A stretch of 64,000 nucleotides of DNA from Acidobacteriota bacterium (GCA_022562055.1 JADFQA010000007.1:3680-67679); one strand, 5' to 3'; shown: positions 1 to 64,000, numbered from the stretch's first letter. The notes: generated by a model not told the origin, from the sequence alone. Translations and numbers: made by a program.

Positions 1-817
1 GCTGAATATTGTGAAGGGCGCTGATTCGTCTGGAGGAAACCCAAAACCACATAGCAGGCTCCAACGAGAATTCACCGGCCGAAAAGCGCGCGAGGATGGT
101 TGCCGCGGATACGGTCTTGGTCGCATTGAGGCGACTCTCGTACTCAGCGCGCAACTCTGGAGGGGTGTGGTCATCAAACGCCTGGAGTGAGGCTTCTTGT
201 CTGCCTACCAACCCGCCGAGGACAATGAGCTCGTTGGCATCGATACTACGATCCGTGAGCACCTTGGAAACGATCGCCCGCTCAAGGCTGGCCGCCTCAA
301 GAGCGGCAGTGATGTCAAGGAAACCCGTATAGATACCCGCGACTTGTGGGTCAAGACGTACCAGCGGCCATAGGCCGTCCGCTAGACCCTCGCCCATGTC
401 TTCGACGAGATCCGCATAGAAATGCAAACTGTCAGCCCAAACCGCGTCGAGGTCGACGATGCGCTCACGCATGTCGGCGAGACGCTCGAGATTCTCAAAT
501 AGATCTGAAAACGGTTGAGCGAAGAGCTCAGCCTCGTACTTGTTGTCGAATTCGCCAAGAGCGCTGCTGAAGTCGGCCAAAGCCGCGTCCGTCTCGATCC
601 ACTGAGAAAGTAGGGCCTCTCGAGCATCGGGCCCATCTGATGACGACAGGAGCGCAGCGCGTCCCAGTTCCAACTGCAACTCCGTGACCAGATGCTCAGA
701 TTTAGTCAACACGACGGTTGACGCCACAATGCTCTGCAGATCTCGCTCCCGAGAGATGCGGTTCGCCACCTCGAACCCAAGTAGGACTACCAGCGCGGTC
801 AGCGGTATCGCCACCAT
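1..817 (-). CDS. Partial CDS whose 3' end lies beyond the window start: N-terminal TM helix (VAIPLTALVVLLGF) followed by an extracytoplasmic helical sensor-like domain, possibly a NIT-type nitrate/nitrite-sensing domain of a sensor kinase
   Basis: Continuous minus-strand reading frame from ATG at 817 to the window edge, translated by hand (MVAIPLTALVVLLGFEVANRISRERDLQSIVASTVVLTKSEHLVTELQLELGRAALL...). It is absent from the ORF track because it is truncated. The domain guess is from memory only. Confidence 0.4.
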   Translation of the reverse strand, partial: MVAIPLTALVVLLGFEVANRISRERDLQSIVASTVVLTKSEHLVTELQLELGRAALLSSSDGPDAREALLSQWIETDAALADFSSALGEFDNKYEAELFAQPFSDLFENLERLADMRERIVDLDAVWADSLHFYADLVEDMGEGLADGLWPLVRLDPQVAGIYTGFLDITAALEAASLERAIVSKVLTDRSIDANELIVLGGLVGRQEASLQAFDDHTPPELRAEYESRLNATKTVSAATILARFSAGEFSLEPAMWFWVSSRRISALHNIQ

Positions 818-1076
818 TGTGACAAGCTTGGCTGCAATACCGACTCCTGTCCGCGCAGGCTCGGGTTCTGCACGCGCGGCTTTACCGTCTGTGTCAGCCC
901 CCGTGTTTGTTGTCAGAGGAGCGTGCGTGCGGTTCACGGCATTCTCAATAGGTTTCGGGGATGCGTTAACTGTCGACGCTTTACTAACTGCCTTAAGCCA
1001 TAACTGCCTTAAGCCGCACGAAGGCAAATCGTCGGAGGCACGCTAGCGTGGGAGGCGGCGACCGTGCTCGTCGTTG

Positions 1077-1175
1077 TTAGCTCGACCTTTTCGCCCTTTT
1101 GGCCTGTCGTTTCTCTTTCAACGTCCTAGCGGCAACTTTCTTGCCGCTCCTGCTGGCCTTGTCTTTGTTTGCCAT
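1077..1175 (-). CDS. Candidate small highly basic protein (32 aa, MANKDKASRSGKKVAARTLKEKRQAKRAKRSS)
   Basis: ATG preceded by GGAGGGGAGAT Shine-Dalgarno about 7 nt upstream; clean stop TAA. No homology assessed. Confidence 0.25.
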   Translation of the reverse strand: MANKDKASRSGKKVAARTLKEKRQAKRAKRSS

Positions 1176-1271
1176 CGTATCTCCCCTCCCTGCTTGGCTT
1201 GGAAAATCGTCAGACCCATAGTGGCACATGAGTGGCTTGGTTGGTCGGATCAAACGGAGATGAACCGGTCG

Positions 1272-1685
1272 TCAGGGAGTGGTAGGGATCTCAACTCCAC
1301 GATCGGCAAGAACGCTGACGATTGTTCCGATCCGCCCCTGGATTCTCGACGCGCCACCCGCCTCCAGGATCCGGGCATTCAAGGAAACCCCACCGAGGTT
1401 GCCCATCTCCCCGCCGCCACCGCCACCGCCGCCAGCTTGTGTCACAAGGTCAATTCTTTGCCCCTCAAGACCCTGCAACTGCGAGCGTAGCGCAGCGAGT
1501 TCGGTGAGGAGTCCTGCGTCCGAGCGTTGCGCGTCGAGGTCGACGGCGTATTGGGACGCCTCTTCCCTGAGCTTGTCGCGTTCCTTCAACAGCTTGTATT
1601 TTTCCGCAAACGCATCGTCGGGCAACGCAAGAAGCTCGTCGTTGACCGTTACAAGTCGGGCCACAATGTCAGAGTCGATCTCCAT
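1272..1685 (-). CDS. Hypothetical coiled-coil protein with poly-Gly (G8) linker
   Basis: 137-aa ORF. N-terminal charged coiled-coil-like segment, GGGGGGGG linker, then conserved-looking C-terminal GNLGGVSLNARILEAGGASRIQGRIGTIVSVLADRGV. Confidence 0.5.
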   Translation of the reverse strand: MEIDSDIVARLVTVNDELLALPDDAFAEKYKLLKERDKLREEASQYAVDLDAQRSDAGLLTELAALRSQLQGLEGQRIDLVTQAGGGGGGGGEMGNLGGVSLNARILEAGGASRIQGRIGTIVSVLADRGVEIPTTP

Positions 1686-1788
1686 ACTGCCAACATATCA
1701 CGACGGCGGTTTTATAGATATCGCGCAATCGTCATTCCGTCAGCGACGCTCCGTCTGCCGACAACTCGTCGCGGCCGCAAAGCGCGAT

Positions 1789-2499
1789 CTAGGTTTGGCC
1801 GTGCACCGGTATCGCAGCGCCATTGATTACTTGCGCATTTCGAGAGGCGAGAAAGTCGATCACGACCGCGATTTCAGCCGGTTTTGGCCAGTTGATGTAG
1901 TCAGCATATGGGAGGGCAGCACGGGTCGCTGCGGTGTCGATCACCGACGGTAGAACGACGTTGGCGGTGATTGCGGTGTCATCAAGTTCGACCGCCAACG
2001 TCTTTATGAGCGCAACCACTCCTGCCTTGGAAATGTTGAACGCAGCCTGGGCTGCTGGAGTGTCCAGCGCGGCACGACTGCCGATTGCGATGATCCGCCC
2101 CCACTCGGCGTCGCGCATGTACGGGATTGCTGCACGAATCGTATAGAACGCTGAACGGAGGTTGAGATCGAGCATCCGATCAAACCGCAGATTATCGGTT
2201 TCATGCACCATCCGTCCGCCGGCCCATCCGCCGACCAGCGACGCCATCACGTTGAACGGCCCAAAACGATCTGCCGCTTCGCGCATGAAATCGTCCACCG
2301 CGTCCGAATCTGATGCATCGACTCTCCGCAGCAGCAGTTGGCTTTCGTCGAGTCCCAGAGAGTCTTCGAGAGACGTTGCCTCCTCTGGTATGAGGTAGGT
2401 GACTGCGAGCTTGAAGTTTCTGCGCACGAGCAACGGGAGCAGGGTTTTTCCTAAAGCGCCGGTTCCGCCCGTGATTACTGCAACTGGTGAATCGTGCAT
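1789..2499 (-). CDS. SDR family short-chain dehydrogenase/reductase
   Basis: N-terminal TGGTGALG Rossmann motif and catalytic YxxxK-like FNISKAG; 236 aa. Confidence 0.85.
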
Positions 2500-2582
2500 G
2501 GGCCTACTGTAGCTTGTATATGTTTTGCGGCTGTTTGTGGGCCCGTGCTACGGTGGCCCGATTACGGAACGACACGGAAGGT

Positions 2583-3794
2583 ATGCGCATGGCGGGAATT
2601 ACGCTTGAGGGGATTGGGAAGATCTATCCCGATGGGACACGCGCCGTCGGCAACGTGAATCTGGAAATCGTCGACGGAGAGTTTTTGGTGCTTGTCGGGC
2701 CCTCTGGTTGCGGCAAGTCGACCATTTTGCGGATGATCGCTGGTCTTGAGGAAATCACCGAAGGAAAGATGTACATCGGCGAGAACCTTGTCAACGACGT
2801 GCAGCCCAAGGATCGCGACATCGCGATGGTTTTCCAAAACTACGCCTTGTACCCACACATGTCCGTCTTTGACAACATGGCGTTCGGTCTCAAGTTGAGG
2901 AAGACGCCAAAGGACGAGGTGATCAGGAGGGTCCATGAGGCAGCAGAGATTCTTGAAATAATGGAGTTTCTTGAACGGAAGCCGAAGAACCTGTCCGGTG
3001 GTCAGCGCCAGCGCGTTGCAATGGGCCGCGCAATCGTCCGCGAGCCGAGTGCGTTCCTCATGGATGAGCCGCTCTCAAACCTTGACGCAAAGCTCCGGGT
3101 CCAGATGCGTGGTTCGCTGGCTCAGCTCCACACACAGCTCGACACAACCACGGTGTACGTGACGCACGACCAGGTGGAAGCTATGACGCTCGGCCACCGT
3201 GTTGCGGTCTTGAAGCCCGTATCCGAGAAACGGCCTGATAACCTGCAGCAAGTTGCGCCGCCAAATGAGCTGTATCACGAACCCGCTAACCTCTTCGTTG
3301 CCGGTTTCATCGGTTCGCCCGCCATGAACATGGTGTACGGCACTCTTGAGGCCGATGGCGACCGGGTGTACGCAAAGTTTGCGGGCAACAGCTTGCTAGT
3401 TGAACGGGTGGCGCTCGATCGCCATCCAGGCATCGAGAACTGGATGGGCAAGCAGATCGTTGTCGGCATGCGCCCAGGAGACTTTTCGTCAGCAGAGTTT
3501 GTTGGTGCTGACGACAGCGCAGTGATCATGGCGAACATCGATGTTGCCGAGGTTCTCGGTGCCGAAACATTCATCAAGTTCGATGTCGATACGCCGCCTG
3601 TTATCACGCTGGACATTGAGGAGCTGTTGGCTGATACCGAGGGCGATGCCGGCTCGCTTGGTGATGTCGTGACATTCACCGCCCGTGTCAACGCAGATGT
3701 CAGTGTTTCGGCGGGATCGCAAATCAAGCTGACGTTCAACACCGCAAAGCTGCATTTCTTTGATCCCGAGAGCGGTCTGCGTATAGGAACCTGA
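2583..3794 (+). CDS. MalK/UgpC/MsiK-type sugar ABC transporter ATP-binding protein; orphan with no adjacent permease or binding protein
   Basis: Walker [24 protein letters not shown] signature, Walker [11 protein letters not shown], and a C-terminal MalK-like regulatory/TOBE domain. ATG at 2583 is preceded by GGAAGG. Confidence 0.85.
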
Positions 3795-3823
3795 CCGGCC
3801 GACTCGACAACATTCCGCAATCG

Positions 3824-3857
3824 GTGTGAGGACTCTTCGGGGTCCTCACACTTTCTT
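3824..3857 (+). terminator. Rho-independent terminator after the orphan ABC ATPase
   Basis: Perfect 10-bp stem GTGTGAGGAC / GTCCTCACAC with 8-nt loop TCTTCGGG, followed by TTTCTT. Confidence 0.75.
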
Positions 3858-4096
3858 ATGTGACGAGTCAGGGCATGATGCGTCGAACTCCTAGGCCGAG
3901 TCGATTGGCACGACGAGGCCAACTCGCCTGTTCAGGCTATGGCACCTCAGCGGGGAAGCCTTCCTTAATACCAGCGTTGGTGGCATCGACCCCCTCTCGG
4001 CGGATGGACAGCGCCGCTACGGTTTGGCGTCGCCGGCGCCATACATGTACCCCTGCCTCAACCTGGATCAAGTTGAATCGCGAGTACGCTAATACG

Positions 4097-4657
4097 ATGT
4101 TGAAACGATGGACGGCCTTGTTTTTGTTGGCACTGGGGGGCGTCTACGCCGGTCACGCTGTCGGTTACACGCTTGTCGGCCAGATCCACCTCCACAGTAC
4201 CGAACTCGCTGACCTCCACAGCTACCTGCCAGGTGTGGCCAGGCTGGCAGTGCCTCTCGCGGCGTTGGCATTCGGTTGGCTCACACTATCCGGCTCTCGT
4301 AAATCACCAAGTGTCAATCCTGGCGTAGGCATCGGCAGCTTGCTGGCACTTCAGATCGGCGTCTACGGTGTGCAGGAAGTGCTTGAGCGTGTGGTCTCAG
4401 GTCGTGGGGTCGCCGGCATTTTGGCCGAGCCCGTTGTCTGGGGTGGCTTGGTCGCCCAAGTCCTTGTGGCGGTTGGCGTGCTTGCCGCCGTGCGCTTTCT
4501 CAAGCGGGTGGCGGTGGCGGCGCTGTTGTTCTTCATCCCCCAAGGGTTGCACGCGGGGGCGCCTGCTGAGTTCTTTAATCTCATTTCACGAGTCACTCCC
4601 CGGATTCGGCAACAAGCTGAGCCTCGTTCTTTGCGCGGGCCGCCGACGATTGCCTGA
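4097..4657 (+). CDS. Hypothetical multi-pass membrane protein
   Basis: In-frame ATG at 4097 (MLKRWTALFLLALGG...) followed by several hydrophobic helices. The upstream part of the track ORF is Arg-rich and non-protein-like. Confidence 0.45.
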   Translation: MLKRWTALFLLALGGVYAGHAVGYTLVGQIHLHSTELADLHSYLPGVARLAVPLAALAFGWLTLSGSRKSPSVNPGVGIGSLLALQIGVYGVQEVLERVVSGRGVAGILAEPVVWGGLVAQVLVAVGVLAAVRFLKRVAVAALLFFIPQGLHAGAPAEFFNLISRVTPRIRQQAEPRSLRGPPTIA

Positions 4658-4738
4658 CGGCCCGCGCGGCCGTCGATTCCACTTTCACTCCAAGATCGTC
4701 ACTCGGTCTTCATCGTTGCCCGCATTGAGGAGCCGCAC

Positions 4739-5199
4739 ATGTTCAAGAACACAAGAATCCAACTCGCCACAGGGGGGCTGCGTTGGTGTTGTCCGGCGTC
4801 GGCGCGTGTGGTGGAGGTGATGCCGACGTCGCAGTACCCACCGCATCGACTGTAACGGTCCTCGCGACCGGCGCCCCGACAGCGACCACGACTAGCGCCC
4901 CGACAGCGACCACGACGACCATCCCCATTGCGGCAGGTCCGGTGGAGTTCGTGGTGTCGGTGGAGGCTGGTTCTGTTGAAGGTGGTGGGAGGATCCCGGT
5001 TGAGATGGGTACCAAGGTGCGTCTGATCGTTTCGGCCGATGTCGCCGACGAAGTGCACCTCCACGCCTACGACATCTTCGTTGACGTGACACCGGGGACG
5101 CCGGCGGTCTTGGAGTTTGTGGCCGACATCCCAGGGATCTTCGAGGTCGAGTTGGAGTTGTCAGGTCTAGTGCTCATCGAATTGGTGGTGGAGCCGTGA
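4739..5199 (+). pseudogene. Secreted lipoprotein (Thr/Pro-rich linker plus beta-rich domain) with apparent frameshift in a G6 run inside the signal peptide
   Basis: ATG at 4739 in frame 2 encodes MFKNTRIQLATGG. After the G6 run at 4772-4777, frame 1 continues AALVLSGVGACGGG... One extra G would give a canonical lipoprotein signal MFKNTRIQLATGGAALVLSGVGAC with lipobox VGAC. The track start at 4783 leaves a signal peptide too short to function. Confidence 0.45.
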
Positions 5200-6540
5200 C
5201 ACACAAACAGCGCTTGGGGGTCTTTGGGGCGCTTGTCGCTGGCTTTGTCTTGACGCCCGACGTGGCTCTCGCTCATGGTATCGGCGGCCGCGGGGACCTG
5301 CCGGTTCCGCTGGAGTTCTTCCTGGTGGGGGCAGGTCTTGTTTTAGTGTTGTCCTTGTGATCCTGACGGTGTTATGGCCTGAACCTCGTCTCCAGGGCGG
5401 CCCGCTGGAGCGACCGCTAACCGCGTCGTGGGTTAGTTCGGTGGCTTCGTTGCTCGCTTTCGTCGGCCTTGCCGGGTTGGGGCTGGTGCTGGTCACGGGG
5501 ATCTTCGGCGGTGTGCGAGGTCGCAGCAACTTAGCCCCAGTGCTGGTCTGGGTCTATTTCTGGCTAGTGATTTCGTTTCTCAGTGCTTTAGTCGGGGACT
5601 TGTGGCAGTACATCAACCCGTGGCGCAGTATCAGCCGCATCGGCGGGTTTGGCAGGAGGGAACGCCCGGAGTTGGTTGAGAAACTTGGAATGTGGCCAGC
5701 GACAGTTGGGTTCGTGGCGTTCACCTGGCTGGAGTTGGTGTGGGCGGATCCGGCGAGGCCTCGAGTGGTTGCGGGGGCAGCCGTGATCTACACCCTCTAC
5801 TTGGTGTACTCCATGGTATGGGTCGGGCGTGAGACCGCGCTCGACGCCGGTGACGCCTTCACCTCCTACAACGCGTTGGTCGGAGCGATAGGCCCGGTGG
5901 GACACGACGTTGATCGAGGTCTGGTGTGGCGGGGTTGGCTGCGACAACTCCCGGCGCTGAGAGAGCGGCCCGGGCTGACCATGTTCGTCGTGGCCATGAT
6001 TGGTACCGTCAGCTACGACGGGCTTTCAAGCACGGCCTGGTGGGGAGTGCGGCAACTTCGCAGCTTTTCGGAACCCTGGCGCTATTTAGCTCGATTGCGG
6101 TGATCGGCGCCTGCTACTGGCTCGCCTCGTGGGCGGCAGCCCGACTGGCTCCGGGAGAGAGCCTGACGGCGACCGCAGTGGCGCGCAGCTTTGCCCATAC
6201 CCTGGTCCCCATCGCGTTCGCATATGCATTCGCTCACTATTTTACATTGGTGATCTTCGAGGGGCAGATCCTCTTTTCTGCGATCAGTGATCCGTTTGGT
6301 CGCGGATGGAATCTATTCGGAACGGCCACCTGGTCGGTGAACTTCTGGTTGTCGCCGAATTCCATCTGGTATATCCAGGTAGTCGCGATCGTCGGCGGCC
6401 ATTTGGCTGCGGTGATCCTCGCACACGATCGGTCCCTGGCCATTTTTCCCCGTGAGGACGCCGCCAAGTCACAATACGCCATGCTTGCTCTGATGGTCGC
6501 CCTCACTGTGTTCGGTTTGACGCTTCTGGGGACTGTCTGA
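5197..6540 (+). pseudogene. Polytopic membrane protein gene split across three reading-frame segments (two apparent frameshifts)
   Basis: Segment 5197-5360 in frame 1 (signal-like MTHKQRLGVFGALVAGFVLTPDVALAHGIGG...). Segment 5357-6103 is in frame 2, and segment about 6040-6540 returns to frame 1. The pieces join into continuous TM helices. Shift points lie next to a T4 run (5341-5344) and a G4 run (6043-6046). Confidence 0.45.
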
Positions 6541-6722
6541 TGCTGGCCTCGCTAATGCTGGCACATCAGAGCGGGTGGGACGATATTGCCTATTTCGTGG
6601 TGCCGACGGCTCTAGCGATTCTGGCACTCCGATGGTCCGCGAAACGAGCGACGCGACAGCGTACCCACGAACAAACGAACACGCCTGACGACAACGAAAT
6701 GACGAATCGGTCCCAAGAGTGA
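6540..6722 (+). CDS. Possible small membrane protein coupled to the upstream gene
   Basis: TGATG stop/start overlap at 6537-6542; 60 aa with one hydrophobic helix (IAYFVVPTALAILAL). Confidence 0.3.
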   Translation: MLASLMLAHQSGWDDIAYFVVPTALAILALRWSAKRATRQRTHEQTNTPDDNEMTNRSQE

Positions 6723-7020
6723 TATGCCCTGGCGCTGGGTACTTGCTATGCGCTGATGATGAGAGGCCGGTTATAGTCCGTTCACATTCCGCGTTCGTCT
6801 GTTGACACCACTGGCGAATCCGCGCGTCAGTGACGATCGTTGCGAAGTGCTGACGGATGGCGCCGGCGGCGTCTGACGGCTTTCGCCTAACTGTGTCGGT
6901 GTGAGCGATGTTCGTTGCGTCGCAGCAGGGTCAATAGAGTCAGCCACGATTCTTGTTGCATCTTCATGTGCAACGAGAGCTATCTGCTCGTAGCGCGGTA
7001 GCGCGAAGTCACGAACTGAG

Positions 7021-7803
7021 TCAGGGGGTGATGCGTCGAAACGCCTCGGCGCGTTTTAGGCCAGCCTCGACTCCGGACTGGCTCGCCCATTCAGAGATAC
7101 GGGCGCCGAACGCGTGTGCGTTGGATTCCTCCGTCACGTCTCCGCCCATCGTGGTTGCGCCTTGTGAAGTGTGACAGAGCAACGCACGCACCTTGGTATC
7201 GATGGTCGCCACGATGTCCTCCCAGTGGTTCGCTTCGTCCGCAGACCAAAGGAGGATTGCCTTCGGCCGGTGCGGAGCGAGGTTTTGGTCCTTGAAGAAC
7301 AGATGGTCGCGGGCCGCAACTACACCGTCGGTCGCACCAAAACCGGTCACACGGTGGTCGGGATGAAGCTGGTACCGTTGCCAAGGATCGTGGCTGAGGA
7401 CCACTTCAGGGGTGTGGACCCGAATCTGTTCACAGATCTGGCCCCGCAGTTCCATTGAATATTCAAGTTCACCGTCGACGTACCCAAGCTGTACGGTCTC
7501 TCTAGCTCCGAGAACCTCCGCGGCGGCGCGTAGCTCGTCGCCTCGCGTCGCTACGAGCTCATCTTGATCTTGCTCGGTATCCCAGGCGCCCTTCGAACCG
7601 TCGGTCACAATTAGCATCACAACGCGGCATCCTGCTGCTGCCCATTTCGCAAGAGTTCCTCCGGCGCCGAACTCGATGTCGTCTGGGTGCGCACCGATCG
7701 CAAGCGCAGATGCGGGGGTCGGCAGGTCGACGGCGTCTGTTTGCGAGATTTGTGTTGGCGCCATGGCCAAGAGCCTATCTGATACAGCGATTGTCTGACG
7801 CAT
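7021..7803 (-). CDS. PIG-L/LmbE family N-acetylglucosaminyl deacetylase
   Basis: AHPDDIEFGAGGT zinc-binding motif and HPDH motif typical of LmbE-like deacetylases; 260 aa. Confidence 0.8.
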   Translation of the reverse strand: MRQTIAVSDRLLAMAPTQISQTDAVDLPTPASALAIGAHPDDIEFGAGGTLAKWAAAGCRVVMLIVTDGSKGAWDTEQDQDELVATRGDELRAAAEVLGARETVQLGYVDGELEYSMELRGQICEQIRVHTPEVVLSHDPWQRYQLHPDHRVTGFGATDGVVAARDHLFFKDQNLAPHRPKAILLWSADEANHWEDIVATIDTKVRALLCHTSQGATTMGGDVTEESNAHAFGARISEWASQSGVEAGLKRAEAFRRITP

Positions 7804-7806
7804 GGC

Positions 7807-8430
7807 CTAGCGGATGACGGTCTCGATCCATATGCCGTTGCGGTGGCGACGCACCGCCTCCAGGTCGATCGTGGAATCAAGGTCGATGGTGAGATTTGGT
7901 GATACGAGGACGGTAGCGAGCGGGATCTGGCGCCTATGAAGCGAGAACGAACCCAAACCATATTTGAAGTGGATGGCTTCCCGGGCGAAACCATGGACCC
8001 CGCCGAGAATGTTGGTGCCGCCGTCCCGTGAGGGCACGATAACTCCGTGCTCCGTTGCCGTGAATGCGTCTAGGCAGACGCGGGCATCGGCAGGCCGGAT
8101 CAGCGGAAGATCTGCATGGACCGCAAGCCAGCGACAACCGGCCGCGGACGCGGCAGCGCAACCAGCAGCGATGGCACCGTTGAGACCGGGTCCGAACACG
8201 TCGGGCTGTTCGGGAATGACCACACACCCGAGATGAGTCGCCCAGACCTGCACATCGCGGTCGGCGGTGACGACGACGACGTGGGCGCCCGCAGATGTAA
8301 ACGCGGCGATCGTTTTCGATGCTACCGCTTTCCCGAGGCGGCTCCGTTGGTCACTGTCGAGCACCGCGGCGAGACGTTGCTTCGCTACGCCGAAAGCTTT
8401 CACCGGCACGATCACCCACGCTTTGTTCAC
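7807..8430 (-). CDS. cofC: 2-phospho-L-lactate guanylyltransferase (F420 biosynthesis CofC/FbiD family)
   Basis: N-terminal AWVIVPVKAFGVAKQRL, central HADLPL and SRDGGTN motifs of the CofC/MobA-like family. Its start overlaps the upstream VOC gene stop by 4 nt. Confidence 0.7.
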   Translation of the reverse strand: MNKAWVIVPVKAFGVAKQRLAAVLDSDQRSRLGKAVASKTIAAFTSAGAHVVVVTADRDVQVWATHLGCVVIPEQPDVFGPGLNGAIAAGCAAASAAGCRWLAVHADLPLIRPADARVCLDAFTATEHGVIVPSRDGGTNILGGVHGFAREAIHFKYGLGSFSLHRRQIPLATVLVSPNLTIDLDSTIDLEAVRRHRNGIWIETVIR

Positions 8431-8927
8431 TGCAGGGAGAGATAGTGTTCGAAACTCAGCGACGTTTCGGTACCGTCACCGACGCCGTCTTGCCACTGTG
8501 CAAACTGGATGACGATCCCGTGTGTCGACGAAGGATGGAAGAACGTCTCGCGCCAGTCGGCGTGGTCTGTGTTGGTGCTGGCTACCACGAGACCAGCACC
8601 TACCGCAGATTCGGTGGCCGCCTCCAGGTCGAACACCTTGAACGTTATGTGGTGGAAACCCTCGCCGCGCCGTCGCAGAAACCGGTTGAGAAAGTTGTTC
8701 GCGTCGTTTGGGTTAATCGGCTCGATCATCTCGAGCTGGCCTCGCATCGGAAGATCCCATTTGGCATATTTGAACCCCGCGTCGCGCTCGATTCCTCCGC
8801 CCTTCCAGATGCCACCCATAACTTCCGCTATGAACCCCGAGTCCTCCACCGAGTGGACTCCCATCGCGATGTGGTCGAAACGCTCAATGTGGGCTTGCAG
8901 TGCGTTAGGGAACTCAATGTTGATCAT
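8427..8927 (-). CDS. VOC (glyoxalase/bleomycin-resistance/dioxygenase) family protein
   Basis: 166 aa. Paired beta-alpha-beta-beta-beta modules with HIAMGV...HHITFKV metal-binding-like residues. Confidence 0.7.
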   Translation of the reverse strand: MINIEFPNALQAHIERFDHIAMGVHSVEDSGFIAEVMGGIWKGGGIERDAGFKYAKWDLPMRGQLEMIEPINPNDANNFLNRFLRRRGEGFHHITFKVFDLEAATESAVGAGLVVASTNTDHADWRETFFHPSSTHGIVIQFAQWQDGVGDGTETSLSFEHYLSLQ

Positions 8928-9073
8928 AAGGTGATCCTACCGATAGTACGTCTTGATCGGACACCGGGCGACCGGCGCTTCCGAGTGGTGATGTCAAGTG
9001 TCATTCGCCTACTCTGCGGGTTGCTTTGGTGCCCGCTCCGATGGGCACGTTGAGATTAGGGAGTGAAGTGACA

Positions 9074-9832
9074 ATGAAAACTACGACCAGATTGGTTGCG
9101 TTCATCGCTGTTCTTGCGGTCGTCGTGGCCGCATGTGGAAGCGACGGTGCATCTACGATCGCCGACGGCAAACTGACGATTTGTTCGGAAATACCGTACG
9201 AGCCGTTCGAAATGGACGACGGCAGCGGCGGTTACACCGGGTTCGATATCGAACTGGCTGAGGCCATCGCTGGCGAGATGGGTCTTGACCTTGCGGTGAT
9301 CAACACCGGGTTTGATGGGATCCTTCTTGAGGTCGCATCGGGAGGATGTGACATGGTGGCCTCTGCAATGACGATCACGGCCGAAAGGGCTGAGAACGCT
9401 TCGTTCTCAGATTCGTACTTCAGTGCCGACCAGTCACTGCTCGTGCTGGCCGAGATGGGCACACCGAAACTTTCTGAGTTCGGCGGCAAGAAGATCGGCG
9501 TTCAGAGCAGCACCACCGGTGAGGCGTACGCCAAGGAGAACGCACCGGCTGACACGGAGATCGTCTCGTTCGAGTCTGGTGAGGACCTGTTCCTGGCCCT
9601 GACGTCAAACGCTGTCGACGCAATCCTCCAGGATCTGCCCGTCAACGGCTACCGGGCGCAAACGGATTCAGCCTTCTCGCTTGCGGACACATTCACGACT
9701 GATGAGCAGTACGGGTTCGCAATGGCGAAAGGCAGTGACCTCGTTGCCGAGGTAAACAAGGCACTCAAGACGTTGCGTGACAACGGCACGTACGGTGACC
9801 TACACGAGAAGTACTTCGGTACGCGAGGGTAA
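9074..9832 (+). CDS. Polar amino-acid ABC transporter substrate-binding lipoprotein (GlnH/ArtJ-like, family 3 SBP)
   Basis: Signal peptide with lipobox LAVVVAACGS. SBP_bac_3-like sequence (GFDIELAEAIAGEMG, TITAERAE). AGGGAG RBS before ATG at 9074. Confidence 0.85.
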   Translation: MKTTTRLVAFIAVLAVVVAACGSDGASTIADGKLTICSEIPYEPFEMDDGSGGYTGFDIELAEAIAGEMGLDLAVINTGFDGILLEVASGGCDMVASAMTITAERAENASFSDSYFSADQSLLVLAEMGTPKLSEFGGKKIGVQSSTTGEAYAKENAPADTEIVSFESGEDLFLALTSNAVDAILQDLPVNGYRAQTDSAFSLADTFTTDEQYGFAMAKGSDLVAEVNKALKTLRDNGTYGDLHEKYFGTRG

Positions 9833-9899
9833 AACTACATACCAGTACCTGATGGGGGACCTTCGGGTCTCCCATCTCGTTCAGTTGAGGGAGTAGCAA

Positions 9900-10700
9900 G
9901 TGGCTAGCTGGGCATCGTTGTCGAGGCGGCGGCGGACAATTGTCTTGCGTCGCATTGCATACAGCGTATCGCTTGTCATCGTCGTAGTTGTCGGATTCGT
10001 GATCGACTGGGTCAGCCTGTCGGATTCGATGATCAGGCCGTCGATCATCGTGGATCAGTTCCCCAGAATTGTGACTGTTGCCGCACGGAACACGCTGATT
10101 TTTACGTTCTTTGGTTTCGTTGGCGGTCTGATGATCGGTCTGGTTGTCGCCCTTGGGAGGATTTCGCAGGCGAGACCGTTCCGGATAGCAAGCGGTGTGT
10201 TTGTCGACGTCATTCGTGGAATCCCTTTGCTTGTGTGGATATTGATCATCGGTTTTGGGATTCCGATCGCGACCGGGGTTCGTATTCCCGGCGCATACGG
10301 AGCGGGTTCGTTGGCTCTTGCGATTGTCGCAGGTGGCTACATGGCAGAAACGATCCGGTCAGGGATCGAGGCGGTCCCGCGCGGTCAGATGGAGGCTGCG
10401 CGTTCGGTCGGGATGACCTACACCCGCGCAATGTGGACGATAGTTCTGCCGCAGGCGTTTCGAATCATCATTCCTCCCCTCACGAACGAACTTGTCTTGT
10501 TGATCAAGGACACGTCGCTGGTATCCGTGCTCGGCGTGACCGCCGGCACCATCGAACTCACCAAGTTTGGCCGATCGGCATCCGCTACGGCGTTCAATGC
10601 GACTCCGCTGATAACGGCCGCGCTCGTGTACCTCGCCATCACTCTGCCGATGATTCGAGTTGTCGCGATCCTTGAGAAAAAGGCGGCGGCGTCACGATGA
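9900..10700 (+). CDS. Amino-acid ABC transporter permease (His/Glu/Gln/Arg/opine family)
   Basis: Multi-TM protein with the EAA-like loop motif of polar amino-acid permeases; ends 4 nt into the next gene. Confidence 0.85.
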
Positions 10701-11443
10701 GCAAAGTTGTTGGTACCCCGGTCATTGAGGTGCAAAACCTCCACAAATACTTTGGTGACTTGGAGGTGCTCAAGGGGATCGATTTCGTGGTTCGCTCCGG
10801 TGAAGTCGTGTGCATCATCGGGCCCTCAGGATCGGGAAAATCGACTTTGCTTCGGTGTATCAACCGTCTTGAAGAGGCGACGTCGGGCAATATTCTCATT
10901 GAGGGCGAGGACATCACCGACATCGACGCCGATGTTGATGCGCTTCGAACCAAGATCGGGATGGTGTTCCAACGGTTCAACTTGTTTCCACACCTCACGG
11001 TTGTCGAGAACCTCACCGTTGCTCAGGTCAAGGTGTTAAAGCGATCAAAACAGGACGCCCTTGAGATCGCCAACGCCAACCTGGAGCGTGTTGGCCTCAT
11101 GGAGAAGGCCAGCGATTTTCCGCGGACCCTGTCGGGAGGACAGCAGCAACGCGTCGCTATCGCAAGGGCGCTGTCGATGGAGCCAGAGATGATGTTGTTC
11201 GACGAAGTTACCAGCGCTCTCGATCCAGAACTCGTCGGCGAGGTGCTTACGGTCATGCGAACCCTTGCGGAGGAGGGGATGACGATGATGGTCGTGACCC
11301 ATGAGATGGATTTTGCTCGTGGCGTTGCAGATCGGGTCGTGTTCATGGACGCTGGCGTCGTGTGTGAGGAGGGTCCGCCTGGCGATATCCTCGTGAGTCC
11401 ACAGACCGAGCGTCTCCAGCAGTTCTTGCGAGTGATCAGTTAG
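10697..11443 (+). CDS. Amino-acid ABC transporter ATP-binding protein (GlnQ-like)
   Basis: Walker [25 protein letters not shown], Walker [13 protein letters not shown]; 248 aa. Confidence 0.9.
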
Positions 11444-11445
11444 CG

Positions 11446-14400
11446 CTACATGTTGCGTCGGTACTGACCGCCGACGTTGTACAGCGCAGCGGAAATCTGT
11501 CCGAGTGAGCACACTTTTGTGGTCTCAAGCAACGACTCAAACACGTTGCTGCCGTGCAGCGCCGTCTCTTGAAGCTCAGCTAGTGCAGTGACGGAACTCG
11601 CTGCGTTGTGTGCGTGATAGTCGGCAAGCTGACTAATAAGTCGGTCCTTGTCCTCATCGGTCGACCGAATGATTTCTCCCGGCACCACAAACGGGCTGCC
11701 CGAATCTGATAGAAAGGTGTTGACTCCGATGATGGGGAACTCGCCCGACTCTTTGAGTTGCTCGTAGTACATCGATTCTTCTTGAATCTTGGTGCGCTGA
11801 TATTGGCTTTCCATCGCACCCAAAACGCCACCGCGTGCGGTCAAGTTATCAAACTCAGCCAGCACCGCTTCCTCGACGAGGTCTGTAAGGTCGTCGATGA
11901 TGAACGAGCCTTGGAGCGGGTTTTCGTTCATGGTCAAACCCAGCTCGCGGTTCACGATGAGTTGAATCGCAAGCGCTCGGCGCACGGATTCGACGGTCGG
12001 AGTCGTAATGGCCTCGTTGTAGGCGTTGGTGTGTAGCGAGTTGCAGTTGTCGTAGATCGCGTACAGGGCCTGGAGCGTGGTGCGGATGTCGTTGAAGTCA
12101 ATGTCCTGCGCATGCAAGGATCGCCCCGACGTCTGGATGTGGTATTTAAGTTTCTGTGACCGCTCGTTGCCGCCGTACTTCAGCTTGATCGCCTTGGCCC
12201 AAATGCGACGGGCAACACGTCCAATCACGGCATACTCGGGGTCGACGCCGTTTGAGAAGAAGAAGCTGAGATTCGGTGCGAAGTCGTCGATGTCGAGTCC
12301 GCGCGACAGGTAGTACTCGACAAACGTAAACCCGTTCGCCAGCGTGAAGGCAAGTTGTGAGATGGGGTTCGCACCCGCTTCGGCCATGTGATAACCAGAG
12401 ATCGAAACCGAGTAGAAATTTCGGATGTTGTTGGCAATGAAGTACTCCTGCACATCACCCATCATCCGCAGCGCAAACTCTGTCGAGAATATGCACGTGT
12501 TCTGCGCCTGATCCTCTTTGAGTATGTCGGCTTGCACCGTCCCGCGCACAGCAGCCAACGTATCTGACTTGATCTGTTCGTACACTTCCGCAGGCAGCAC
12601 CAAGTCTCCGGTCACGCCGAGAAGAAGAAGCCCCAGCCCGTCGCTTCCTTCCGGGAGGTCTCCCGAGTACGTTGGTGCGACTGTGCTGTGTAGATCGGCG
12701 ATCTTGCGCCGCGTTTCATCCACCAGGTCGTGCTGGGTGATGTAGCGCTCGCATTGCTGGTCGATCGCGGCATTGAGGTAGAACCCAAGAAGTATCGGCG
12801 CCGGACCATTGATCGTCATCGACACCGATGTTGATGGGTCGACGAGGTCGAAACCGCTGTAGAGCCGCTTCATGTCATCGAGGGTGGCGATCGACACACC
12901 AGAGTTGCCAACCTTGCCGTACACATCAGGGCGGGATTCGGGGTTCTGTCCGTACAGTGTCACAGAGTCGAATGCTGTGGAGAGCCGCTTTGCCGGCACA
13001 CCGAGTGACAAATAGTGGAAGCGGCGGTTGGTCTGCTCGGCGCTTCCTTCGCCGGCAAACATGCGTGTCGGATCTTCATCCTGCCGCTTGAATGGGAACA
13101 CCCCGGCCGCAAACGGGAATGCACCGGGGACGTTCTCATGGAGCAGCCACCGTAAACGGTCGCCGTGGCTCGAGAACCGAGGCAGAGACACTTTGGGGAT
13201 CCTGGTATGTGCGAGAGATTCTCCCGCGAGAGTCGCGGATATCTTGCGATCTCGCACGAGGTAGGTCAGCTCGGTGCCGGTGTAGGACCGCACAAGGTCC
13301 TCCCAACCCTCGAGCATGGCGGCGTTTTTTGGATCGAGTTCGGCGGTGAGCGCTGCTTGGACGGTGTCAAGCGCACTCTGGGCCGCCTCGTCTGAGACTT
13401 CGGTTAGCGCGACCTCAAGGCCCTGAATGCGGTCGGCTAACGTCGCCTGCTCGTCGACCCTTAGGCCGTACCCTCGGATTACCTCAGTGATTTCTGAGAG
13501 ATAGCGGACGCGCTCCGCAGGTACCACGGCGGCCCCCTGTGGAGGGGCTTCCACGAGCGGGCTCTCGATGTCGAACGAAGCGTTGGCCGCCCGACCGACA
13601 AGCTGCATCAGTTTCTCGAAAACCGTGTTCACCCCGGCGTCATTGAACTGGCTCGCAACCGTTGCATACACCGGGATCTCGTCGTCGGATTGTTCGAACA
13701 TCACGCGACTGCGCCGGTACTGCTTGCGAACATCTCTCACGGCGTCGAGTGCCCCGCGTTTGTCCGCCTTGTTGATGACGATGACGTCGGCGAAGTCGAT
13801 CATGTCGATCTTCTCAAGCTGGCTGGCGGCACCATATTCGGGTGTCATCACATACAGAGTGACGTCTGCGTGATCAACGATTTCGGTGTCCGACTGACCG
13901 ATCCCTGAGGTTTCGAGGATCACCAGATCGTATCCGGCCGCTTTGACAATGTTGATTGCGTCGTGGACGTGACGCGGCAGCGCAAGATTTGCCTGCCGTG
14001 TGGCGAGGGACCGCATGTAGCAGCGCTCATCACTGATGGCGTTCATACGAATGCGGTCCCCGAGCAAAGCCCCCCCGGTACGCCGTTTCGAGGGGTCGAC
14101 ACACAGCACCGCGACTGTTTTCTTGACATACGCAGATAGGAATCGACGGACGATTTCGTCGACCAGCGACGACTTGCCGGCGCCCCCTGTGCCGGTGATG
14201 CCAAGGACCGGTACTCCTGACTGCTCAGCCAGGCTCTCTATCACGGTGGACATGCCGACGAAATTGCTCGGAAGATTCTCCGCAATACTTATGACACGAG
14301 CGGTGATCGTCGGATTCGCCGTCGACAGGGGAGTGTCAGCAACGGAGTCGACCGATGGGCGTGCGACCTTGCGTGCCGCGGCGATCATGTCATCAACCAT

Positions 14401-14820
14401 TCCCTGGAGACCGAGGCGCCGTCCGTCGTCGGGCGAATACAACGTTGCAATGCCGTCGTTTGCGAGAGCCTTGACTTCGTCGGGCAGGATCGTGCCACCA
14501 CCACCGCCGAACACCTGTATGTGGTTGCCGCCTCCGTCGTTGAGCAATTCGCGAACGTACCTGAAGAACTCGTCGTGGCCACCCTGGTAGGACGTGATCG
14601 CGATGGCATGTGCGTCTTCCTGGAGGGCGGTCTGAACGATGTCGCGGGCCGTACGGTTGTGACCGAGATGGATAACCTCGACACCGGATGCCTGGAGAAT
14701 GCGCCGAAACATGTTGATCGAGGCGTCGTGCCCGTCAAACAGGGAGGTCGCGGTTACAAAGCGAAGCGGTGATCCTTTGGACTCTGGTTGTTTGACCTCG
14801 GTGGACTGTGTCTGAGTCAC
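11446..14820 (-). CDS. icmF: Fused isobutyryl-CoA mutase IcmF (B12-binding domain, MeaB-like G-protein domain, and mutase TIM-barrel domain)
   Basis: 1124 aa. N-terminal [10 protein letters not shown] cobalamin-binding motif, central [14 protein letters not shown]-loop with NKAD motif, and a C-terminal methylmalonyl-CoA-mutase-like catalytic domain. Confidence 0.9.
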
Positions 14821-15407
14821 GCTGCCCTCCCGGTCGTCAACAGGCGGATTCCCTGGCTTGCAATGGTTGCGGCCGTCGCACGCGCCGAGACACCCACCGA
14901 CGGGTCATACCACTGGTACACCCAATTCATCAGTGACAGAATCGCAACCGCTGTGTCGCGGGGGTCGACTGTGCCATCCGCCTCACCACTTATCTGAGCA
15001 TCGATGACTAACTTGCGGACAAATCGATCGTATGTGAGGCGATCTCGCCAGATGCGGTCAGCATTGGGTGCGTCGAGCGATCGGAACTCTTGAAAGTAGA
15101 CGCGGATGCCGTTGAGATGGTCGATGTTGTACATCACATGGTCGGAAATGAACCATGACAACGTCTCCAAAGGAGAGCCGGTTTGTTTGCAGGCTTCGGA
15201 AAGCCGGTCCAGCGCCGAGTCGTGGACGGACTGGATGACGGCCTCGAGCAACGCCTGTTTCCCCGAAATATGGTGGTACAAACTGCCCTTGAGCATGCCT
15301 ACATCGTTCGCAATATCTTGCACCGATGTCGCACCGTAACCCTTTGTTGCAAACAGTCGGGCTGCAACCGTCACGATTTCTGTATAGCGGGGAGTTGTTG
15401 TCGCCAT
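14817..15407 (-). CDS. TetR family transcriptional regulator, translationally coupled to icmF
   Basis: N-terminal TetR HTH ([31 protein letters not shown]). The stop overlaps the icmF start by 4 nt. ATG at 15407. Confidence 0.8.
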
Positions 15408-15417
15408 GTGCTGATTG

Positions 15418-15433
15418 TACCAAACGTTTGGTA
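15418..15433. promoter_or_regulatory. Perfect 16-bp palindrome TACCAAACGTTTGGTA, candidate TetR operator
   Basis: Exact dyad lying 11 nt upstream of the tetR start codon in the tetR/pyk divergent intergenic region. Confidence 0.6.
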
Positions 15434-15496
15434 GGTTGGGAAGGGCGTAGCTAGCTGCAATTGGGGCTTGTCGATGAATGGGGTAGATTCGTTGGC

Positions 15497-16933
15497 ATGG
15501 AGCGCAAGACAAAAATTATCGCAACACTCGGACCAGCAGTTGCAAGTTTCGAGGGGATCTGCGGTCTCATCGAAGCCGGCATGAACGTCGCCCGGCTCAA
15601 CTTCTCGCACGGCACTCACGAATCACATGCACAGATGATCGAGTGGGTGCACGGCGCCGCGGACAAACTTGAACGGCCGATCGCGATTCTCCAAGATATT
15701 CAGGGTCCTCGGATCCGCGTTGGGTCCTTTGCTGGTGGAGAGATTGAGTTGTCAGACGGTGACATCATCCATCTCGAGCCGGGGACGGACTCCATGGATG
15801 GCTCGACGATCTTTGTTGAGAACCTCCAGCACGTCACCCTCTCAGCCGGGTCACCAATTCTATTGGCGGACGGTCTCATCGGCCTCGAGGTCACCGGTGT
15901 CGATGGCACTCGGGTGACCGCTCGCGTTGTCGAGGGGGGCACGGTCAAGGACCACAAGGGGGTTGCATTCCCTGGCTCGGCAATGACGCTTCCTGCCGTC
16001 ACCGGGAAAGACGAGGCCGATCTTGCTTTCGGCCAAGAGCAGGAAGTCGACTATGTGGCGGTGTCGTTTGTGTCCTCGGGCAGCGACATTCGCGACGTCC
16101 GTCGCATCATTGGGTCCGACACGCCGATAATCGCAAAGATCGAAAGCACGATCGGTTACAAGAATCTCGACGACATACTCGATGAGGCATACGGCGCGAT
16201 GGTCGCTCGTGGCGACCTAGGTGTGGAGCTTTCGTTCGAATCGGTGCCTCGCGCTCAGAAGGACATTCTTACGAGAGCCAATGCTCGCGCTCGCCTGACG
16301 ATCACCGCGACCGAAATGCTTGAGTCGATGACCCACTCATCCCGGCCAACTCGCGCCGAAGTCACGGACGTGTTTGGTGCGGTGCTCGACGGTTCGGATG
16401 CCGTCATGCTTTCGGGGGAAACTGCCGTTGGCAAATACCCACAGCGCACGGTTGCCGCCATGGACCGGATCTGCCGTGAAGCTGAGCAGAGTTCACGTTA
16501 TGGCCAGACGGTCCCGGTCGAGTTCACCTCTGACGATGCGCGGTTCGCAGTTGCGACGTCGCAAGCATGTGTCGAGGCAGCCGACTCGCTCGGCCTTCGG
16601 GCAATCGTGGCGTTTACCGAATCGGGCAGCACGGCTCGTCTGATCTCGAAGTATCGACCAAAGGCCGACATCTATGCATACACACCAACGACACGGACAT
16701 ATCGACGAATGGCGTTGTACTCAGGGGTGCGTCCGGGTGTGTTCAGACGGGTGGATTCGACCGACGAGATGATTCTGTACGCAGAGCACCAGCTACTCGA
16801 GGAGGGCATCGTGAAAAAGGGCGATGGTGTTGTGATGGCGGCCGGCATCCCTCCAAACCAGGCGGCGTCGACGAACCTCATGAAACTGCACTCGATAGGC
16901 TCCACGATCGTCGGCGTTCCCACGGGCGATTAG
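15497..16933 (+). CDS. pyk: Pyruvate kinase
   Basis: MERKTKIIATLGPA start, NFSHG, MVARGDLGVE, and the rest of the pyruvate kinase barrel and C-terminal domain; 478 aa. Confidence 0.9.
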   Translation: MERKTKIIATLGPAVASFEGICGLIEAGMNVARLNFSHGTHESHAQMIEWVHGAADKLERPIAILQDIQGPRIRVGSFAGGEIELSDGDIIHLEPGTDSMDGSTIFVENLQHVTLSAGSPILLADGLIGLEVTGVDGTRVTARVVEGGTVKDHKGVAFPGSAMTLPAVTGKDEADLAFGQEQEVDYVAVSFVSSGSDIRDVRRIIGSDTPIIAKIESTIGYKNLDDILDEAYGAMVARGDLGVELSFESVPRAQKDILTRANARARLTITATEMLESMTHSSRPTRAEVTDVFGAVLDGSDAVMLSGETAVGKYPQRTVAAMDRICREAEQSSRYGQTVPVEFTSDDARFAVATSQACVEAADSLGLRAIVAFTESGSTARLISKYRPKADIYAYTPTTRTYRRMALYSGVRPGVFRRVDSTDEMILYAEHQLLEEGIVKKGDGVVMAAGIPPNQAASTNLMKLHSIGSTIVGVPTGD

Positions 16934-16969
16934 GATTGTGAACCTACCGGCACGAGAGGATTCTCCGCA

Positions 16970-17281
16970 ATGGGTCAGAAAATTCAGATCGCCAGCGTCC
17001 GTGTCGTAGGCGACATCGCCTCTTACACCACCGACCGCAACGTCTCTTCTCAGGACGGAGAGACCTTTGCCGGTCTGGCCGACGCGGAGAGTGCCGGCAC
17101 GATTCCTGCTCGGTTGGCAGTGCGGCTTTTCGAAGCGGTCGATGGCATTGTTCACATTTTCGCGGGTTCTAACCACATCGTCATTCGTCGCTCGGGCGGC
17201 TGGGATGAGGCAGCCGAGTCCTCGGCTTCCGCCGTGATTGAGTCGTTCTACAGTCACTACGCCGCAGCATCGCAGGCGTAG
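16970..17281 (+). CDS. Stand-alone Nfu/NifU N-terminal (Nfu_N)-like domain protein
   Basis: IPARLAVRLFEAVDGIVHIFAGSNHIVIRRSGGWDE matches the remembered PLAxxLFxIxGVxxVFxGxxFITVxK...W pattern of Nfu_N; 103 aa. Confidence 0.45.
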   Translation: MGQKIQIASVRVVGDIASYTTDRNVSSQDGETFAGLADAESAGTIPARLAVRLFEAVDGIVHIFAGSNHIVIRRSGGWDEAAESSASAVIESFYSHYAAASQA

Positions 17282-17644
17282 CGTCGCCAGCCATCCGCGG
17301 CTCTCGCAAATATCCCACACTGGTCTCCGCAACTCCGGGGAGGGCCGCTGCATATCTGGCTGGATACGCCTCGCGGGATCGACGCGGACTCACTGCGAGA
17401 CGCGGTGCTTCGACAGGGTGTAGCGATCGTGGCGGGCAGACAATGGCACCCGAGTGACGCCCCCAGCTCGTTCATCCGGTTGAGCTACGCTGCCGTTACC
17501 ACACCTCTTGTCGAGGAGGGTGCGTACCCACTCGCACGAGCGATAGGGCCGGAGATTTGTCCTTGTCGTTCGGTGTTGGTCTATGTTTCGGGCGGGGTGT
17601 ATTCGCCTAGGCGGACGGTGATTGTGGCCCCACCATCGAGGTAG
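17282..17644 (+). pseudogene. C-terminal remnant of a PLP-dependent (class I/II, MocR-like) aminotransferase with no start codon or N-terminal domain
   Basis: The frame opens immediately after the stop of the preceding gene and reads ...GGPLHIWLDTPRGIDADSLRDAVLRQGVAIVAGRQWHPSDAPSSFIRLSYAAVTTPLVEEGAYPLARAI. This is typical of an aminotransferase C-terminus. No ATG appears until 17405, and the 3' end overlaps the convergent VanW gene. Confidence 0.5.
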
Positions 17645-19632
17645 CTGCCGCCAGCGGCGCTCTGGGTCTGCACGATGCCATTCTGTTCGGCGCTTGTAAC
17701 CACGATCGGGTCACCGACCGCAACTCCAAAGCCGGCCGCCGCAAACGTGGCCTGAGCGTTGGCGAATTCCATGCCGACAACCGACGGCACCAGCAGTGGA
17801 CAATCCTCTTCGCTGTCTGGCATGTTGCACGGATGTACCTCGATAATTTTCGTCCGGGGACGGTACGTCGCGGTGTCTTTTTCTTCAGTGACCGTACCGT
17901 CGGGAGCCGTGATAATGCGTGTGATCGTCACCGACCATCCGCCGAGGCCATTGCGCTTGATATGTTCTTCGCCGGGGGCGAGCGAGGCGTCGGGCTCGTA
18001 CTCGGTTTTCGGTTCAGTGAATGCGAATCGCCCCGACCTCTCGGCCTCGCATGTGACGCCGCCGGTGTTGCCATAGAACTGCACGGTGATCGAGGTCGAC
18101 GTGTACTGGGTCTTGATGATGAGGGCCGTCTCGGTGTTGTTACGCAGAATGAGATTCGGCGCCGGCCAAGAAATCGTCGCTTCACGGCCCTCGGGATAGC
18201 GCGAGAAATAGATCGAATGCGGAACATGTCTGATGTCCTCGTAACAACCGAAAAAGATCGCGTTGTAGAACGTAGTTGCGAACTGGCTGACGCCGCCGCC
18301 AATAACCTGTACTAGTTCACCACCCAAGATCATGCCGTCCGACAAGTAGCCCTTTTCAACAGTTCGTTCGCCGACTGCTACGTTGAGCGAATACTCTTCT
18401 CCGGGAAGGACGATGTTTCCGTCGACCGCCTCGGCGAAAAGCTGAATGTTGATAACGCGATTCTGCCCTGCCGGATGGTTGGTGGTGAACTCGCTCACCA
18501 GACCGACTTCGTCCATGGCTTCGGCATCTGCCGTTGTGAACGAAGCCGCCTCCCCTTCGGCAAATGGGAACTCGCCGATCCGCACGCCGGAAGACGCGGT
18601 GGCGAAAATGGCTTCAGCAACGAGGTCGATGTCGAGCGACGTCGATGGACGCGACGGGACGAGTACGACCGGGAATCCCTCGCCTTCGCCGACCTCGGCC
18701 TCCTCGTCGATGGTCCACTCAGCATCGCGAGCCTCCGAGCGCGCAGTCTCACGCAGTGGTTCGATGACGTTGACGAGTTTGTCTCTGTCAAATCCGAGGA
18801 CGATCCGCGGAGTTCCCAAAGTCACCACGTTCGATACGAATGCGTTGATGAGTTGCTGCGAGGTGATGACAAGCTCGATTTCGGGCTGCTCGGAACGGAG
18901 GGTGATTGGCCCGCCGATGAGCAAGTTCGCTTCGCTCACGGCCTTGTCAATATCGTTTCTGGTTAGTGAAGGCTGCACCTCAATTGTTGGAAGCCATGCG
19001 GTGTTTGTGCTTGGGTTCGTGAGGACGTTGGTGAGAATCGCTAATGCGGGGACACGGTCGATTCCCTCACCCGACACCGGGTACTCCGCCTTGGCGAATC
19101 CGCCAGCCATCACTACCGCCCCCTCGTATGCCGGGATGGAGATGGCGTCTTGCTGCCATTGGTCGATCTGTTGATCCAGAAGTACAGGATCGATGGTCAC
19201 CGCAACGTCAATCGTCCGAGTGTCGCCAAACGACGAAAACCAACCCAGTACTTGACCAATCAGACCGGACTCACGTCGTTGTAACAGTGCCTCTTCAACT
19301 ACTTCATCAGTGTTGAGGACGAGGTCGACCGACTTTGGGTCAAGCTGGAACGTAGTGTCCTTGACGGTAATCAAGGCCGGCTCGTCGCGTAGAGCAGCCT
19401 CGTACTCAAGAACAGCAACTGTTGCATCCTCTGGACCGAATCCGCCTACCTCGATTCCCGCAATTGTGACATTGCGAGCGATTTCCCCGTTGCGCGACGA
19501 TATGTCGGCCACGATCACCAGTAAGGGGAACAGCACAACTACGACGAGTAGGTATTTCAGGTTGTTTCGTAATTTCGCGATTACGCGTGCAGCCCCTGCC
19601 GGTGTCGGTGGAAATCGGCGCTCACTCACCAT
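17581..19632 (-). CDS. VanW family protein with N-terminal TM anchor and C-terminal PASTA domain
   Basis: TM LKYLLVVVVLFPLLVIV. VanW core motifs (PGEEYSLNVAVGERTVEKGY, GGGVSQFATTFYNA). C-terminal about 70 aa matching PASTA (VPSVVGMEFANAQATFAAAGFGVAVGDPIVV...). Confidence 0.75.
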   Translation of the reverse strand: MVSERRFPPTPAGAARVIAKLRNNLKYLLVVVVLFPLLVIVADISSRNGEIARNVTIAGIEVGGFGPEDATVAVLEYEAALRDEPALITVKDTTFQLDPKSVDLVLNTDEVVEEALLQRRESGLIGQVLGWFSSFGDTRTIDVAVTIDPVLLDQQIDQWQQDAISIPAYEGAVVMAGGFAKAEYPVSGEGIDRVPALAILTNVLTNPSTNTAWLPTIEVQPSLTRNDIDKAVSEANLLIGGPITLRSEQPEIELVITSQQLINAFVSNVVTLGTPRIVLGFDRDKLVNVIEPLRETARSEARDAEWTIDEEAEVGEGEGFPVVLVPSRPSTSLDIDLVAEAIFATASSGVRIGEFPFAEGEAASFTTADAEAMDEVGLVSEFTTNHPAGQNRVINIQLFAEAVDGNIVLPGEEYSLNVAVGERTVEKGYLSDGMILGGELVQVIGGGVSQFATTFYNAIFFGCYEDIRHVPHSIYFSRYPEGREATISWPAPNLILRNNTETALIIKTQYTSTSITVQFYGNTGGVTCEAERSGRFAFTEPKTEYEPDASLAPGEEHIKRNGLGGWSVTITRIITAPDGTVTEEKDTATYRPRTKIIEVHPCNMPDSEEDCPLLVPSVVGMEFANAQATFAAAGFGVAVGDPIVVTSAEQNGIVQTQSAAGGSYLDGGATITVRLGEYTPPET

Positions 19633-19709
19633 GTGTATGCCGACACCACAGTCTAAATGGTTTCTGAAATTGCACAATATCGCATGTGTGTCGTGCGATA
19701 CGATGGGGC

Positions 19710-20483
19710 ATGGATCTGCCGATTACCGTTGCGGGCGAGGACCTCGCCGTCTCCGCCACAACCTATGTTGCGTTTAGGCAGTGCCCGGCATCTGCGGTTG
19801 CCCGCCTTTCGGGAATCTACGGACCCGAAACCAAGGCCTCGTTCAAGGGCAGCCTTGCGCACAGGATTTTCGCACGCCATCTCGAGCGCGGTCCTATCGA
19901 TTCGACCGACGTTGACCATGCGTGTCGAGAGGAGATCGGGAAAGCCTTGAACCACAAGATGGCGTCACTTGGATTGAAGCCGTCGGAGCTGGGCCTTGTC
20001 CTACAGGAGGTGGGTGCTCTCTACGAGACGTTTCGGCAAATGCCCGTCGATGGATTCCGTGCTTGTGAGGTGTACATCGATGCCGATGCCGGATCGGGCG
20101 TCACCCTGCGGGGTCGCATCGACGCGATTTTTGATACTAATGATGGCGGTGTGCGTCTCGTTGATTGGAAGACTGGTCAGCTTGGTGATGTCGACGACCA
20201 GTTGGCCTTCTACGCCTTGACGTGGTTTGCGGATACGGGTGCCCTGCCCGCTACGATCGAGGCTCTTTCGGTGCAGACCGGAGAGCGCACCGAGCGCGTC
20301 CCCACCGAGGACTCGTTGCACATGACTGCGGTTGAGGTTGGGAGTCTCGTGGACACGGTGCGACGTCTACTCGTCAGCGGTGACGAAGGCGAACGCCGGG
20401 GCGGACAGTGGTGTCGCTGGTGTCCTCTCCTTGAGGATTGTTCGGAAGGTCAAACCGCGACGGCCGTCTACCGCCACGGATAA
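19710..20483 (+). CDS. Cas4/RecB-like PD-(D/E)XK nuclease with predicted 4Fe-4S cluster, stand-alone
   Basis: Nuclease motifs GRIDAIF (D), LVDWKTG (ExK) and QLAFYAL (QxxxY). Four Cys in a Cas4/AddB-like arrangement (C at FRQCPA, then CRWCPLLEDC). Confidence 0.7.
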   Translation: MDLPITVAGEDLAVSATTYVAFRQCPASAVARLSGIYGPETKASFKGSLAHRIFARHLERGPIDSTDVDHACREEIGKALNHKMASLGLKPSELGLVLQEVGALYETFRQMPVDGFRACEVYIDADAGSGVTLRGRIDAIFDTNDGGVRLVDWKTGQLGDVDDQLAFYALTWFADTGALPATIEALSVQTGERTERVPTEDSLHMTAVEVGSLVDTVRRLLVSGDEGERRGGQWCRWCPLLEDCSEGQTATAVYRHG

Positions 20484-20532
20484 GCACCTTGACGTCCGGG
20501 ACACGGCGCGATGTCTGGCATACTGCGTCGCT

Positions 20533-21393
20533 ATGGCAACCTTGATGGCGATCCACGCCCACCCCGATGACGAGAGTTCCAAGGGCGCCGCGACCGTTGC
20601 TCGGTACGCTGACGCAGGGGTTCGATGTCTGCTTATTACGGCCACGGGAGGTGAGGCCGGCGACATCCTCAACCCCGCAATGGACAACGATGAAGTCCGC
20701 GACAATCTCGCTGAAATTCGTCGTAAAGAACTTGAGGAGGCAGCTCGTATCATCGGATACGACGATGTGTTCATGCTCGGTTATCGCGACTCGGGCATGG
20801 TCGATTCCCCGGACAACGCCAACCCTGCAGCTTTCGTGAACGCTGACTACGACGAAGTTCTCGAGAAGGTCGTCACGTTGGTGCGCACGCATCGTCCAGA
20901 TGTATTCCTTGGGTACGACGCGCACGAGTTCTACCCGCATCCTGACCACTTGCGAATACACGCCATCACGACCGACATCATGGCGGCTGCTGCGGACGCG
21001 AAATGGTTTCCGGATGCGGGCGAGCCGTGGAAGATCCGGCGGCTGGTGGCGTCCCTGTTTTCGCGGCGAGGCATGTTGGCCATCCACGAGGTACTCCTCG
21101 AACGTGATGGAGAATCCCCCTTTACCGAGTGGATCGACAGAATTCGAGGAGAAGATGTGCCCGACGTCAGGACGCTTGCTGTCGAAGTAAGCGCCACCAT
21201 GCAACGCGCACGGGATGCTCTGCGGGCGCACGCCACCCAGGTCGATCCGGACGGATTTTGGTTTCAGGTGCCGATCAAGCTTGCAAAAGAGGTGTACCCG
21301 TACGAGGACTTTCAGATTCTCCTTTCTAACCCTCCGATGACAGACGGGGTAGGCGACCTCTTCGCTGGGCTCACCGGCGGGACTTCCGGGTAG
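20533..21393 (+). CDS. mca: Mycothiol S-conjugate amidase
   Basis: LMAIHAHPDDESSKGAATVARYADAGVRCLLITATGGEAGDILNP, later YPHPDHLRIH and ALRAHATQVDP. These closely resemble the remembered Mca (Rv1082) sequence; 286 aa. Confidence 0.8.
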   Translation: MATLMAIHAHPDDESSKGAATVARYADAGVRCLLITATGGEAGDILNPAMDNDEVRDNLAEIRRKELEEAARIIGYDDVFMLGYRDSGMVDSPDNANPAAFVNADYDEVLEKVVTLVRTHRPDVFLGYDAHEFYPHPDHLRIHAITTDIMAAAADAKWFPDAGEPWKIRRLVASLFSRRGMLAIHEVLLERDGESPFTEWIDRIRGEDVPDVRTLAVEVSATMQRARDALRAHATQVDPDGFWFQVPIKLAKEVYPYEDFQILLSNPPMTDGVGDLFAGLTGGTSG

Positions 21394-21565
21394 TCTTTGC
21401 AGCTTCGCCCCTTGGTAAGCCGTATTGCTGCGCGGCAACAAGAGCGATCGTCCGCATGCTGACACGGACTGCATTGGGCTAGTTGGTCGGTAGCGATTGC
21501 GCCCTCGGTGGCGAGTTGTTGGAATCATTCGGCGATGCAGTCGGGATGTGGTGTAATTCGGTCCT

Positions 21566-23056
21566 ATGGAGATCGAATCGGGGGCCAACAACAGCATCAA
21601 AGCGGAGCTCGGTTTCCTCGCTGCACCGCTTGAAGGTGTCGGCATCCACCCGGATGTCGAACGGAGGCGCAGGTCCGCGGTCGGTGAATACATGATGCGC
21701 CGCCATGCGGCCCACCGCCAAGTCCCTCTCGTGGTTGTTGTCGGACTCACCGGAACAGGTGTCTCGACGGTCGTCAACGCGTTGTGCGGCGCGGATGTCG
21801 CCACCACAGGAGTGCTCAGGCCGACCACGACCAGTCCGCTCATCGTTGTGACGGCAGACAATCTCGATGCTCCGGTCACAGGACTCGCTGTTGCGATGGA
21901 CGGTGCGCCACGGGTCGTCGAGATGGCTTCCGTTCCGTTCACCATCATCGACGCACCGGCGTGGGAGATGGGTGTCGGCGGCGAGGTCTCCGCTCGGCTT
22001 CTGCCCCTTGCTGATGTCGTTGTGTGTGTCACGACACCTGAGCGGTACGCAGATGCCGGAGTGTGGCGGCTCATCGAGGCCGCCAGAGACGCTGGGGTGG
22101 CAGTCGTCGTAGTGATGAACATGCCGACCGACGGTCCGCTCGACGACCTGAAGGGTCGCATGGCCCTGAGGTACGGTGCGCTTGCACCACCGGTCGTTGC
22201 TGGAATCGCATCTGATGATCTCGTGGCTGCGATTACGGTGGCCGCTTCTTCGCACCGCGTTCACAGCATCGATGGTGCGCGGTCGAGGTTGCGGGAAGTG
22301 CTCAAGACAATGGAGCCGATCATTGAGGAGTCCGCGGCCCTTCTTGAGACCGCCAGGGTCATCTACGCCGACCATTCACGGGCTTTGGCGGATCGGCTAA
22401 AGGCCGGCGAATTTGTCCCTGCAGCTGAGTCGCAGACGCTGACTGATGCGTCGTTCTCGCTCGCATCAGTCATCACTAGCCGCATCGGCGCCGCTGCCGA
22501 GCAGACGGCGACGGCGTGGGCCGCGACGAAGTTGGGAGAAGCCGCGCTCGTGTCCGAAACTGTTGGATTGTGGCGCCATGGACCCGCCGTTTCCGCGTTG
22601 TCGCAGCGGCATGTGGCTGAGACCATCGGCGACATACGGATGGTTGTCCGTGACATGACGAAGTGGCGTCGGCCCTCTGAGCGAAAGCTGTCGCTGGCGT
22701 CAGACTATCTGTGGAGGGCTGCTCTGGGACGCGACGTTGCCAACTGGACAATGAAGCGCGGTTTCGGAAAGCGCCGCGCCAGAGCCGTGGATAGGGTCCG
22801 GAGTTTGTTCTCCGAGGCGGTAACGCAAGTCTTTAGTGCGGACCGGCAGCGTTTTATCGACCGCTTGCATCACATTCCGACGGCCGCCCGGCTTTGGTCA
22901 CTGCACGAATCATTCGAGGACCGTCCAGACGTGGTTCGGGACCGTGGCGAATCTGAGTCTTCGATCAGCATCGATCTGGCAGACGGTTCCGACATCTTGG
23001 TCGACGAACACGGGACCACTCCGGATTCCGTGCATGCGAAGGGTGCTGATGCGTGA
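21566..23056 (+). CDS. P-loop GTPase-family protein with degenerate G1 and G4 motifs (likely pseudo-GTPase), first gene of a coupled pair
   Basis: G-domain architecture, but Walker A reads GLTGTGVST (Lys replaced by Val) and G4 reads NMPTD instead of NKxD. Long helical C-terminal region; 496 aa. Confidence 0.7.
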   Translation: MEIESGANNSIKAELGFLAAPLEGVGIHPDVERRRRSAVGEYMMRRHAAHRQVPLVVVVGLTGTGVSTVVNALCGADVATTGVLRPTTTSPLIVVTADNLDAPVTGLAVAMDGAPRVVEMASVPFTIIDAPAWEMGVGGEVSARLLPLADVVVCVTTPERYADAGVWRLIEAARDAGVAVVVVMNMPTDGPLDDLKGRMALRYGALAPPVVAGIASDDLVAAITVAASSHRVHSIDGARSRLREVLKTMEPIIEESAALLETARVIYADHSRALADRLKAGEFVPAAESQTLTDASFSLASVITSRIGAAAEQTATAWAATKLGEAALVSETVGLWRHGPAVSALSQRHVAETIGDIRMVVRDMTKWRRPSERKLSLASDYLWRAALGRDVANWTMKRGFGKRRARAVDRVRSLFSEAVTQVFSADRQRFIDRLHHIPTAARLWSLHESFEDRPDVVRDRGESESSISIDLADGSDILVDEHGTTPDSVHAKGADA

Positions 23057-24227
23057 CGTTGATCAACTAATCGATGCCCTTGATAGGGTGGTCGTTACGG
23101 CCCCCGGATTCGTCGACGAAGGTCTCGCCATTGCGGCGGATTCGGCTGCTTTGCAACTCCGGCGCCGGACCGGCTACCTAGGTGAAACCCTTGTCCTTGC
23201 GATTGTCGGTGGTACTGGGGCGGGAAAGTCGAGCCTGCTAAATGCGATTGCTGGGGAGCCAATCGCCTCGGTGAGCGACATTCGCCCGCACACCCACGAG
23301 CCGCTCGCATGGATACCCGAATCCGCGGGTGGTGGACTCACCGCACTCCTCGACGATCTCGAGGTGCATGTCCGTAGACCACAGAACCTATTTGATTCTC
23401 TGTGCATCATTGATCTTCCAGACTTTGACTCGTACGCCGAGGCGCACCGTGAGGTGGTCGAGCGGTTGCTGCCGCTGGTGGACGTCGTTGCGTGGCTGGT
23501 CGACCCGGTCAAGTACGCGGATCCGTCCCTGCATAGTGACTTCCTCAAACCGGTCCATCAACACGGCGCACAGTTTGTGTTTGTCATGAACAAGATGGAT
23601 CTGCTTTCCCCCGAGAGCCGCGTGGCGGTCGTTGACGACTTTGTCCGTCTGCTCGGTGAAGATGGCTTCGAGGAGACGTCCGTCATAGCTATTGCGGCCT
23701 CGCCGACCGAGGGAGAGCCGTTCGGTATCGATGAGTTGACGGCTCACCTTCGTCTCCGGCTGACTGACAAGCGTCTCGCTCTGAACAAACTCGTGCACGA
23801 GGTGCGGGATCTCGTTCGCCGAATCGGGATCGATGCAAGTGTGTGGAACGGGTTTGGTGAGTCTTTCGATGAGCGGTGGCGGGTTACCCGAGACAAGGTA
23901 GCGACCGGGCTTGCCGAACCCGTCGGCTCGCCGGAGCGGGAGGATGCGGCTTGTCGGTTGTCGGACTTTGTTGCGGCGTTAGCGCAGTCTGCAGGCGACC
24001 ACGCAGCCGAGGTACGAAAGGCGGTGCCGCACACGGTCATCGATCAAGCGGTCAAAGATGTTGCTGCCAACGCCATGACCACAAGTCTGACCGCGCGGAG
24101 AGACCATCTCGACGCGAAGATCGGAAGCCCGCTCCGCGATTGGGCGCATCGTCGGGCTGTGTTCGGCGCTACTGTCGCATTCGCGGGCGTGAGTGCATAT
24201 GCAGTGGAGGACAGATTGTGGCGTTGA
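23049..24227 (+). CDS. Canonical P-loop GTPase (dynamin/HSR1-like) with hydrophobic C-terminal segment, second gene of the coupled pair
   Basis: ATGCGTGA start/stop overlap with the upstream gene. Walker A GGTGAGKSSLLNAI, G3 IIDLPD, G4 VMNKMD. C-terminal AVFGATVAFAGVSAYAV is hydrophobic. Confidence 0.7.
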   Translation: MRDVDQLIDALDRVVVTAPGFVDEGLAIAADSAALQLRRRTGYLGETLVLAIVGGTGAGKSSLLNAIAGEPIASVSDIRPHTHEPLAWIPESAGGGLTALLDDLEVHVRRPQNLFDSLCIIDLPDFDSYAEAHREVVERLLPLVDVVAWLVDPVKYADPSLHSDFLKPVHQHGAQFVFVMNKMDLLSPESRVAVVDDFVRLLGEDGFEETSVIAIAASPTEGEPFGIDELTAHLRLRLTDKRLALNKLVHEVRDLVRRIGIDASVWNGFGESFDERWRVTRDKVATGLAEPVGSPEREDAACRLSDFVAALAQSAGDHAAEVRKAVPHTVIDQAVKDVAANAMTTSLTARRDHLDAKIGSPLRDWAHRRAVFGATVAFAGVSAYAVEDRLWR

Positions 24228-25108
24228 CGAACCTGGAGATTTTCGGATATGAGATCTCCGATTCACTATCGGATCAGATCGGCCCGGCGGTTGCAACACT
24301 GTCTTGGGTAGTGGTGTCTTTTGTTGCATGGAAGGTTATAAAACGGATTGGCGACTCCAGCGTGACGCGGCTGACTACGCGTGCCGAGAAGCTGACGGCG
24401 ATCGAGGCTGAGGACCGTAAGCAGCGTGTCGAAACGCTCTGGTCGGCGGTGAGGGCTGTCATGTTGTCCGTTGTCGTCATCATTGTCTTTTTGGGGATAC
24501 TCAACGTATGGGGTGTCAACACGGCGCCGTTCCTGGCCATCGGATCGATTATGGGGTTGGCTGTCGGTTTCGGCGCCCAAGACTTTGTCAAAGACGTGAT
24601 CGCTGGGTTCCTGATCCTCGCCGAAGATCAGTACTCGCTCGGCGATGTCGTCAAAATCGCCGACGTCAGCGGCACGGTGAAGGAGATCACGCTTCGTTCG
24701 ACCATCTTGCGAGACCTCGACGGGAGGGTTCACTACGTGCCAAACGGATCGATATCGGTGGCCACGAACTACACCCAGGAGTACAGCCAGGTGGTTATCG
24801 ACGTTGGGTTTGGGTACGGCGAAGACGTCGACAAGATCATTCCCGTCATTCAAGACGAACTCGATCGGTTCGCGGCTGACGAAAAGTGGGCGTCGGCGTT
24901 TATCGATCCGCCCGAGATCCTCGGCGTCCAAGAACTCGGCGACTCCTCAGTGTCCGTCCGGTGTCTCTTGCGGGTCGCACCAGAGTTCCGCTGGTCGTCG
25001 CGGAGGGAGTTCCTGCGTCGCATCAAGATGCGCTTCGATGCCGACGACATCGAAATTCCGTTCCCGTACGTGACGATTGCGCGACCTCCAACCAAGAGCA
25101 ACGACTAG
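24218..25108 (+). CDS. Small-conductance mechanosensitive channel (MscS family)
   Basis: GTG start overlaps the upstream GTPase stop by 10 nt. Three TM helices, then MscS TM3/beta-domain signature (IGSIMGLAVGFGAQDFVKDVIAGFLIL, GDVVKI..VSGTVKEITLRSTILRDLDGRVHYVPNG). Confidence 0.8.
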   Translation: MALTNLEIFGYEISDSLSDQIGPAVATLSWVVVSFVAWKVIKRIGDSSVTRLTTRAEKLTAIEAEDRKQRVETLWSAVRAVMLSVVVIIVFLGILNVWGVNTAPFLAIGSIMGLAVGFGAQDFVKDVIAGFLILAEDQYSLGDVVKIADVSGTVKEITLRSTILRDLDGRVHYVPNGSISVATNYTQEYSQVVIDVGFGYGEDVDKIIPVIQDELDRFAADEKWASAFIDPPEILGVQELGDSSVSVRCLLRVAPEFRWSSRREFLRRIKMRFDADDIEIPFPYVTIARPPTKSND

Positions 25109-25126
25109 ACCGGGGCACGCACGGAT

Positions 25127-25750
25127 TTGGCTAGTTCGACGCGGTTGCGCGGTATCGAGGTCGTTGTTTTCGACCTGGGCGGTGTCCTGGTACGGCTCGG
25201 CTCCTACACCGATGTGGTTGGTGAGGACTCGATGTCGGCTGATGAGTTTTGGTCCATGTGGCTGTCGAGTCCTGCCGTTCGCCGTCTTGACGGCGGCGTA
25301 TCGAGTGTCAACGAATTCGGCGAGGAGATCGTGAAGGAACTTGGCTTGCCGTTTGCCCCTCAAGAACTGATACAAAGGTTCCTTGAATGGCCTAAGGGGC
25401 TGTTTGATGGGGCGTACGAAGTGGTTCAGCGCGTGCGAGAGTCTCGCACGGTGGCGGTTCTCAGCAACATCAACGTCTTGCACTGGACTTCACAGCGCGA
25501 TCACGAGACGATCTCGCGGATGTTTGATGTGCAGTTTCTCTCTTACGAAATCGGACTGGTCAAACCCGACTTGACCGTGTTCCACCATGTCATCAACGAA
25601 CTCGGTGTCGAGCCGGATGCGATCTTCTTCCTCGACGACAATCAGGCCAACGTCAGCGCAGCTAGGGGAGTTGGGATCGATGCGGTCCTCGTGAACAGCG
25701 TTGACCAGATGCGGCGCGCCCTGGTCGACCGCGGCGTGCTGCACCTCTAA
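25127..25750 (+). CDS. HAD superfamily hydrolase (subfamily IA-like)
   Basis: Motif I VVVFDLGGVLV and motif IV FFLDDNQANVSAARGVGIDAV; 207 aa. Confidence 0.75.
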   Translation: MASSTRLRGIEVVVFDLGGVLVRLGSYTDVVGEDSMSADEFWSMWLSSPAVRRLDGGVSSVNEFGEEIVKELGLPFAPQELIQRFLEWPKGLFDGAYEVVQRVRESRTVAVLSNINVLHWTSQRDHETISRMFDVQFLSYEIGLVKPDLTVFHHVINELGVEPDAIFFLDDNQANVSAARGVGIDAVLVNSVDQMRRALVDRGVLHL

Positions 25751-25769
25751 CCCCATGTTCAAGAGGGGG

Positions 25770-27089
25770 TCAGGGCGACGTGCTCTTTGGGGTCGAGGTT
25801 TCGCGGCGGACCTGGAATCTTTCGTAGACGTAGCTAAGGCTTGCGCCTTTGTAGGTGGCGGTGACTTCCCAGCACCCGTTGATACGAGCGTCGATGCCCG
25901 CAATCATCAACTGACCGCCTTCGGGTGTGCCCGCGTTGGTGCCCGGCTGGTTTGACACGATGGTCTCGCCGTCTAGGACATCGATACGGCGCCACGTCAC
26001 GGCGATCTCGGGGCTTGGTTCCGTGGGCCAGCCTGCAAACCTGACGCTCCACCATAGGCTCTTCCGTGGCTGGTATTCGAATCCTTGGCGGGGCAGAATT
26101 GTCCACAGATCGGCGGTTCCGTACCACAGGTCGAATTCCCAGAGGGGGTCTGCGTAATACGGTTCGGGCGCCGAGAACCCGGGGTCTGGGGGTGCGGTCG
26201 ATATGCAAATCCCTTGGGTTCGGTCACCTTCGGGAGCACCAGCGGCGAGCGATGACACGATATTCCAGGTTTGCTCCCATTGGCCTGGTGACACCGCATC
26301 ACCAGCCACAAGCACGACGTCAACAACATTGTCGTTGAGGACCCACAGCGCGCGTTTTGTCGTGAGTCCATCGGGCTTCGAGCAACCTTCCGAATCCAAG
26401 CGTGCGCGCTCGAAATCGTTGATCGGTGTCGATGAACGGGGCCGTGGGGAGAGCGGTGCCTCAATCGTATCGTTTGCGGTTGCTGTGTCTCGCGACAAAC
26501 CGATGTAGGGACCCACGACTGTGATCGAGATCAGGGTGTCGGTGGCGCCGACCCGGAGCATATCGTCGCCGACTACCGCGAGGCATTGTGATGTCTCTGC
26601 TGTCAGTGGAAATGTGGCGATCTGCACCATTGCACTGTCGGGTCCCAGCCCCGCGGTGTCCCGCCGAAACCAATCCGATGGGTACGCAATGGACCATCGA
26701 GGCGGTTCCTGTTTGCTCTGCTGAGCACTTGACGCAGTCGCAACAGTGACCGGCGACGTGAGGTCCTGCGGGTCGCCGCTATTGAGACTCGTGGCAACGG
26801 CGATGAACACGAAGATGCTGACGACCGCCGCACCGACTAGCAGCGATCGTCGGTGTCTTCGTTTCGGACGGTCGCCTCCGAGCGTAGGTGGTTGAAGATT
26901 CGAGGCCCCGGACACAAGAGTCCGTACCGCGTGGTCTCGGGCTTCATCGAAACCGGGAACGGGCGAGGTTGATCGCGACTCGTCGCACCCAAGCGTTCGG
27001 TGAGTCCATTTGCTCCACGCTGTTCCAGTCGCGATGGGCGCGGACGAAGGCCTCCTGGGCGAGGTCCTCAGCGGCCCAGCGGTTACCAC
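25770..27089 (-). CDS. Membrane-anchored protein with large extracytoplasmic domain (anti-sigma-factor-like topology); start uncertain
   Basis: Single TM (RRSLLVGAAVVSIFVFIAVA) after a short cytoplasmic N-terminus. The annotated 5' end overlaps the sigma-like ORF by 145 nt in another frame. Confidence 0.45.
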   Translation of the reverse strand: MVTAGPLRTSPRRPSSAPIATGTAWSKWTHRTLGCDESRSTSPVPGFDEARDHAVRTLVSGASNLQPPTLGGDRPKRRHRRSLLVGAAVVSIFVFIAVATSLNSGDPQDLTSPVTVATASSAQQSKQEPPRWSIAYPSDWFRRDTAGLGPDSAMVQIATFPLTAETSQCLAVVGDDMLRVGATDTLISITVVGPYIGLSRDTATANDTIEAPLSPRPRSSTPINDFERARLDSEGCSKPDGLTTKRALWVLNDNVVDVVLVAGDAVSPGQWEQTWNIVSSLAAGAPEGDRTQGICISTAPPDPGFSAPEPYYADPLWEFDLWYGTADLWTILPRQGFEYQPRKSLWWSVRFAGWPTEPSPEIAVTWRRIDVLDGETIVSNQPGTNAGTPEGGQLMIAGIDARINGCWEVTATYKGASLSYVYERFQVRRETSTPKSTSP

Positions 27090-27192
27090 TCAGCGCCCAG
27101 GTCAACGCAACCACCGATGAGTAGGTGTCCCGATAGAACACCGCAAACGTGCTGGGCACCTGTACCGGGAGTGGCCGCACGGAGTCGTCCAT
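26944..27192 (-). CDS. ECF-type sigma-70 region 2-only protein (no region 4)
   Basis: 82 aa containing FYRDTYSSVVALTWALSGNRWAAEDLAQEAFVRAHRDW...PNAWVRRVAINLARSRFR (ECF sigma region 2.1-2.4). The stop follows immediately. No region-4 HTH is encoded downstream in any frame. Confidence 0.55.
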   Translation of the reverse strand: MDDSVRPLPVQVPSTFAVFYRDTYSSVVALTWALSGNRWAAEDLAQEAFVRAHRDWNSVEQMDSPNAWVRRVAINLARSRFR

Positions 27193-27358
27193 CGATCCTC
27201 ACTATCGGTAAGCGTATTCACACCCTACAGACGCACAGGCAACGTGGTCCGCTTAGACAGACTGGTCCGTTCGGACGGAAGTGGGAGATGTTGCGGCTCC
27301 GTCGAGAGGCCACTGATCCTGCGAGGACGGAGGTCCAGGACTAAGGCACAAGCCCGAG

Positions 27359-28276
27359 TCACCGAGGCACGAGCATCGAGAGGGCGTCGTGGTCCGTGGA
27401 GATAACGACTCGTGAAGCTGCCCCCAGCAGCTCGCCGTCGGCCTGCACCCGGGTTACTGGATCTGCCTCGACGACGAGGTGCTCGGCGTTGTCGAGGATC
27501 GTTATTCCGTCAATGCCGTCGAGCGGTTTGTGGATTGCCGCTCTTCCAAGAAGATCGGCGCCGGTGAGCGGGGACAGCCGTTCAATAACCAGCGCAGTCG
27601 TGCCCACGAACGGTCCGGGTCCGAATTTGAGAGGCGCGGTCCCGAAGTACGTGTAGAGATGGTGAAGCTGCACGAGGACCGTCACTGCGTCAAGCGTTGT
27701 GTCTCCGCTCGTTACCCGCAGGTTTGGAGACTTCGAGCGGTAGGGTCCAATAAGTTTTGCAGCGGCTGTCTTCGCGTAGTGCATCGACCCGAAAAAGAGT
27801 TTGGCGCTCGGGCGCTGTTCTGCGACTTCGACGACGTCAGCATCAAATCCCACGCCGACGTTGAACGTTGCCAGCGATGTCCGCTCCTTGCCGTCAACGG
27901 TTGCGACAATACGAGCGATGGGACGTCCTGCGGGAATGGCGCTGGCGAGGGCCCGTGCGGCTTTTCTCGGTTTCTTGGAAACACCGAGGATTCGGGCGAG
28001 CACATTTGTTGTCCCCACCGGGATTATACCGAGTGCGGTCCCGGTGTCCACGATGCCGTTGGCGACTCGGTTAACCACACCGTCACCGCCCATGGCAACC
28101 ACTGCAAATACTTCCTGGTGCGCCGCGTCAATAGCGGCTTCGGTGGCGTCCTCCGCCGACTCCGGCCAAACCCGGGTCACGTCGAAGGATTCTCCGAGGA
28201 TTGTCACGACGTCGCGGAAGGCAGAACCGGTGAATCCCGAGGACGCTGGGTTGGCGATGAGGACGACTTGGCGCAT
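27359..28276 (-). CDS. Diacylglycerol kinase catalytic-domain family lipid kinase (YegS/BmrU-like)
   Basis: MRQVVLIANPASSG N-terminus and AMGGDGVVNRVANG motif; 305 aa. Confidence 0.8.
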   Translation of the reverse strand: MRQVVLIANPASSGFTGSAFRDVVTILGESFDVTRVWPESAEDATEAAIDAAHQEVFAVVAMGGDGVVNRVANGIVDTGTALGIIPVGTTNVLARILGVSKKPRKAARALASAIPAGRPIARIVATVDGKERTSLATFNVGVGFDADVVEVAEQRPSAKLFFGSMHYAKTAAAKLIGPYRSKSPNLRVTSGDTTLDAVTVLVQLHHLYTYFGTAPLKFGPGPFVGTTALVIERLSPLTGADLLGRAAIHKPLDGIDGITILDNAEHLVVEADPVTRVQADGELLGAASRVVISTDHDALSMLVPR

Positions 28277-28314
28277 GAGGCGAAGGGTAGAAGCGTGGCT
28301 GTGTTGTTGTCAGG

Positions 28315-29571
28315 TTAAGCCGGCGATTCGGTACTCGCTGGAGAAGTAAACCCATCGTCGACCCCATTGAGCACGATGCGTGCCGCAATGATGAACAGCG
28401 TCAGACTTCCAAGCGCGGCCGCCCTTGGCCACCCGAATCCGTCTACTTGGATCGCCCACACCAATGGGCCAAGAAGTGTCGCAAACCGACCCACCATGGC
28501 GTACAATCCATAGAACTCGCCGAGGTGTTGCGGCGGCGCAATGGCCGTCATATACACGCGGTCGGATGACCAGGTGAGTCCCAATGCAATCCCTGCGCCG
28601 ATTCCGATCAGTGGAGCCAGCGACACGAGGCCTGCGATCCCGGCGGTAACCGCTACCGCAATTGTGAAGATCCACAGATACAGGGTGCCATGGAGTACCC
28701 GACGAGGCCCGTAACGATCGACCAGACGGCCTCCGCCGATGCCTCCGGCGATTGAGAACACCACCGAGATACCAAGCAAGCTGCGGATTTCGGCGTCGGT
28801 CATCCCGAGGTCCTCCTTGGCGTAGATCGCGAGAAAGCCGCCGATGATCGTGTTGATGGCATCGGTGTATAGGAACCGACCGACGAGAAATCTGGCGACC
28901 TGTGGGTAAGCCCGAGCCCGCTGCCAGGCCTGGACAAAGTGGCGTGGGATTGATCGAACCCGCGGCCGATCGCCGGTTTCAGTGTGGAGCCGCGGTCGTT
29001 CTTCGATCCAGATGAATGACGGCAATGCAAACAGCAAGAACGCGATCGCGATCGCCTTGAAAACGGCCGGGTAGCCGTACGAGTCCAACAACACTGCTCC
29101 GATGATCAACGCAAGCGCTGATCCGAAATACCCGACACCGACTCCGAGGCCCGAGACGCGGCCACGAGTCTGTGGGCTAGAGACATCGGGCAGCAGCGCG
29201 TTGTAAGGCACGCCGCCCAGATTGAAACCGATCACCGCAACCGTGAACAACGCGAGCGATGGGTAGAGACCGAACGATCCTAGGAAGAACGTCGCCGTCA
29301 CCGCGAGCAGCGTCGTCGGGATGAGCAGCCGTACGCGTTTTCCGCTGAAGTCACCAAGTGCCCCAACCCATGGCGCCAGGATTATGACCACCGCCATTGC
29401 AACGTTGAGAGCGACGGCCAGGTTGGTGTCGGAGCCACCAACCTCGTTCATCCAGGTCGGGAAGTAGAGGCTGCCGACACCGAGTGCGAATATCGTGTTT
29501 GCCAGGTCATAGGTAACCCACGAAGCAACGGAGCGGCGTGAGGCCTGTCGATTGGAGGGCGATTTGGTCAC
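28315..29571 (-). CDS. MFS transporter (UMF1/Atg22-like)
   Basis: 12 predicted TM helices. N-terminal WVTYDLANTIF is similar to the second MFS at 47848-49203 (WAMYDWANSAY). Confidence 0.8.
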   Translation of the reverse strand: MTKSPSNRQASRRSVASWVTYDLANTIFALGVGSLYFPTWMNEVGGSDTNLAVALNVAMAVVIILAPWVGALGDFSGKRVRLLIPTTLLAVTATFFLGSFGLYPSLALFTVAVIGFNLGGVPYNALLPDVSSPQTRGRVSGLGVGVGYFGSALALIIGAVLLDSYGYPAVFKAIAIAFLLFALPSFIWIEERPRLHTETGDRPRVRSIPRHFVQAWQRARAYPQVARFLVGRFLYTDAINTIIGGFLAIYAKEDLGMTDAEIRSLLGISVVFSIAGGIGGGRLVDRYGPRRVLHGTLYLWIFTIAVAVTAGIAGLVSLAPLIGIGAGIALGLTWSSDRVYMTAIAPPQHLGEFYGLYAMVGRFATLLGPLVWAIQVDGFGWPRAAALGSLTLFIIAARIVLNGVDDGFTSPASTESPA

Positions 29572-29603
29572 CCGAGGGACCGTAGCTGATCGAGTCTGCG
29601 CTG

Positions 29604-29969
29604 TCAGGCGTCGAGTAGCTTTTCGATGCGTTCGCGTAGCTCGGTTGGTCTGAACGGCTTCGTCATGAACTCGTCCGCACCACCTTGTGCTGCCTGTTCT
29701 GCGATCTCCGGCTGTGCATGAGCGGTAAGCACCAGTACCTTGATGTTCTTAGTTTCCTCGCCGGATCTGAGGTGACCGAGAACCTCCCACCCATCCATGC
29801 CGGGAAGGCCAATATCGAGCACTATTACCTCAGGAAGCGACTCTCGGGCCGCAGCGAGACCGAGGATGCCGTCTTCTGCTGAGGACAGTTCGACGTCAAG
29901 AGCCCTGAGGCACACCTCGATCAATCGTCGGACGCTGGCTGAATCTTCTATGACGAGAACTTTTGGCAT
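29604..29969 (-). CDS. Single-domain response regulator (CheY-like receiver)
   Basis: KVLVIEDS...VIVLDIGLPGMDG...KVLVLTAH receiver motifs; no output domain. Start trimmed to avoid overlap with the divergent kinase. Confidence 0.75.
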   Translation of the reverse strand: MPKVLVIEDSASVRRLIEVCLRALDVELSSAEDGILGLAAARESLPEVIVLDIGLPGMDGWEVLGHLRSGEETKNIKVLVLTAHAQPEIAEQAAQGGADEFMTKPFRPTELRERIEKLLDA

Positions 29970-30068
29970 GGGGTGTCCAATATCGGGCATTTCAATGTTC
30001 TCCTTCACCTTTTTATGTCGTCTGCCGACAAAGCTGTTGCGACCACTGAAGGGAGGCGCCGACCTCGT

Positions 30069-31838
30069 ATGCCCCGATCAATCTACCAAAGCGAGCAGCG
30101 TGGCGCGGCAAGTTCTCTTGTCTACGCGACCGGGCAGACTGGACGATTGGTCGGAGAAGTGTTCGGTGCTCTCGAAGAGGGCGTGCAGGTCCCCCACTTG
30201 GCTACGGTCGTTGCTCGAAATCTGGCGTGCGCCGCCGAAGCAGGCCGCGCTACCGTTATTATTTGGAACACTGATGGAACCGTCTGGGCTGGGGCGACTC
30301 GCCTCTCCGACGGCACACCTGACCTCCATTTGTGGGCTGCACTCCATGCTCGGTTCAGGGCAATCCCCGCGGTGACCAGGGCGATCGACGAACGGCTCAT
30401 TGTGCACGCCACAAACTTATCGGACTCCAAGGCGACTGCATGGATGTCGGCATTGAGCATCGAGACAATCGCGGTGGTACCGCTTGTGCATCGCAACGCC
30501 GTAGTGGGTGTCGGGCTCATTGACGGCATCGAGCTACCGATTCCCCAGCATGTGACCAGGAGCATGGAAGCAGTTGCCGCTGCCGGCGCCGGCGCCATTG
30601 CTCTCGCAAACACGGTCGCTCGAGAGCGGCAGGAATGGCAACGAGCCAACCAGGTGCTGACAACAGTCGCGCGCGCTGCGAGTTCGCTTGACGCTGGGAG
30701 CGTGCTGAATGCCATAGCCGAGGGGATCGGCGAAGCACTCGGCGACCGGTTGTCGATGGCATTTCTGGTGGCGGATGGCCGGGCGACTCGCCTTGCAATC
30801 AGCGGAGATGGTGTTGGTGCAGTCGACCTTGCAGACACGCTCGTTGGGCGTGACGACACGCGGATGTCGGGTGTTGGGCCCATGTTGTTGTACCCGGATC
30901 TTGACAATGAGCCAGAGCTCTCGGTGCTCGGATTTGGTAGGCTTTTAGTAGCTCCGCTGCGTCGTGGCGCGCTTGATCTGGGATGGGTCGTGTCCGCGGA
31001 CGCTTCCGACACGCCGTATTCATCTGATGATGTTCGTGTTACTTCGGCCATCTGTGCTCAAGCCGCATTGTCTTTACACACCGCGTCGCTGCTCGAAACG
31101 GAGCGCTCTACGGTGGCGAGGCTTGAAGATCTTGATCGCCTTAAGACGACGTTCGTCGGTGCAGTGTCGCACGAGTTGCGGACGCCGTTGACGGCGGTAA
31201 TTGGTTACGGCGAGATACTTGCCGAGTACACGGACGACCCGACGATTGAGATGTTTGTCGATGAGATGCGTCGGGAGGCCGGTGTTCTCGAGTCGATGAT
31301 CGGAAATCTTCTTGACACCACTCGGTTGGAGGCGGGAATGCTCCAACTCAACCGCGGGGTCGTTGAGATTCCGGAAATTGTCGAACGAGCTATCGAGGTC
31401 GTTCGACACGGCCACCGTACGCGGAAGATCTTGTTCTCCGAACTGGGGACGAGGGGCATGTGCTCGGGCGACGCGGCACGCCTACGACAGGTGTTTGTGA
31501 ACCTCATCGAGAACGCGGCGAAGTATTCGCCAAGCGAGATGCCGATCGACGTTTCAGTCGAATGGGGGATCTTCACAAGTCTTGGCCCCGTCGTTCGCAT
31601 AATCGTCGACGACCGTGGCCCGGGGATCCCTCGCAGCCAGCGCGACGCCATCTTTGAGAGGTTCTATCGCTTGGCGGCCGACAGCGGCACCCCGGGAACC
31701 GGAATCGGGTTGTACCTTGTCCGTGCCCTCGTCGAGGCACACGGGGGAGCCGTCGAAGTTGTCGACCAACCGGGTGGAGAGGGTACACGATTTGTCGTTG
31801 ACCTCCCGGTCGATGTTGACGACGACCCAGCGGACTGA
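30069..31838 (+). CDS. Cytoplasmic sensor histidine kinase with GAF domains
   Basis: HisKA H-box FVGAVSHELRTPLTAV. HATPase N (NLIENAAKYS), G1 (DDRGPGIP), G2 (GTGIGLYLV) boxes. No TM segments. ATG at 30069. Confidence 0.8.
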   Translation: MPRSIYQSEQRGAASSLVYATGQTGRLVGEVFGALEEGVQVPHLATVVARNLACAAEAGRATVIIWNTDGTVWAGATRLSDGTPDLHLWAALHARFRAIPAVTRAIDERLIVHATNLSDSKATAWMSALSIETIAVVPLVHRNAVVGVGLIDGIELPIPQHVTRSMEAVAAAGAGAIALANTVARERQEWQRANQVLTTVARAASSLDAGSVLNAIAEGIGEALGDRLSMAFLVADGRATRLAISGDGVGAVDLADTLVGRDDTRMSGVGPMLLYPDLDNEPELSVLGFGRLLVAPLRRGALDLGWVVSADASDTPYSSDDVRVTSAICAQAALSLHTASLLETERSTVARLEDLDRLKTTFVGAVSHELRTPLTAVIGYGEILAEYTDDPTIEMFVDEMRREAGVLESMIGNLLDTTRLEAGMLQLNRGVVEIPEIVERAIEVVRHGHRTRKILFSELGTRGMCSGDAARLRQVFVNLIENAAKYSPSEMPIDVSVEWGIFTSLGPVVRIIVDDRGPGIPRSQRDAIFERFYRLAADSGTPGTGIGLYLVRALVEAHGGAVEVVDQPGGEGTRFVVDLPVDVDDDPAD

Positions 31839-31974
31839 TCGGCGCCGTTTGTGACCACCGTCCGGTGATCGCCACCGCTGCCCGTCGGCGCCGGATATCG
31901 TAAACTCTTGCTGTGATCATGTTGACTGTCAGTGGCTCCTTCACGGGAGGCATGACGGCGTAGGAGGCTGGGAA

Positions 31975-33522
31975 GTGTTGCAACCGTACGTCAGCGAGTC
32001 CTACTCGGACTTCAGCGATAAGGGGACCGCCGCCGCCTATCGCAACGCTCAGTCTGTCGTTGAGGGGCAGCTTGGTGTGTACTGCCCGGTGGTTATTAGC
32101 GGTCGATCCATCAACACCGCAGCAACTACAACGTCGGTGAACCCGGCCCACCCAGAGCAGGTTGTCGGAACCGCGGCGGTCGCGACAAGCGCACTGGCCG
32201 ACGACGCGTTGGTTTCAGCGTGGGCGGCCTTTCCGGCGTGGTCAGCTACACCTGCGCACGAGCGGGCCCAAATTGTGCACCGCATCGGTGACCTGATGAA
32301 CGACCGGAAGTTCGAATTCGCGGCGTGGATGACGTACGAGGCCGGCAAGAACTGGTCCGAGGCTGAGGCCGACACAGCCGAGGCGATCGACTTCTGTCGC
32401 TACTACGCACACAGTTCAATCGCGATGGCTAAACCGGTGGAAACCGCCGACTTCGCTGGTGAATCCAACATCTCATGGTATCAACCCCTCGGTGCCGGTG
32501 TGGCGATTCCGCCCTGGAACTTCCCGCTGGCGATATTGGTTGGGATGTCGATTGGGCCGATCGCAGCGGGAAACACAATCGTGCTCAAGCCCGCGTCAGC
32601 GACGCCTGTCATTGGATACATGTTCTCGGAGGTAGCTGTCGAAGCCGGGCTTCCTCCGGGGGTTCTCAACTACCTTCCCGGTCCGGGATCGGACATCGGG
32701 GATGCTTTGGTAGACAACCCGCGGACACGGTTCATCAACTTCACCGGGTCAAAAGAGATAGGTCTGCGGATCGCCGAGCGAGCGGCCGTTGTCGGCGCGG
32801 GTCAGAAGTGGCTAAAACGTGTTTATGTTGAGATGGGTGGCAAAGACGCACTGATCGTCGATGAAACGGCGGACCTCGAAACCGCAGCCGACGATGCTGT
32901 GCGCAGCGCGTTCGGGTTTCAGGGTCAGAAATGCTCGGCGTGCTCACGCCTGATTGTGGTTGACGAGGTGTACGACGATGTCCTCGATCATGTGACGAGG
33001 ATTGCGAGCGAGCTATCGGTGGGAGACCCGACCGAGAACCATGCAGTAGGTCCACTCATCTCGGCAGCACAGCTCAAATCGGTACGGGCTGAGATCGATC
33101 TCGGCCGCAGTGAGGCAGAACTGGTGTTGGGTGGCGAGGCGGTCACCGACAGCGGTGGGTATTACCTTGCACCAACGGTATTCGCTGACGTCGAACCAAA
33201 CTCCCGACTTGCTCAGCACGAGATATTCGGACCGGTGCTGAGCGTGATCCGAGCGCGTAACTTTGACCATGCACTCGACATCGCCAACGGCACCGAGTTC
33301 GGTCTCACCGGCGGACTGCACACGAGTGACCGTGACCGAATCGAACGCGTGAAACGAGAGTTCCATGTCGGCAACCTCTACATCAACCGCAAGATCACGG
33401 GAGCTCTCGTCGGTATTCAGCCATTCGGCGGATTCAACATGTCTGGCTCGAACGCAAAGGCCGGTGGACCCGACTACCTGAGACTGTTCATGGAAATGAA
33501 AACCGTCGCCGAACGTCTATAA
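31975..33522 (+). CDS. pruA: L-glutamate gamma-semialdehyde (1-pyrroline-5-carboxylate) dehydrogenase, RocA/PruA type
   Basis: 515 aa aldehyde dehydrogenase with near-identical blocks to remembered Bacillus RocA (EADADTAEAIDF, PWNFP, FTGS, EMGGKD, GQKCSACSR, FHVGNLY.NR..TGA.VG.QPFGG.NMSG). GTG start after AGGAGG. Confidence 0.9.
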   Translation: MLQPYVSESYSDFSDKGTAAAYRNAQSVVEGQLGVYCPVVISGRSINTAATTTSVNPAHPEQVVGTAAVATSALADDALVSAWAAFPAWSATPAHERAQIVHRIGDLMNDRKFEFAAWMTYEAGKNWSEAEADTAEAIDFCRYYAHSSIAMAKPVETADFAGESNISWYQPLGAGVAIPPWNFPLAILVGMSIGPIAAGNTIVLKPASATPVIGYMFSEVAVEAGLPPGVLNYLPGPGSDIGDALVDNPRTRFINFTGSKEIGLRIAERAAVVGAGQKWLKRVYVEMGGKDALIVDETADLETAADDAVRSAFGFQGQKCSACSRLIVVDEVYDDVLDHVTRIASELSVGDPTENHAVGPLISAAQLKSVRAEIDLGRSEAELVLGGEAVTDSGGYYLAPTVFADVEPNSRLAQHEIFGPVLSVIRARNFDHALDIANGTEFGLTGGLHTSDRDRIERVKREFHVGNLYINRKITGALVGIQPFGGFNMSGSNAKAGGPDYLRLFMEMKTVAERL

Positions 33523-33608
33523 CCAACAGCTGCGCTCATCGAGATGCGCCAGGTTGACGTTGGGAACTGCGATAATGCCGAGCACGGCGTCGGTAAACAG
33601 GTGGACTA

Positions 33609-34760
33609 GTGAGGCAACGGGGTTGGACGATGGTTGCAACCTTTGCGGCTCTGTCTCTTGCGACTGCCTCCTGCGGCACCGTGGAGCCTGCGATCGCCGG
33701 AGCCGCCCCGCGTGGAGTACCGTCGACCTTGCCGCCGCCGACAACGACAACAACGCAGGACCCGGCGCTCACCGCGACCGAGGGTTACATCCGCATACCC
33801 CCCGGCGGTGCGGATCTCTACAACAGCGCAAACGGATCTGTGGTGCAGAGCATTGCTGAGGGCTTGACACTTGGATTCGTTTCCCGATCAGGCGAATGGC
33901 TCGAAGTCATTACCACCTGTGGGACGACAGCGTTTGTGACCGACACCCAAGTTGTGTTGTTCCCACGGGCCGCCATTTCCACAGGGACTGATTTATCGAA
34001 ACTGGTGATCGTCATCGACCCAGGTCATGGCGACAGGGATTGGGGTGGTGTTGGGCCCACCGGTCTGTCTGAAAAGAGCGTGAACCTCGACATCTCGGCC
34101 CGCCTCGCGTCTCTCCTCGAAACGCCGCATGACATTGACTTCACCACCGGAGAAGTGACCGTTGGAACGACCTACCCAGCCGTGCACGCTGCGTTGCTCA
34201 CACGATCTGCCGATGGGCCCAATGATGGAGACTACGAACTTGGCCTTGCGCACCGCGCCGGACTGGCCAACGCCGCAGGAGCCGCCGCCTTGATTTCGAT
34301 TCACAACAACACCGTACCCCTGAAAAAGACCGACAAGCCGGGTACCGAGGTGTACTACTCACTGGCCGCGGAGGACTCCGATCGGCTTGCGGGACTCGTG
34401 TATGACGAACTCGTCAAGTCAGTGGCCTCATTCACCGCTGAGTGGACCGGTGGAATCTCGCTCGGCGCCAGAGCGAGGCGAGACCCCGACACCGGCAGCG
34501 ACTATTACGGACTCCTCCGGCGGGCGACAATGCCGGCGGTGATCGTCGAAGGTATCTACATTTCAGAGCCGGAGGAAGAGGCACTGCTCAAGACGGATGA
34601 GTTCCGACAGGCCTACGCCGTCGCGGTGTATCGCGGCATCGTTCGATTCTTCACGACGAGCGACACGAGCACAAGCATTCAAGAGCCTGAACCGTTTCCC
34701 GACGATGCGGGCAAGTTGTCGAATCGGGCATGCCAAGTCCCCACACAGCCGGCGAGTTGA
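33609..34760 (+). CDS. N-acetylmuramoyl-L-alanine amidase (Amidase_3) lipoprotein with N-terminal SH3-like domain
   Basis: Lipobox LSLATASCG; VIVIDPGHGDRDWG, ISIHNN and EGIYISEPEEE amidase_3 motifs. Confidence 0.8.
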   Translation: MRQRGWTMVATFAALSLATASCGTVEPAIAGAAPRGVPSTLPPPTTTTTQDPALTATEGYIRIPPGGADLYNSANGSVVQSIAEGLTLGFVSRSGEWLEVITTCGTTAFVTDTQVVLFPRAAISTGTDLSKLVIVIDPGHGDRDWGGVGPTGLSEKSVNLDISARLASLLETPHDIDFTTGEVTVGTTYPAVHAALLTRSADGPNDGDYELGLAHRAGLANAAGAAALISIHNNTVPLKKTDKPGTEVYYSLAAEDSDRLAGLVYDELVKSVASFTAEWTGGISLGARARRDPDTGSDYYGLLRRATMPAVIVEGIYISEPEEEALLKTDEFRQAYAVAVYRGIVRFFTTSDTSTSIQEPEPFPDDAGKLSNRACQVPTQPAS

Positions 34761-36037
34761 CGGTGGAACGTATCGTTTTGCGGTTAGCCCTCGTGGCGGC
34801 ATTGGCGGTATCTGCGTGTTCCGTGGGTGGATCAGGTTCGCTGCGGGACGAGTCTGCGCCGCTCGGTACGTTGACGCCACTCACAGTTTCGTCAACGAGC
34901 ACGAGTACAACGTCGACGACGACCACCACATCAACGACCAGCACAACCACTACGACGGTCGTGCCAATTGGAGTCCCCGAACCATTCACATTGCCGGTCC
35001 CTCCAGCACCTGGACTCGAGGACGGTTTTTCTGGGACCGGCATGGCGACAGTCCCCGCCGGGGGTGCGGCAATTTATGACATCGGCGGGCAAACGCAGCA
35101 AGTACTGGCACGCGAGGGTCTCGTGTTTGTCGTCACTGGGAGCGCGGTAGGCGGGTGGCTTGAGATAGTCACAATGTGCGACACACGGGCCTGGGCGAGG
35201 GCTAGCGACATGTTGCTCTCGGGTCCAGGGTCCGGCGGGGACATCGGCAAGAGTTTCGATTTCTCTGAAGCCGTGATCGTGCTCGACCCGGGGCACGGAG
35301 GTCCGTCGAATATCGGTGCCGTCGCCGTGACCGGACTCAAGGAGAAAGATGTCAATGTTGACATAGCCCGACGCGCCCGTGACCTCTTTGCCGCTCCACA
35401 CAACGTGGATTGGGATGAGGGGACGGTTTACACCGGCACGCAAGTGCCTGCAGCGGCACGCATCATTGTTACCCGGACCGGCTCTGACGAACTTGCTGAC
35501 TATGAGGCCGGGTTGTTCTTTCGAGCAGAGCTCGCAAACGCAATGGGTGCCGATGCCTTCGTTGCCATTCACAACAACGCTGGGCATGACAGGGTTTCGG
35601 AGGCCCCCGGATCTGACGTGTACTACCAGAGTCAGATCGATGATTCTCGTCGATTTGCGACGATCATGGTCGAGGAATTCAACCGGAGTTTCGCACCGTT
35701 CGGTACCGACTGGGTAGGGGTCCAGGACACCGGAGCAAAGTCGAGGCTTTCTACGAAGAGCCCCGGCAAGCAGTACTACGGCGTTTTGAAGCGGACCGAA
35801 ATGCCGGCCGTAATCGCTGAGGGTGCATTCATGTCCAGCAGGTCTGAGGCCGACCTGCTCGCAACTCCTGAGTTTCGTCAGGCATACGCAGAAGCCGTGT
35901 ACCGGGCGGTCGTACGGTTTCTCACGGATGATGCTTTTGGCGACGCACCAAGTTTCGACCCAAAGACCTGGAGCGGGTTCGCCGGTTCAGGTGATGCCAG
36001 ACCGACGTGCAAAATTCCGTCGCAAGACGATTCGTGA
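34757..36037 (+). CDS. Paralogous N-acetylmuramoyl-L-alanine amidase (Amidase_3) lipoprotein with Ser/Thr-rich linker
   Basis: TTGA start/stop overlap with the upstream paralog. Lipobox LAVSACS. STSTSTTSTTTTTSTTSTTTTT linker. Same domain order as the upstream gene (VIVLDPGHGGPSN, AIHNNAGHD, EGAFMSSRSEAD). Confidence 0.75.
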   Translation: MTVERIVLRLALVAALAVSACSVGGSGSLRDESAPLGTLTPLTVSSTSTSTTSTTTTTSTTSTTTTTVVPIGVPEPFTLPVPPAPGLEDGFSGTGMATVPAGGAAIYDIGGQTQQVLAREGLVFVVTGSAVGGWLEIVTMCDTRAWARASDMLLSGPGSGGDIGKSFDFSEAVIVLDPGHGGPSNIGAVAVTGLKEKDVNVDIARRARDLFAAPHNVDWDEGTVYTGTQVPAAARIIVTRTGSDELADYEAGLFFRAELANAMGADAFVAIHNNAGHDRVSEAPGSDVYYQSQIDDSRRFATIMVEEFNRSFAPFGTDWVGVQDTGAKSRLSTKSPGKQYYGVLKRTEMPAVIAEGAFMSSRSEADLLATPEFRQAYAEAVYRAVVRFLTDDAFGDAPSFDPKTWSGFAGSGDARPTCKIPSQDDS

Positions 36038-36115
36038 CACCGTACGCATCGGCCTGTGCATGACACCGCTTGGATGTCGTTGCTCACACGCGGCCTCCAT
36101 CGAGAGGGCGAGCGG

Positions 36116-37030
36116 TTAGGAGTCCGAGTACACCAGCCGGTCGATCACGGTGCCGCCCGGCGTCTGCAGGATCACCGTGTCTCCGCCGTTGTTCCACACC
36201 GATCGACCGTTGCACCAAAAGACGTCCCGGGTCGTGTCGTCTCCGCACCCGGAATGGAGGCGGACTGACGTTCGCGCTGCGAGCACATACCCGTTCGGGA
36301 ATCTGAATCTGTGCGAAGACGATTCATCGCGGACGATGAAGTCGCCGATATCGATATCCTCTGCACTACGGTTGGTTATCTCGATCCATTCCTCGACGAG
36401 GTTCTCGTCATCGGGACCTGGGGGGTTCGCCTGGAGGCCCGAGATTTCTAGGTCGGCCGGGATGTCACCGCAGACCGTCAGTCCCCACATGCCGCGTGCC
36501 TCCGCAAAGGCTGCGGCCTCGACGTCTTTCAACTGGGCAGCCAGGGTCGTATCGTCTTGTAGCGCCAACGCATATCCGTCTTTGACAAGGTCGGCGTTGA
36601 CGAGCGATGTCGGCGTAAATAGAAAACGCAAGAGACGTCCAAAACGGTCGGCGTCTTCGCCGTCGGAAACGAGCCACACGGTCGTACCCGCAAGCTCGCT
36701 CAGCCGGTCGCCGGCCTCGGTACCGAAACATTCATCTCGTTCCGGCGCGTTGATTCCGAGTAGGCGAACTTCCTCCTGGCGGCCGTCAATGTCCACCAGC
36801 AATGAGTCCCCGTCGAAGACTTTGATAACAGCCGCTTGCACGGAACCCTCGGGTTGTGCAATGGTTGTCGAGGGGCCGGAAGGAGCGCTCGTATCGGCTG
36901 GCGGAGTCGTTGATCGTCCGGGAGATGCGGAGTCTGCAGTCCGATCGGGTGTGGTGAAGGGAGCGCCGCACCCCGCCGCGATCAGCGCAAGGACCACAAC
37001 GGGCGCAGCAACAGTACGGATGATTCGCAT
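36116..37030 (-). CDS. Secreted thermonuclease (SNase-like) lipoprotein with C-terminal lamin-tail domain (LTD)
   Basis: Lipobox LIAAGCG. SNase motif VIKVFDGDSLLVDIDGRQEEVRLLGINAPE. C-terminal EEWIEITNRSAEDIDIGDFIVRDESS...FPNGYVLAARTSV resembles LTD. Confidence 0.8.
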   Translation of the reverse strand: MRIIRTVAAPVVVLALIAAGCGAPFTTPDRTADSASPGRSTTPPADTSAPSGPSTTIAQPEGSVQAAVIKVFDGDSLLVDIDGRQEEVRLLGINAPERDECFGTEAGDRLSELAGTTVWLVSDGEDADRFGRLLRFLFTPTSLVNADLVKDGYALALQDDTTLAAQLKDVEAAAFAEARGMWGLTVCGDIPADLEISGLQANPPGPDDENLVEEWIEITNRSAEDIDIGDFIVRDESSSHRFRFPNGYVLAARTSVRLHSGCGDDTTRDVFWCNGRSVWNNGGDTVILQTPGGTVIDRLVYSDS

Positions 37031-37090
37031 GCCGAAACGCTAGCGCCTCGCACGTCAACGGCGCGTTCGTGCGTTCCGCCTTCAACTGGC

Positions 37091-38416
37091 CTAGGCGAAC
37101 ATGGGGAGGACTTCGTATGAGCCGCCCAACAGCGTCTCGTGGTCAGCTTTGAGCCAACCACCGAGGATCGATGCGTAGTACGAGCGCGTGTCGAGCGTGT
37201 TGGCCACGTTGCCACGTTTGTCAAGGTTGGTGAGGCTTGCGGGTTCGCCGTATCGGCCGCCGTTGAGAGCCCCGCCGATCACCATGTGGCTGCTCGCAGT
37301 TCCATGGTCTGTCCCAGATCCGTTCCATGCCGCCCTCCTACCGAACTCCGACGTTGTCATGACGGCGACGTTGCTGCCACGACCAGCGGCGTCGACCGCT
37401 GCAAAGAAACTCTGGAGCGCAACGTCGAGATCCATGAGGAGGTCGGTTTGCCGGCTCGCCTGATCCTTGTGTGTGTCGAAGTCGCCCCAGCCATGCACAT
37501 AGATGACGCGAGGCGGGACAGGGGCAACGGTGAGCGCTGCGGCCACCCGCATTGACTCGCCAAGGCTGGAACGATCGGTGTCTTCTTCGGGACCGTCGCC
37601 GCTGGCTTGCAAGATCGAAGCAACCTTGTCGGCAGCTCCCACGGTTGCGGCGATAGCGGCCCGTACACGATCGATCACAACGGTGTCGTCGAACGGCGCT
37701 GGAGCGAATTGGCCCCACATACCCATGAGTTCGTCGTTCGTGTCCACCCATGGCGGCAACGTGGGACTGAGCCCCGACATGTCCTGCAGGCCGATGACCG
37801 TTGCATTCGTAGCGAGCATTGCGGGGGAGATTCCAGGTCCGACTGCGACGCCCGCGAGCGGGTCTCCTGCGCCGACGGTGCCGTCGAGATACCTGCCGAG
37901 CCACCCTGTCCCGGTGAGGCCATCGGGCGAACCGGACCACCATGTCGCCATCGAGGCGAAGTGGGAGAGATCGGGGCTTGGATACCCGACCCCCTCCACT
38001 ATCGCCACCTGGCCCGCTGCATAGCGCTGAGCGACAAACGCCAAGGAAGGGTGCAAGCCCAACTCTGCATCCAACGCGAGCGGCTCCTCGATCGCCATCG
38101 TGCGGCGAAGGTCAAAATAGGCGTCCTTGGAGTACGGGATGAACGTGTTGAGGGCGTCGTTGCCGCCACCCATTTCAACAACCACCAAGGTGCGATCGAT
38201 ACGCGGCGCAAGCGTGGTCGACGGCGTGAGGGTGCCCGCAGTGGTTGTCGTGGCGGCTGGTGTATTCGTTGACACTGCCGTGTTTGTTGGGTTGGCGCCA
38301 AAAGTTTTGATGGTCCAGCTTCCGATCGCGCCGACCGCGACGGTTGCTCCGAGACCGGTAACGAACCTTCTTCTGGTGAATGCCTTCTTCGAGAGGTCGG
38401 GTGTTGAGTTTGTCAT
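37091..38416 (-). CDS. DUF1501 family protein (alkaline-phosphatase/sulfatase-like fold) with Tat signal
   Basis: Twin-arginine motif TRRRFVTGLGATVAVGA; the remaining sequence matches the remembered DUF1501 profile (VVVEMGGGNDALN..., TSEFGRR...GTDHG). Confidence 0.8.
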   Translation of the reverse strand: MTNSTPDLSKKAFTRRRFVTGLGATVAVGAIGSWTIKTFGANPTNTAVSTNTPAATTTTAGTLTPSTTLAPRIDRTLVVVEMGGGNDALNTFIPYSKDAYFDLRRTMAIEEPLALDAELGLHPSLAFVAQRYAAGQVAIVEGVGYPSPDLSHFASMATWWSGSPDGLTGTGWLGRYLDGTVGAGDPLAGVAVGPGISPAMLATNATVIGLQDMSGLSPTLPPWVDTNDELMGMWGQFAPAPFDDTVVIDRVRAAIAATVGAADKVASILQASGDGPEEDTDRSSLGESMRVAAALTVAPVPPRVIYVHGWGDFDTHKDQASRQTDLLMDLDVALQSFFAAVDAAGRGSNVAVMTTSEFGRRAAWNGSGTDHGTASSHMVIGGALNGGRYGEPASLTNLDKRGNVANTLDTRSYYASILGGWLKADHETLLGGSYEVLPMFA

Positions 38417-39657
38417 GTCAGGTGGTACTCCGGTGAGTTGATCGCAAGAGCGAGTCGGGTTGTGGCGTCGGGGGCGTTGTCAAGCACGCTGATCGTGTTC
38501 GACGAGATGTCGAACAGGCCGAGCCGGCCAAGGATGTCTGCCGACGACAGGTCGCCCCGTATATCTGTGGCGACGCCGGCAAGATCGAAGGCATGGACCA
38601 GGGCGAACGGGTTTAGGAGAGCGTCGCCGCCGAGAAACCCGGCGACGTTCGGCGGGCTAAAAGGGAGATAGTTGACCCGTTCCAGGGAACGGGCGAGGAA
38701 TCGCAGCTCGACTCCTTCGCCGAAACCTTGGAGAATCCCGACGGCGGCTTCGAACGGTGTACGTATCTTGATGCCAATCACGTCGTCGTCGAGGAACTCC
38801 GCGGATGTCACGATCGCCGTCACCAACGGCAGGATCTCGTAGTCTGTAGCAAAGTCGTCGCTCAGCCGGTCGAGTGTTGCAGTACTGGGCCACGCACCGA
38901 CCAGTTCTCGGTAGAGCTTCTGCGTAATGTTCCGTGCGGTCATGGGGTGATCGAGCAGAATATCGATGGCCTCGGTTGAGCCGTGTCTGCCGGTCACGCC
39001 GAGGTAGGTTTTCTCGCCGTCGTCGTGGAACTCGGGTACGAGTTGGCTTTGCCAGATCTCGACCGAGAACAGGTCACGACTACGTCTAGCCGGGCGGTTG
39101 ATGACCCAACCGGAAAACGCCCGCGAGGCCTCAATAACGTCCTGTTCCGTGTAGTTACCGCGGCCGATAGTGAAGAGTTCCATGACTTCGCGGCCGTAGT
39201 TTTCGTTGATAGAGCCGGCGCGGTTCTCGACTCCGTCGAGGAACATCAGCATTGCAGGGTCGATGGTGATTGCGTGGAGTAGGTCGGCGAAACTGCCGAG
39301 GGCGAGATCTCTGACGAGCAGGTGCTGTTGCAACATCAACCAACCGACATTCACCTTGCGCGCCCCGGTTGCGAAGTGGTCATGCCAAAACCAAGCCATG
39401 CGCTCCTCGAGCGGGTCACGACCGGACGTGAGCTCGGCGAACAAATACCGTAAGGGGGCCTGGCGCTGCTCGCGAGTCTTGGCTTGTTCGAATGTTTGGG
39501 GGGCGTCTACTTCGGGGGTGTGGCGGACAGGGCGTGATCGGTCGAGCAGCCCATCAATTGCCGCTTGCGGGTCTGAGTACCCGCCGAGCTCCGCTCCGCC
39601 GCTGCCGACACCTATCCGCCGCATGACATGGCTGATTTGTTCGTTTTTGCTTGCCAT
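38413..39657 (-). CDS. DUF1800 family protein, coupled to DUF1501
   Basis: NENYGREVMELFTIGRGNYTEQDVIEASRAFSGW is the hallmark DUF1800 block. The stop overlaps the DUF1501 start by 4 nt. ATG at 39657. Confidence 0.8.
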   Translation of the reverse strand: MASKNEQISHVMRRIGVGSGGAELGGYSDPQAAIDGLLDRSRPVRHTPEVDAPQTFEQAKTREQRQAPLRYLFAELTSGRDPLEERMAWFWHDHFATGARKVNVGWLMLQQHLLVRDLALGSFADLLHAITIDPAMLMFLDGVENRAGSINENYGREVMELFTIGRGNYTEQDVIEASRAFSGWVINRPARRSRDLFSVEIWQSQLVPEFHDDGEKTYLGVTGRHGSTEAIDILLDHPMTARNITQKLYRELVGAWPSTATLDRLSDDFATDYEILPLVTAIVTSAEFLDDDVIGIKIRTPFEAAVGILQGFGEGVELRFLARSLERVNYLPFSPPNVAGFLGGDALLNPFALVHAFDLAGVATDIRGDLSSADILGRLGLFDISSNTISVLDNAPDATTRLALAINSPEYHLT

Positions 39658-39679
39658 ACTTGTCTCGGCGTTGTTCGTG

Positions 39680-39777
39680 GGAGACGGCCGCTCCGCACTT
39701 GACCTGTTCGATCTTGTCGCCCAAGGGAGGAGGGTCCGTGACGGAGTGTCGCGACAATGTGCGGTGCGGCCGTCTCC
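39680..39777. repeat. Long-range inverted repeat (perfect 12-bp arms GGAGACGGCCGC / GCGGCCGTCTCC, extended to about 22 nt with mismatches) flanking a 74-nt spacer
   Basis: Found by eye in the DUF1800/PEBP divergent intergenic region. Confidence 0.5.
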
Positions 39778-39904
39778 GGTTGCGTTGTTGACAACAGTGT
39801 GGCTCACACATGTACGAAGAGTGTGTGTGCGGTGTTGTTTGTGTATTTGCGACCCACCACGACTGGCGGGCTAAGGTCGTTGGCGCGCACAACGGAGGTC
39901 CAAC

Positions 39905-40528
39905 ATGAAATTAACGAGCTCGTCGTTCACCGATGGGGGGAAGATACCGCCAGCGCTTGCCCTTGCGGTGCCGGCGGATCCCGGCCCAGTCGCTTTCAGC
40001 GGCAATCGAAACCCTCATCTAGCTTGGACCGAGGTACCGACGGGCACGGGTTCGTTTGTCGTGACGTGTATCGACCATGACTGTCCCAGCGAACCCGACG
40101 ACGTGAACCAACCCGACAGAGAGGTGCCTTCACTACTCGCACGCGTCGACTTCACGCACTGGCTACTCGCCAACATCCCTGCGTCGGTTGTCGAGATCTC
40201 CGAAGGCGCTCACTCCGATGGGGTTACCGAGCGTGGTAAGGCGGCTGACGCGGCGCCCATCGGTGTCCACGGCCAGAACGACTACACAGGCTGGTTTGCA
40301 GGAGACCCCGATCTCGAAGGACACTGGAACGGTTACGACGGAAGCGCACCGCCGTGGAACGACTCAATTGTGCATCACTACGAGTTCACCGTATTTGCGC
40401 TCGACGTCGAGGCGCTTCACCTGGACCCCGGGTTCACGCGCGACGAGTTACGCGAGGCAATGAAGGGGCACATCCTCGACCGGTCGTCGATGATCGGCCT
40501 GTATTCGTCAAACCCCAGACTCCACTGA
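39905..40528 (+). CDS. YbhB/YbcL family PEBP (Raf-kinase-inhibitor-like) protein
   Basis: MKLTSSSFTDGGKIP...NPHLAW N-terminus and HWLLANIP motif characteristic of bacterial PEBP. GGAGGT RBS. Confidence 0.8.
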   Translation: MKLTSSSFTDGGKIPPALALAVPADPGPVAFSGNRNPHLAWTEVPTGTGSFVVTCIDHDCPSEPDDVNQPDREVPSLLARVDFTHWLLANIPASVVEISEGAHSDGVTERGKAADAAPIGVHGQNDYTGWFAGDPDLEGHWNGYDGSAPPWNDSIVHHYEFTVFALDVEALHLDPGFTRDELREAMKGHILDRSSMIGLYSSNPRLH

Positions 40529-40600
40529 TACTCTCCGCGAATGAAGCCGGATCGTGTCATCCGTGTCTGCTAGGAACGCGGCAGCGAAGCCACGAACCCA

Positions 40601-40640
40601 GGGGAGAGAGGTGGAACCCGTTCGATACCACCCCTCTCCC
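40601..40640. terminator. Candidate bidirectional intrinsic terminator hairpin between convergent genes
   Basis: 13-bp stem (12 paired, one A-C mismatch) GGGAGAGAGGTGG / CCACCCCTCTCCC with a 13-nt loop. No clear U-tract. Confidence 0.45.
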
Positions 40641-40703
40641 GTCGCTCCGGCACTGGCTACAGATCCGGTGCGAAGCATTTGCTGAGGTCGGCTGCGGTCT
40701 CGG

Positions 40704-41990
40704 TCAGAACTGAGCCTCCTCGGTCGACCCCGCCAGGGCGAGCGTCGATGACGATCCACCGGAGATGACCTGGGCGACCGTGTCGAAGTATCCCGCCCCG
40801 ACCTCGCGCTGGTGCCGTGTAGCTGTGTAGCCGTCGCCCTCCATGGAGAACTCGTCTGTTTGTAGCTCGACGTATGCGCTCATGCCACGGGTGGCGTATC
40901 CGTTTGCTAGTTCGAACATGGAGGCGTTGAGAGCATGGAACCCCGCAAGCGTGATGAACTGGAACGCATATCCCATTGCGCCAAGTTCTTTCTGGAACCT
41001 CGCAATGGTGCTGTCGTCGAGATGCGCCCGCCAGTTGAACGATGGGGAACAGTTGTACGCCAACATCTTGTCGGGGTATTCAGCTTTGATGGCCGCGGCG
41101 AAACGGGCCGCGACATCTAGGTCAGGTGCGCTTGTCTCGCACCAGATCAGATCGGAGAAGGGAGCAAAGGCGAGACCCCGTTTGATGGAGGCTTCCAGAC
41201 ATGGTCTGGTGTAGAAGAACCCCTCGGGTGTGCGTTCGCCGGTCAAGAACTCTCGGTCGCTTTCGTCGACGTCGCTGGTGACGAGGTTGGCGCCAAGCGA
41301 GTCTGTGCGGGCGATGATGAGCGTCGAAACCCCCGACACGTCGGCTGCCAGCCGGGCGGCGGTGAGCGTGCGGATGTGTTGCTGGGTAGGCACCAGCACC
41401 TTGCCGCCCATGTGGCCACACTTCTTCTCAGCTGCAAGCTGATCTTCGTAGTGCACCGCAGCGGCGCCTGCCTTGATGTAGCTCTTGGCGAGTTCGAAGG
41501 CGTTGAGCTGGCCGCCGAATCCGGCTTCTGCGTCGGCGACAATCGGCACGAACCACTCGCGGCCGCCAGACTTGCCGTTGCTCTCTGACCACTCGATTTG
41601 ATCGGCCCGCTGCAGGGCGTTGTTGATGCGGCGCACCAGAGCCGGTCCTGAGTTTGCCGGGTACAGCGACTGATCGGGGTACACCTCTTCTGCAATGTTG
41701 GCATCGCCGGCGACCTGCCAGCCTGACAGGTAAATTGCTTTGAGACCCGCCTTCACCATCTGGACCGCCTGGCCGCCCGAAAGCGCCCCAAGTGCGTGCA
41801 CGTAGGCCTCAGATTTCATGAGCTTCCAAAGCTGTTCGGCGCCACGTTTTGCGAGCGTGTGCTCAATCGTCACAGACCCCTGCAAGCGGACGACGTCCTG
41901 CGCGCTGTAGGTGCGTTCCACATCGTTCCACCGTGGTGATGAATGCCACTCGTTTTCGAGGCTGGCGGCCCGCCGTTCTGCTGTTGTCAT
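40704..41990 (-). CDS. aceA: Isocitrate lyase
   Basis: [13 protein letters not shown] signature and surrounding ICL family sequence; 428 aa. Its start overlaps the aceB stop by 4 nt. Confidence 0.9.
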
Positions 41991-43600
41991 GGTGTTTCCT
42001 TCCAGTGAACCAGTTCGGACTCAAGGAGGTCGTACGCGGGTAGCGTGAGGAACTCGGGGAAGTCCTCGGCAAGAGCAACCGTGTCGAGGAGCTGGGCAGC
42101 TTCGGCGAACCTGCCATCGACGAATCGTTGTTCCCCGACCTCGCTGCGGATCGCCCGCAGCTCTTCTTCGGCGATGTCACGAACCATCTTTCGGGTGACC
42201 ATCCGGCCGTCCTCGAGCGGTGCGCCGTGTCTGGTCCACTGCCAAAGCTGCGACCTGCTGATCTCGGCTGTTGCGGCGTCTTCCATGAGGTTGTAGATCG
42301 CCGCGGCACCATTGCCACTCAGCCATGACGCCAGGTAGCGTATTGCGACATCCACGTTGGTTCGGACCCCTTGCTCGGTCACCGACCCACCGGGGACGTC
42401 GAAGGTGATGAGGTCCGATTGGGTGACGTGCACCTCAGTGCGCCGGCGCGTGACCTGGTTCGGCTTCGACCCGAGGGTTTTGGCGAAGATATCAGTGGCC
42501 AGCGGCACGAGATCGGGGTGGGCAACCCAGGTGCCGTCGTGGCCGGCCTTTGCCTCGCGTTCCTTGTCCTGACGAACCTTGGCGAACGCCCGTTTGTTGA
42601 CACGCTCGTCACGCCGAGATGGAATGAACGCACTCATGCCGCCCATGGCGTGCGCACCCCGGCGATGACACGTTGCGATGAGGAGATCGGTGTAGGAGCA
42701 CATGAAAGGCACCGTCATCGAGATGTCTGCGCGGTCGGGGAAGACGCTCTCCGGTCGGTTGCGAAACTTCTTTATGACTGAGAAGATGTAATCCCAGCGG
42801 CCGGCATTGAGACCCGCCGAGTGCTCACGTAGTTCGTAGAGGATTTCATCCATTTCGAACGCCGCCAATATGGTCTCGATCAGTACGGTTGCTTTGATGG
42901 TACCTCTGGGGAGCCCCAGAGCCTCCTGCGAGAACACGAAGACATCGTTCCACAACCGCGCTTCGAGGTGGCTCTCGAGCTTTGGCAGGTAGAAGTAGGG
43001 ACCAGAACCGGTTGCAACAAGGTGCTTGGCGTTGTTGAACAGCATAATTGCGAAGTCGAAGAGGCTTCCTGACACTGGTTCGTTGTCGACCAGCATGTGT
43101 TTTTCGCTCAGGTGCCAGCCTCGAGGACGAACCATGAGTGTTGCGGTGGTGTCGTTCAACGAGTAGTGCTTGCCGCGATGGTCGGTGAGTTCAAGATCCC
43201 GGCGCACAGCGTCGTACAGGTTGCGCTGCGCGATTGTGACGTTTTCCCAGGTTGGCGACATGGAATCCTCGAGATCTGCCATGAACACCTTCGCCCCGGA
43301 GTTAAACGCGTTGATCATCATTTTCCGGTCGCACGGTCCGGTGATTTCGCAGCGTCGATCCTGGAGATCCTGCGGAGCGGGTGCAACGGTCCACGTACCG
43401 GCTCGGATCAAGGCGGTCTCGGCAAGAAAATCCGGATCTTCGCCCGCGTCAAGCGAGGCCTGGCGATCAACTCTCGCGGCGAGAAGGGATAGCCGCGTCG
43501 GGTTGAATCGCCGATGTAGCAGCTCGACGAACCCCAGGGCGTCGTCGGTAACCATCGATCGTGCCTGTGCCGGAATGTCGGCGGTGAGCCGGAATGCCAT
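41987..43600 (-). CDS. aceB: Malate synthase A
   Basis: 537 aa. Conserved malate synthase A blocks ([35 protein letters not shown]-terminal [21 protein letters not shown]). Confidence 0.9.
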
Positions 43601-43665
43601 CGACCCGTCCTTTCGTATGCGTCACGACAGCATGCAGGGTCGGATCGAGTCTCGCCACGACAAAA

Positions 43666-43678
43666 CATCTAAAAGATG
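43666..43678. promoter_or_regulatory. AT-rich palindrome CATCTAAAAGATG in the aceB/ramB divergent promoter region (candidate operator)
   Basis: Perfect 5-bp arms with a 3-nt spacer, embedded in an unusually AT-rich stretch (43660-43690) 16 nt upstream of the ramB start codon. Confidence 0.35.
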
Positions 43679-43693
43679 GTTAATCTTGTCGCC

Positions 43694-45163
43694 ATGAGTA
43701 AAACCGAGGCTTCAAATCAGGCCGATCTTTTCGACACGCTTCTTGTGGGACGCCAGATTCGCTTTGCACGGACCTGTGCCGGGCTTACGCTTGACGATCT
43801 CAGCGCCAAGGTAGGTCGATCAGCGCCGTTCCTGTCGCAGCTCGAAAACGGCAAGAAAGAGGTGAGTCTCAGCTTGCTGAATCAGCTTGCGGGCGCGCTT
43901 AGCGTCCCCGCCCGCGATCTGCTCGACTCGTCACCTCCGACCCGACGCGACGAGCTTGAGATCGCCGTCGAACTCGCCCAGCGCGACCCGTTATATCAGG
44001 GATTCGGGCTGGCAAGATTCAAGCCTTCGGCGAAGATTCCCGACATTGCACTTGAGCACATCGTCAGGCTGTACGACGAGCTTCGCGGACGATCGATCCC
44101 GAACATCGTGACGCGCGAAGAGGCACGCATCGCCAACTCAGAACTCAGGGGTGTCATGCGCGAGCGTGGAAACTACTTCGGCGACATCGAGAAGATTGCG
44201 CGAGATGTGGTGAAGGCCATCGGGTACTCCGGTTCGGGGGCGCTGAGTCAGGGTGACATTGACGACCTCGCCAAACATCTCGGATTCACCGTCCACCGCA
44301 GCCAAACAGTTCCTGCGTCGGTGCGGTCACTGACGGACCTGCGCCACAAGAGGATCTACATAGCGCAGCGCGATGCCCTCGACAACATCGGGGCCCGCAG
44401 CGTGATACTGCAGACCCTGGGGACGTTTGCGCTCGGTCACAAACCGCCGAAGGACTTCACAGAGTTTCTCCGCCAACGGGTCGAAACGAACTACTTTGCC
44501 GGCGCTGCGCTGCTTCCCGAGGTGGCGGTTGTACCAGTTCTCCAGAGGGCGAAAAATGACCGTGATCTCTCGATTCAAGACATGAAAGACGTGTATTCGG
44601 TGTCTTTCGAGATGGCTGCCCATCGTTTCACCAACCTCGCCACCGAGCATCTTGACCTGCTTGTCCACTTCGTTCGCTCGGACGAAGAAGGCATCATCTG
44701 GAAAGCGTACGAGAACAACGACGTCCCCTTCCCGCAGAACTCAGTTGGCGCCATTGAAGGGCAACGATTGTGCCGGGAGTGGGGAACAAGGCAGGCGTTC
44801 CACTCTGCGGACAAGTTCGCTATCCACTACCAGTACACCGATACCGACGTCGGGACGTGGTGGTGTGGGACGCACGTCGAGGCAGGGCGAGATCCTCTGA
44901 GTGCCATCACCGTCGGAGTTCGTTTTGACGACGCCAAGTTCTTCAGAGGTCACGACACCGATCGTCATTCAGTGTCCCGGTGTCCCGATGGCAACTGTTG
45001 TCGTCGGCCATCGGACGCGCTGGCGGCGAGGTGGGATTCGTACGCGCTGCCTTCGGTGCGCCCGAACTCACATGTGCTTGCCGCAATGCCGGTCGAGACG
45101 ATTCCCGGGGTTGATATAGCTGAGATGTACGAATTCTTGGAACGCAACGCTCCGCACGTCTGA
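43694..45163 (+). CDS. ramB: RamB-like regulator of acetate metabolism (XRE-family HTH fused to a short-chain-acyl-CoA regulator domain), divergent from aceB-aceA
   Basis: N-terminal XRE HTH (LVGRQIRFARTCAGLTLDDLSAKVGRSAPFLSQLENGKK); large C-terminal domain with a Cys cluster (CPDGNCC). Position divergent from aceBA matches the known ramB-icl arrangement in Corynebacterium and Mycobacterium. Confidence 0.65.
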   Translation: MSKTEASNQADLFDTLLVGRQIRFARTCAGLTLDDLSAKVGRSAPFLSQLENGKKEVSLSLLNQLAGALSVPARDLLDSSPPTRRDELEIAVELAQRDPLYQGFGLARFKPSAKIPDIALEHIVRLYDELRGRSIPNIVTREEARIANSELRGVMRERGNYFGDIEKIARDVVKAIGYSGSGALSQGDIDDLAKHLGFTVHRSQTVPASVRSLTDLRHKRIYIAQRDALDNIGARSVILQTLGTFALGHKPPKDFTEFLRQRVETNYFAGAALLPEVAVVPVLQRAKNDRDLSIQDMKDVYSVSFEMAAHRFTNLATEHLDLLVHFVRSDEEGIIWKAYENNDVPFPQNSVGAIEGQRLCREWGTRQAFHSADKFAIHYQYTDTDVGTWWCGTHVEAGRDPLSAITVGVRFDDAKFFRGHDTDRHSVSRCPDGNCCRRPSDALAARWDSYALPSVRPNSHVLAAMPVETIPGVDIAEMYEFLERNAPHV

Positions 45164-45237
45164 CTGCTCGTGTCGGCATCCGATCGTGCGGCATTTCGTG
45201 ACGGTCTCTATCGGACGCCAAGGCCCGGGGCCTGTCG

Positions 45238-46446
45238 TCAGGACTCGACGGGCGCTCGGATGATTCTGCGCAGCTCTCCTTCGGCGTTAATCACGAGAAT
45301 CTCGCCGTTGTTGTCAACGCCGAAGCTCGTGATCATGCCGAGGCGGCCGAGGTCGCTCTCCCATGAGCGAAGCTGGGTTGCTTCTCCGTCGACCATCTTG
45401 AGGGTGCGTACCCAGCCGATGCAAAAGTCGCCGTACACATAGTGGCCCCAAAGCTCGGGCAGTGCGTCACCAAAGTACACCGGGCCACCGATGAGTGAAC
45501 AAATGTATTCGTGGAATATCGGGATGGTGGGCTCGGCGAGGCCGGTTCGGTCACACGACTCGGCTTCGTAACATTGCGGTCCCTCCACAATGGGCCACCC
45601 AAAATTGGTCCCACCAGCAGTCGACAACGCAAGCACATTGACCTCTTCCCAGCCCTCTTGTCCGACGTCCGTTACGTAGAGTTCGTCGGTTGCGACATCA
45701 AAAGCGATCCGCCACGGGTTTCTCAGGCCCATCAGGAATAGTTCCGGGGCGCCGCCGCCTTGCGCGAACGGGTTGTCTGGAGGGATGGCATACGGATCGC
45801 CGCTGTCTATATCGAGGCGCACGATGCCACCGAGCAGGGTGTCAGCGTTTTGTGCGTTTTGGAACTGGTCGGAGATCCCTCCGCCATCACCAAAAGTGAG
45901 GTAGAGATATCCGTCGGGGCCGAAAATCAGTTGACCGCCGTTGTGGTATTGGTGGGGCTGGTCCTGGCGCAGAACCGTTTTCTCGAACTGAGCGCTGGTG
46001 ATGCTGCTGCGTGAGTACTCAAGCAGTTGGCTGTTCCCGGCAGTGTCGGTGAAGTACACAAACGAACGTCCGTTGTTGGCGTAGTCGGGGTGTAGTGCAA
46101 AGCCGAGCAGACCTTGTTCGAGACCCTCTGTGGTGATGTCTTCGGCGAGATCGATGTAGGGCTCGTCAAGGACCGCACCGTTGTCGACGATGACGACCCG
46201 ACCTGTTTGCTCGACCACGAAGAGTCGATCGGTTCCCGGCTCAGCAACGACGGCGACGGGCGTCGACAGGCCGTCCGCAATCAACTCGGAACTGAGCTTC
46301 AAGGGCCCGTCGGCGACCGCGACGGGGGCGACTGGCGGGGTCGCGGGTGGCGCCGTTGTACCTGGGCCGGTTGAGATCTCGGTGGTTGAGGACCCGCACG
46401 CCGCAACGCCGACCGCAAACAATCCAATCAGGAACACTTGTTTCAT
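45238..46446 (-). CDS. PQQ-dependent soluble sugar (glucose/sorbosone) dehydrogenase lipoprotein
   Basis: Lipobox FAVGVAACGS. Beta-propeller sGDH family blocks (GLLGFALHPDY, GGQLIFGPDGYLY, RNPWR). ATG at 46446 located by hand. Confidence 0.8.
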   Translation of the reverse strand: MKQVFLIGLFAVGVAACGSSTTEISTGPGTTAPPATPPVAPVAVADGPLKLSSELIADGLSTPVAVVAEPGTDRLFVVEQTGRVVIVDNGAVLDEPYIDLAEDITTEGLEQGLLGFALHPDYANNGRSFVYFTDTAGNSQLLEYSRSSITSAQFEKTVLRQDQPHQYHNGGQLIFGPDGYLYLTFGDGGGISDQFQNAQNADTLLGGIVRLDIDSGDPYAIPPDNPFAQGGGAPELFLMGLRNPWRIAFDVATDELYVTDVGQEGWEEVNVLALSTAGGTNFGWPIVEGPQCYEAESCDRTGLAEPTIPIFHEYICSLIGGPVYFGDALPELWGHYVYGDFCIGWVRTLKMVDGEATQLRSWESDLGRLGMITSFGVDNNGEILVINAEGELRRIIRAPVES

Positions 46447-46594
46447 TTTCAGGAGGTTACCGACATCCGAGCGTTGTGAGTTTCGCGAGAGGGGAGCCGT
46501 GGTGAACAGCCAGTTTCGTTGGGTTTGAGCTTCCACCGTTTCTCCGGTCGCGTGGGAGTGGAGTACGGGGGGGATAGGCCGTAGGCTGGGAAGT

Positions 46595-47029
46595 ATGGAA
46601 GCTGTATTGGTGGCGGTCGATGTGCCGCTTGTGGGAGACGAACGGCATAAGAACTGGGCGAAGCTTGTCGAGAACGTCGATCCGAGCCAGTCGACCGGGT
46701 GGGCCTTTGAGGGGGAGTTCATTGCGGCCGGGGGAATCCAAGACGTGCCCGTGGGTGCGGTGCTGCTGGTATACGGGGAGCGTGGTTCGCGACAAAACCC
46801 GCACGGCGAGGGGCGGGTTTTCAGAGTGAACGGCGACGGCACCCTGACGCTGCGTGGACAAGCGAGCGGTCGCGCCTGGGCGCGGACGCTGCGCGACGAG
46901 GTGGCCGAGCTTCTCGATGAGGCATACGAACGCCCCATCGAGATGAAGGACTGGACGCCCGAATTGATGATGTTCACCGACACTGCCCTCAAAGAAGAGC
47001 TTCGGCGGCGCGACAAGGCGAAGACGTAG
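46595..47029 (+). CDS. Hypothetical protein
   Basis: 144-aa ORF ending 2 nt before the alpha/beta hydrolase start. No motif recognised. Confidence 0.45.
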   Translation: MEAVLVAVDVPLVGDERHKNWAKLVENVDPSQSTGWAFEGEFIAAGGIQDVPVGAVLLVYGERGSRQNPHGEGRVFRVNGDGTLTLRGQASGRAWARTLRDEVAELLDEAYERPIEMKDWTPELMMFTDTALKEELRRRDKAKT

Positions 47030-47031
47030 GT

Positions 47032-47829
47032 ATGGAAATTGTCGACACCGAACGCGGGCAGTTTGCGGTTAGGCGGAAGGGTGACGGGCCGACAGCGGTG
47101 TTTCTCCACGGGTTTCCGTTTGACTCCACAATGTGGCTCGACCAGATTTCTGGATTGAACGGTTTGGGTGAGCGCCTAGCCATCGACCTACGCGGGTATG
47201 GACGCTCCGAACCGATCCATGATGAGGTCGCAAACCTGGACGATCATGCGGGCGACGTTATTGCGGTGATCGACGCTCTGGGCATTCACAGAATGGATCT
47301 CATCGGGTTCTCGATGGGCGGCTACATCTCGTTGGCGATTGCGCAACGCTATCCCGACCGGCTCCGCTCGCTTGCCCTCGTCGACTCGAAAGCCGACGCA
47401 GACGCTCCCGCAGCCAAAGCGAACCGTGACACCGCAGCCCTGCGGGCGACGATCCAGGGCAGGGAGGCGTTGGCAATGGAGACTGTCGAACTGCTGCTTT
47501 CCCCCTCGGCCTCGTTGTTTGCCAAGGCCCGTCTTCGGTCAATGGTCGAAGCGTGCCCGTTTGAAACGATTGTGGCCGGTCAGGCTGGGCTGAAGCGCCG
47601 CCCGGATTGTCGGAAAGTCCTCGAATCGCTCACCGTGCCGTTCCTTGCTGTTGTTGGCGAAGATGATCGGATCACTCCACCAGAGCTTTCGGTTGCCATG
47701 GCCGACGCCGCCCCCGACGGTACGTCGGTGGTTGTTCCCGGTGCCGGTCACATGTCACCAATCGAGCAACCAGAGGCCGTCAATACAATCCTGCGCGACT
47801 GGCTCAAGACGGTCCGTTTGAACGTGTAG
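47032..47829 (+). CDS. Alpha/beta-fold hydrolase
   Basis: HGFPFD oxyanion region, GFSMGG nucleophile elbow, C-terminal GAGHMSPIEQP His motif. Confidence 0.8.
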   Translation: MEIVDTERGQFAVRRKGDGPTAVFLHGFPFDSTMWLDQISGLNGLGERLAIDLRGYGRSEPIHDEVANLDDHAGDVIAVIDALGIHRMDLIGFSMGGYISLAIAQRYPDRLRSLALVDSKADADAPAAKANRDTAALRATIQGREALAMETVELLLSPSASLFAKARLRSMVEACPFETIVAGQAGLKRRPDCRKVLESLTVPFLAVVGEDDRITPPELSVAMADAAPDGTSVVVPGAGHMSPIEQPEAVNTILRDWLKTVRLNV

Positions 47830-47847
47830 AACCGCTGCTGCGGGGCG

Positions 47848-49203
47848 TTAGCTCTTCGGTGTTGGTTCGAGATCGAACGATGTCCGCGCCTCGCGAGCGG
47901 CTTCCACGTCTACTCGGGATAGCAGGATTCCACCAGTCACGAAGAAGATCAGAATCGACAGGATGGCGGGTCGACCGGAGCCGGTCTGGAAGCTCACCAC
48001 CGCAAAGATCAGCGGTCCGAAGATGGCGCTGAACTTGGAGAACACGGAGAAGAACCCAAAGAACTCAGCCGATGCCTCCTCGGGAATCATTGAGGCGTAC
48101 AGCGACCGAGATAGTGCCTGGGTGCCGCCGAGTACCAACCCGATCGTTGCGGCGAGAACAAAAAATGGGACAGCTTGACCAGCAGGGAGAGAAAAACCGC
48201 CAATCGTGATGCCCGACCAACCGACAAGCGACACCAGAATTGCGTTTTTCGGTCCGATGGCGCGGGCCAGTGCACCAAAGGCCAGCGCGCCCCCGAACGC
48301 GACGAACTGCACAATGAGGAAGGCCAGCGCAATAGTCTTGAGTTCGAGACCCAATGTTTCTTCAGCGTACGCCCCCGAGATGTTGATAACGGTTTGAGTG
48401 CCGTCGTTGTACAGCAGGAACGCGACGACAAACATCATGAGGTGCTTCATTTTGATGATCTGCCTACCGGTGTTGACCGTTCGGGTAATCCCAAGCCTGA
48501 CGTAGTCCCGCCAGGAACCACCCGAGATCGACGCTGCCCTTTCGGGGATGTGCATTCTGCCGAGTGCGAACCACGTAAATCCAATCCACCACACTCCGGC
48601 GCCGGCGATTGCGATGCGCACCGCGGTGCCGGTCTCTAGCCCGGTCAACGAACCGGGGCCCTCGCTAAATGTGATGAGCTGGAGTGCAAGCAGCAGGTAC
48701 AGTCCGCCGCCGACGTAGCCGTACGCATACCCCTTGGACGACACCGAATCGATCGTTTCGTCCGTCGTGATGTCGACAAGGAACCCGTCGTACATCACGT
48801 TTGCTGCGACGAAACCAATGTTGGTAATAAGGAACAACCCGAGGAACAACGCCACCGAACCATCAGGGACAAGCGTCATGAGGATCATCACGAGACCACC
48901 CGTCACCGCGGCTGCGCGGAGGAACTTGCGTTTGGCGCCCGAGAAGTCGGCCACCGCCCCAAGGACCGGCATGATCGCGAACAACACGATCGCACCGATC
49001 GACACGACCCCGGACCACAGTGTCTGGCCGGACATCTGCACTCCGAACACGCCGTAACCGTCATCGGGCACGATGCCGTCGGTGAAGAACGGTGCGATTA
49101 CCGCTCCCGCCATGACGATGTAGGCACTGTTCGCCCAGTCGTACATCGCCCAGCCGAATATTGTCCGTTTGTCGTTTACGCTTGTTCCCACCCGGTCTCC
49201 CAT
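47848..49203 (-). CDS. MFS transporter (UMF1/Atg22-like), paralog of 28315-29571
   Basis: 451 aa; 12 TM helices; N-terminal FGWAMYDWANSAY. Confidence 0.8.
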   Translation of the reverse strand: MGDRVGTSVNDKRTIFGWAMYDWANSAYIVMAGAVIAPFFTDGIVPDDGYGVFGVQMSGQTLWSGVVSIGAIVLFAIMPVLGAVADFSGAKRKFLRAAAVTGGLVMILMTLVPDGSVALFLGLFLITNIGFVAANVMYDGFLVDITTDETIDSVSSKGYAYGYVGGGLYLLLALQLITFSEGPGSLTGLETGTAVRIAIAGAGVWWIGFTWFALGRMHIPERAASISGGSWRDYVRLGITRTVNTGRQIIKMKHLMMFVVAFLLYNDGTQTVINISGAYAEETLGLELKTIALAFLIVQFVAFGGALAFGALARAIGPKNAILVSLVGWSGITIGGFSLPAGQAVPFFVLAATIGLVLGGTQALSRSLYASMIPEEASAEFFGFFSVFSKFSAIFGPLIFAVVSFQTGSGRPAILSILIFFVTGGILLSRVDVEAAREARTSFDLEPTPKS

Positions 49204-49241
49204 CCTGTGCGCCTGTCACGATAGATCGAACGACCCCTGTC

Positions 49242-49255
49242 ATGCTGGACAGCAT
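49242..49255. promoter_or_regulatory. Perfect palindrome ATGCTGGACAGCAT in the MFS/ribokinase divergent intergenic region
   Basis: 6-bp arms with a 2-nt spacer, about 40 nt upstream of the MFS start codon. Confidence 0.3.
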
Positions 49256-49467
49256 CGCTGTCGACTCGTCAGAGGCCGGCAGTGAAGGTGTCGTCGCAGC
49301 GAGTCTTCGGTAGTTCGGGACACGGTGTTTCGGCAACTCGGGCGGTGGCAGTGTGGCGACCCTCTCAACTATCACCGGACCGGCTTGAGCCCGCCGGTGC
49401 GCCTGCTCGCTCCGTGTCCGGTATCTTGTGTGGTGGAAGTACGTTGTCTAACGATTGGGTCCGCCGT

Positions 49468-50373
49468 TTGACGGGCAGCATTACGGTTGTTGGTTCGATC
49501 AACCACGACATCGCGGTTCGTGTGCCCCGCCACCCGGTGCCGGGGGAGACGATCATTGGGAGCGGGCATTTCACGTCTCCAGGTGGGAAGGGGGCAAACC
49601 AGGCAGTTGCGGCGGCCCGGTTGGGTGCGTCGGTGATGATGGTCGGTGCGGTCGGTGACGACGCACCTGGAGCGAACCTTGTTGATGGGTTGGAGGCCGA
49701 GGGAATTGACTGTACAAACGTTTCGGCAAGCACCCGCGTAGCCACCGGGATTGCCCTCATCACCCTCGACATGGCGGGTGAGAACTCGATCGTGGTCAGC
49801 CCCGGGGCGAACGGAACAGTGTCCGTAGACGACGTCACAATCAGTGCGGTTGCAGATGCGGTCGTCGTGCTTATCCAGCAGGAGATCCCGGCAGAGGCTG
49901 TCGCTGCGGCGGTGTTGCATGCAACAGGCAAGGTCATTTTGAACCCCGCACCTGCGCGCACCGTGAGTCCCGAAGTGTTGGCGAGGGTCGACGTACTTGT
50001 GCCCAATCGATCCGAGCTCGCCGCTCTCGCCGGGTCGGCCGAAGCCGGCTCGCTCGATGAAGTCGCCGACCAGGCGCACGGGATTTCAGGACCGGGTCTT
50101 GTGGTCGTGACGTTGGGCGGCGACGGGGCAATGATCATCGACGGCGAATCCGTCACCATCGTCGAGGCAGCTCCGGTGACGCCGGTTGACACTACAGCGG
50201 CCGGCGACGCGTTCTGCGCCGGGTTGGCGTTCGGCATCGCCTCGGGATGGGATGTCCCGAGGGCAGTGCGGTGGGGCGCTCTTGTCGGTGCGCTGGCCAC
50301 GACTAAGGAGGGCGCACAGCCATCGTTGCCAACCCACGACGCCGTCATGCGCTTCGCCACATCGATGGGTTAG
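49468..50373 (+). CDS. rbsK: Ribokinase (PfkB family sugar kinase); start uncertain
   Basis: ITVVGSINHDI N-terminus, GGKGANQAVAAARLG, and C-terminal TTAAGDAFCAG anion-hole/DTxGAGD motif. Confidence 0.7.
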   Translation: MTGSITVVGSINHDIAVRVPRHPVPGETIIGSGHFTSPGGKGANQAVAAARLGASVMMVGAVGDDAPGANLVDGLEAEGIDCTNVSASTRVATGIALITLDMAGENSIVVSPGANGTVSVDDVTISAVADAVVVLIQQEIPAEAVAAAVLHATGKVILNPAPARTVSPEVLARVDVLVPNRSELAALAGSAEAGSLDEVADQAHGISGPGLVVVTLGGDGAMIIDGESVTIVEAAPVTPVDTTAAGDAFCAGLAFGIASGWDVPRAVRWGALVGALATTKEGAQPSLPTHDAVMRFATSMG

Positions 50374-50382
50374 GCTCGCTGG

Positions 50383-51321
50383 ATGTCTACCCGCCCAATC
50401 ATCATCGACACCGACCCGGGTCAAGATGACGCCGTTGCCATCATGTTGGCAATAGCTTCTCCCGAACTCGACATTTTGGCTGTCACCGCCGTTGCCGGCA
50501 ACGTGCCGCTCCCGCTCACAGAGCTGAACGCTCGCACGATCGTCGAGGCGTGCGGCAGACCAGACATACCGGTGTTCGCGGGCGCCGCAAAGCCAATGCT
50601 CAGAGACCTCGTAACGGCTGAACATGTGCACGGGAAGACAGGTCTCGATGGAGCGGACTGTCCTGCGCCGACGATTCGCCTCGCCCCAGGTCACGCCGCG
50701 CAAGCAATCGTCGATATCGTTCACAAGGCGGAGGAAAAGATCACCCTCTGTGCACTCGGACCGCTTACCAACGTCGCGATTGCCTTGTTACTCGATCCGT
50801 CGATCTCTGAGAATCTTGAACAGATCGTTCTCATGGGAGGGGGCTTCTTCGAAGGTGGCAATGTCACACCCGCCGCCGAGTTCAATATCTACGTCGATCC
50901 GCACGCAGCGCACATTGTCTTTGCGTCTGGGATCGATATCGTCATGATGCCGCTTGACATGACGCACAAGGCGATTGCCACTGACCCCGTGATACAACGG
51001 TTCGCCAACCTCGGCACCCATTGTGGTGACGCTGCAGCGGGGATGATTGGGTTCTATTCGCGACACGATTCCGAAAAGTACAGCGTCGCCGGAGCCCCGC
51101 TCCACGACCCCACAGTGATTGCCTATCTGATCGATCCCGAGCTCTTCTCAGGTCGAGCGTGCTCCGTGGAAATCGACACGCACTTGGGACCCTCGCTGGG
51201 TGCAACACAAGTCGACTGGTGGGACGTCACCGACGAACCTCCAAATGCAATGGTGATGCGCGACGTCGACTCTGAAGGGTTCTTTGATCTCTTGGTGGAA
51301 CGGATTGCCGGGTTGCCGTAA
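50383..51321 (+). CDS. Nucleoside hydrolase (inosine-uridine preferring IunH/RihA type)
   Basis: N-terminal IIIDTDPGQDDAVAI aspartate cluster characteristic of nucleoside hydrolases; 312 aa. Confidence 0.85.
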   Translation: MSTRPIIIDTDPGQDDAVAIMLAIASPELDILAVTAVAGNVPLPLTELNARTIVEACGRPDIPVFAGAAKPMLRDLVTAEHVHGKTGLDGADCPAPTIRLAPGHAAQAIVDIVHKAEEKITLCALGPLTNVAIALLLDPSISENLEQIVLMGGGFFEGGNVTPAAEFNIYVDPHAAHIVFASGIDIVMMPLDMTHKAIATDPVIQRFANLGTHCGDAAAGMIGFYSRHDSEKYSVAGAPLHDPTVIAYLIDPELFSGRACSVEIDTHLGPSLGATQVDWWDVTDEPPNAMVMRDVDSEGFFDLLVERIAGLP

Positions 51322-51350
51322 CCAGAACTCTTGCCCGATATGGCTGGAAC

Positions 51351-52508
51351 ATGAGCGCTACCATCGCGACCATGGGAACGTTGCAGGGGATTTCGGTCAT
51401 CGAGCTCGGCGGGATTGGGCCGGCGCCGTTTTGCGGAATGCTGCTCGCCGACATGGGTGCCGATGTCATCCGTGTGGATCGGCCGAGCGAGGTTGAGGGC
51501 GGACTAGATGACATGCGGCGCGTGTCGGGTCGGTCGAAGAAATCAATCGGCATCGACTTGAAGTCAGCGGACGGAATTGACGTCCTGAAGCGACTTCTTG
51601 GTACCACAGATGTCTTGATAGAGGGATTCCGACCGGGCGTCATTGAGCGGCTTGGCATCGGTCCCGACGTATGTGAGTCCATCAACGCCCGGCTTGTCAT
51701 CGGTCGGATGACAGGTTGGGGTCAGACAGGTCCCTACGCTTCGATGGCCGGGCACGACATCAACTACATCGGGTTGGCGGGTCCGCTCGGAGCAATCGGT
51801 CGCAGCGGCGAGCGGCCGGTGCCACCGCTGAATCTTGTAGGAGATTACGGTGGCGGCGCGCTCTACCTTATTGCGGGGATACTCGCCGCGCTTGTCGAGC
51901 GGGAGTCCTCCGGTCGAGGTCAGGTCGTCGACGTTGCCATGGTTGATGGGGTGGCGTCGCTTATGACACCGACCTACCAGCTCTTCGGGATGGGTCTGTG
52001 GTCCTCCGATAGGGAGAGCAATCTGCTCGACGGTGCTGCCCCGTTCTACGACACTTACGAGACTGCCGACGGGAAGTCGATGGCTGTCGGCCCCATCGAG
52101 CAACCGTTTTACAAAGCGATGCTGGATGGCCTCGACATTGACGAAACCGAGCTCCCCGATCGCGATGACCCGACGAACTGGCCGGCCCTTAAAGCCACGT
52201 TCACCGCTGCATTCAAGACGCGCACCAGGGATGAGTGGGAGGCGATCTTTGTCGGGACGGATGCATGTGTCACGCCCGTACTGGCGCTCGATGAGGTGGC
52301 GTCACACCCGGTTAACATTGCCCGTGATGTGTTTGTGGCGTCAGGCGATTCGTCTTTGCCGGCACCGGCGCCGCGGTTCTCTCGCACCCCTTCGAACGTT
52401 GGCGGTGACGCCCCCGAGCCCGGCGCTAACACCGACGAGATCTTGACCGCGGTGGGATACGGCTCCGAAGAGATTGCTGCACTGCGAGGCGTCGGTGCAA
52501 TCTCTTGA
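51351..52508 (+). CDS. CoA-transferase family III (CaiB/BaiF; alpha-methylacyl-CoA racemase-like)
   Basis: GISVIELGGIGPAPFCGMLLADMGADVIRVDRP N-terminus typical of family III CoA-transferases; 385 aa. Confidence 0.8.
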   Translation: MSATIATMGTLQGISVIELGGIGPAPFCGMLLADMGADVIRVDRPSEVEGGLDDMRRVSGRSKKSIGIDLKSADGIDVLKRLLGTTDVLIEGFRPGVIERLGIGPDVCESINARLVIGRMTGWGQTGPYASMAGHDINYIGLAGPLGAIGRSGERPVPPLNLVGDYGGGALYLIAGILAALVERESSGRGQVVDVAMVDGVASLMTPTYQLFGMGLWSSDRESNLLDGAAPFYDTYETADGKSMAVGPIEQPFYKAMLDGLDIDETELPDRDDPTNWPALKATFTAAFKTRTRDEWEAIFVGTDACVTPVLALDEVASHPVNIARDVFVASGDSSLPAPAPRFSRTPSNVGGDAPEPGANTDEILTAVGYGSEEIAALRGVGAIS

Positions 52509-53034
52509 CCTTGCACACCTGACCGCGGCGCTTTCCGGTGCGTACGCCGTCGTGCTTGTTGCGAGTGGCGGTGCCAAGCTGCGATCGCCCGACCCCACAC
52601 GGACCGCGCTGGCAGCGTTTCGACTGCCCGCGTCGCGACGGGCCGCCTACGCGCTGGGCTTCGTTGAAGTGACCTTGGGTGTGATGGTCTTGTTTGTCGG
52701 TGCGATACCTCAGCTAGTCGGCGGAGCGCTGTATTTAGCGTTTGCGGTGGTGGTAACCCCAGTCGTAACCGGCAGACTCGATCTTGAGACGTGCGGATGT
52801 TTTGGTGAGCGCTCTTTGGCGCCGGGCGTGGCGCACATCGCCATCAACCTCGTGGGAGCCGGATCATTTTTTGCTATGTACGTTGCGGCGTCACCGCCGT
52901 TCGTACCGATGGTTCGCGGAACGACGGTCGCCGCTGCCCTTGGTTGGACGGCCGGAGCCGTTGGATACGCCATCGGCGTCACAGTTGCCCTCACAAAGGG
53001 TACGATGCTCACTCGCGGTGCGGAAGTTCGATAG
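52474..53034 (+). CDS. MauE/DoxX-like membrane protein
   Basis: Four hydrophobic helices and a CGCFG motif as in MauE; start position uncertain (overlaps upstream gene). Confidence 0.45.
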   Translation: MLHCEASVQSLDLAHLTAALSGAYAVVLVASGGAKLRSPDPTRTALAAFRLPASRRAAYALGFVEVTLGVMVLFVGAIPQLVGGALYLAFAVVVTPVVTGRLDLETCGCFGERSLAPGVAHIAINLVGAGSFFAMYVAASPPFVPMVRGTTVAAALGWTAGAVGYAIGVTVALTKGTMLTRGAEVR

Positions 53035-53090
53035 CACCGGGCTTGTGTCACCGGCTGCCGGCTACCGCCTCAGCCTAGGAGTGGAGAGCA

Positions 53091-54533
53091 ATGAAGGTCA
53101 TCCTTGTAGGTGCTGGAGCGCACGCCCGTCAAGTGTTACTGCGCCTTGGACCCCACTGGGATGTTGTGGTCGTTGACATCGACGAGCGTCGTTTCGAGCG
53201 TTTCAACGAGATCCGTGAATTTGACGCTGTTGTAGGAGATGGGAGTTCAGCACTTGTTCTCAAGCGAGCCGGCGTTGGCCAAGCCGACGCGGTCGTCGCC
53301 GCCACTGGCCACGACGTTGTCAATCTTGCGTGCGCCAAGATCGCGTTGGCTGAGGGTGTTATGCGTGTCATCGCAATTGCCCACGACCCGTTGCATGTCG
53401 ACGAGTACACCGAGGCCGGGATTCACGTTGTGACCCCGGCCGCTCTGGCGGCGCGCCACATCGAAGTCAACTTGGAACCCCGGCGGGTCGTGTCGACCGC
53501 CTTCGCCGGAGGCAAGGCCGAGGCAATCGAGTTCTACATCAGTCCCGACACCCCGGTCGCCGGGAAGCGTCTTCGTGATCTTCACAGTGAGACGTGGGTG
53601 ATCGCCGCCGTCTTGCGAGGGGAGCGGCTCATCATCCCTCATGGCGGTACGCAGATTCTTGCCGGAGACCGCGTCACTGTTGTCGGCGAAGCGGCGGACT
53701 TCGCAGCAATTGTCGCCACATTCACATCAGGGAAATCGCGGTTCCCTGAGGCCTATGGCCGCCGAGTTGCGGTAGTGATCGATCACGAAAACGACGTTGT
53801 AACGACCGGAGCTGCTGCAGTTGGGATGGTGCGTTCGACCCGGGCTGACTCGCTGCTTGTCGTTCAGCGTGATACCGGGCGCGACACCGAGCGCCAAGCC
53901 GAGCTCGACACTTTGGTCGCTTCGCTCGGTGCCGCAGAAGACGGCATCGACATCGAGGTGCGGACCACAAGAGAGAAATCTCTCGCTGAGGGCCTGGTTG
54001 CGATAGCCAGCGAAGAGAGCGTTGGGATCGTCGTGGCGCCCCCGCCACGAGGTCGCCGAATCGTTGCTCGATGGCGGGCAATGCGCGCGTTGAACGTCTA
54101 CGGCCGTGTCGGGGTTCCCGTGTTGTTCGCGTCTCAAGAACCGGCATGGGAGGACACATTCGTGCTCTTGAAACGCACACCTGCCGGGGAGGCCGCAGCT
54201 CGTGTGGCGATCGACCTTGCAAAGGCGCTTGGCACTGATTTAATCGGCGTTGGCGTTGTTCCGCCAATATTTGTGACAGGTACCGACGAGATAGGGGAGG
54301 CTCGCGCTGCCGCCGCATGGCTGCGGGAAGAGGCCTCCGTGCAAGGCGTCGGGGTTCGGCGCAAGATTCGGCGGGGCAACCCCGTTCGAGTTATGGAAGA
54401 ACTCGTATCGTCCAACGATCTGCTGGTATTGCCCATGCCGCGGCTCCCTCTGAGTTTGCGTCGGATCGGTATTGCTACGTACATGCTGGGTCGCGTCGGC
54501 GGATCACTGCTCGTGGTCCCGGAGTTGTCCTGA
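53091..54533 (+). CDS. TrkA-like RCK_N/RCK_C protein fused to C-terminal universal-stress-protein-like domains
   Basis: KVILVGAGAHARQV Rossmann N-terminus (RCK_N), TrkA_C-like segment (EFYISPDTPVAGKRLRDL), then about 250 aa with USP-like repeats. Confidence 0.65.
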   Translation: MKVILVGAGAHARQVLLRLGPHWDVVVVDIDERRFERFNEIREFDAVVGDGSSALVLKRAGVGQADAVVAATGHDVVNLACAKIALAEGVMRVIAIAHDPLHVDEYTEAGIHVVTPAALAARHIEVNLEPRRVVSTAFAGGKAEAIEFYISPDTPVAGKRLRDLHSETWVIAAVLRGERLIIPHGGTQILAGDRVTVVGEAADFAAIVATFTSGKSRFPEAYGRRVAVVIDHENDVVTTGAAAVGMVRSTRADSLLVVQRDTGRDTERQAELDTLVASLGAAEDGIDIEVRTTREKSLAEGLVAIASEESVGIVVAPPPRGRRIVARWRAMRALNVYGRVGVPVLFASQEPAWEDTFVLLKRTPAGEAAARVAIDLAKALGTDLIGVGVVPPIFVTGTDEIGEARAAAAWLREEASVQGVGVRRKIRRGNPVRVMEELVSSNDLLVLPMPRLPLSLRRIGIATYMLGRVGGSLLVVPELS

Positions 54534-54584
54534 AACGACCAGCGGTAAGCCTGGTCGACGAATGTTCTGGCATACTGCACCGCT

Positions 54585-55085
54585 ATGCGTGATTCACTAG
54601 CTGACTGGGTGCGAGCCCTACCGCTGCCCGACGGGGTGATTGTGGTCCTCCTTGCAATGGTTCCGATAATCGAGCTGCGCGGCGCCATTCCCATCGCGCT
54701 GGGTGTGTTCGATTTCGGCCGGGTACCGGCGTACCTACTCGCGGTTGCCGGCAATCTCATCCCGATACCGATCATCCTGTGGGTGTATCCTCCTTTTTTC
54801 TCGTTCACAGAACGACATGTTGGATGGTTACACCGCCTGCTCGCCAGGCTTCAGCAGTCGACCGAGCGTCGACACTCGGCACGGTTCAACCGTTGGCGAG
54901 ATATTGCGTTGGTCAGCTTTGTGGCGATCCCGCTGCCGATCACCGGGGCCTGGAGCGGGTCACTCGCCGCGATCGTATTCAGCGTGCCCAAGGGGAAGGC
55001 GCTGGCGTTGATCGGCCTTGGTGTACTGATTGCCGGGGTCGTCGTCACGCTGTTCATCGAAGCTCTTGGGCTTTCGGTCGGGTGA
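54585..55085 (+). CDS. Small multidrug-export-like membrane protein (COG2426 family)
   Basis: IIELRGAIPIALG motif and four TM helices; 166 aa. Confidence 0.55.
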   Translation: MRDSLADWVRALPLPDGVIVVLLAMVPIIELRGAIPIALGVFDFGRVPAYLLAVAGNLIPIPIILWVYPPFFSFTERHVGWLHRLLARLQQSTERRHSARFNRWRDIALVSFVAIPLPITGAWSGSLAAIVFSVPKGKALALIGLGVLIAGVVVTLFIEALGLSVG

Positions 55086-55091
55086 GCCCCA

Positions 55092-55547
55092 ATGCGCTGT
55101 GTCATTCAACGTGTTTCTTCAGCCTCGGTCACTGTCGCCGGCGAATCCGTTGGCGCAATCGGTCAGGGTCTGTTGATTCTCATCGGTGTTGGACAAGATG
55201 ACACCGACAAGGATGCCCGTGTTGTGGGCCGCAAAGTCGCCAACCTCCGAATCTTCGAGCGGGACGGGAAGATGGACCTCGCGGTCGGGGATGTCGGCGG
55301 CGCGGTGCTAGTCGTGAGCCAGTTCACGCTGCTAGGCGCAACAAAGAGGGGCCGGCGTCCTTCGTTTACTGACGCGGCACCGCCAGATCAAGCTGAGCCG
55401 CTCGTCGACCTGGTTGTGACGGCAATTCGAGATTGCGGAGTACCGGTCGAGACCGGACGTTTCGGGGCTTTCATGTCTGTCTCGCTCGTCAACGATGGCC
55501 CGGTGACTCTGGTGATCGACACGGTCGACGGTGCAGTCGCGGGTTAG
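55092..55547 (+). CDS. dtd: D-aminoacyl-tRNA deacylase
   Basis: MRCVIQRV start, SQFTL and NDGPVT motifs; 151 aa. Confidence 0.85.
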
Positions 55548-58500
55548 CTACTACTACCACCATCCTCCTGGATGTACTGCGTACCCGCATCACAGAATCG
55601 TGAGAAGTCGCAGTAGTGACAGGCTGGCGATGGCGAAGTGGCAAACGTATCACCGGTCGCCTCAGTCAGCAACGAGTTTATGGCGTCGCGTTTTTCGTCT
55701 AACCAGACTTGTGTCGCTTCGACCTGCTCGTGGACCAGTTTGCCACCGCCGAGATACACAAAGCTGACAAACAGGCGGTCGGGCATAGACCCCAGAGCGC
55801 CGTTTCGGATGGCTAGTGCGTACGCCGCAAGTTGTAGGAAACGGTTTTCTCCGGTTTTGGGTCGGCCCGATTTGAAGTCGACCACGTCCCATGTGTCTGG
55901 CTCGAATTGATACACGGCGTCGATCCGGCCTCGCACTCCGCCCGCTTCGAGGTGAAGGTCAATCGCAACCTCAGTGAAGATCGGCGATGTAGATCCGAAC
56001 GGTGAATCGGTGAACGCAGCAAAGGCGGTAATGCCACGGTCAGCTTCGCCCGGCACGGTGTCGACGACGTCGGGGATGAGCTCTTCATCGAACCCGATGG
56101 TTCCCCGATTGTGCAGTTCGATGCGTCGGTGGAGTGCGGTCCCAGCGGCCATCGCGCCGGTCCTTCGCCGCGGCAACGGATCGACATGACTCCAGTAGTA
56201 GCGCTTTGCGCAGTCCCCAAGCGTGACAAGGCTCGTGACCGACAACTCCGCGGATCTTGTCGCTGTCTCATCGTCGGGTGGGTCGGGGAGCCCATCGAGG
56301 TGTAGTCCAAGCTGTTTCACGGCCGCATCGTAGGCCTCGGTGAGTGCTGCGTCGGTAGGGCGTTGCGAGTGCCCATCGGCGGCGGCCTTCAGCGCCTGTT
56401 TCCACCCGGACGGAAAGTGCGGATCGGGCGTTGGTGTATGGTCGGACAGCGTGAGCCGGTCGGGTCGGTCGTCAGCCTCCGTGTCGGGAAGGGCAAAAAC
56501 GCCGGCTACTTGGGCAATAGTGTCGTATAGATCGGACGGTTTCTTGGACCGCACACCCGTGTGCCAATGCGAACCGGTGGCGTACAGCCTGCGCTTCGCC
56601 CTGGTAGCGGCTACGTATGCAGTACGCCATTCTTGGGCGGCATGGATCGCTCGAAGCAAGACGATATCGTCCTTTTCGACACCGGTGAGGACCGGGAATG
56701 TCTCCGGGTCAAGACGAAGTTCGAATGGCAGGCTCTGCGCACTCTTGAGGGGATTGTCGTACCTGACCGATTTTGTTGGGAAGACTCCTTCGTCGAGTGA
56801 TGGGAGAAACACGGTGTCCCACTCAAGACCCTTTGCCCGATGCACGGTGAGTAGCCGTACTGCATCTTCCTGTGACGGTCGCGCGGTGTCGAGTTCCTCC
56901 GCGGCGCTTTCATCTGAAAGAATTTCAAGGTAGGCGACAAAGGTCTCGAGCGACGGTCTGCCCGTGAGCGGAGACCAATCGCCCGCAAGGTCCAGGAAGC
57001 GGTACAGGTTGAGGCGGGCGGACAGCGCGGCCGCCCGCGGGAGGGCGTCGATTTCGGACCATATCGACGTGAAGTCAAGGATGTTGCGACACAGAGTTGC
57101 CAGCGATTCGTGTTGCGCGCTGACGATCGCCTTGCGATACATGGTGCGGAACTCTTCAAGGCGGGTGCGAGCCTCGGCGTCGAGACCGGGGATGTCTTGC
57201 AGAGCCTCGATGGCTTCGATCAGCGAGCTGGTTGAATCCTGGTGGGTGGGTTTGGTGCGCTCTTGCCGAGTCCATCGCACCAGCGGCGCAAGATCGCCGA
57301 GACCCAGGCGAAATCTCGACCCCAACAAGACCCTGACGACTGCCGGCGAATCGTCAGGATGCGCAAGGAAGCGCAGCCACGCATAGAGATCGCTGATTAT
57401 GGGGATGTCGAGGAGTCCGCCGAGCGAAGCTACATCGACCGGAATCCCATGGTCTTCAAGGGCTTGGCGGATGAGTCCGATCGACTTGTTTTTGCGGACG
57501 AGGATTGCGATCTCTCGCCACGCGATTCCCTCTTCGAGCGAGAGGCGATGGATCTCGTCGGCGATCCAGGTGGCCTCGGCGTTTAGCGATACAAACCGGC
57601 GGGTCTCGACGATCGCCTGCGCCGCGTTGTCGGTGGCGATGAGGGGCTCAAAGTTTGCGTCGTGGAGCTTCCCCCGGATCGCGTTTGCGACATCGAGGAT
57701 GAGTTGGCCCGATCGTCGGTTCAGTGTTAGCGGCAGGGTGAGTGCAGGAGATCCCGAAGCCTGGCGAAAGTGGATAGGGAAGCCGTTGAAGTTCTCGAGA
57801 GAGGCCCCGCGCCATTCATAAATTGTCTGGTCGATGTCGCCGACTGCGGTGATCGGAAAGCCTTCCCCGAAAATGGCTTGGAGAAGCATCCGTTGTGCCG
57901 GGTCGGTGTCCTGGTACTCGTCGAGTAACGCAGTGTCGTACCGGGTTCGTATTGACTGGGCAACTTCGGGGTATGTGGTGACGAGCTCGTGCGCCTTGCC
58001 AATAAGGTCGCCGTAGTCGAGCACGTTGGCGGCTGATTTGAGGTCTTGATACCTTTCGACGACTCCGGCCAGCTCACGTCGTTTACGCCCGATCTCGTCG
58101 TCAACGAACGGAACTCGGGACGGGTGGACGAGATTCCCGCTGAGTTGCCGGCCGAGCGTTGCGGCTTCTCGAACACGCTGTTGCGGCGCGGTGAGATCTA
58201 GTTCTGCGTAGGTGCCACTTTTCACAGCCTCGTTGTAAAGAGTGAGCGTGAACCCGGCGCCGATGATTCGCGCGTCGCGTTCGACTCCAACCAAGGCGCC
58301 GAACTCGCGCAGGATGCTGAAGGCAAACCCGTGGTAGGTGGTCACCTCGACCTCTCTGCCTTCGGCGGCGAGACCCGGAAGGCGCGTGCGCAACCGCTCG
58401 GCGAGTTCTTCGGCGGCCTTGTTTGAAAACGTCAGCCCGAGGGTTCGTTCTGGGGCGAGGCCGTCGTCGATTGCGTGGACGAGACGCTCCACGATCGTCG

Positions 58501-58594
58501 TCGTTTTTCCGGTGCCGGCACCCGCGGACACACGGAGCGGCGCAAGTGGGGCGTCGATGATTGCTGCCTGCTCGGCGCTCGGTACGAATGTCAT
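55544..58594 (-). CDS. adnB: AdnB subunit of the AdnAB helicase-nuclease (UvrD-like motor plus C-terminal RecB-type nuclease with Cys cluster)
   Basis: Walker [11 protein letters not shown]-terminal nuclease motifs ([15 protein letters not shown]) and [13 protein letters not shown] at 58594 overlaps the adnA stop (ATGA). The longer track ORF start is rejected. Confidence 0.75.
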
Positions 58595-61533
58595 GCGAAC
58601 GACTCGACCCCCTCGGGAAACTCTGGGCACACGAGGCGTACGGGACAGCTTTCGCATTTCGGGCCGGGTGTTGGCGGAAACTCGTGTGCTGCAATACCCG
58701 CGGTGATGCGGCGCAGTTCTTCTTCGACAGCGTCGAGCTGGTTGGGCTCGAATGTTCTGACCGCAAACGAGCTTGCGAGCTCTTTGGATGGGTACCAAAA
58801 CTCGCCGCCTACCGATTCGTCGATCGCGAGGAGGCGTTCGTTGTTGCGTGAAGCAAGCATGTAGAAACCGAGTTGAAGCGAGATTGCAGCCTCGGCCTTG
58901 GTCGGGAGGTTCTTCGTCGTTTTGTAGTCAACGACGCGGAGGCCGTCAGGCGTGCGATCAATGCGGTCCGCGATGCCGGTCCATCTCACGCCATCGATGT
59001 CGAGTTCGAGACGCTGTTCGAGGCCGACGGGTTTCTTGTCGAACATGTTGTACTTGTAAAGGCGAGTGAGCGTTTCGACCGCTCGGTTGTGCCAGCTTTT
59101 CGCATACGGTTCGCCGGAGAAGTCGTTCGGATCGAATAACTTGTCGAGGTGTTCAAGAGCCTCGTCGAGGCTTGATGCTCGTGCGTGGTTGTCCCAGGCT
59201 GACCGTTCAACATCCTCAAAGATCTTGTGGATGAGGCTCCCGAACGTCGCTGCTGTGGTGGAGTCGGGACCGATGTGCAACTTTCGCTCGAGAACGTAGC
59301 GCCGCGGGCAGGTCGCGTACGACTCCCCTTGAGAGGGAGAGAGTCTGAGCGGCAGCGGGACGACGCCGAGATCGGTTCCCCGGGTGCGCATGCCTGCAAA
59401 CTCAGCGACGGGTCGCAGACCCCAGCGACTGCCTTGTGCCAAGAGCGACATTGCGGCGCGGCGTTCCGTTTCTGCAAGCGCAGGATCGGCGGTTTTGCGT
59501 CTCAACCACGCCTCGGCTTCGGTCGGGGTTATCGGCATTCGGTCTTGAGGTCCGAATATGTTGGCCTCGATGACCGGTGTTTCACCGGCGACGACCGGGA
59601 GGAATCTCGACGGCATGCCGGCTCCGAGAGAGCCACCTGTTGATGTAGCGGTCCAGATGACTGCATTACGTGCTCTTGTCATCGCGGTGTACGCAAGGCG
59701 ACGCTCTTCTTCAAGCCTGAACAGGCGATAGTTCGCGCTGTCGGTTGGCACATGCGCAAGCAGATGCCGGACACCCAGGTACGAGTCACCGGGTCGCAGG
59801 TCGGGGAACACACCTTCGACCGCGTCGGCGATAAATACGACGTCGAATTCGAGTCCCTTCGATTGGTGCAACGTAGAGATAACGACGCGATCTTGCATGG
59901 GCGCTCGATAGGAGAGCAGTGGTTGCGCCTCGAAGTCTTCGCTGTCGACGAGCGTTTGGTACTCCCGCAGCGTCGCCTCTGGATCGCGCTCATTCCATCG
60001 GCTGAGGACCTGTGAGAAGGAGGCCCAGGCCGCCCGCTCCTCCGCTCGCCCGGGGTCGTTTACGAGTTGTTTGATTGATGGAAGCCTCGACCAGATGTGC
60101 CAGAGCCCGTCTACGGCCGGCATCTCGGATGCCCAGGAGGCGTTGGAGAGTAGCTCTGCAAGCGCGTCGCCATCGGGTACACGACCGGCCAGGACGCCTG
60201 CAAGGGGTGTTGCTGTTGCTCTTGCGCTCGTCTCGATCTCGCGAACCTCGCCGACGGTTGCCCCGACCATCGGGCCCAGCAAGATGCGTCGAATCGCTTG
60301 ACGGTTTTCCGCAGTCTCCTCGGTGTCGGAGATCGCGGTAATGAGGTCGAGTACGAATCTCACCGCGGGCTGATCGGTAAGCCGACTGTCGGGGACGTCG
60401 TGGGCGAGCCCACGACGTTGAAGAGCGCGTGAGAGCTCGTTCAGGAACCTTTGTTTCGATCGGACGAACACTCCGATTCGCGACAGCGGGACATTCTGCT
60501 CAAGATGGAGCCGGTGGATTTCTTGGCCAATCCACTCAGCCTCCTGAGTCTTCTGGCCGAATATGAGGCACTCAACGCGTCCACCCTCTCGTGCGGGGAT
60601 GACGCTCCCAGGCGCACCTGGATCCTCCGGCGATATCACCCTCTGCGCAGCGGCAAGAACGTTTGCGGAAACGCGGAACGACGTAGTCAATGTGTGTCGC
60701 ACCGTTGGGCCGGGGAAGTCCTCTTCAAACGATGACACATGTTGTGGCGTTGCACCGCGGAACGAGAAGATCGATTGGAAGGGATCGGCAACAACCGTCA
60801 AATTACGCGTGCCGGCTGTCAGCGCTTGCAGCAATCCGACTTGAGATCTCGTCGTGTCTTGATACTCGTCGACGAGCACATAATCTACCAGCGGATCGTT
60901 CTGAGGACCGCTGTTGAGGATCGCTACTGCACCGGAAATGACCATTGCGTAGTCGATCCGGCCGGTTGCGATTACTCGCTGTTGATAACGCCGCAAGAAG
61001 GCGGGCAGGGGTCGCCAATCGGGACGGTCTGCTGCCAGATGTTCAATGTCGTCGGCGTCGAGGAGTTGTTCCGTTGCGCGCAGGGCAAAGTCGGTGATTT
61101 CACGAGCAAAGGTCGGGGAGCGCAGCAGGCCTCTAACGAGGGTGGGCCAATCCTTCGGGTCTTCGGTGGCGAGAAGGTCGCGCACCATTGCGGTTTGCTC
61201 AGGACCCGTCAGGATCACCGGAGGATTGGGCCACCCCGCGGCATCTGGCCACCGTTCCACGATGCGAGCAGCCAAAGAGTGGTAGGTCGAGATGTCTAGG
61301 TTGCCGACCGAGTTGTCAAGGCGTGCGCGGATGCGTTGGGAGATGTCAGCTGCGCCACGTCGGGAAAAGCTCAAAATGAGAACTCTGTCGGGTGCGGCGT
61401 CCCCCGATTCGAGAAGATGAACGGCGCGCCGAACCAGGAACTCTGTCTTGCCGGTGCCGGGTCCACCAACAATGATCTGGGTACCACTGGAGTCGCCGAT
61501 GGCGTCGTTCCAATCTTGTGGTGCTAGATCCAT
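58591..61533 (-). CDS. adnA: AdnA subunit of the AdnAB helicase-nuclease
   Basis: Walker A GGPGTGKTE. UvrD-like helicase motifs. C-terminal nuclease domain (GIADRIDRT, VVDYKTTK) with CESCPVRLVC. Shorter than and upstream of adnB, as in mycobacterial adnA-adnB. Confidence 0.75.
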   Translation of the reverse strand: MDLAPQDWNDAIGDSSGTQIIVGGPGTGKTEFLVRRAVHLLESGDAAPDRVLILSFSRRGAADISQRIRARLDNSVGNLDISTYHSLAARIVERWPDAAGWPNPPVILTGPEQTAMVRDLLATEDPKDWPTLVRGLLRSPTFAREITDFALRATEQLLDADDIEHLAADRPDWRPLPAFLRRYQQRVIATGRIDYAMVISGAVAILNSGPQNDPLVDYVLVDEYQDTTRSQVGLLQALTAGTRNLTVVADPFQSIFSFRGATPQHVSSFEEDFPGPTVRHTLTTSFRVSANVLAAAQRVISPEDPGAPGSVIPAREGGRVECLIFGQKTQEAEWIGQEIHRLHLEQNVPLSRIGVFVRSKQRFLNELSRALQRRGLAHDVPDSRLTDQPAVRFVLDLITAISDTEETAENRQAIRRILLGPMVGATVGEVREIETSARATATPLAGVLAGRVPDGDALAELLSNASWASEMPAVDGLWHIWSRLPSIKQLVNDPGRAEERAAWASFSQVLSRWNERDPEATLREYQTLVDSEDFEAQPLLSYRAPMQDRVVISTLHQSKGLEFDVVFIADAVEGVFPDLRPGDSYLGVRHLLAHVPTDSANYRLFRLEEERRLAYTAMTRARNAVIWTATSTGGSLGAGMPSRFLPVVAGETPVIEANIFGPQDRMPITPTEAEAWLRRKTADPALAETERRAAMSLLAQGSRWGLRPVAEFAGMRTRGTDLGVVPLPLRLSPSQGESYATCPRRYVLERKLHIGPDSTTAATFGSLIHKIFEDVERSAWDNHARASSLDEALEHLDKLFDPNDFSGEPYAKSWHNRAVETLTRLYKYNMFDKKPVGLEQRLELDIDGVRWTGIADRIDRTPDGLRVVDYKTTKNLPTKAEAAISLQLGFYMLASRNNERLLAIDESVGGEFWYPSKELASSFAVRTFEPNQLDAVEEELRRITAGIAAHEFPPTPGPKCESCPVRLVCPEFPEGVESFA

Positions 61534-61658
61534 AAACCCGTTTCTGCTTTCGCAGTGCACGATAACGGGTGGGTGTGACGTGAACCGAGCATTGATTTCC
61601 TTCGTTCCCTGGCGAAGACTCACTAGGGTTCGTGCAACCGTCAGTATCGGAGGAGATG

Positions 61659-62942
61659 ATGGTGCTTTCATCGCAGGCCGGAGCAGTGACCGAGTGGGAT
61701 TCGCCCATGTTTCACGAGGCCGTCGATCAGTTCAACAGGGTTGCCGAGCTGATCAATCTCGAAACTAATATTCGCGAGCGCCTGTCGGTGCCTCAGCGGG
61801 CCCTGATCGTGTCGTTCCCGTTTCGCCGGGATGAATATGGCATTGTCGACACCGTACTCGGCTACCGGGTACAGCATCTCCTAACCATGGGACCGACCAA
61901 GGGTGGTATCCGATATTCCGAAGATGTCAACCTCGGAGAGGTCTCTGCGCTGGCGATGCTGATGACTTGGAAGTGCGGGATCGTCGGGTTGCCTTTCGGT
62001 GGCGCCAAGGGCGGAGTCCGTGTGAACCCGAGGGAGCTCAGCCGTGCTGAGAATCAGCGGCTAACGCGTCGTTACACCATGGAGATCATCAAGTTCATCG
62101 GCCCTAATCAAGACATCCCAGCCCCCGACATGGGGACTGACGAACACACCATGGGCTGGATTATGGACACCTACTCGACACACGTGGGTCACACCGAACC
62201 AGCCGTTGTCACCGGGAAACCGCCCGCCCTTGGAGGGTCGGTAGCAAGGCGAGAAGCGACTGGGCGTGGCCTGGTCAGCCTGATACCCCCCACCGCACAC
62301 CATGTGGGGATCAAGGTCGATGGTTCGCGTGTAGTTGTCCACGGATTCGGCAACGTCGGCCAGTATGCGGCCCTAGCCGTGACCGAACTCGGCGCCAAAG
62401 TGATCGCGGTCGCAGACATCACGGGTGCCATTCACAACGATTCTGGACTCGACATCGAGGCGTTGATGGCCCATGTCAAAGAGACCGGCGGGGTTGTGGA
62501 CTTCGCGGACTCTGACAAGATCGAGCCAGCGACGATTTTTGAACTTGAATGCGAATTCCTGATTCCGGCTGCGATCCAAGGTGTCATTACCGACGAGAAC
62601 GCTCCTCGTGTAAAAGCGAAAGTGATCCTTGAAGGCGCCAATGGCCCGACCACCAACGCTGCGGATGCAATCTTGCGCGAGATGGGTGTGTTCATAGTTC
62701 CCGACATCCTGGCCAATGCTGGCGGTGTGACAGTCTCGTATTTCGAATGGGTACAGGACTTGCAGAACTACTTCTGGTCGGAGTCCGAGATAGTCGCTCG
62801 TCTGCGCGAAATCATGAACCGCGCATTTAGTGAGGTGTTGGATATCTCGATTCGAGAAAAGGTTGACATGCGCACCGCGGCGTTGATAAAGGGCATTCGC
62901 AAGGTGACTGCCGCGAAACTCGCACGCGGCGTCTACCCATAG
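61659..62942 (+). CDS. gdhA: NADP-specific glutamate dehydrogenase
   Basis: Glu/Leu/Phe/Val dehydrogenase signature GLPFGGAKGGV and the NAD(P) Rossmann motif GFGNVG. GGAGGAG RBS. Confidence 0.9.
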   Translation: MVLSSQAGAVTEWDSPMFHEAVDQFNRVAELINLETNIRERLSVPQRALIVSFPFRRDEYGIVDTVLGYRVQHLLTMGPTKGGIRYSEDVNLGEVSALAMLMTWKCGIVGLPFGGAKGGVRVNPRELSRAENQRLTRRYTMEIIKFIGPNQDIPAPDMGTDEHTMGWIMDTYSTHVGHTEPAVVTGKPPALGGSVARREATGRGLVSLIPPTAHHVGIKVDGSRVVVHGFGNVGQYAALAVTELGAKVIAVADITGAIHNDSGLDIEALMAHVKETGGVVDFADSDKIEPATIFELECEFLIPAAIQGVITDENAPRVKAKVILEGANGPTTNAADAILREMGVFIVPDILANAGGVTVSYFEWVQDLQNYFWSESEIVARLREIMNRAFSEVLDISIREKVDMRTAALIKGIRKVTAAKLARGVYP

Positions 62943-62990
62943 TCGACCTGTGAATCGCAGCGCCCGACGAAACGGTCGAACTACGAGTTG

Positions 62991-63881
62991 TCAGGCCGGT
63001 TGGGGTTCCGTCTGCGTCTCTGCGTCTGACTGGGCTGGATCGGCGGTTGCGAAGGCTGGACAGATGTTCTGATATGAGCACCAGTCGCACAGACGCGAAA
63101 TCTTGGTGGGGAAGTCGCCTGTCTCGATGGCGCTGTTGATAGTGGTCCACAGCTCACGGAGTTGGATCTCCATGTCGTCGAGCTGCTCATCGTCGATCGG
63201 GATCTCATACACCGTCGGGCCGGTGAGGTAGATCAGCTTGAGCCGGTCGGGTGTGCGACCGGTGCGGTGGCGAATCAGCAACGCATAGATCGTGAGTCCA
63301 AAAAATGCCTCGGCCGAAAAACGCTTTGGCGGTGCCTTGCCGGTTTTGTAGTCGGTAATGACGAGACCGTTCTCCGTCTCTTCCATCCGGTCGAGGATGC
63401 CGCGGATCACGATGCCGCCGAGGTCCTCACGCATATCGAGTTCGCGGTCGAGAGGCTCCAACGTACGCGGATCTTCTACCGAGAAATAGTTGGCAAGCAC
63501 ATTGAGACTGTCGATGCCCCAGGCACGTTCGTCATCAACATTGTCAAACAGGTCGGGGTAGTCGTCCTTTCTCAGTTCGACCCATGCCTCGCGGAAGAGG
63601 TCGTACAACTTCTGCGGTTCTCGATCGGGACCAGGGAGGTCGAAAAGCCGCTGCAAGGCGAGGTGGGCTGTAGTGCCCCTCGCCTGATAGATGGTCGGCG
63701 GCGACTCGATGCGGTCGATCGACTTGAACTTGAACAGTTGCGGGCACTGCTTGAAATCACTCGCCCGGCTCGGCGACAACGTCTCAAGGAGTTGCGGCCC
63801 GGCGGCCCCTTTTTCGAAAGCGGCGGCGGAAGTCGGTTCGGCGGTGTCTTGCGGCGGCGGATCGTGAGGTGTTGGTTCCAT
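62991..63881 (-). CDS. Cas4/RecB-family PD-(D/E)XK exonuclease with predicted Fe-S cluster
   Basis: N-terminal Cys (FKQCPQLF), nuclease core (GIVIRGILDRME, VITDYKTGK), C-terminal CDWCSYQNIC. ATG at 63881. Confidence 0.7.
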   Translation of the reverse strand: MEPTPHDPPPQDTAEPTSAAAFEKGAAGPQLLETLSPSRASDFKQCPQLFKFKSIDRIESPPTIYQARGTTAHLALQRLFDLPGPDREPQKLYDLFREAWVELRKDDYPDLFDNVDDERAWGIDSLNVLANYFSVEDPRTLEPLDRELDMREDLGGIVIRGILDRMEETENGLVITDYKTGKAPPKRFSAEAFFGLTIYALLIRHRTGRTPDRLKLIYLTGPTVYEIPIDDEQLDDMEIQLRELWTTINSAIETGDFPTKISRLCDWCSYQNICPAFATADPAQSDAETQTEPQPA

Positions 63882-64000
63882 GGTTGGAACTATACGGCGC
63901 TCGTATGACAGGAACATTGCGTCGGAACTCGACTCGGGCTGTGGTCACGGCGACCTGGGTGGCTGCGTCACCAGTGGGACTGTCCGACGATTTGCATAAC

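Follow-up and report, generated by a model that had tools for sequence, protein, structure and literature searches.

Does a secreted nuclease encoded directly downstream of a DUF1800/DUF1501 gene pair reveal what that pair does? The two families are among the large uncharacterized extracytoplasmic enzyme pairs of bacteria, and a trustworthy genomic setting for them would be a real help: DUF1501 alone counts 10,636 representatives at 50% identity, and our full-text literature searches found no functional studies of DUF1501 or DUF1800. In the 64,000 nt stretch of DNA analysed here (hereafter the window), an earlier note had proposed that the pair and the nuclease together form an extracellular module for scavenging nucleic acids and phosphoesters. 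Our analysis supports most of the gene-level description behind that proposal, whereas the functional reading largely fails against the refuting conditions that the note itself had set.

The DUF1800 gene (38413..39657; 414 aa from its ATG, within an ORF that extends upstream as far as a GTG at 39807), the DUF1501 gene (37091..38416; 441 aa) and the lipoprotein nuclease gene (36116..37030; 304 aa) all lie on the minus strand, exactly where the earlier note had placed them. The DUF1800 stop codon and the DUF1501 start codon share a 4 nt ATGA overlap (38413..38416, minus strand), coordinates that point to translational coupling, and the nuclease starts 60 nt past the DUF1501 stop codon, leaving a spacer at 37031..37090. 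Public annotations of this locus in four further assemblies independently give products of 414, 441 and 304 aa, and the 414 aa product is 100% identical to the public-database protein P0121. Upstream, an intergenic region (39658..39904) separates DUF1800 from a divergent gene of the YbhB/YbcL family of PEBP proteins (39905-40528). Directly beyond the nuclease, on the opposite strand, are two Amidase_3 genes encoding convergent N-acetylmuramoyl-L-alanine amidases.

The pairing of DUF1800 with DUF1501 is the most constant feature of the locus. The DUF1800 product resembles other members of its Pfam family both in matching PF08811 over its full length (279.3 bits where 26.1 is required, E=8.5e-83, profile positions 1-418 of 419) and in its place upstream of DUF1501. 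We sampled the closest relatives of DUF1501 at 80 loci, taken at species level, and called genes by codon log-odds while optimising the start codons. In all 79 evaluable loci DUF1800 directly preceded DUF1501 in the same orientation, with the 4 nt overlap called in 57 of the 79. All eight annotated loci examined in Deinococcota, Thermoleophilia, Bacteroidota, Alpha- and Gammaproteobacteria, and Acidobacteriota show this order too, and it has been described in predicted proteobacterial operons (PMC5122149). The pair is thus widespread, obligate and coupled, as had been claimed for it, and behaves as a self-contained cassette; across many phyla it would represent an autonomous, translationally coupled two-gene unit.

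The DUF1501 product clearly belongs to PF07394 (a Pfam HMM score of 93.3 bits, the threshold being 27) and carries the twin-arginine (Tat) signal that such proteins share. The signal, an N-terminal twin-arginine motif with a hydrophobic stretch behind it, occupies residues 14-33 (TRRRFVTGLGATVAVGAIGS; 38318..38377, minus strand), and its TRRRFVTG region scores above the TIGR01409 cut-off (17.9 against 16.7 bits). The arginines R15 and R16 are invariant in 25 close and 10 cross-phylum relatives, and a Thr/Pro-rich linker follows the signal. The Tat signal noticed earlier is therefore well founded, and DUF1501 is predicted to be a Tat-exported protein.

The fold attributed to DUF1501, that of the alkaline phosphatases and sulfatases, fared less clearly. 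An AF2 model built from 25 sequences reached a pLDDT of 63, with the putative active-site loops below 50, and its top Foldseek matches in the PDB (NPP, ENPP5, sulfatases, LtaS and YejM) all belonged to the alkaline-phosphatase superfamily, at probabilities of up to 1.0 but TM scores of only 0.25-0.35. DUF1501 is thus a putative member of the superfamily. At the sequence level it matches no solved structure: a phmmer search with DUF1501, like the DUF1800 search, found no PDB chain, and a DUF1501 profile returned only a marginal sulfatase match (E=1.3). Seven residues (D87, S151, H152, D314, H316, D370 and H371) show no variation across six phyla and probably mark a metal/nucleophile site; an N-terminal Asp, a Ser-containing motif, a DxH and a DH succeed one another as they should in a metal site of AlkP type. 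The protein would accordingly be a folded, catalytically competent metallo-hydrolase, with D87, a Ser151-His152 nucleophile motif, D314-x-H316 and D370-H371 as its putative site. P-x-L-S-H-F, the nucleophile motif, differs from both the CxPxR of sulfatases and the Thr motif of NPP, and, unlike NPP/ENPP enzymes, type I sulfatases and LtaS/YejM, DUF1501 appears to need a DUF1800 partner.

The third product was correctly recognized as a lipoprotein thermonuclease with a lamin-tail domain. Its SNase domain (about 36485-36769, minus strand; PF00565) scored 43.6 bits where 21 is required, and its C-terminal lamin-tail domain (about 36125-36457, minus strand; PF00932) 71.9 bits against 34.3. Scores for the NCBIfam equivalogs EcnA and NucI were far below the cut-offs (47.1 vs 180 and 34.6 vs 250 bits). 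The lipobox reads LIAAGC, with Cys21 invariant in 12 orthologs and A, G or S before it; DGD(S/T), EVRLLGINAPE, GR and four Cys are further invariant features. The invariant residues D75, R89, E97 and R132 we take to be the equivalents of D21, R35, E43 and R87 of Staphylococcus aureus nuclease, whose D40 is the Ca2+ ligand; this position is occupied here by an invariant Asn (Asn94, in GINAPE), in contrast to the staphylococcal enzyme. The product is predicted to be a membrane-tethered extracellular nuclease of the Ca2+ type. In being secreted or membrane-anchored and in bearing a lamin-tail domain it recalls staphylococcal thermonuclease and ExeM of Shewanella, one of the extracellular nucleases with such a domain (PMC6085458), but its catalytic domain is an SNase domain rather than the EEP/YhcR domain of ExeM, and the C-terminal placing of its lamin-tail domain is a further difference.

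Whether the nuclease goes with the pair was assessed from gene order, with clades taken from a neighbour-joining tree without support values. The nuclease occupied the +1 position of the pair in 12 of the 22 loci of one Acidimicrobiia clade, and was beside the pair in none of about 56 evaluable loci from the other clades, nor in any of the eight annotated loci from six phyla. Within the clade, the genes have remained neighbours even where identity has dropped to about 50% for DUF1501 and about 40% for the nuclease. In a sister clade, where the pair sits between rpmE/DUF1385 and prfA-prmC, it was prfA-prmC that held the +1 position (29 of about 42 loci). This clade serves as a built-in negative control for a functional reading of adjacency: the nuclease is kept beside the pair no better than the unrelated prfA, and since prfA-prmC follows the pair as faithfully, conserved adjacency here carries little functional weight.

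The reverse comparison gave the same picture, with the pair upstream of the nuclease in 5 of 62 evaluable nuclease-ortholog loci and absent from the other 57. What lies at -1 to the nuclease varies from locus to locus and includes an alpha/beta hydrolase, a rhodanese, rpsM/rpsK and a DivIVA-like protein. Several loci without the pair nevertheless keep the neighbourhood of malate synthase and isocitrate lyase on one side and amidase and aldehyde dehydrogenase on the other, and the same syntenic neighbourhood can hold the pair without the nuclease (L015, L024) or the nuclease without the pair (L088, L092, L100, L104, L114). The nuclease would thus belong to a local conserved block running from malate synthase-isocitrate lyase to the nuclease, the amidases and aldehyde dehydrogenase. 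A general co-occurrence of the pair with secreted nucleases, which the earlier note's proposal entailed, is not what these distributions describe.

The spacer itself offers a further clue. A TAGCGT hexamer of the TANNNT -10 type (37037..37042, minus strand) lies 6 nt before the nuclease ATG, without a Shine-Dalgarno sequence, an arrangement matching the -10 motif defined for leaderless promoters (PMC3898074). A hexamer of this type is conserved before the nuclease in L001, L006 and L007 and in most of the adjacent orthologs. At 56 of 73 nuclease-ortholog loci we found TANNNT-N5-9-start in frame. Neither of the other two frames gave a single case, and shuffled sequences would yield 3.7. TANNNT-N6-9-start occurs whether or not the pair is present. 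The hexamer is apparently a leaderless-promoter signature of the nuclease gene itself, conserved in the family; its conservation suggests that the SNase-LTD gene forms a separate transcription unit, transcribed from its own leaderless-type promoter rather than with the pair. Scans of 35900-40100 found no sigma-70 promoter and, in the search for intrinsic terminators, a single terminator-like hairpin, on the plus strand at 39805-39829, fewer than the 3.6 that shuffles would give. The 60 nt spacer holds no terminator-like hairpin, and within the clade the DUF1501-nuclease spacers are always short (9-119 nt) with both genes on the same strand, so read-through co-transcription could still take place.

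Our data are most consistent with a model in which two independent units lie side by side, a DUF1800-DUF1501 hydrolase cassette and a separately transcribed nuclease, and we consider this the probable arrangement. The nuclease would be found beside the pair only because gene order has been inherited within one Acidimicrobiia clade. Given an adjacency restricted to one lineage, an apparent promoter of its own and a nuclease that mostly occurs without the pair, the adjacency says little about the function of DUF1800/DUF1501, and inherited synteny of this kind is not a reliable functional clue. The model offers several testable points: the self-contained cassette, the seven invariant residues, the export of DUF1800 on a Tat signal that is not its own, and the leaderless-promoter signature of the nuclease.

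The alternative that survives best, though we regard it as unlikely, is a module restricted to this clade, in which the pair and the SNase-LTD gene form one operon that draws on nucleic acid outside the cell for phosphate or nucleosides. Cutting DNA/RNA, the nuclease would yield 3′-phosphorylated oligo- and mononucleotides, from which the AlkP-superfamily enzyme would remove, or in which it would cleave, phosphoesters. Same-strand genes with short, terminator-free spacers fit such an operon, as does an adjacency that reaches the deepest branches of the clade, and both DUF1501 and the nuclease are predicted to be surface-tethered via Thr/Pro-rich linkers. On one Bacteroidota plasmid, a gene of the endonuclease/exonuclease/phosphatase family is divergently adjacent to the pair. 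The Foldseek list for DUF1501 is headed by phosphodiesterases, Xanthomonas NPP and ENPP5, but the sulfatase, LtaS and YejM matches are about as good. Against the module stand the absence of the link outside one clade, the few nuclease loci that have the pair, the separate loss of pair and nuclease from the same neighbourhood, an adjacency matched by that to prfA, and the nuclease's own conserved hexamer.

A link to phosphate also fails to appear. Extracellular DNA is an established phosphate source for Vibrio cholerae, which uses the secreted nucleases Dns and Xds together with periplasmic phosphatases (PMC4714964). The scavenging proposal resembles this system in its sequence of a secreted nuclease followed by phosphoesterases, and the precedent lends the clade-restricted module some plausibility, but the V. 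cholerae system is Pho-regulated and genetically demonstrated, whereas the locus here has neither a Pho link nor conserved co-occurrence. There are no pst or pho genes in the 64 kb window, and neither promoter region contains a PHO box of the form GKTCAY-N5-GKTCAY, a Streptomyces-type consensus that may not be that of the host (Acidimicrobiia). Across the window, matches to the Streptomyces-type PHO box total fewer than expected by chance.

Returning to the cassette itself, the export of DUF1800 requires explanation. The protein was modelled with high confidence as almost entirely helical (AF2 pLDDT 91.3, pTM 0.91) and contains the invariant motifs WFWHDHF and NENxxRExxE. None of the 40 Acidimicrobiia homologs has a signal peptide, the conserved domain starting the protein directly, and DUF1800 also lacks a signal in Ensifer, Chondrinema and Miltoncostaea. 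In Vibrio, Sphingomonas and Acidisarcina loci, by contrast, it carries a lipoprotein or Sec signal, and there its site of action is therefore outside the cytoplasm. Because some bacteria give DUF1800 an export signal of its own and others, including this one, do not, it most likely binds DUF1501 and is carried out with it. Tat hitch-hiker complexes of this type include the small and large subunits of [NiFe] hydrogenase, HyaA/HyaB, and DmsA/DmsB. DUF1800/DUF1501 resembles them in having the RR signal on one subunit and none on the partner, with adjacent and coupled genes; it differs in showing no evident redox cofactor and in the independent Sec/lipoprotein signal that DUF1800 has in some taxa. 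DUF1800 would therefore be an all-helical partner that binds DUF1501 in the cytoplasm and probably hitch-hikes on its Tat signal, the product being a cell-surface, extracytoplasmic esterase of two subunits.

It is rather unlikely that DUF1800 instead stays in the cytoplasm and serves DUF1501 as a maturation factor or Tat-signal chaperone, in the manner of REMP chaperones or sulfatase-maturing enzymes, and that only DUF1501 is exported. The consistent lack of a signal peptide in the close homologs and the strict translational coupling would suit such a role, and the invariant polar motifs (HDH, NEN, RE..E) would be more expected of a protein that binds a ligand or metal than of a passive scaffold. 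The export signals of the Vibrio, Sphingomonas and Acidisarcina proteins argue against it, as does the recovery of DUF1800 proteins from Entotheonella in a proteome fraction of the vesicle/envelope type (PMC12981691). A neighbourhood for envelope or matrix remodelling, in which the pair, the nuclease and the two amidases act together on the wall or an eDNA matrix, is very improbable: the placement of the amidase genes immediately beyond the nuclease does recur in related loci, but they are encoded on the other strand, still accompany the nuclease in loci that lack the pair (L088, L100, L103-L105) and are missing from most pair loci.

Finally, the DUF1800 gene of the cassette is preceded by a structured 5′ leader (39680..39777, minus strand), in which a 19 bp closing stem (inverted repeat I1) encloses inner hairpins and which ends about 22 nt before the ATG. 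Its minimum free energy is -55.6 kcal/mol (z=-5.2). The three closest relatives share it, and in L006 the structure is kept by 3 compensatory pairs. With these relatives as input, a covariance model (R1) found no further copies in the 80 loci, and structure is not a general property of the sequence preceding other DUF1800 genes; the leader is lineage-specific. Rfam 15 gave no match at the gathering threshold anywhere in the window, and only chance-level matches (E>=0.55) in 39550-39950. The leader enters a more elaborate and quite improbable reading, in which the DUF1800/DUF1501 heterodimer of this clade is a surface phosphoesterase acting downstream of SNase-LTD, the trio mines extracellular nucleic acid and the leader senses a related metabolite. 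The heterodimer might then strip 3′-phosphates from, or cleave, the oligonucleotides that the nuclease releases, and this would be the first substrate for a family with >10,000 sequence clusters. Also upstream of DUF1800 are AACAACRCC repeats, an enriched element of which the window holds 8 copies where chance would give 1.2, most of them located elsewhere.

Three open reading frames follow one another on the minus strand between positions 36116 and 39807, and their annotation in the earlier note proved correct as to the ORFs, the Pfam matches, the 4 nt overlap, the 60 nt spacing, and the Tat and lipoprotein signals. The DUF1800 gene (38413–39657) starts with the ATG at 39657 and encodes 414 aa, the translation matching PF08811 over its full length in a Pfam scan (E=8.5e-83); the DUF1501 gene (37091–38416), which overlaps it by 4 nt, matches PF07394 with 93.3 bits; and, 60 nt beyond the DUF1501 stop codon, the third gene (36116–37030) encodes a nuclease of 304 aa. 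Public gene calls give the same 414, 441 and 304 aa products in four other assemblies of this locus. The public protein P0121, 100 % identical to the 414 aa DUF1800 protein of the window, carries the database label ‘MAG: Acidobacteria bacterium’, as does the related locus L017; both labels are probably wrong, because every close relative belongs to the Acidimicrobiia.

The TRRRFVTG motif of DUF1501 scored above the TIGR01409 cut-off, and its RR is invariant in near and distant relatives alike. A lipobox-like ...AAC(S/T/N) sequence accompanies the twin-arginine motif in the DUF1501 orthologs P0084, P0105, P0112, P0114 and P0063 (columns ~55–75 of the DUF1501 alignment A1), which suggests Tat-exported lipoproteins; the window DUF1501 has a Thr/Pro-rich linker in its place. 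The N-terminal signal peptide of the nuclease has LIAAGC at its end, and in twelve orthologs the lipobox Cys, DGD(S/T), EVRLLGINAPE, GR and four more Cys are invariant. This thermonuclease-family protein carries its lamin-tail domain (LTD) at the C-terminus, an architecture type already known among extracellular nucleases, and scores far under the NCBIfam equivalog cut-offs for EcnA and NucI. An invariant Asn occupies the position of the Ca2+ ligand D40 of the Staphylococcus aureus nuclease. The LTD of Shewanella ExeM is dispensable for extracellular DNA degradation (PMC6085458).

The earlier note had proposed that the DUF1800–DUF1501 pair and the nuclease form an extracellular module for scavenging nucleic acids or phosphoesters. 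Our comparative data favour instead the inherited synteny of two independent units. We compared 80 loci with the closest DUF1501 relatives (41–84 % identity; one genome per species), from metagenome-assembled Acidimicrobiia, using tblastn for homologs of the window neighbours, codon log-odds gene calls, neighbour clustering and a neighbour-joining tree of DUF1501. DUF1800 precedes DUF1501 at all evaluable loci, with a called overlap of 4 nt at 57 of 79. At locus L078 a single ORF of 857 aa (L078:6723–9296) was called that takes in the whole of DUF1501 and a portion of DUF1800; it merged the two families in the neighbour clustering, and may represent a genuine fusion, a frameshift or an artefact of the gene calls.

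The nuclease is the next same-strand gene in 12 loci, all within one clade of 22; in a further member of that clade, L082, it lies 4 kb from the pair. Because the basal members carry the adjacency, it would seem to go back to the ancestor of the clade, with later loss or disruption in some ten lines (L008–L011, L014, L015, L019, L024, L061 and L082). A third group on the tree has unrelated neighbours. Among eight annotated plasmid or chromid loci of other phyla the pair is kept in all eight and an SNase neighbour is found in none; the genes beside it include cytochrome oxidase genes, an MFS sugar porter, a metal sensor with an ECF sigma factor, and LysR regulators. On a Chondrinema litorale plasmid (L168:2241–3035), an endonuclease/exonuclease/phosphatase-family gene and a TonB-dependent receptor stand divergently beside the pair, the sole other nuclease- or phosphatase-type neighbour observed outside the Acidimicrobiia clade. 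The DUF1501 family comprises 10,636 clusters at 50 % identity, and the nuclease-linked clade is therefore a very small fraction of it.

The reverse comparison started from the nuclease, with a metagenome scan using the alignment of its orthologs (80 loci, 37–62 % identity). Where sufficient upstream sequence was available, DUF1501 stood directly upstream of the nuclease in 5 of 62 loci, and in the other 57 both DUF1501 and DUF1800 were absent from the entire locus. Other genes found in the upstream position encode an alpha/beta hydrolase, rhodaneses, rpsM/rpsK products and a DivIVA-like protein. In several loci without the pair (L088, L092, L100, L104 and L114) the nuclease is nevertheless preceded by malate synthase and isocitrate lyase, and some of them also keep the amidase and aldehyde dehydrogenase downstream; this is the neighbourhood of the window with the pair missing. 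The opposite case is seen in L015 and L024, where the pair stands with malate synthase and isocitrate lyase but the nuclease is absent. Since each unit is found without the other in the same neighbourhood, pair and nuclease have been acquired and lost separately at a single site in the chromosome.

A sister clade serves as a natural negative control for reading function from adjacency. Here, in 29 loci, the position after DUF1501 is taken by peptide chain release factor 1 (prfA) and then PrmC, and the pair is preceded by DUF1385 and a luciferase-like oxidoreductase (Pfam assignments). The resulting housekeeping block (L035–L076 and others, ~29 loci; for example L064:4119–11512) runs DUF1385, luciferase-like oxidoreductase, pair, prfA, prmC and a small ORF, with frequent 4 nt overlaps. 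DUF1385 is also found near the pair in Miltoncostaea (L167). The presence of prfA and prmC beside the pair implies that adjacency persists without a functional tie, and the nuclease, retained in 12 of 22 loci, fares no better than prfA (29 of ~42). Gene order here is long-lived without common function.

The 60 nt spacer between DUF1501 and the nuclease contains no terminator-like hairpin, so read-through from the pair is possible. Directly ahead of the nuclease, the sequence reads GC-TAGCGT-TTCGGC-ATG, with a TANNNT hexamer 6 nt before the start codon and no Shine–Dalgarno sequence. The hexamer is kept in the three closest relatives, in which the remaining spacer is not, and it recurs in most adjacent nuclease orthologs. 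Across the metagenome loci, TANNNT lies 5–9 nt before an in-frame start in 56 of 73 evaluable cases, against counts of 0 and 0 in the other two frames and a shuffle expectation of 3.7, and the arrangement is found both with and without the pair upstream. In Mycobacterium tuberculosis, where a substantial fraction of transcripts is leaderless, TANNNT centred 7–12 bp upstream marks out 73 % of the primary transcription starts (PMC3898074). From the conserved signal and this precedent we infer a promoter of the nuclease gene’s own, from which a leaderless mRNA would be made.

A link to phosphate regulation was not borne out in the window, where no pstSCAB, phoU, phoPR or phoD-type genes occur in the 64 kb. 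Matches to the PHO-box were at or below chance in the window, with none in either promoter region, a weak test because the consensus is Streptomyces-type and the motif of the Acidimicrobiia may differ. Scavenging remains a legitimate hypothesis limited to the nuclease-linked clade; we prefer inherited synteny of two independent units, and the adjacency of the nuclease gives the DUF pair no dependable functional context.

On its downstream side the nuclease is followed by convergent genes for two Amidase_3 proteins, an aldehyde dehydrogenase and a GAF histidine kinase; on the upstream side of DUF1800, a divergent PEBP/YbhB-family gene comes first, then isocitrate lyase and malate synthase. The remaining genes of the window are of ordinary metabolism, transport and repair. 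The longest ORFs of the tandem Amidase_3 paralogs (33609–36037, plus strand) overlap by 31 nt, with shorter starts in public gene calls (331 and 376 aa), and the paralogs remain beside the nuclease at loci without the pair. A PfkB-family sugar/nucleoside kinase in tandem with an inosine-uridine-preferring nucleoside hydrolase (49282–51321, plus strand), adjoined by an ATG22-like MFS transporter (47848–49203), may form a unit for nucleoside salvage, at a distance of ~10 kb from the nuclease. A 1124 aa protein (11446–14820, minus strand) joins a B12-binding domain, a MeaB-like GTPase and a methylmalonyl-CoA-mutase domain, as in IcmF-type fused mutases, and its gene is followed by a TetR regulator. 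In each of two large proteins encoded next to each other (55544–61671, minus strand), UvrD-like helicase domains occur together with a PD-(D/E)XK nuclease domain, as in AddAB/AdnAB; their ORFs as called overlap by ~200 nt, one start codon probably being mis-set.

What is of note at this locus is a testable hitch-hiking prediction, a set of residues invariant across phyla, and a structured leader. A literature search found no functional study of DUF1501 or DUF1800; their predicted operon has been noted, and in some proteobacteria is linked to horizontally transferred chitin synthase genes (PMC5122149). Among solved structures no sequence-detectable relative of DUF1501 was found. An AF2 model of moderate quality (pLDDT 63, pTM 0.74) retrieved alkaline-phosphatase-superfamily structures only (Xanthomonas NPP, ENPP5, sulfatases, LtaS and YejM), at E-values of ~1e-4 to 1e-3 and low TM-scores, and supports placement in that superfamily, though in no particular sub-family. 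Across six phyla (24–32 % identity), D87, S151-H152, D314-x-H316, D370-H371, R360 and N365 are invariant, an order that agrees with the superfamily’s Asp / nucleophile / Asp-His / Asp-His layout. The invariant DUF1800 motifs WFWHDHF and NENxxRExxE suggest a binding site.

The DUF1800 proteins of the Ensifer, Chondrinema and Miltoncostaea loci, like all 40 close homologs, lack a signal peptide; those encoded at the Vibrio, Sphingomonas and Acidisarcina loci carry one of lipoprotein or Sec type. DUF1501 bears the RR motif in all of these. On the simplest reading, the two proteins would act as a complex outside the cytoplasm, a signal-less DUF1800 leaving bound to DUF1501 via the Tat system, and their strict translational coupling would fit stoichiometric assembly.

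The structured 5′ leader of DUF1800, of ~100 nt (39680–39777, minus strand), ends ~22 nt before the ATG and consists of a 19 bp stem that closes around inner hairpins (−55.6 kcal/mol, z=−5.2). In the three closest relatives it has changed far less than the intergenic DNA on either side, and one of them (L006) has three compensatory pair changes. No Rfam match and no trailing U-tract were found for it, and a covariance model recovered no copies in the other 77 loci. On this thin basis of three sequences, the leader may have a regulatory or stabilising role particular to the lineage. The divergent intergenic region between DUF1800 and the PEBP gene also contains a CACACA...TGTGTG inverted repeat (39802–39830) and AACAACRCC-type repeats (39666–39843), a 9-mer that occurs 8 times in the window versus 1.2 expected.
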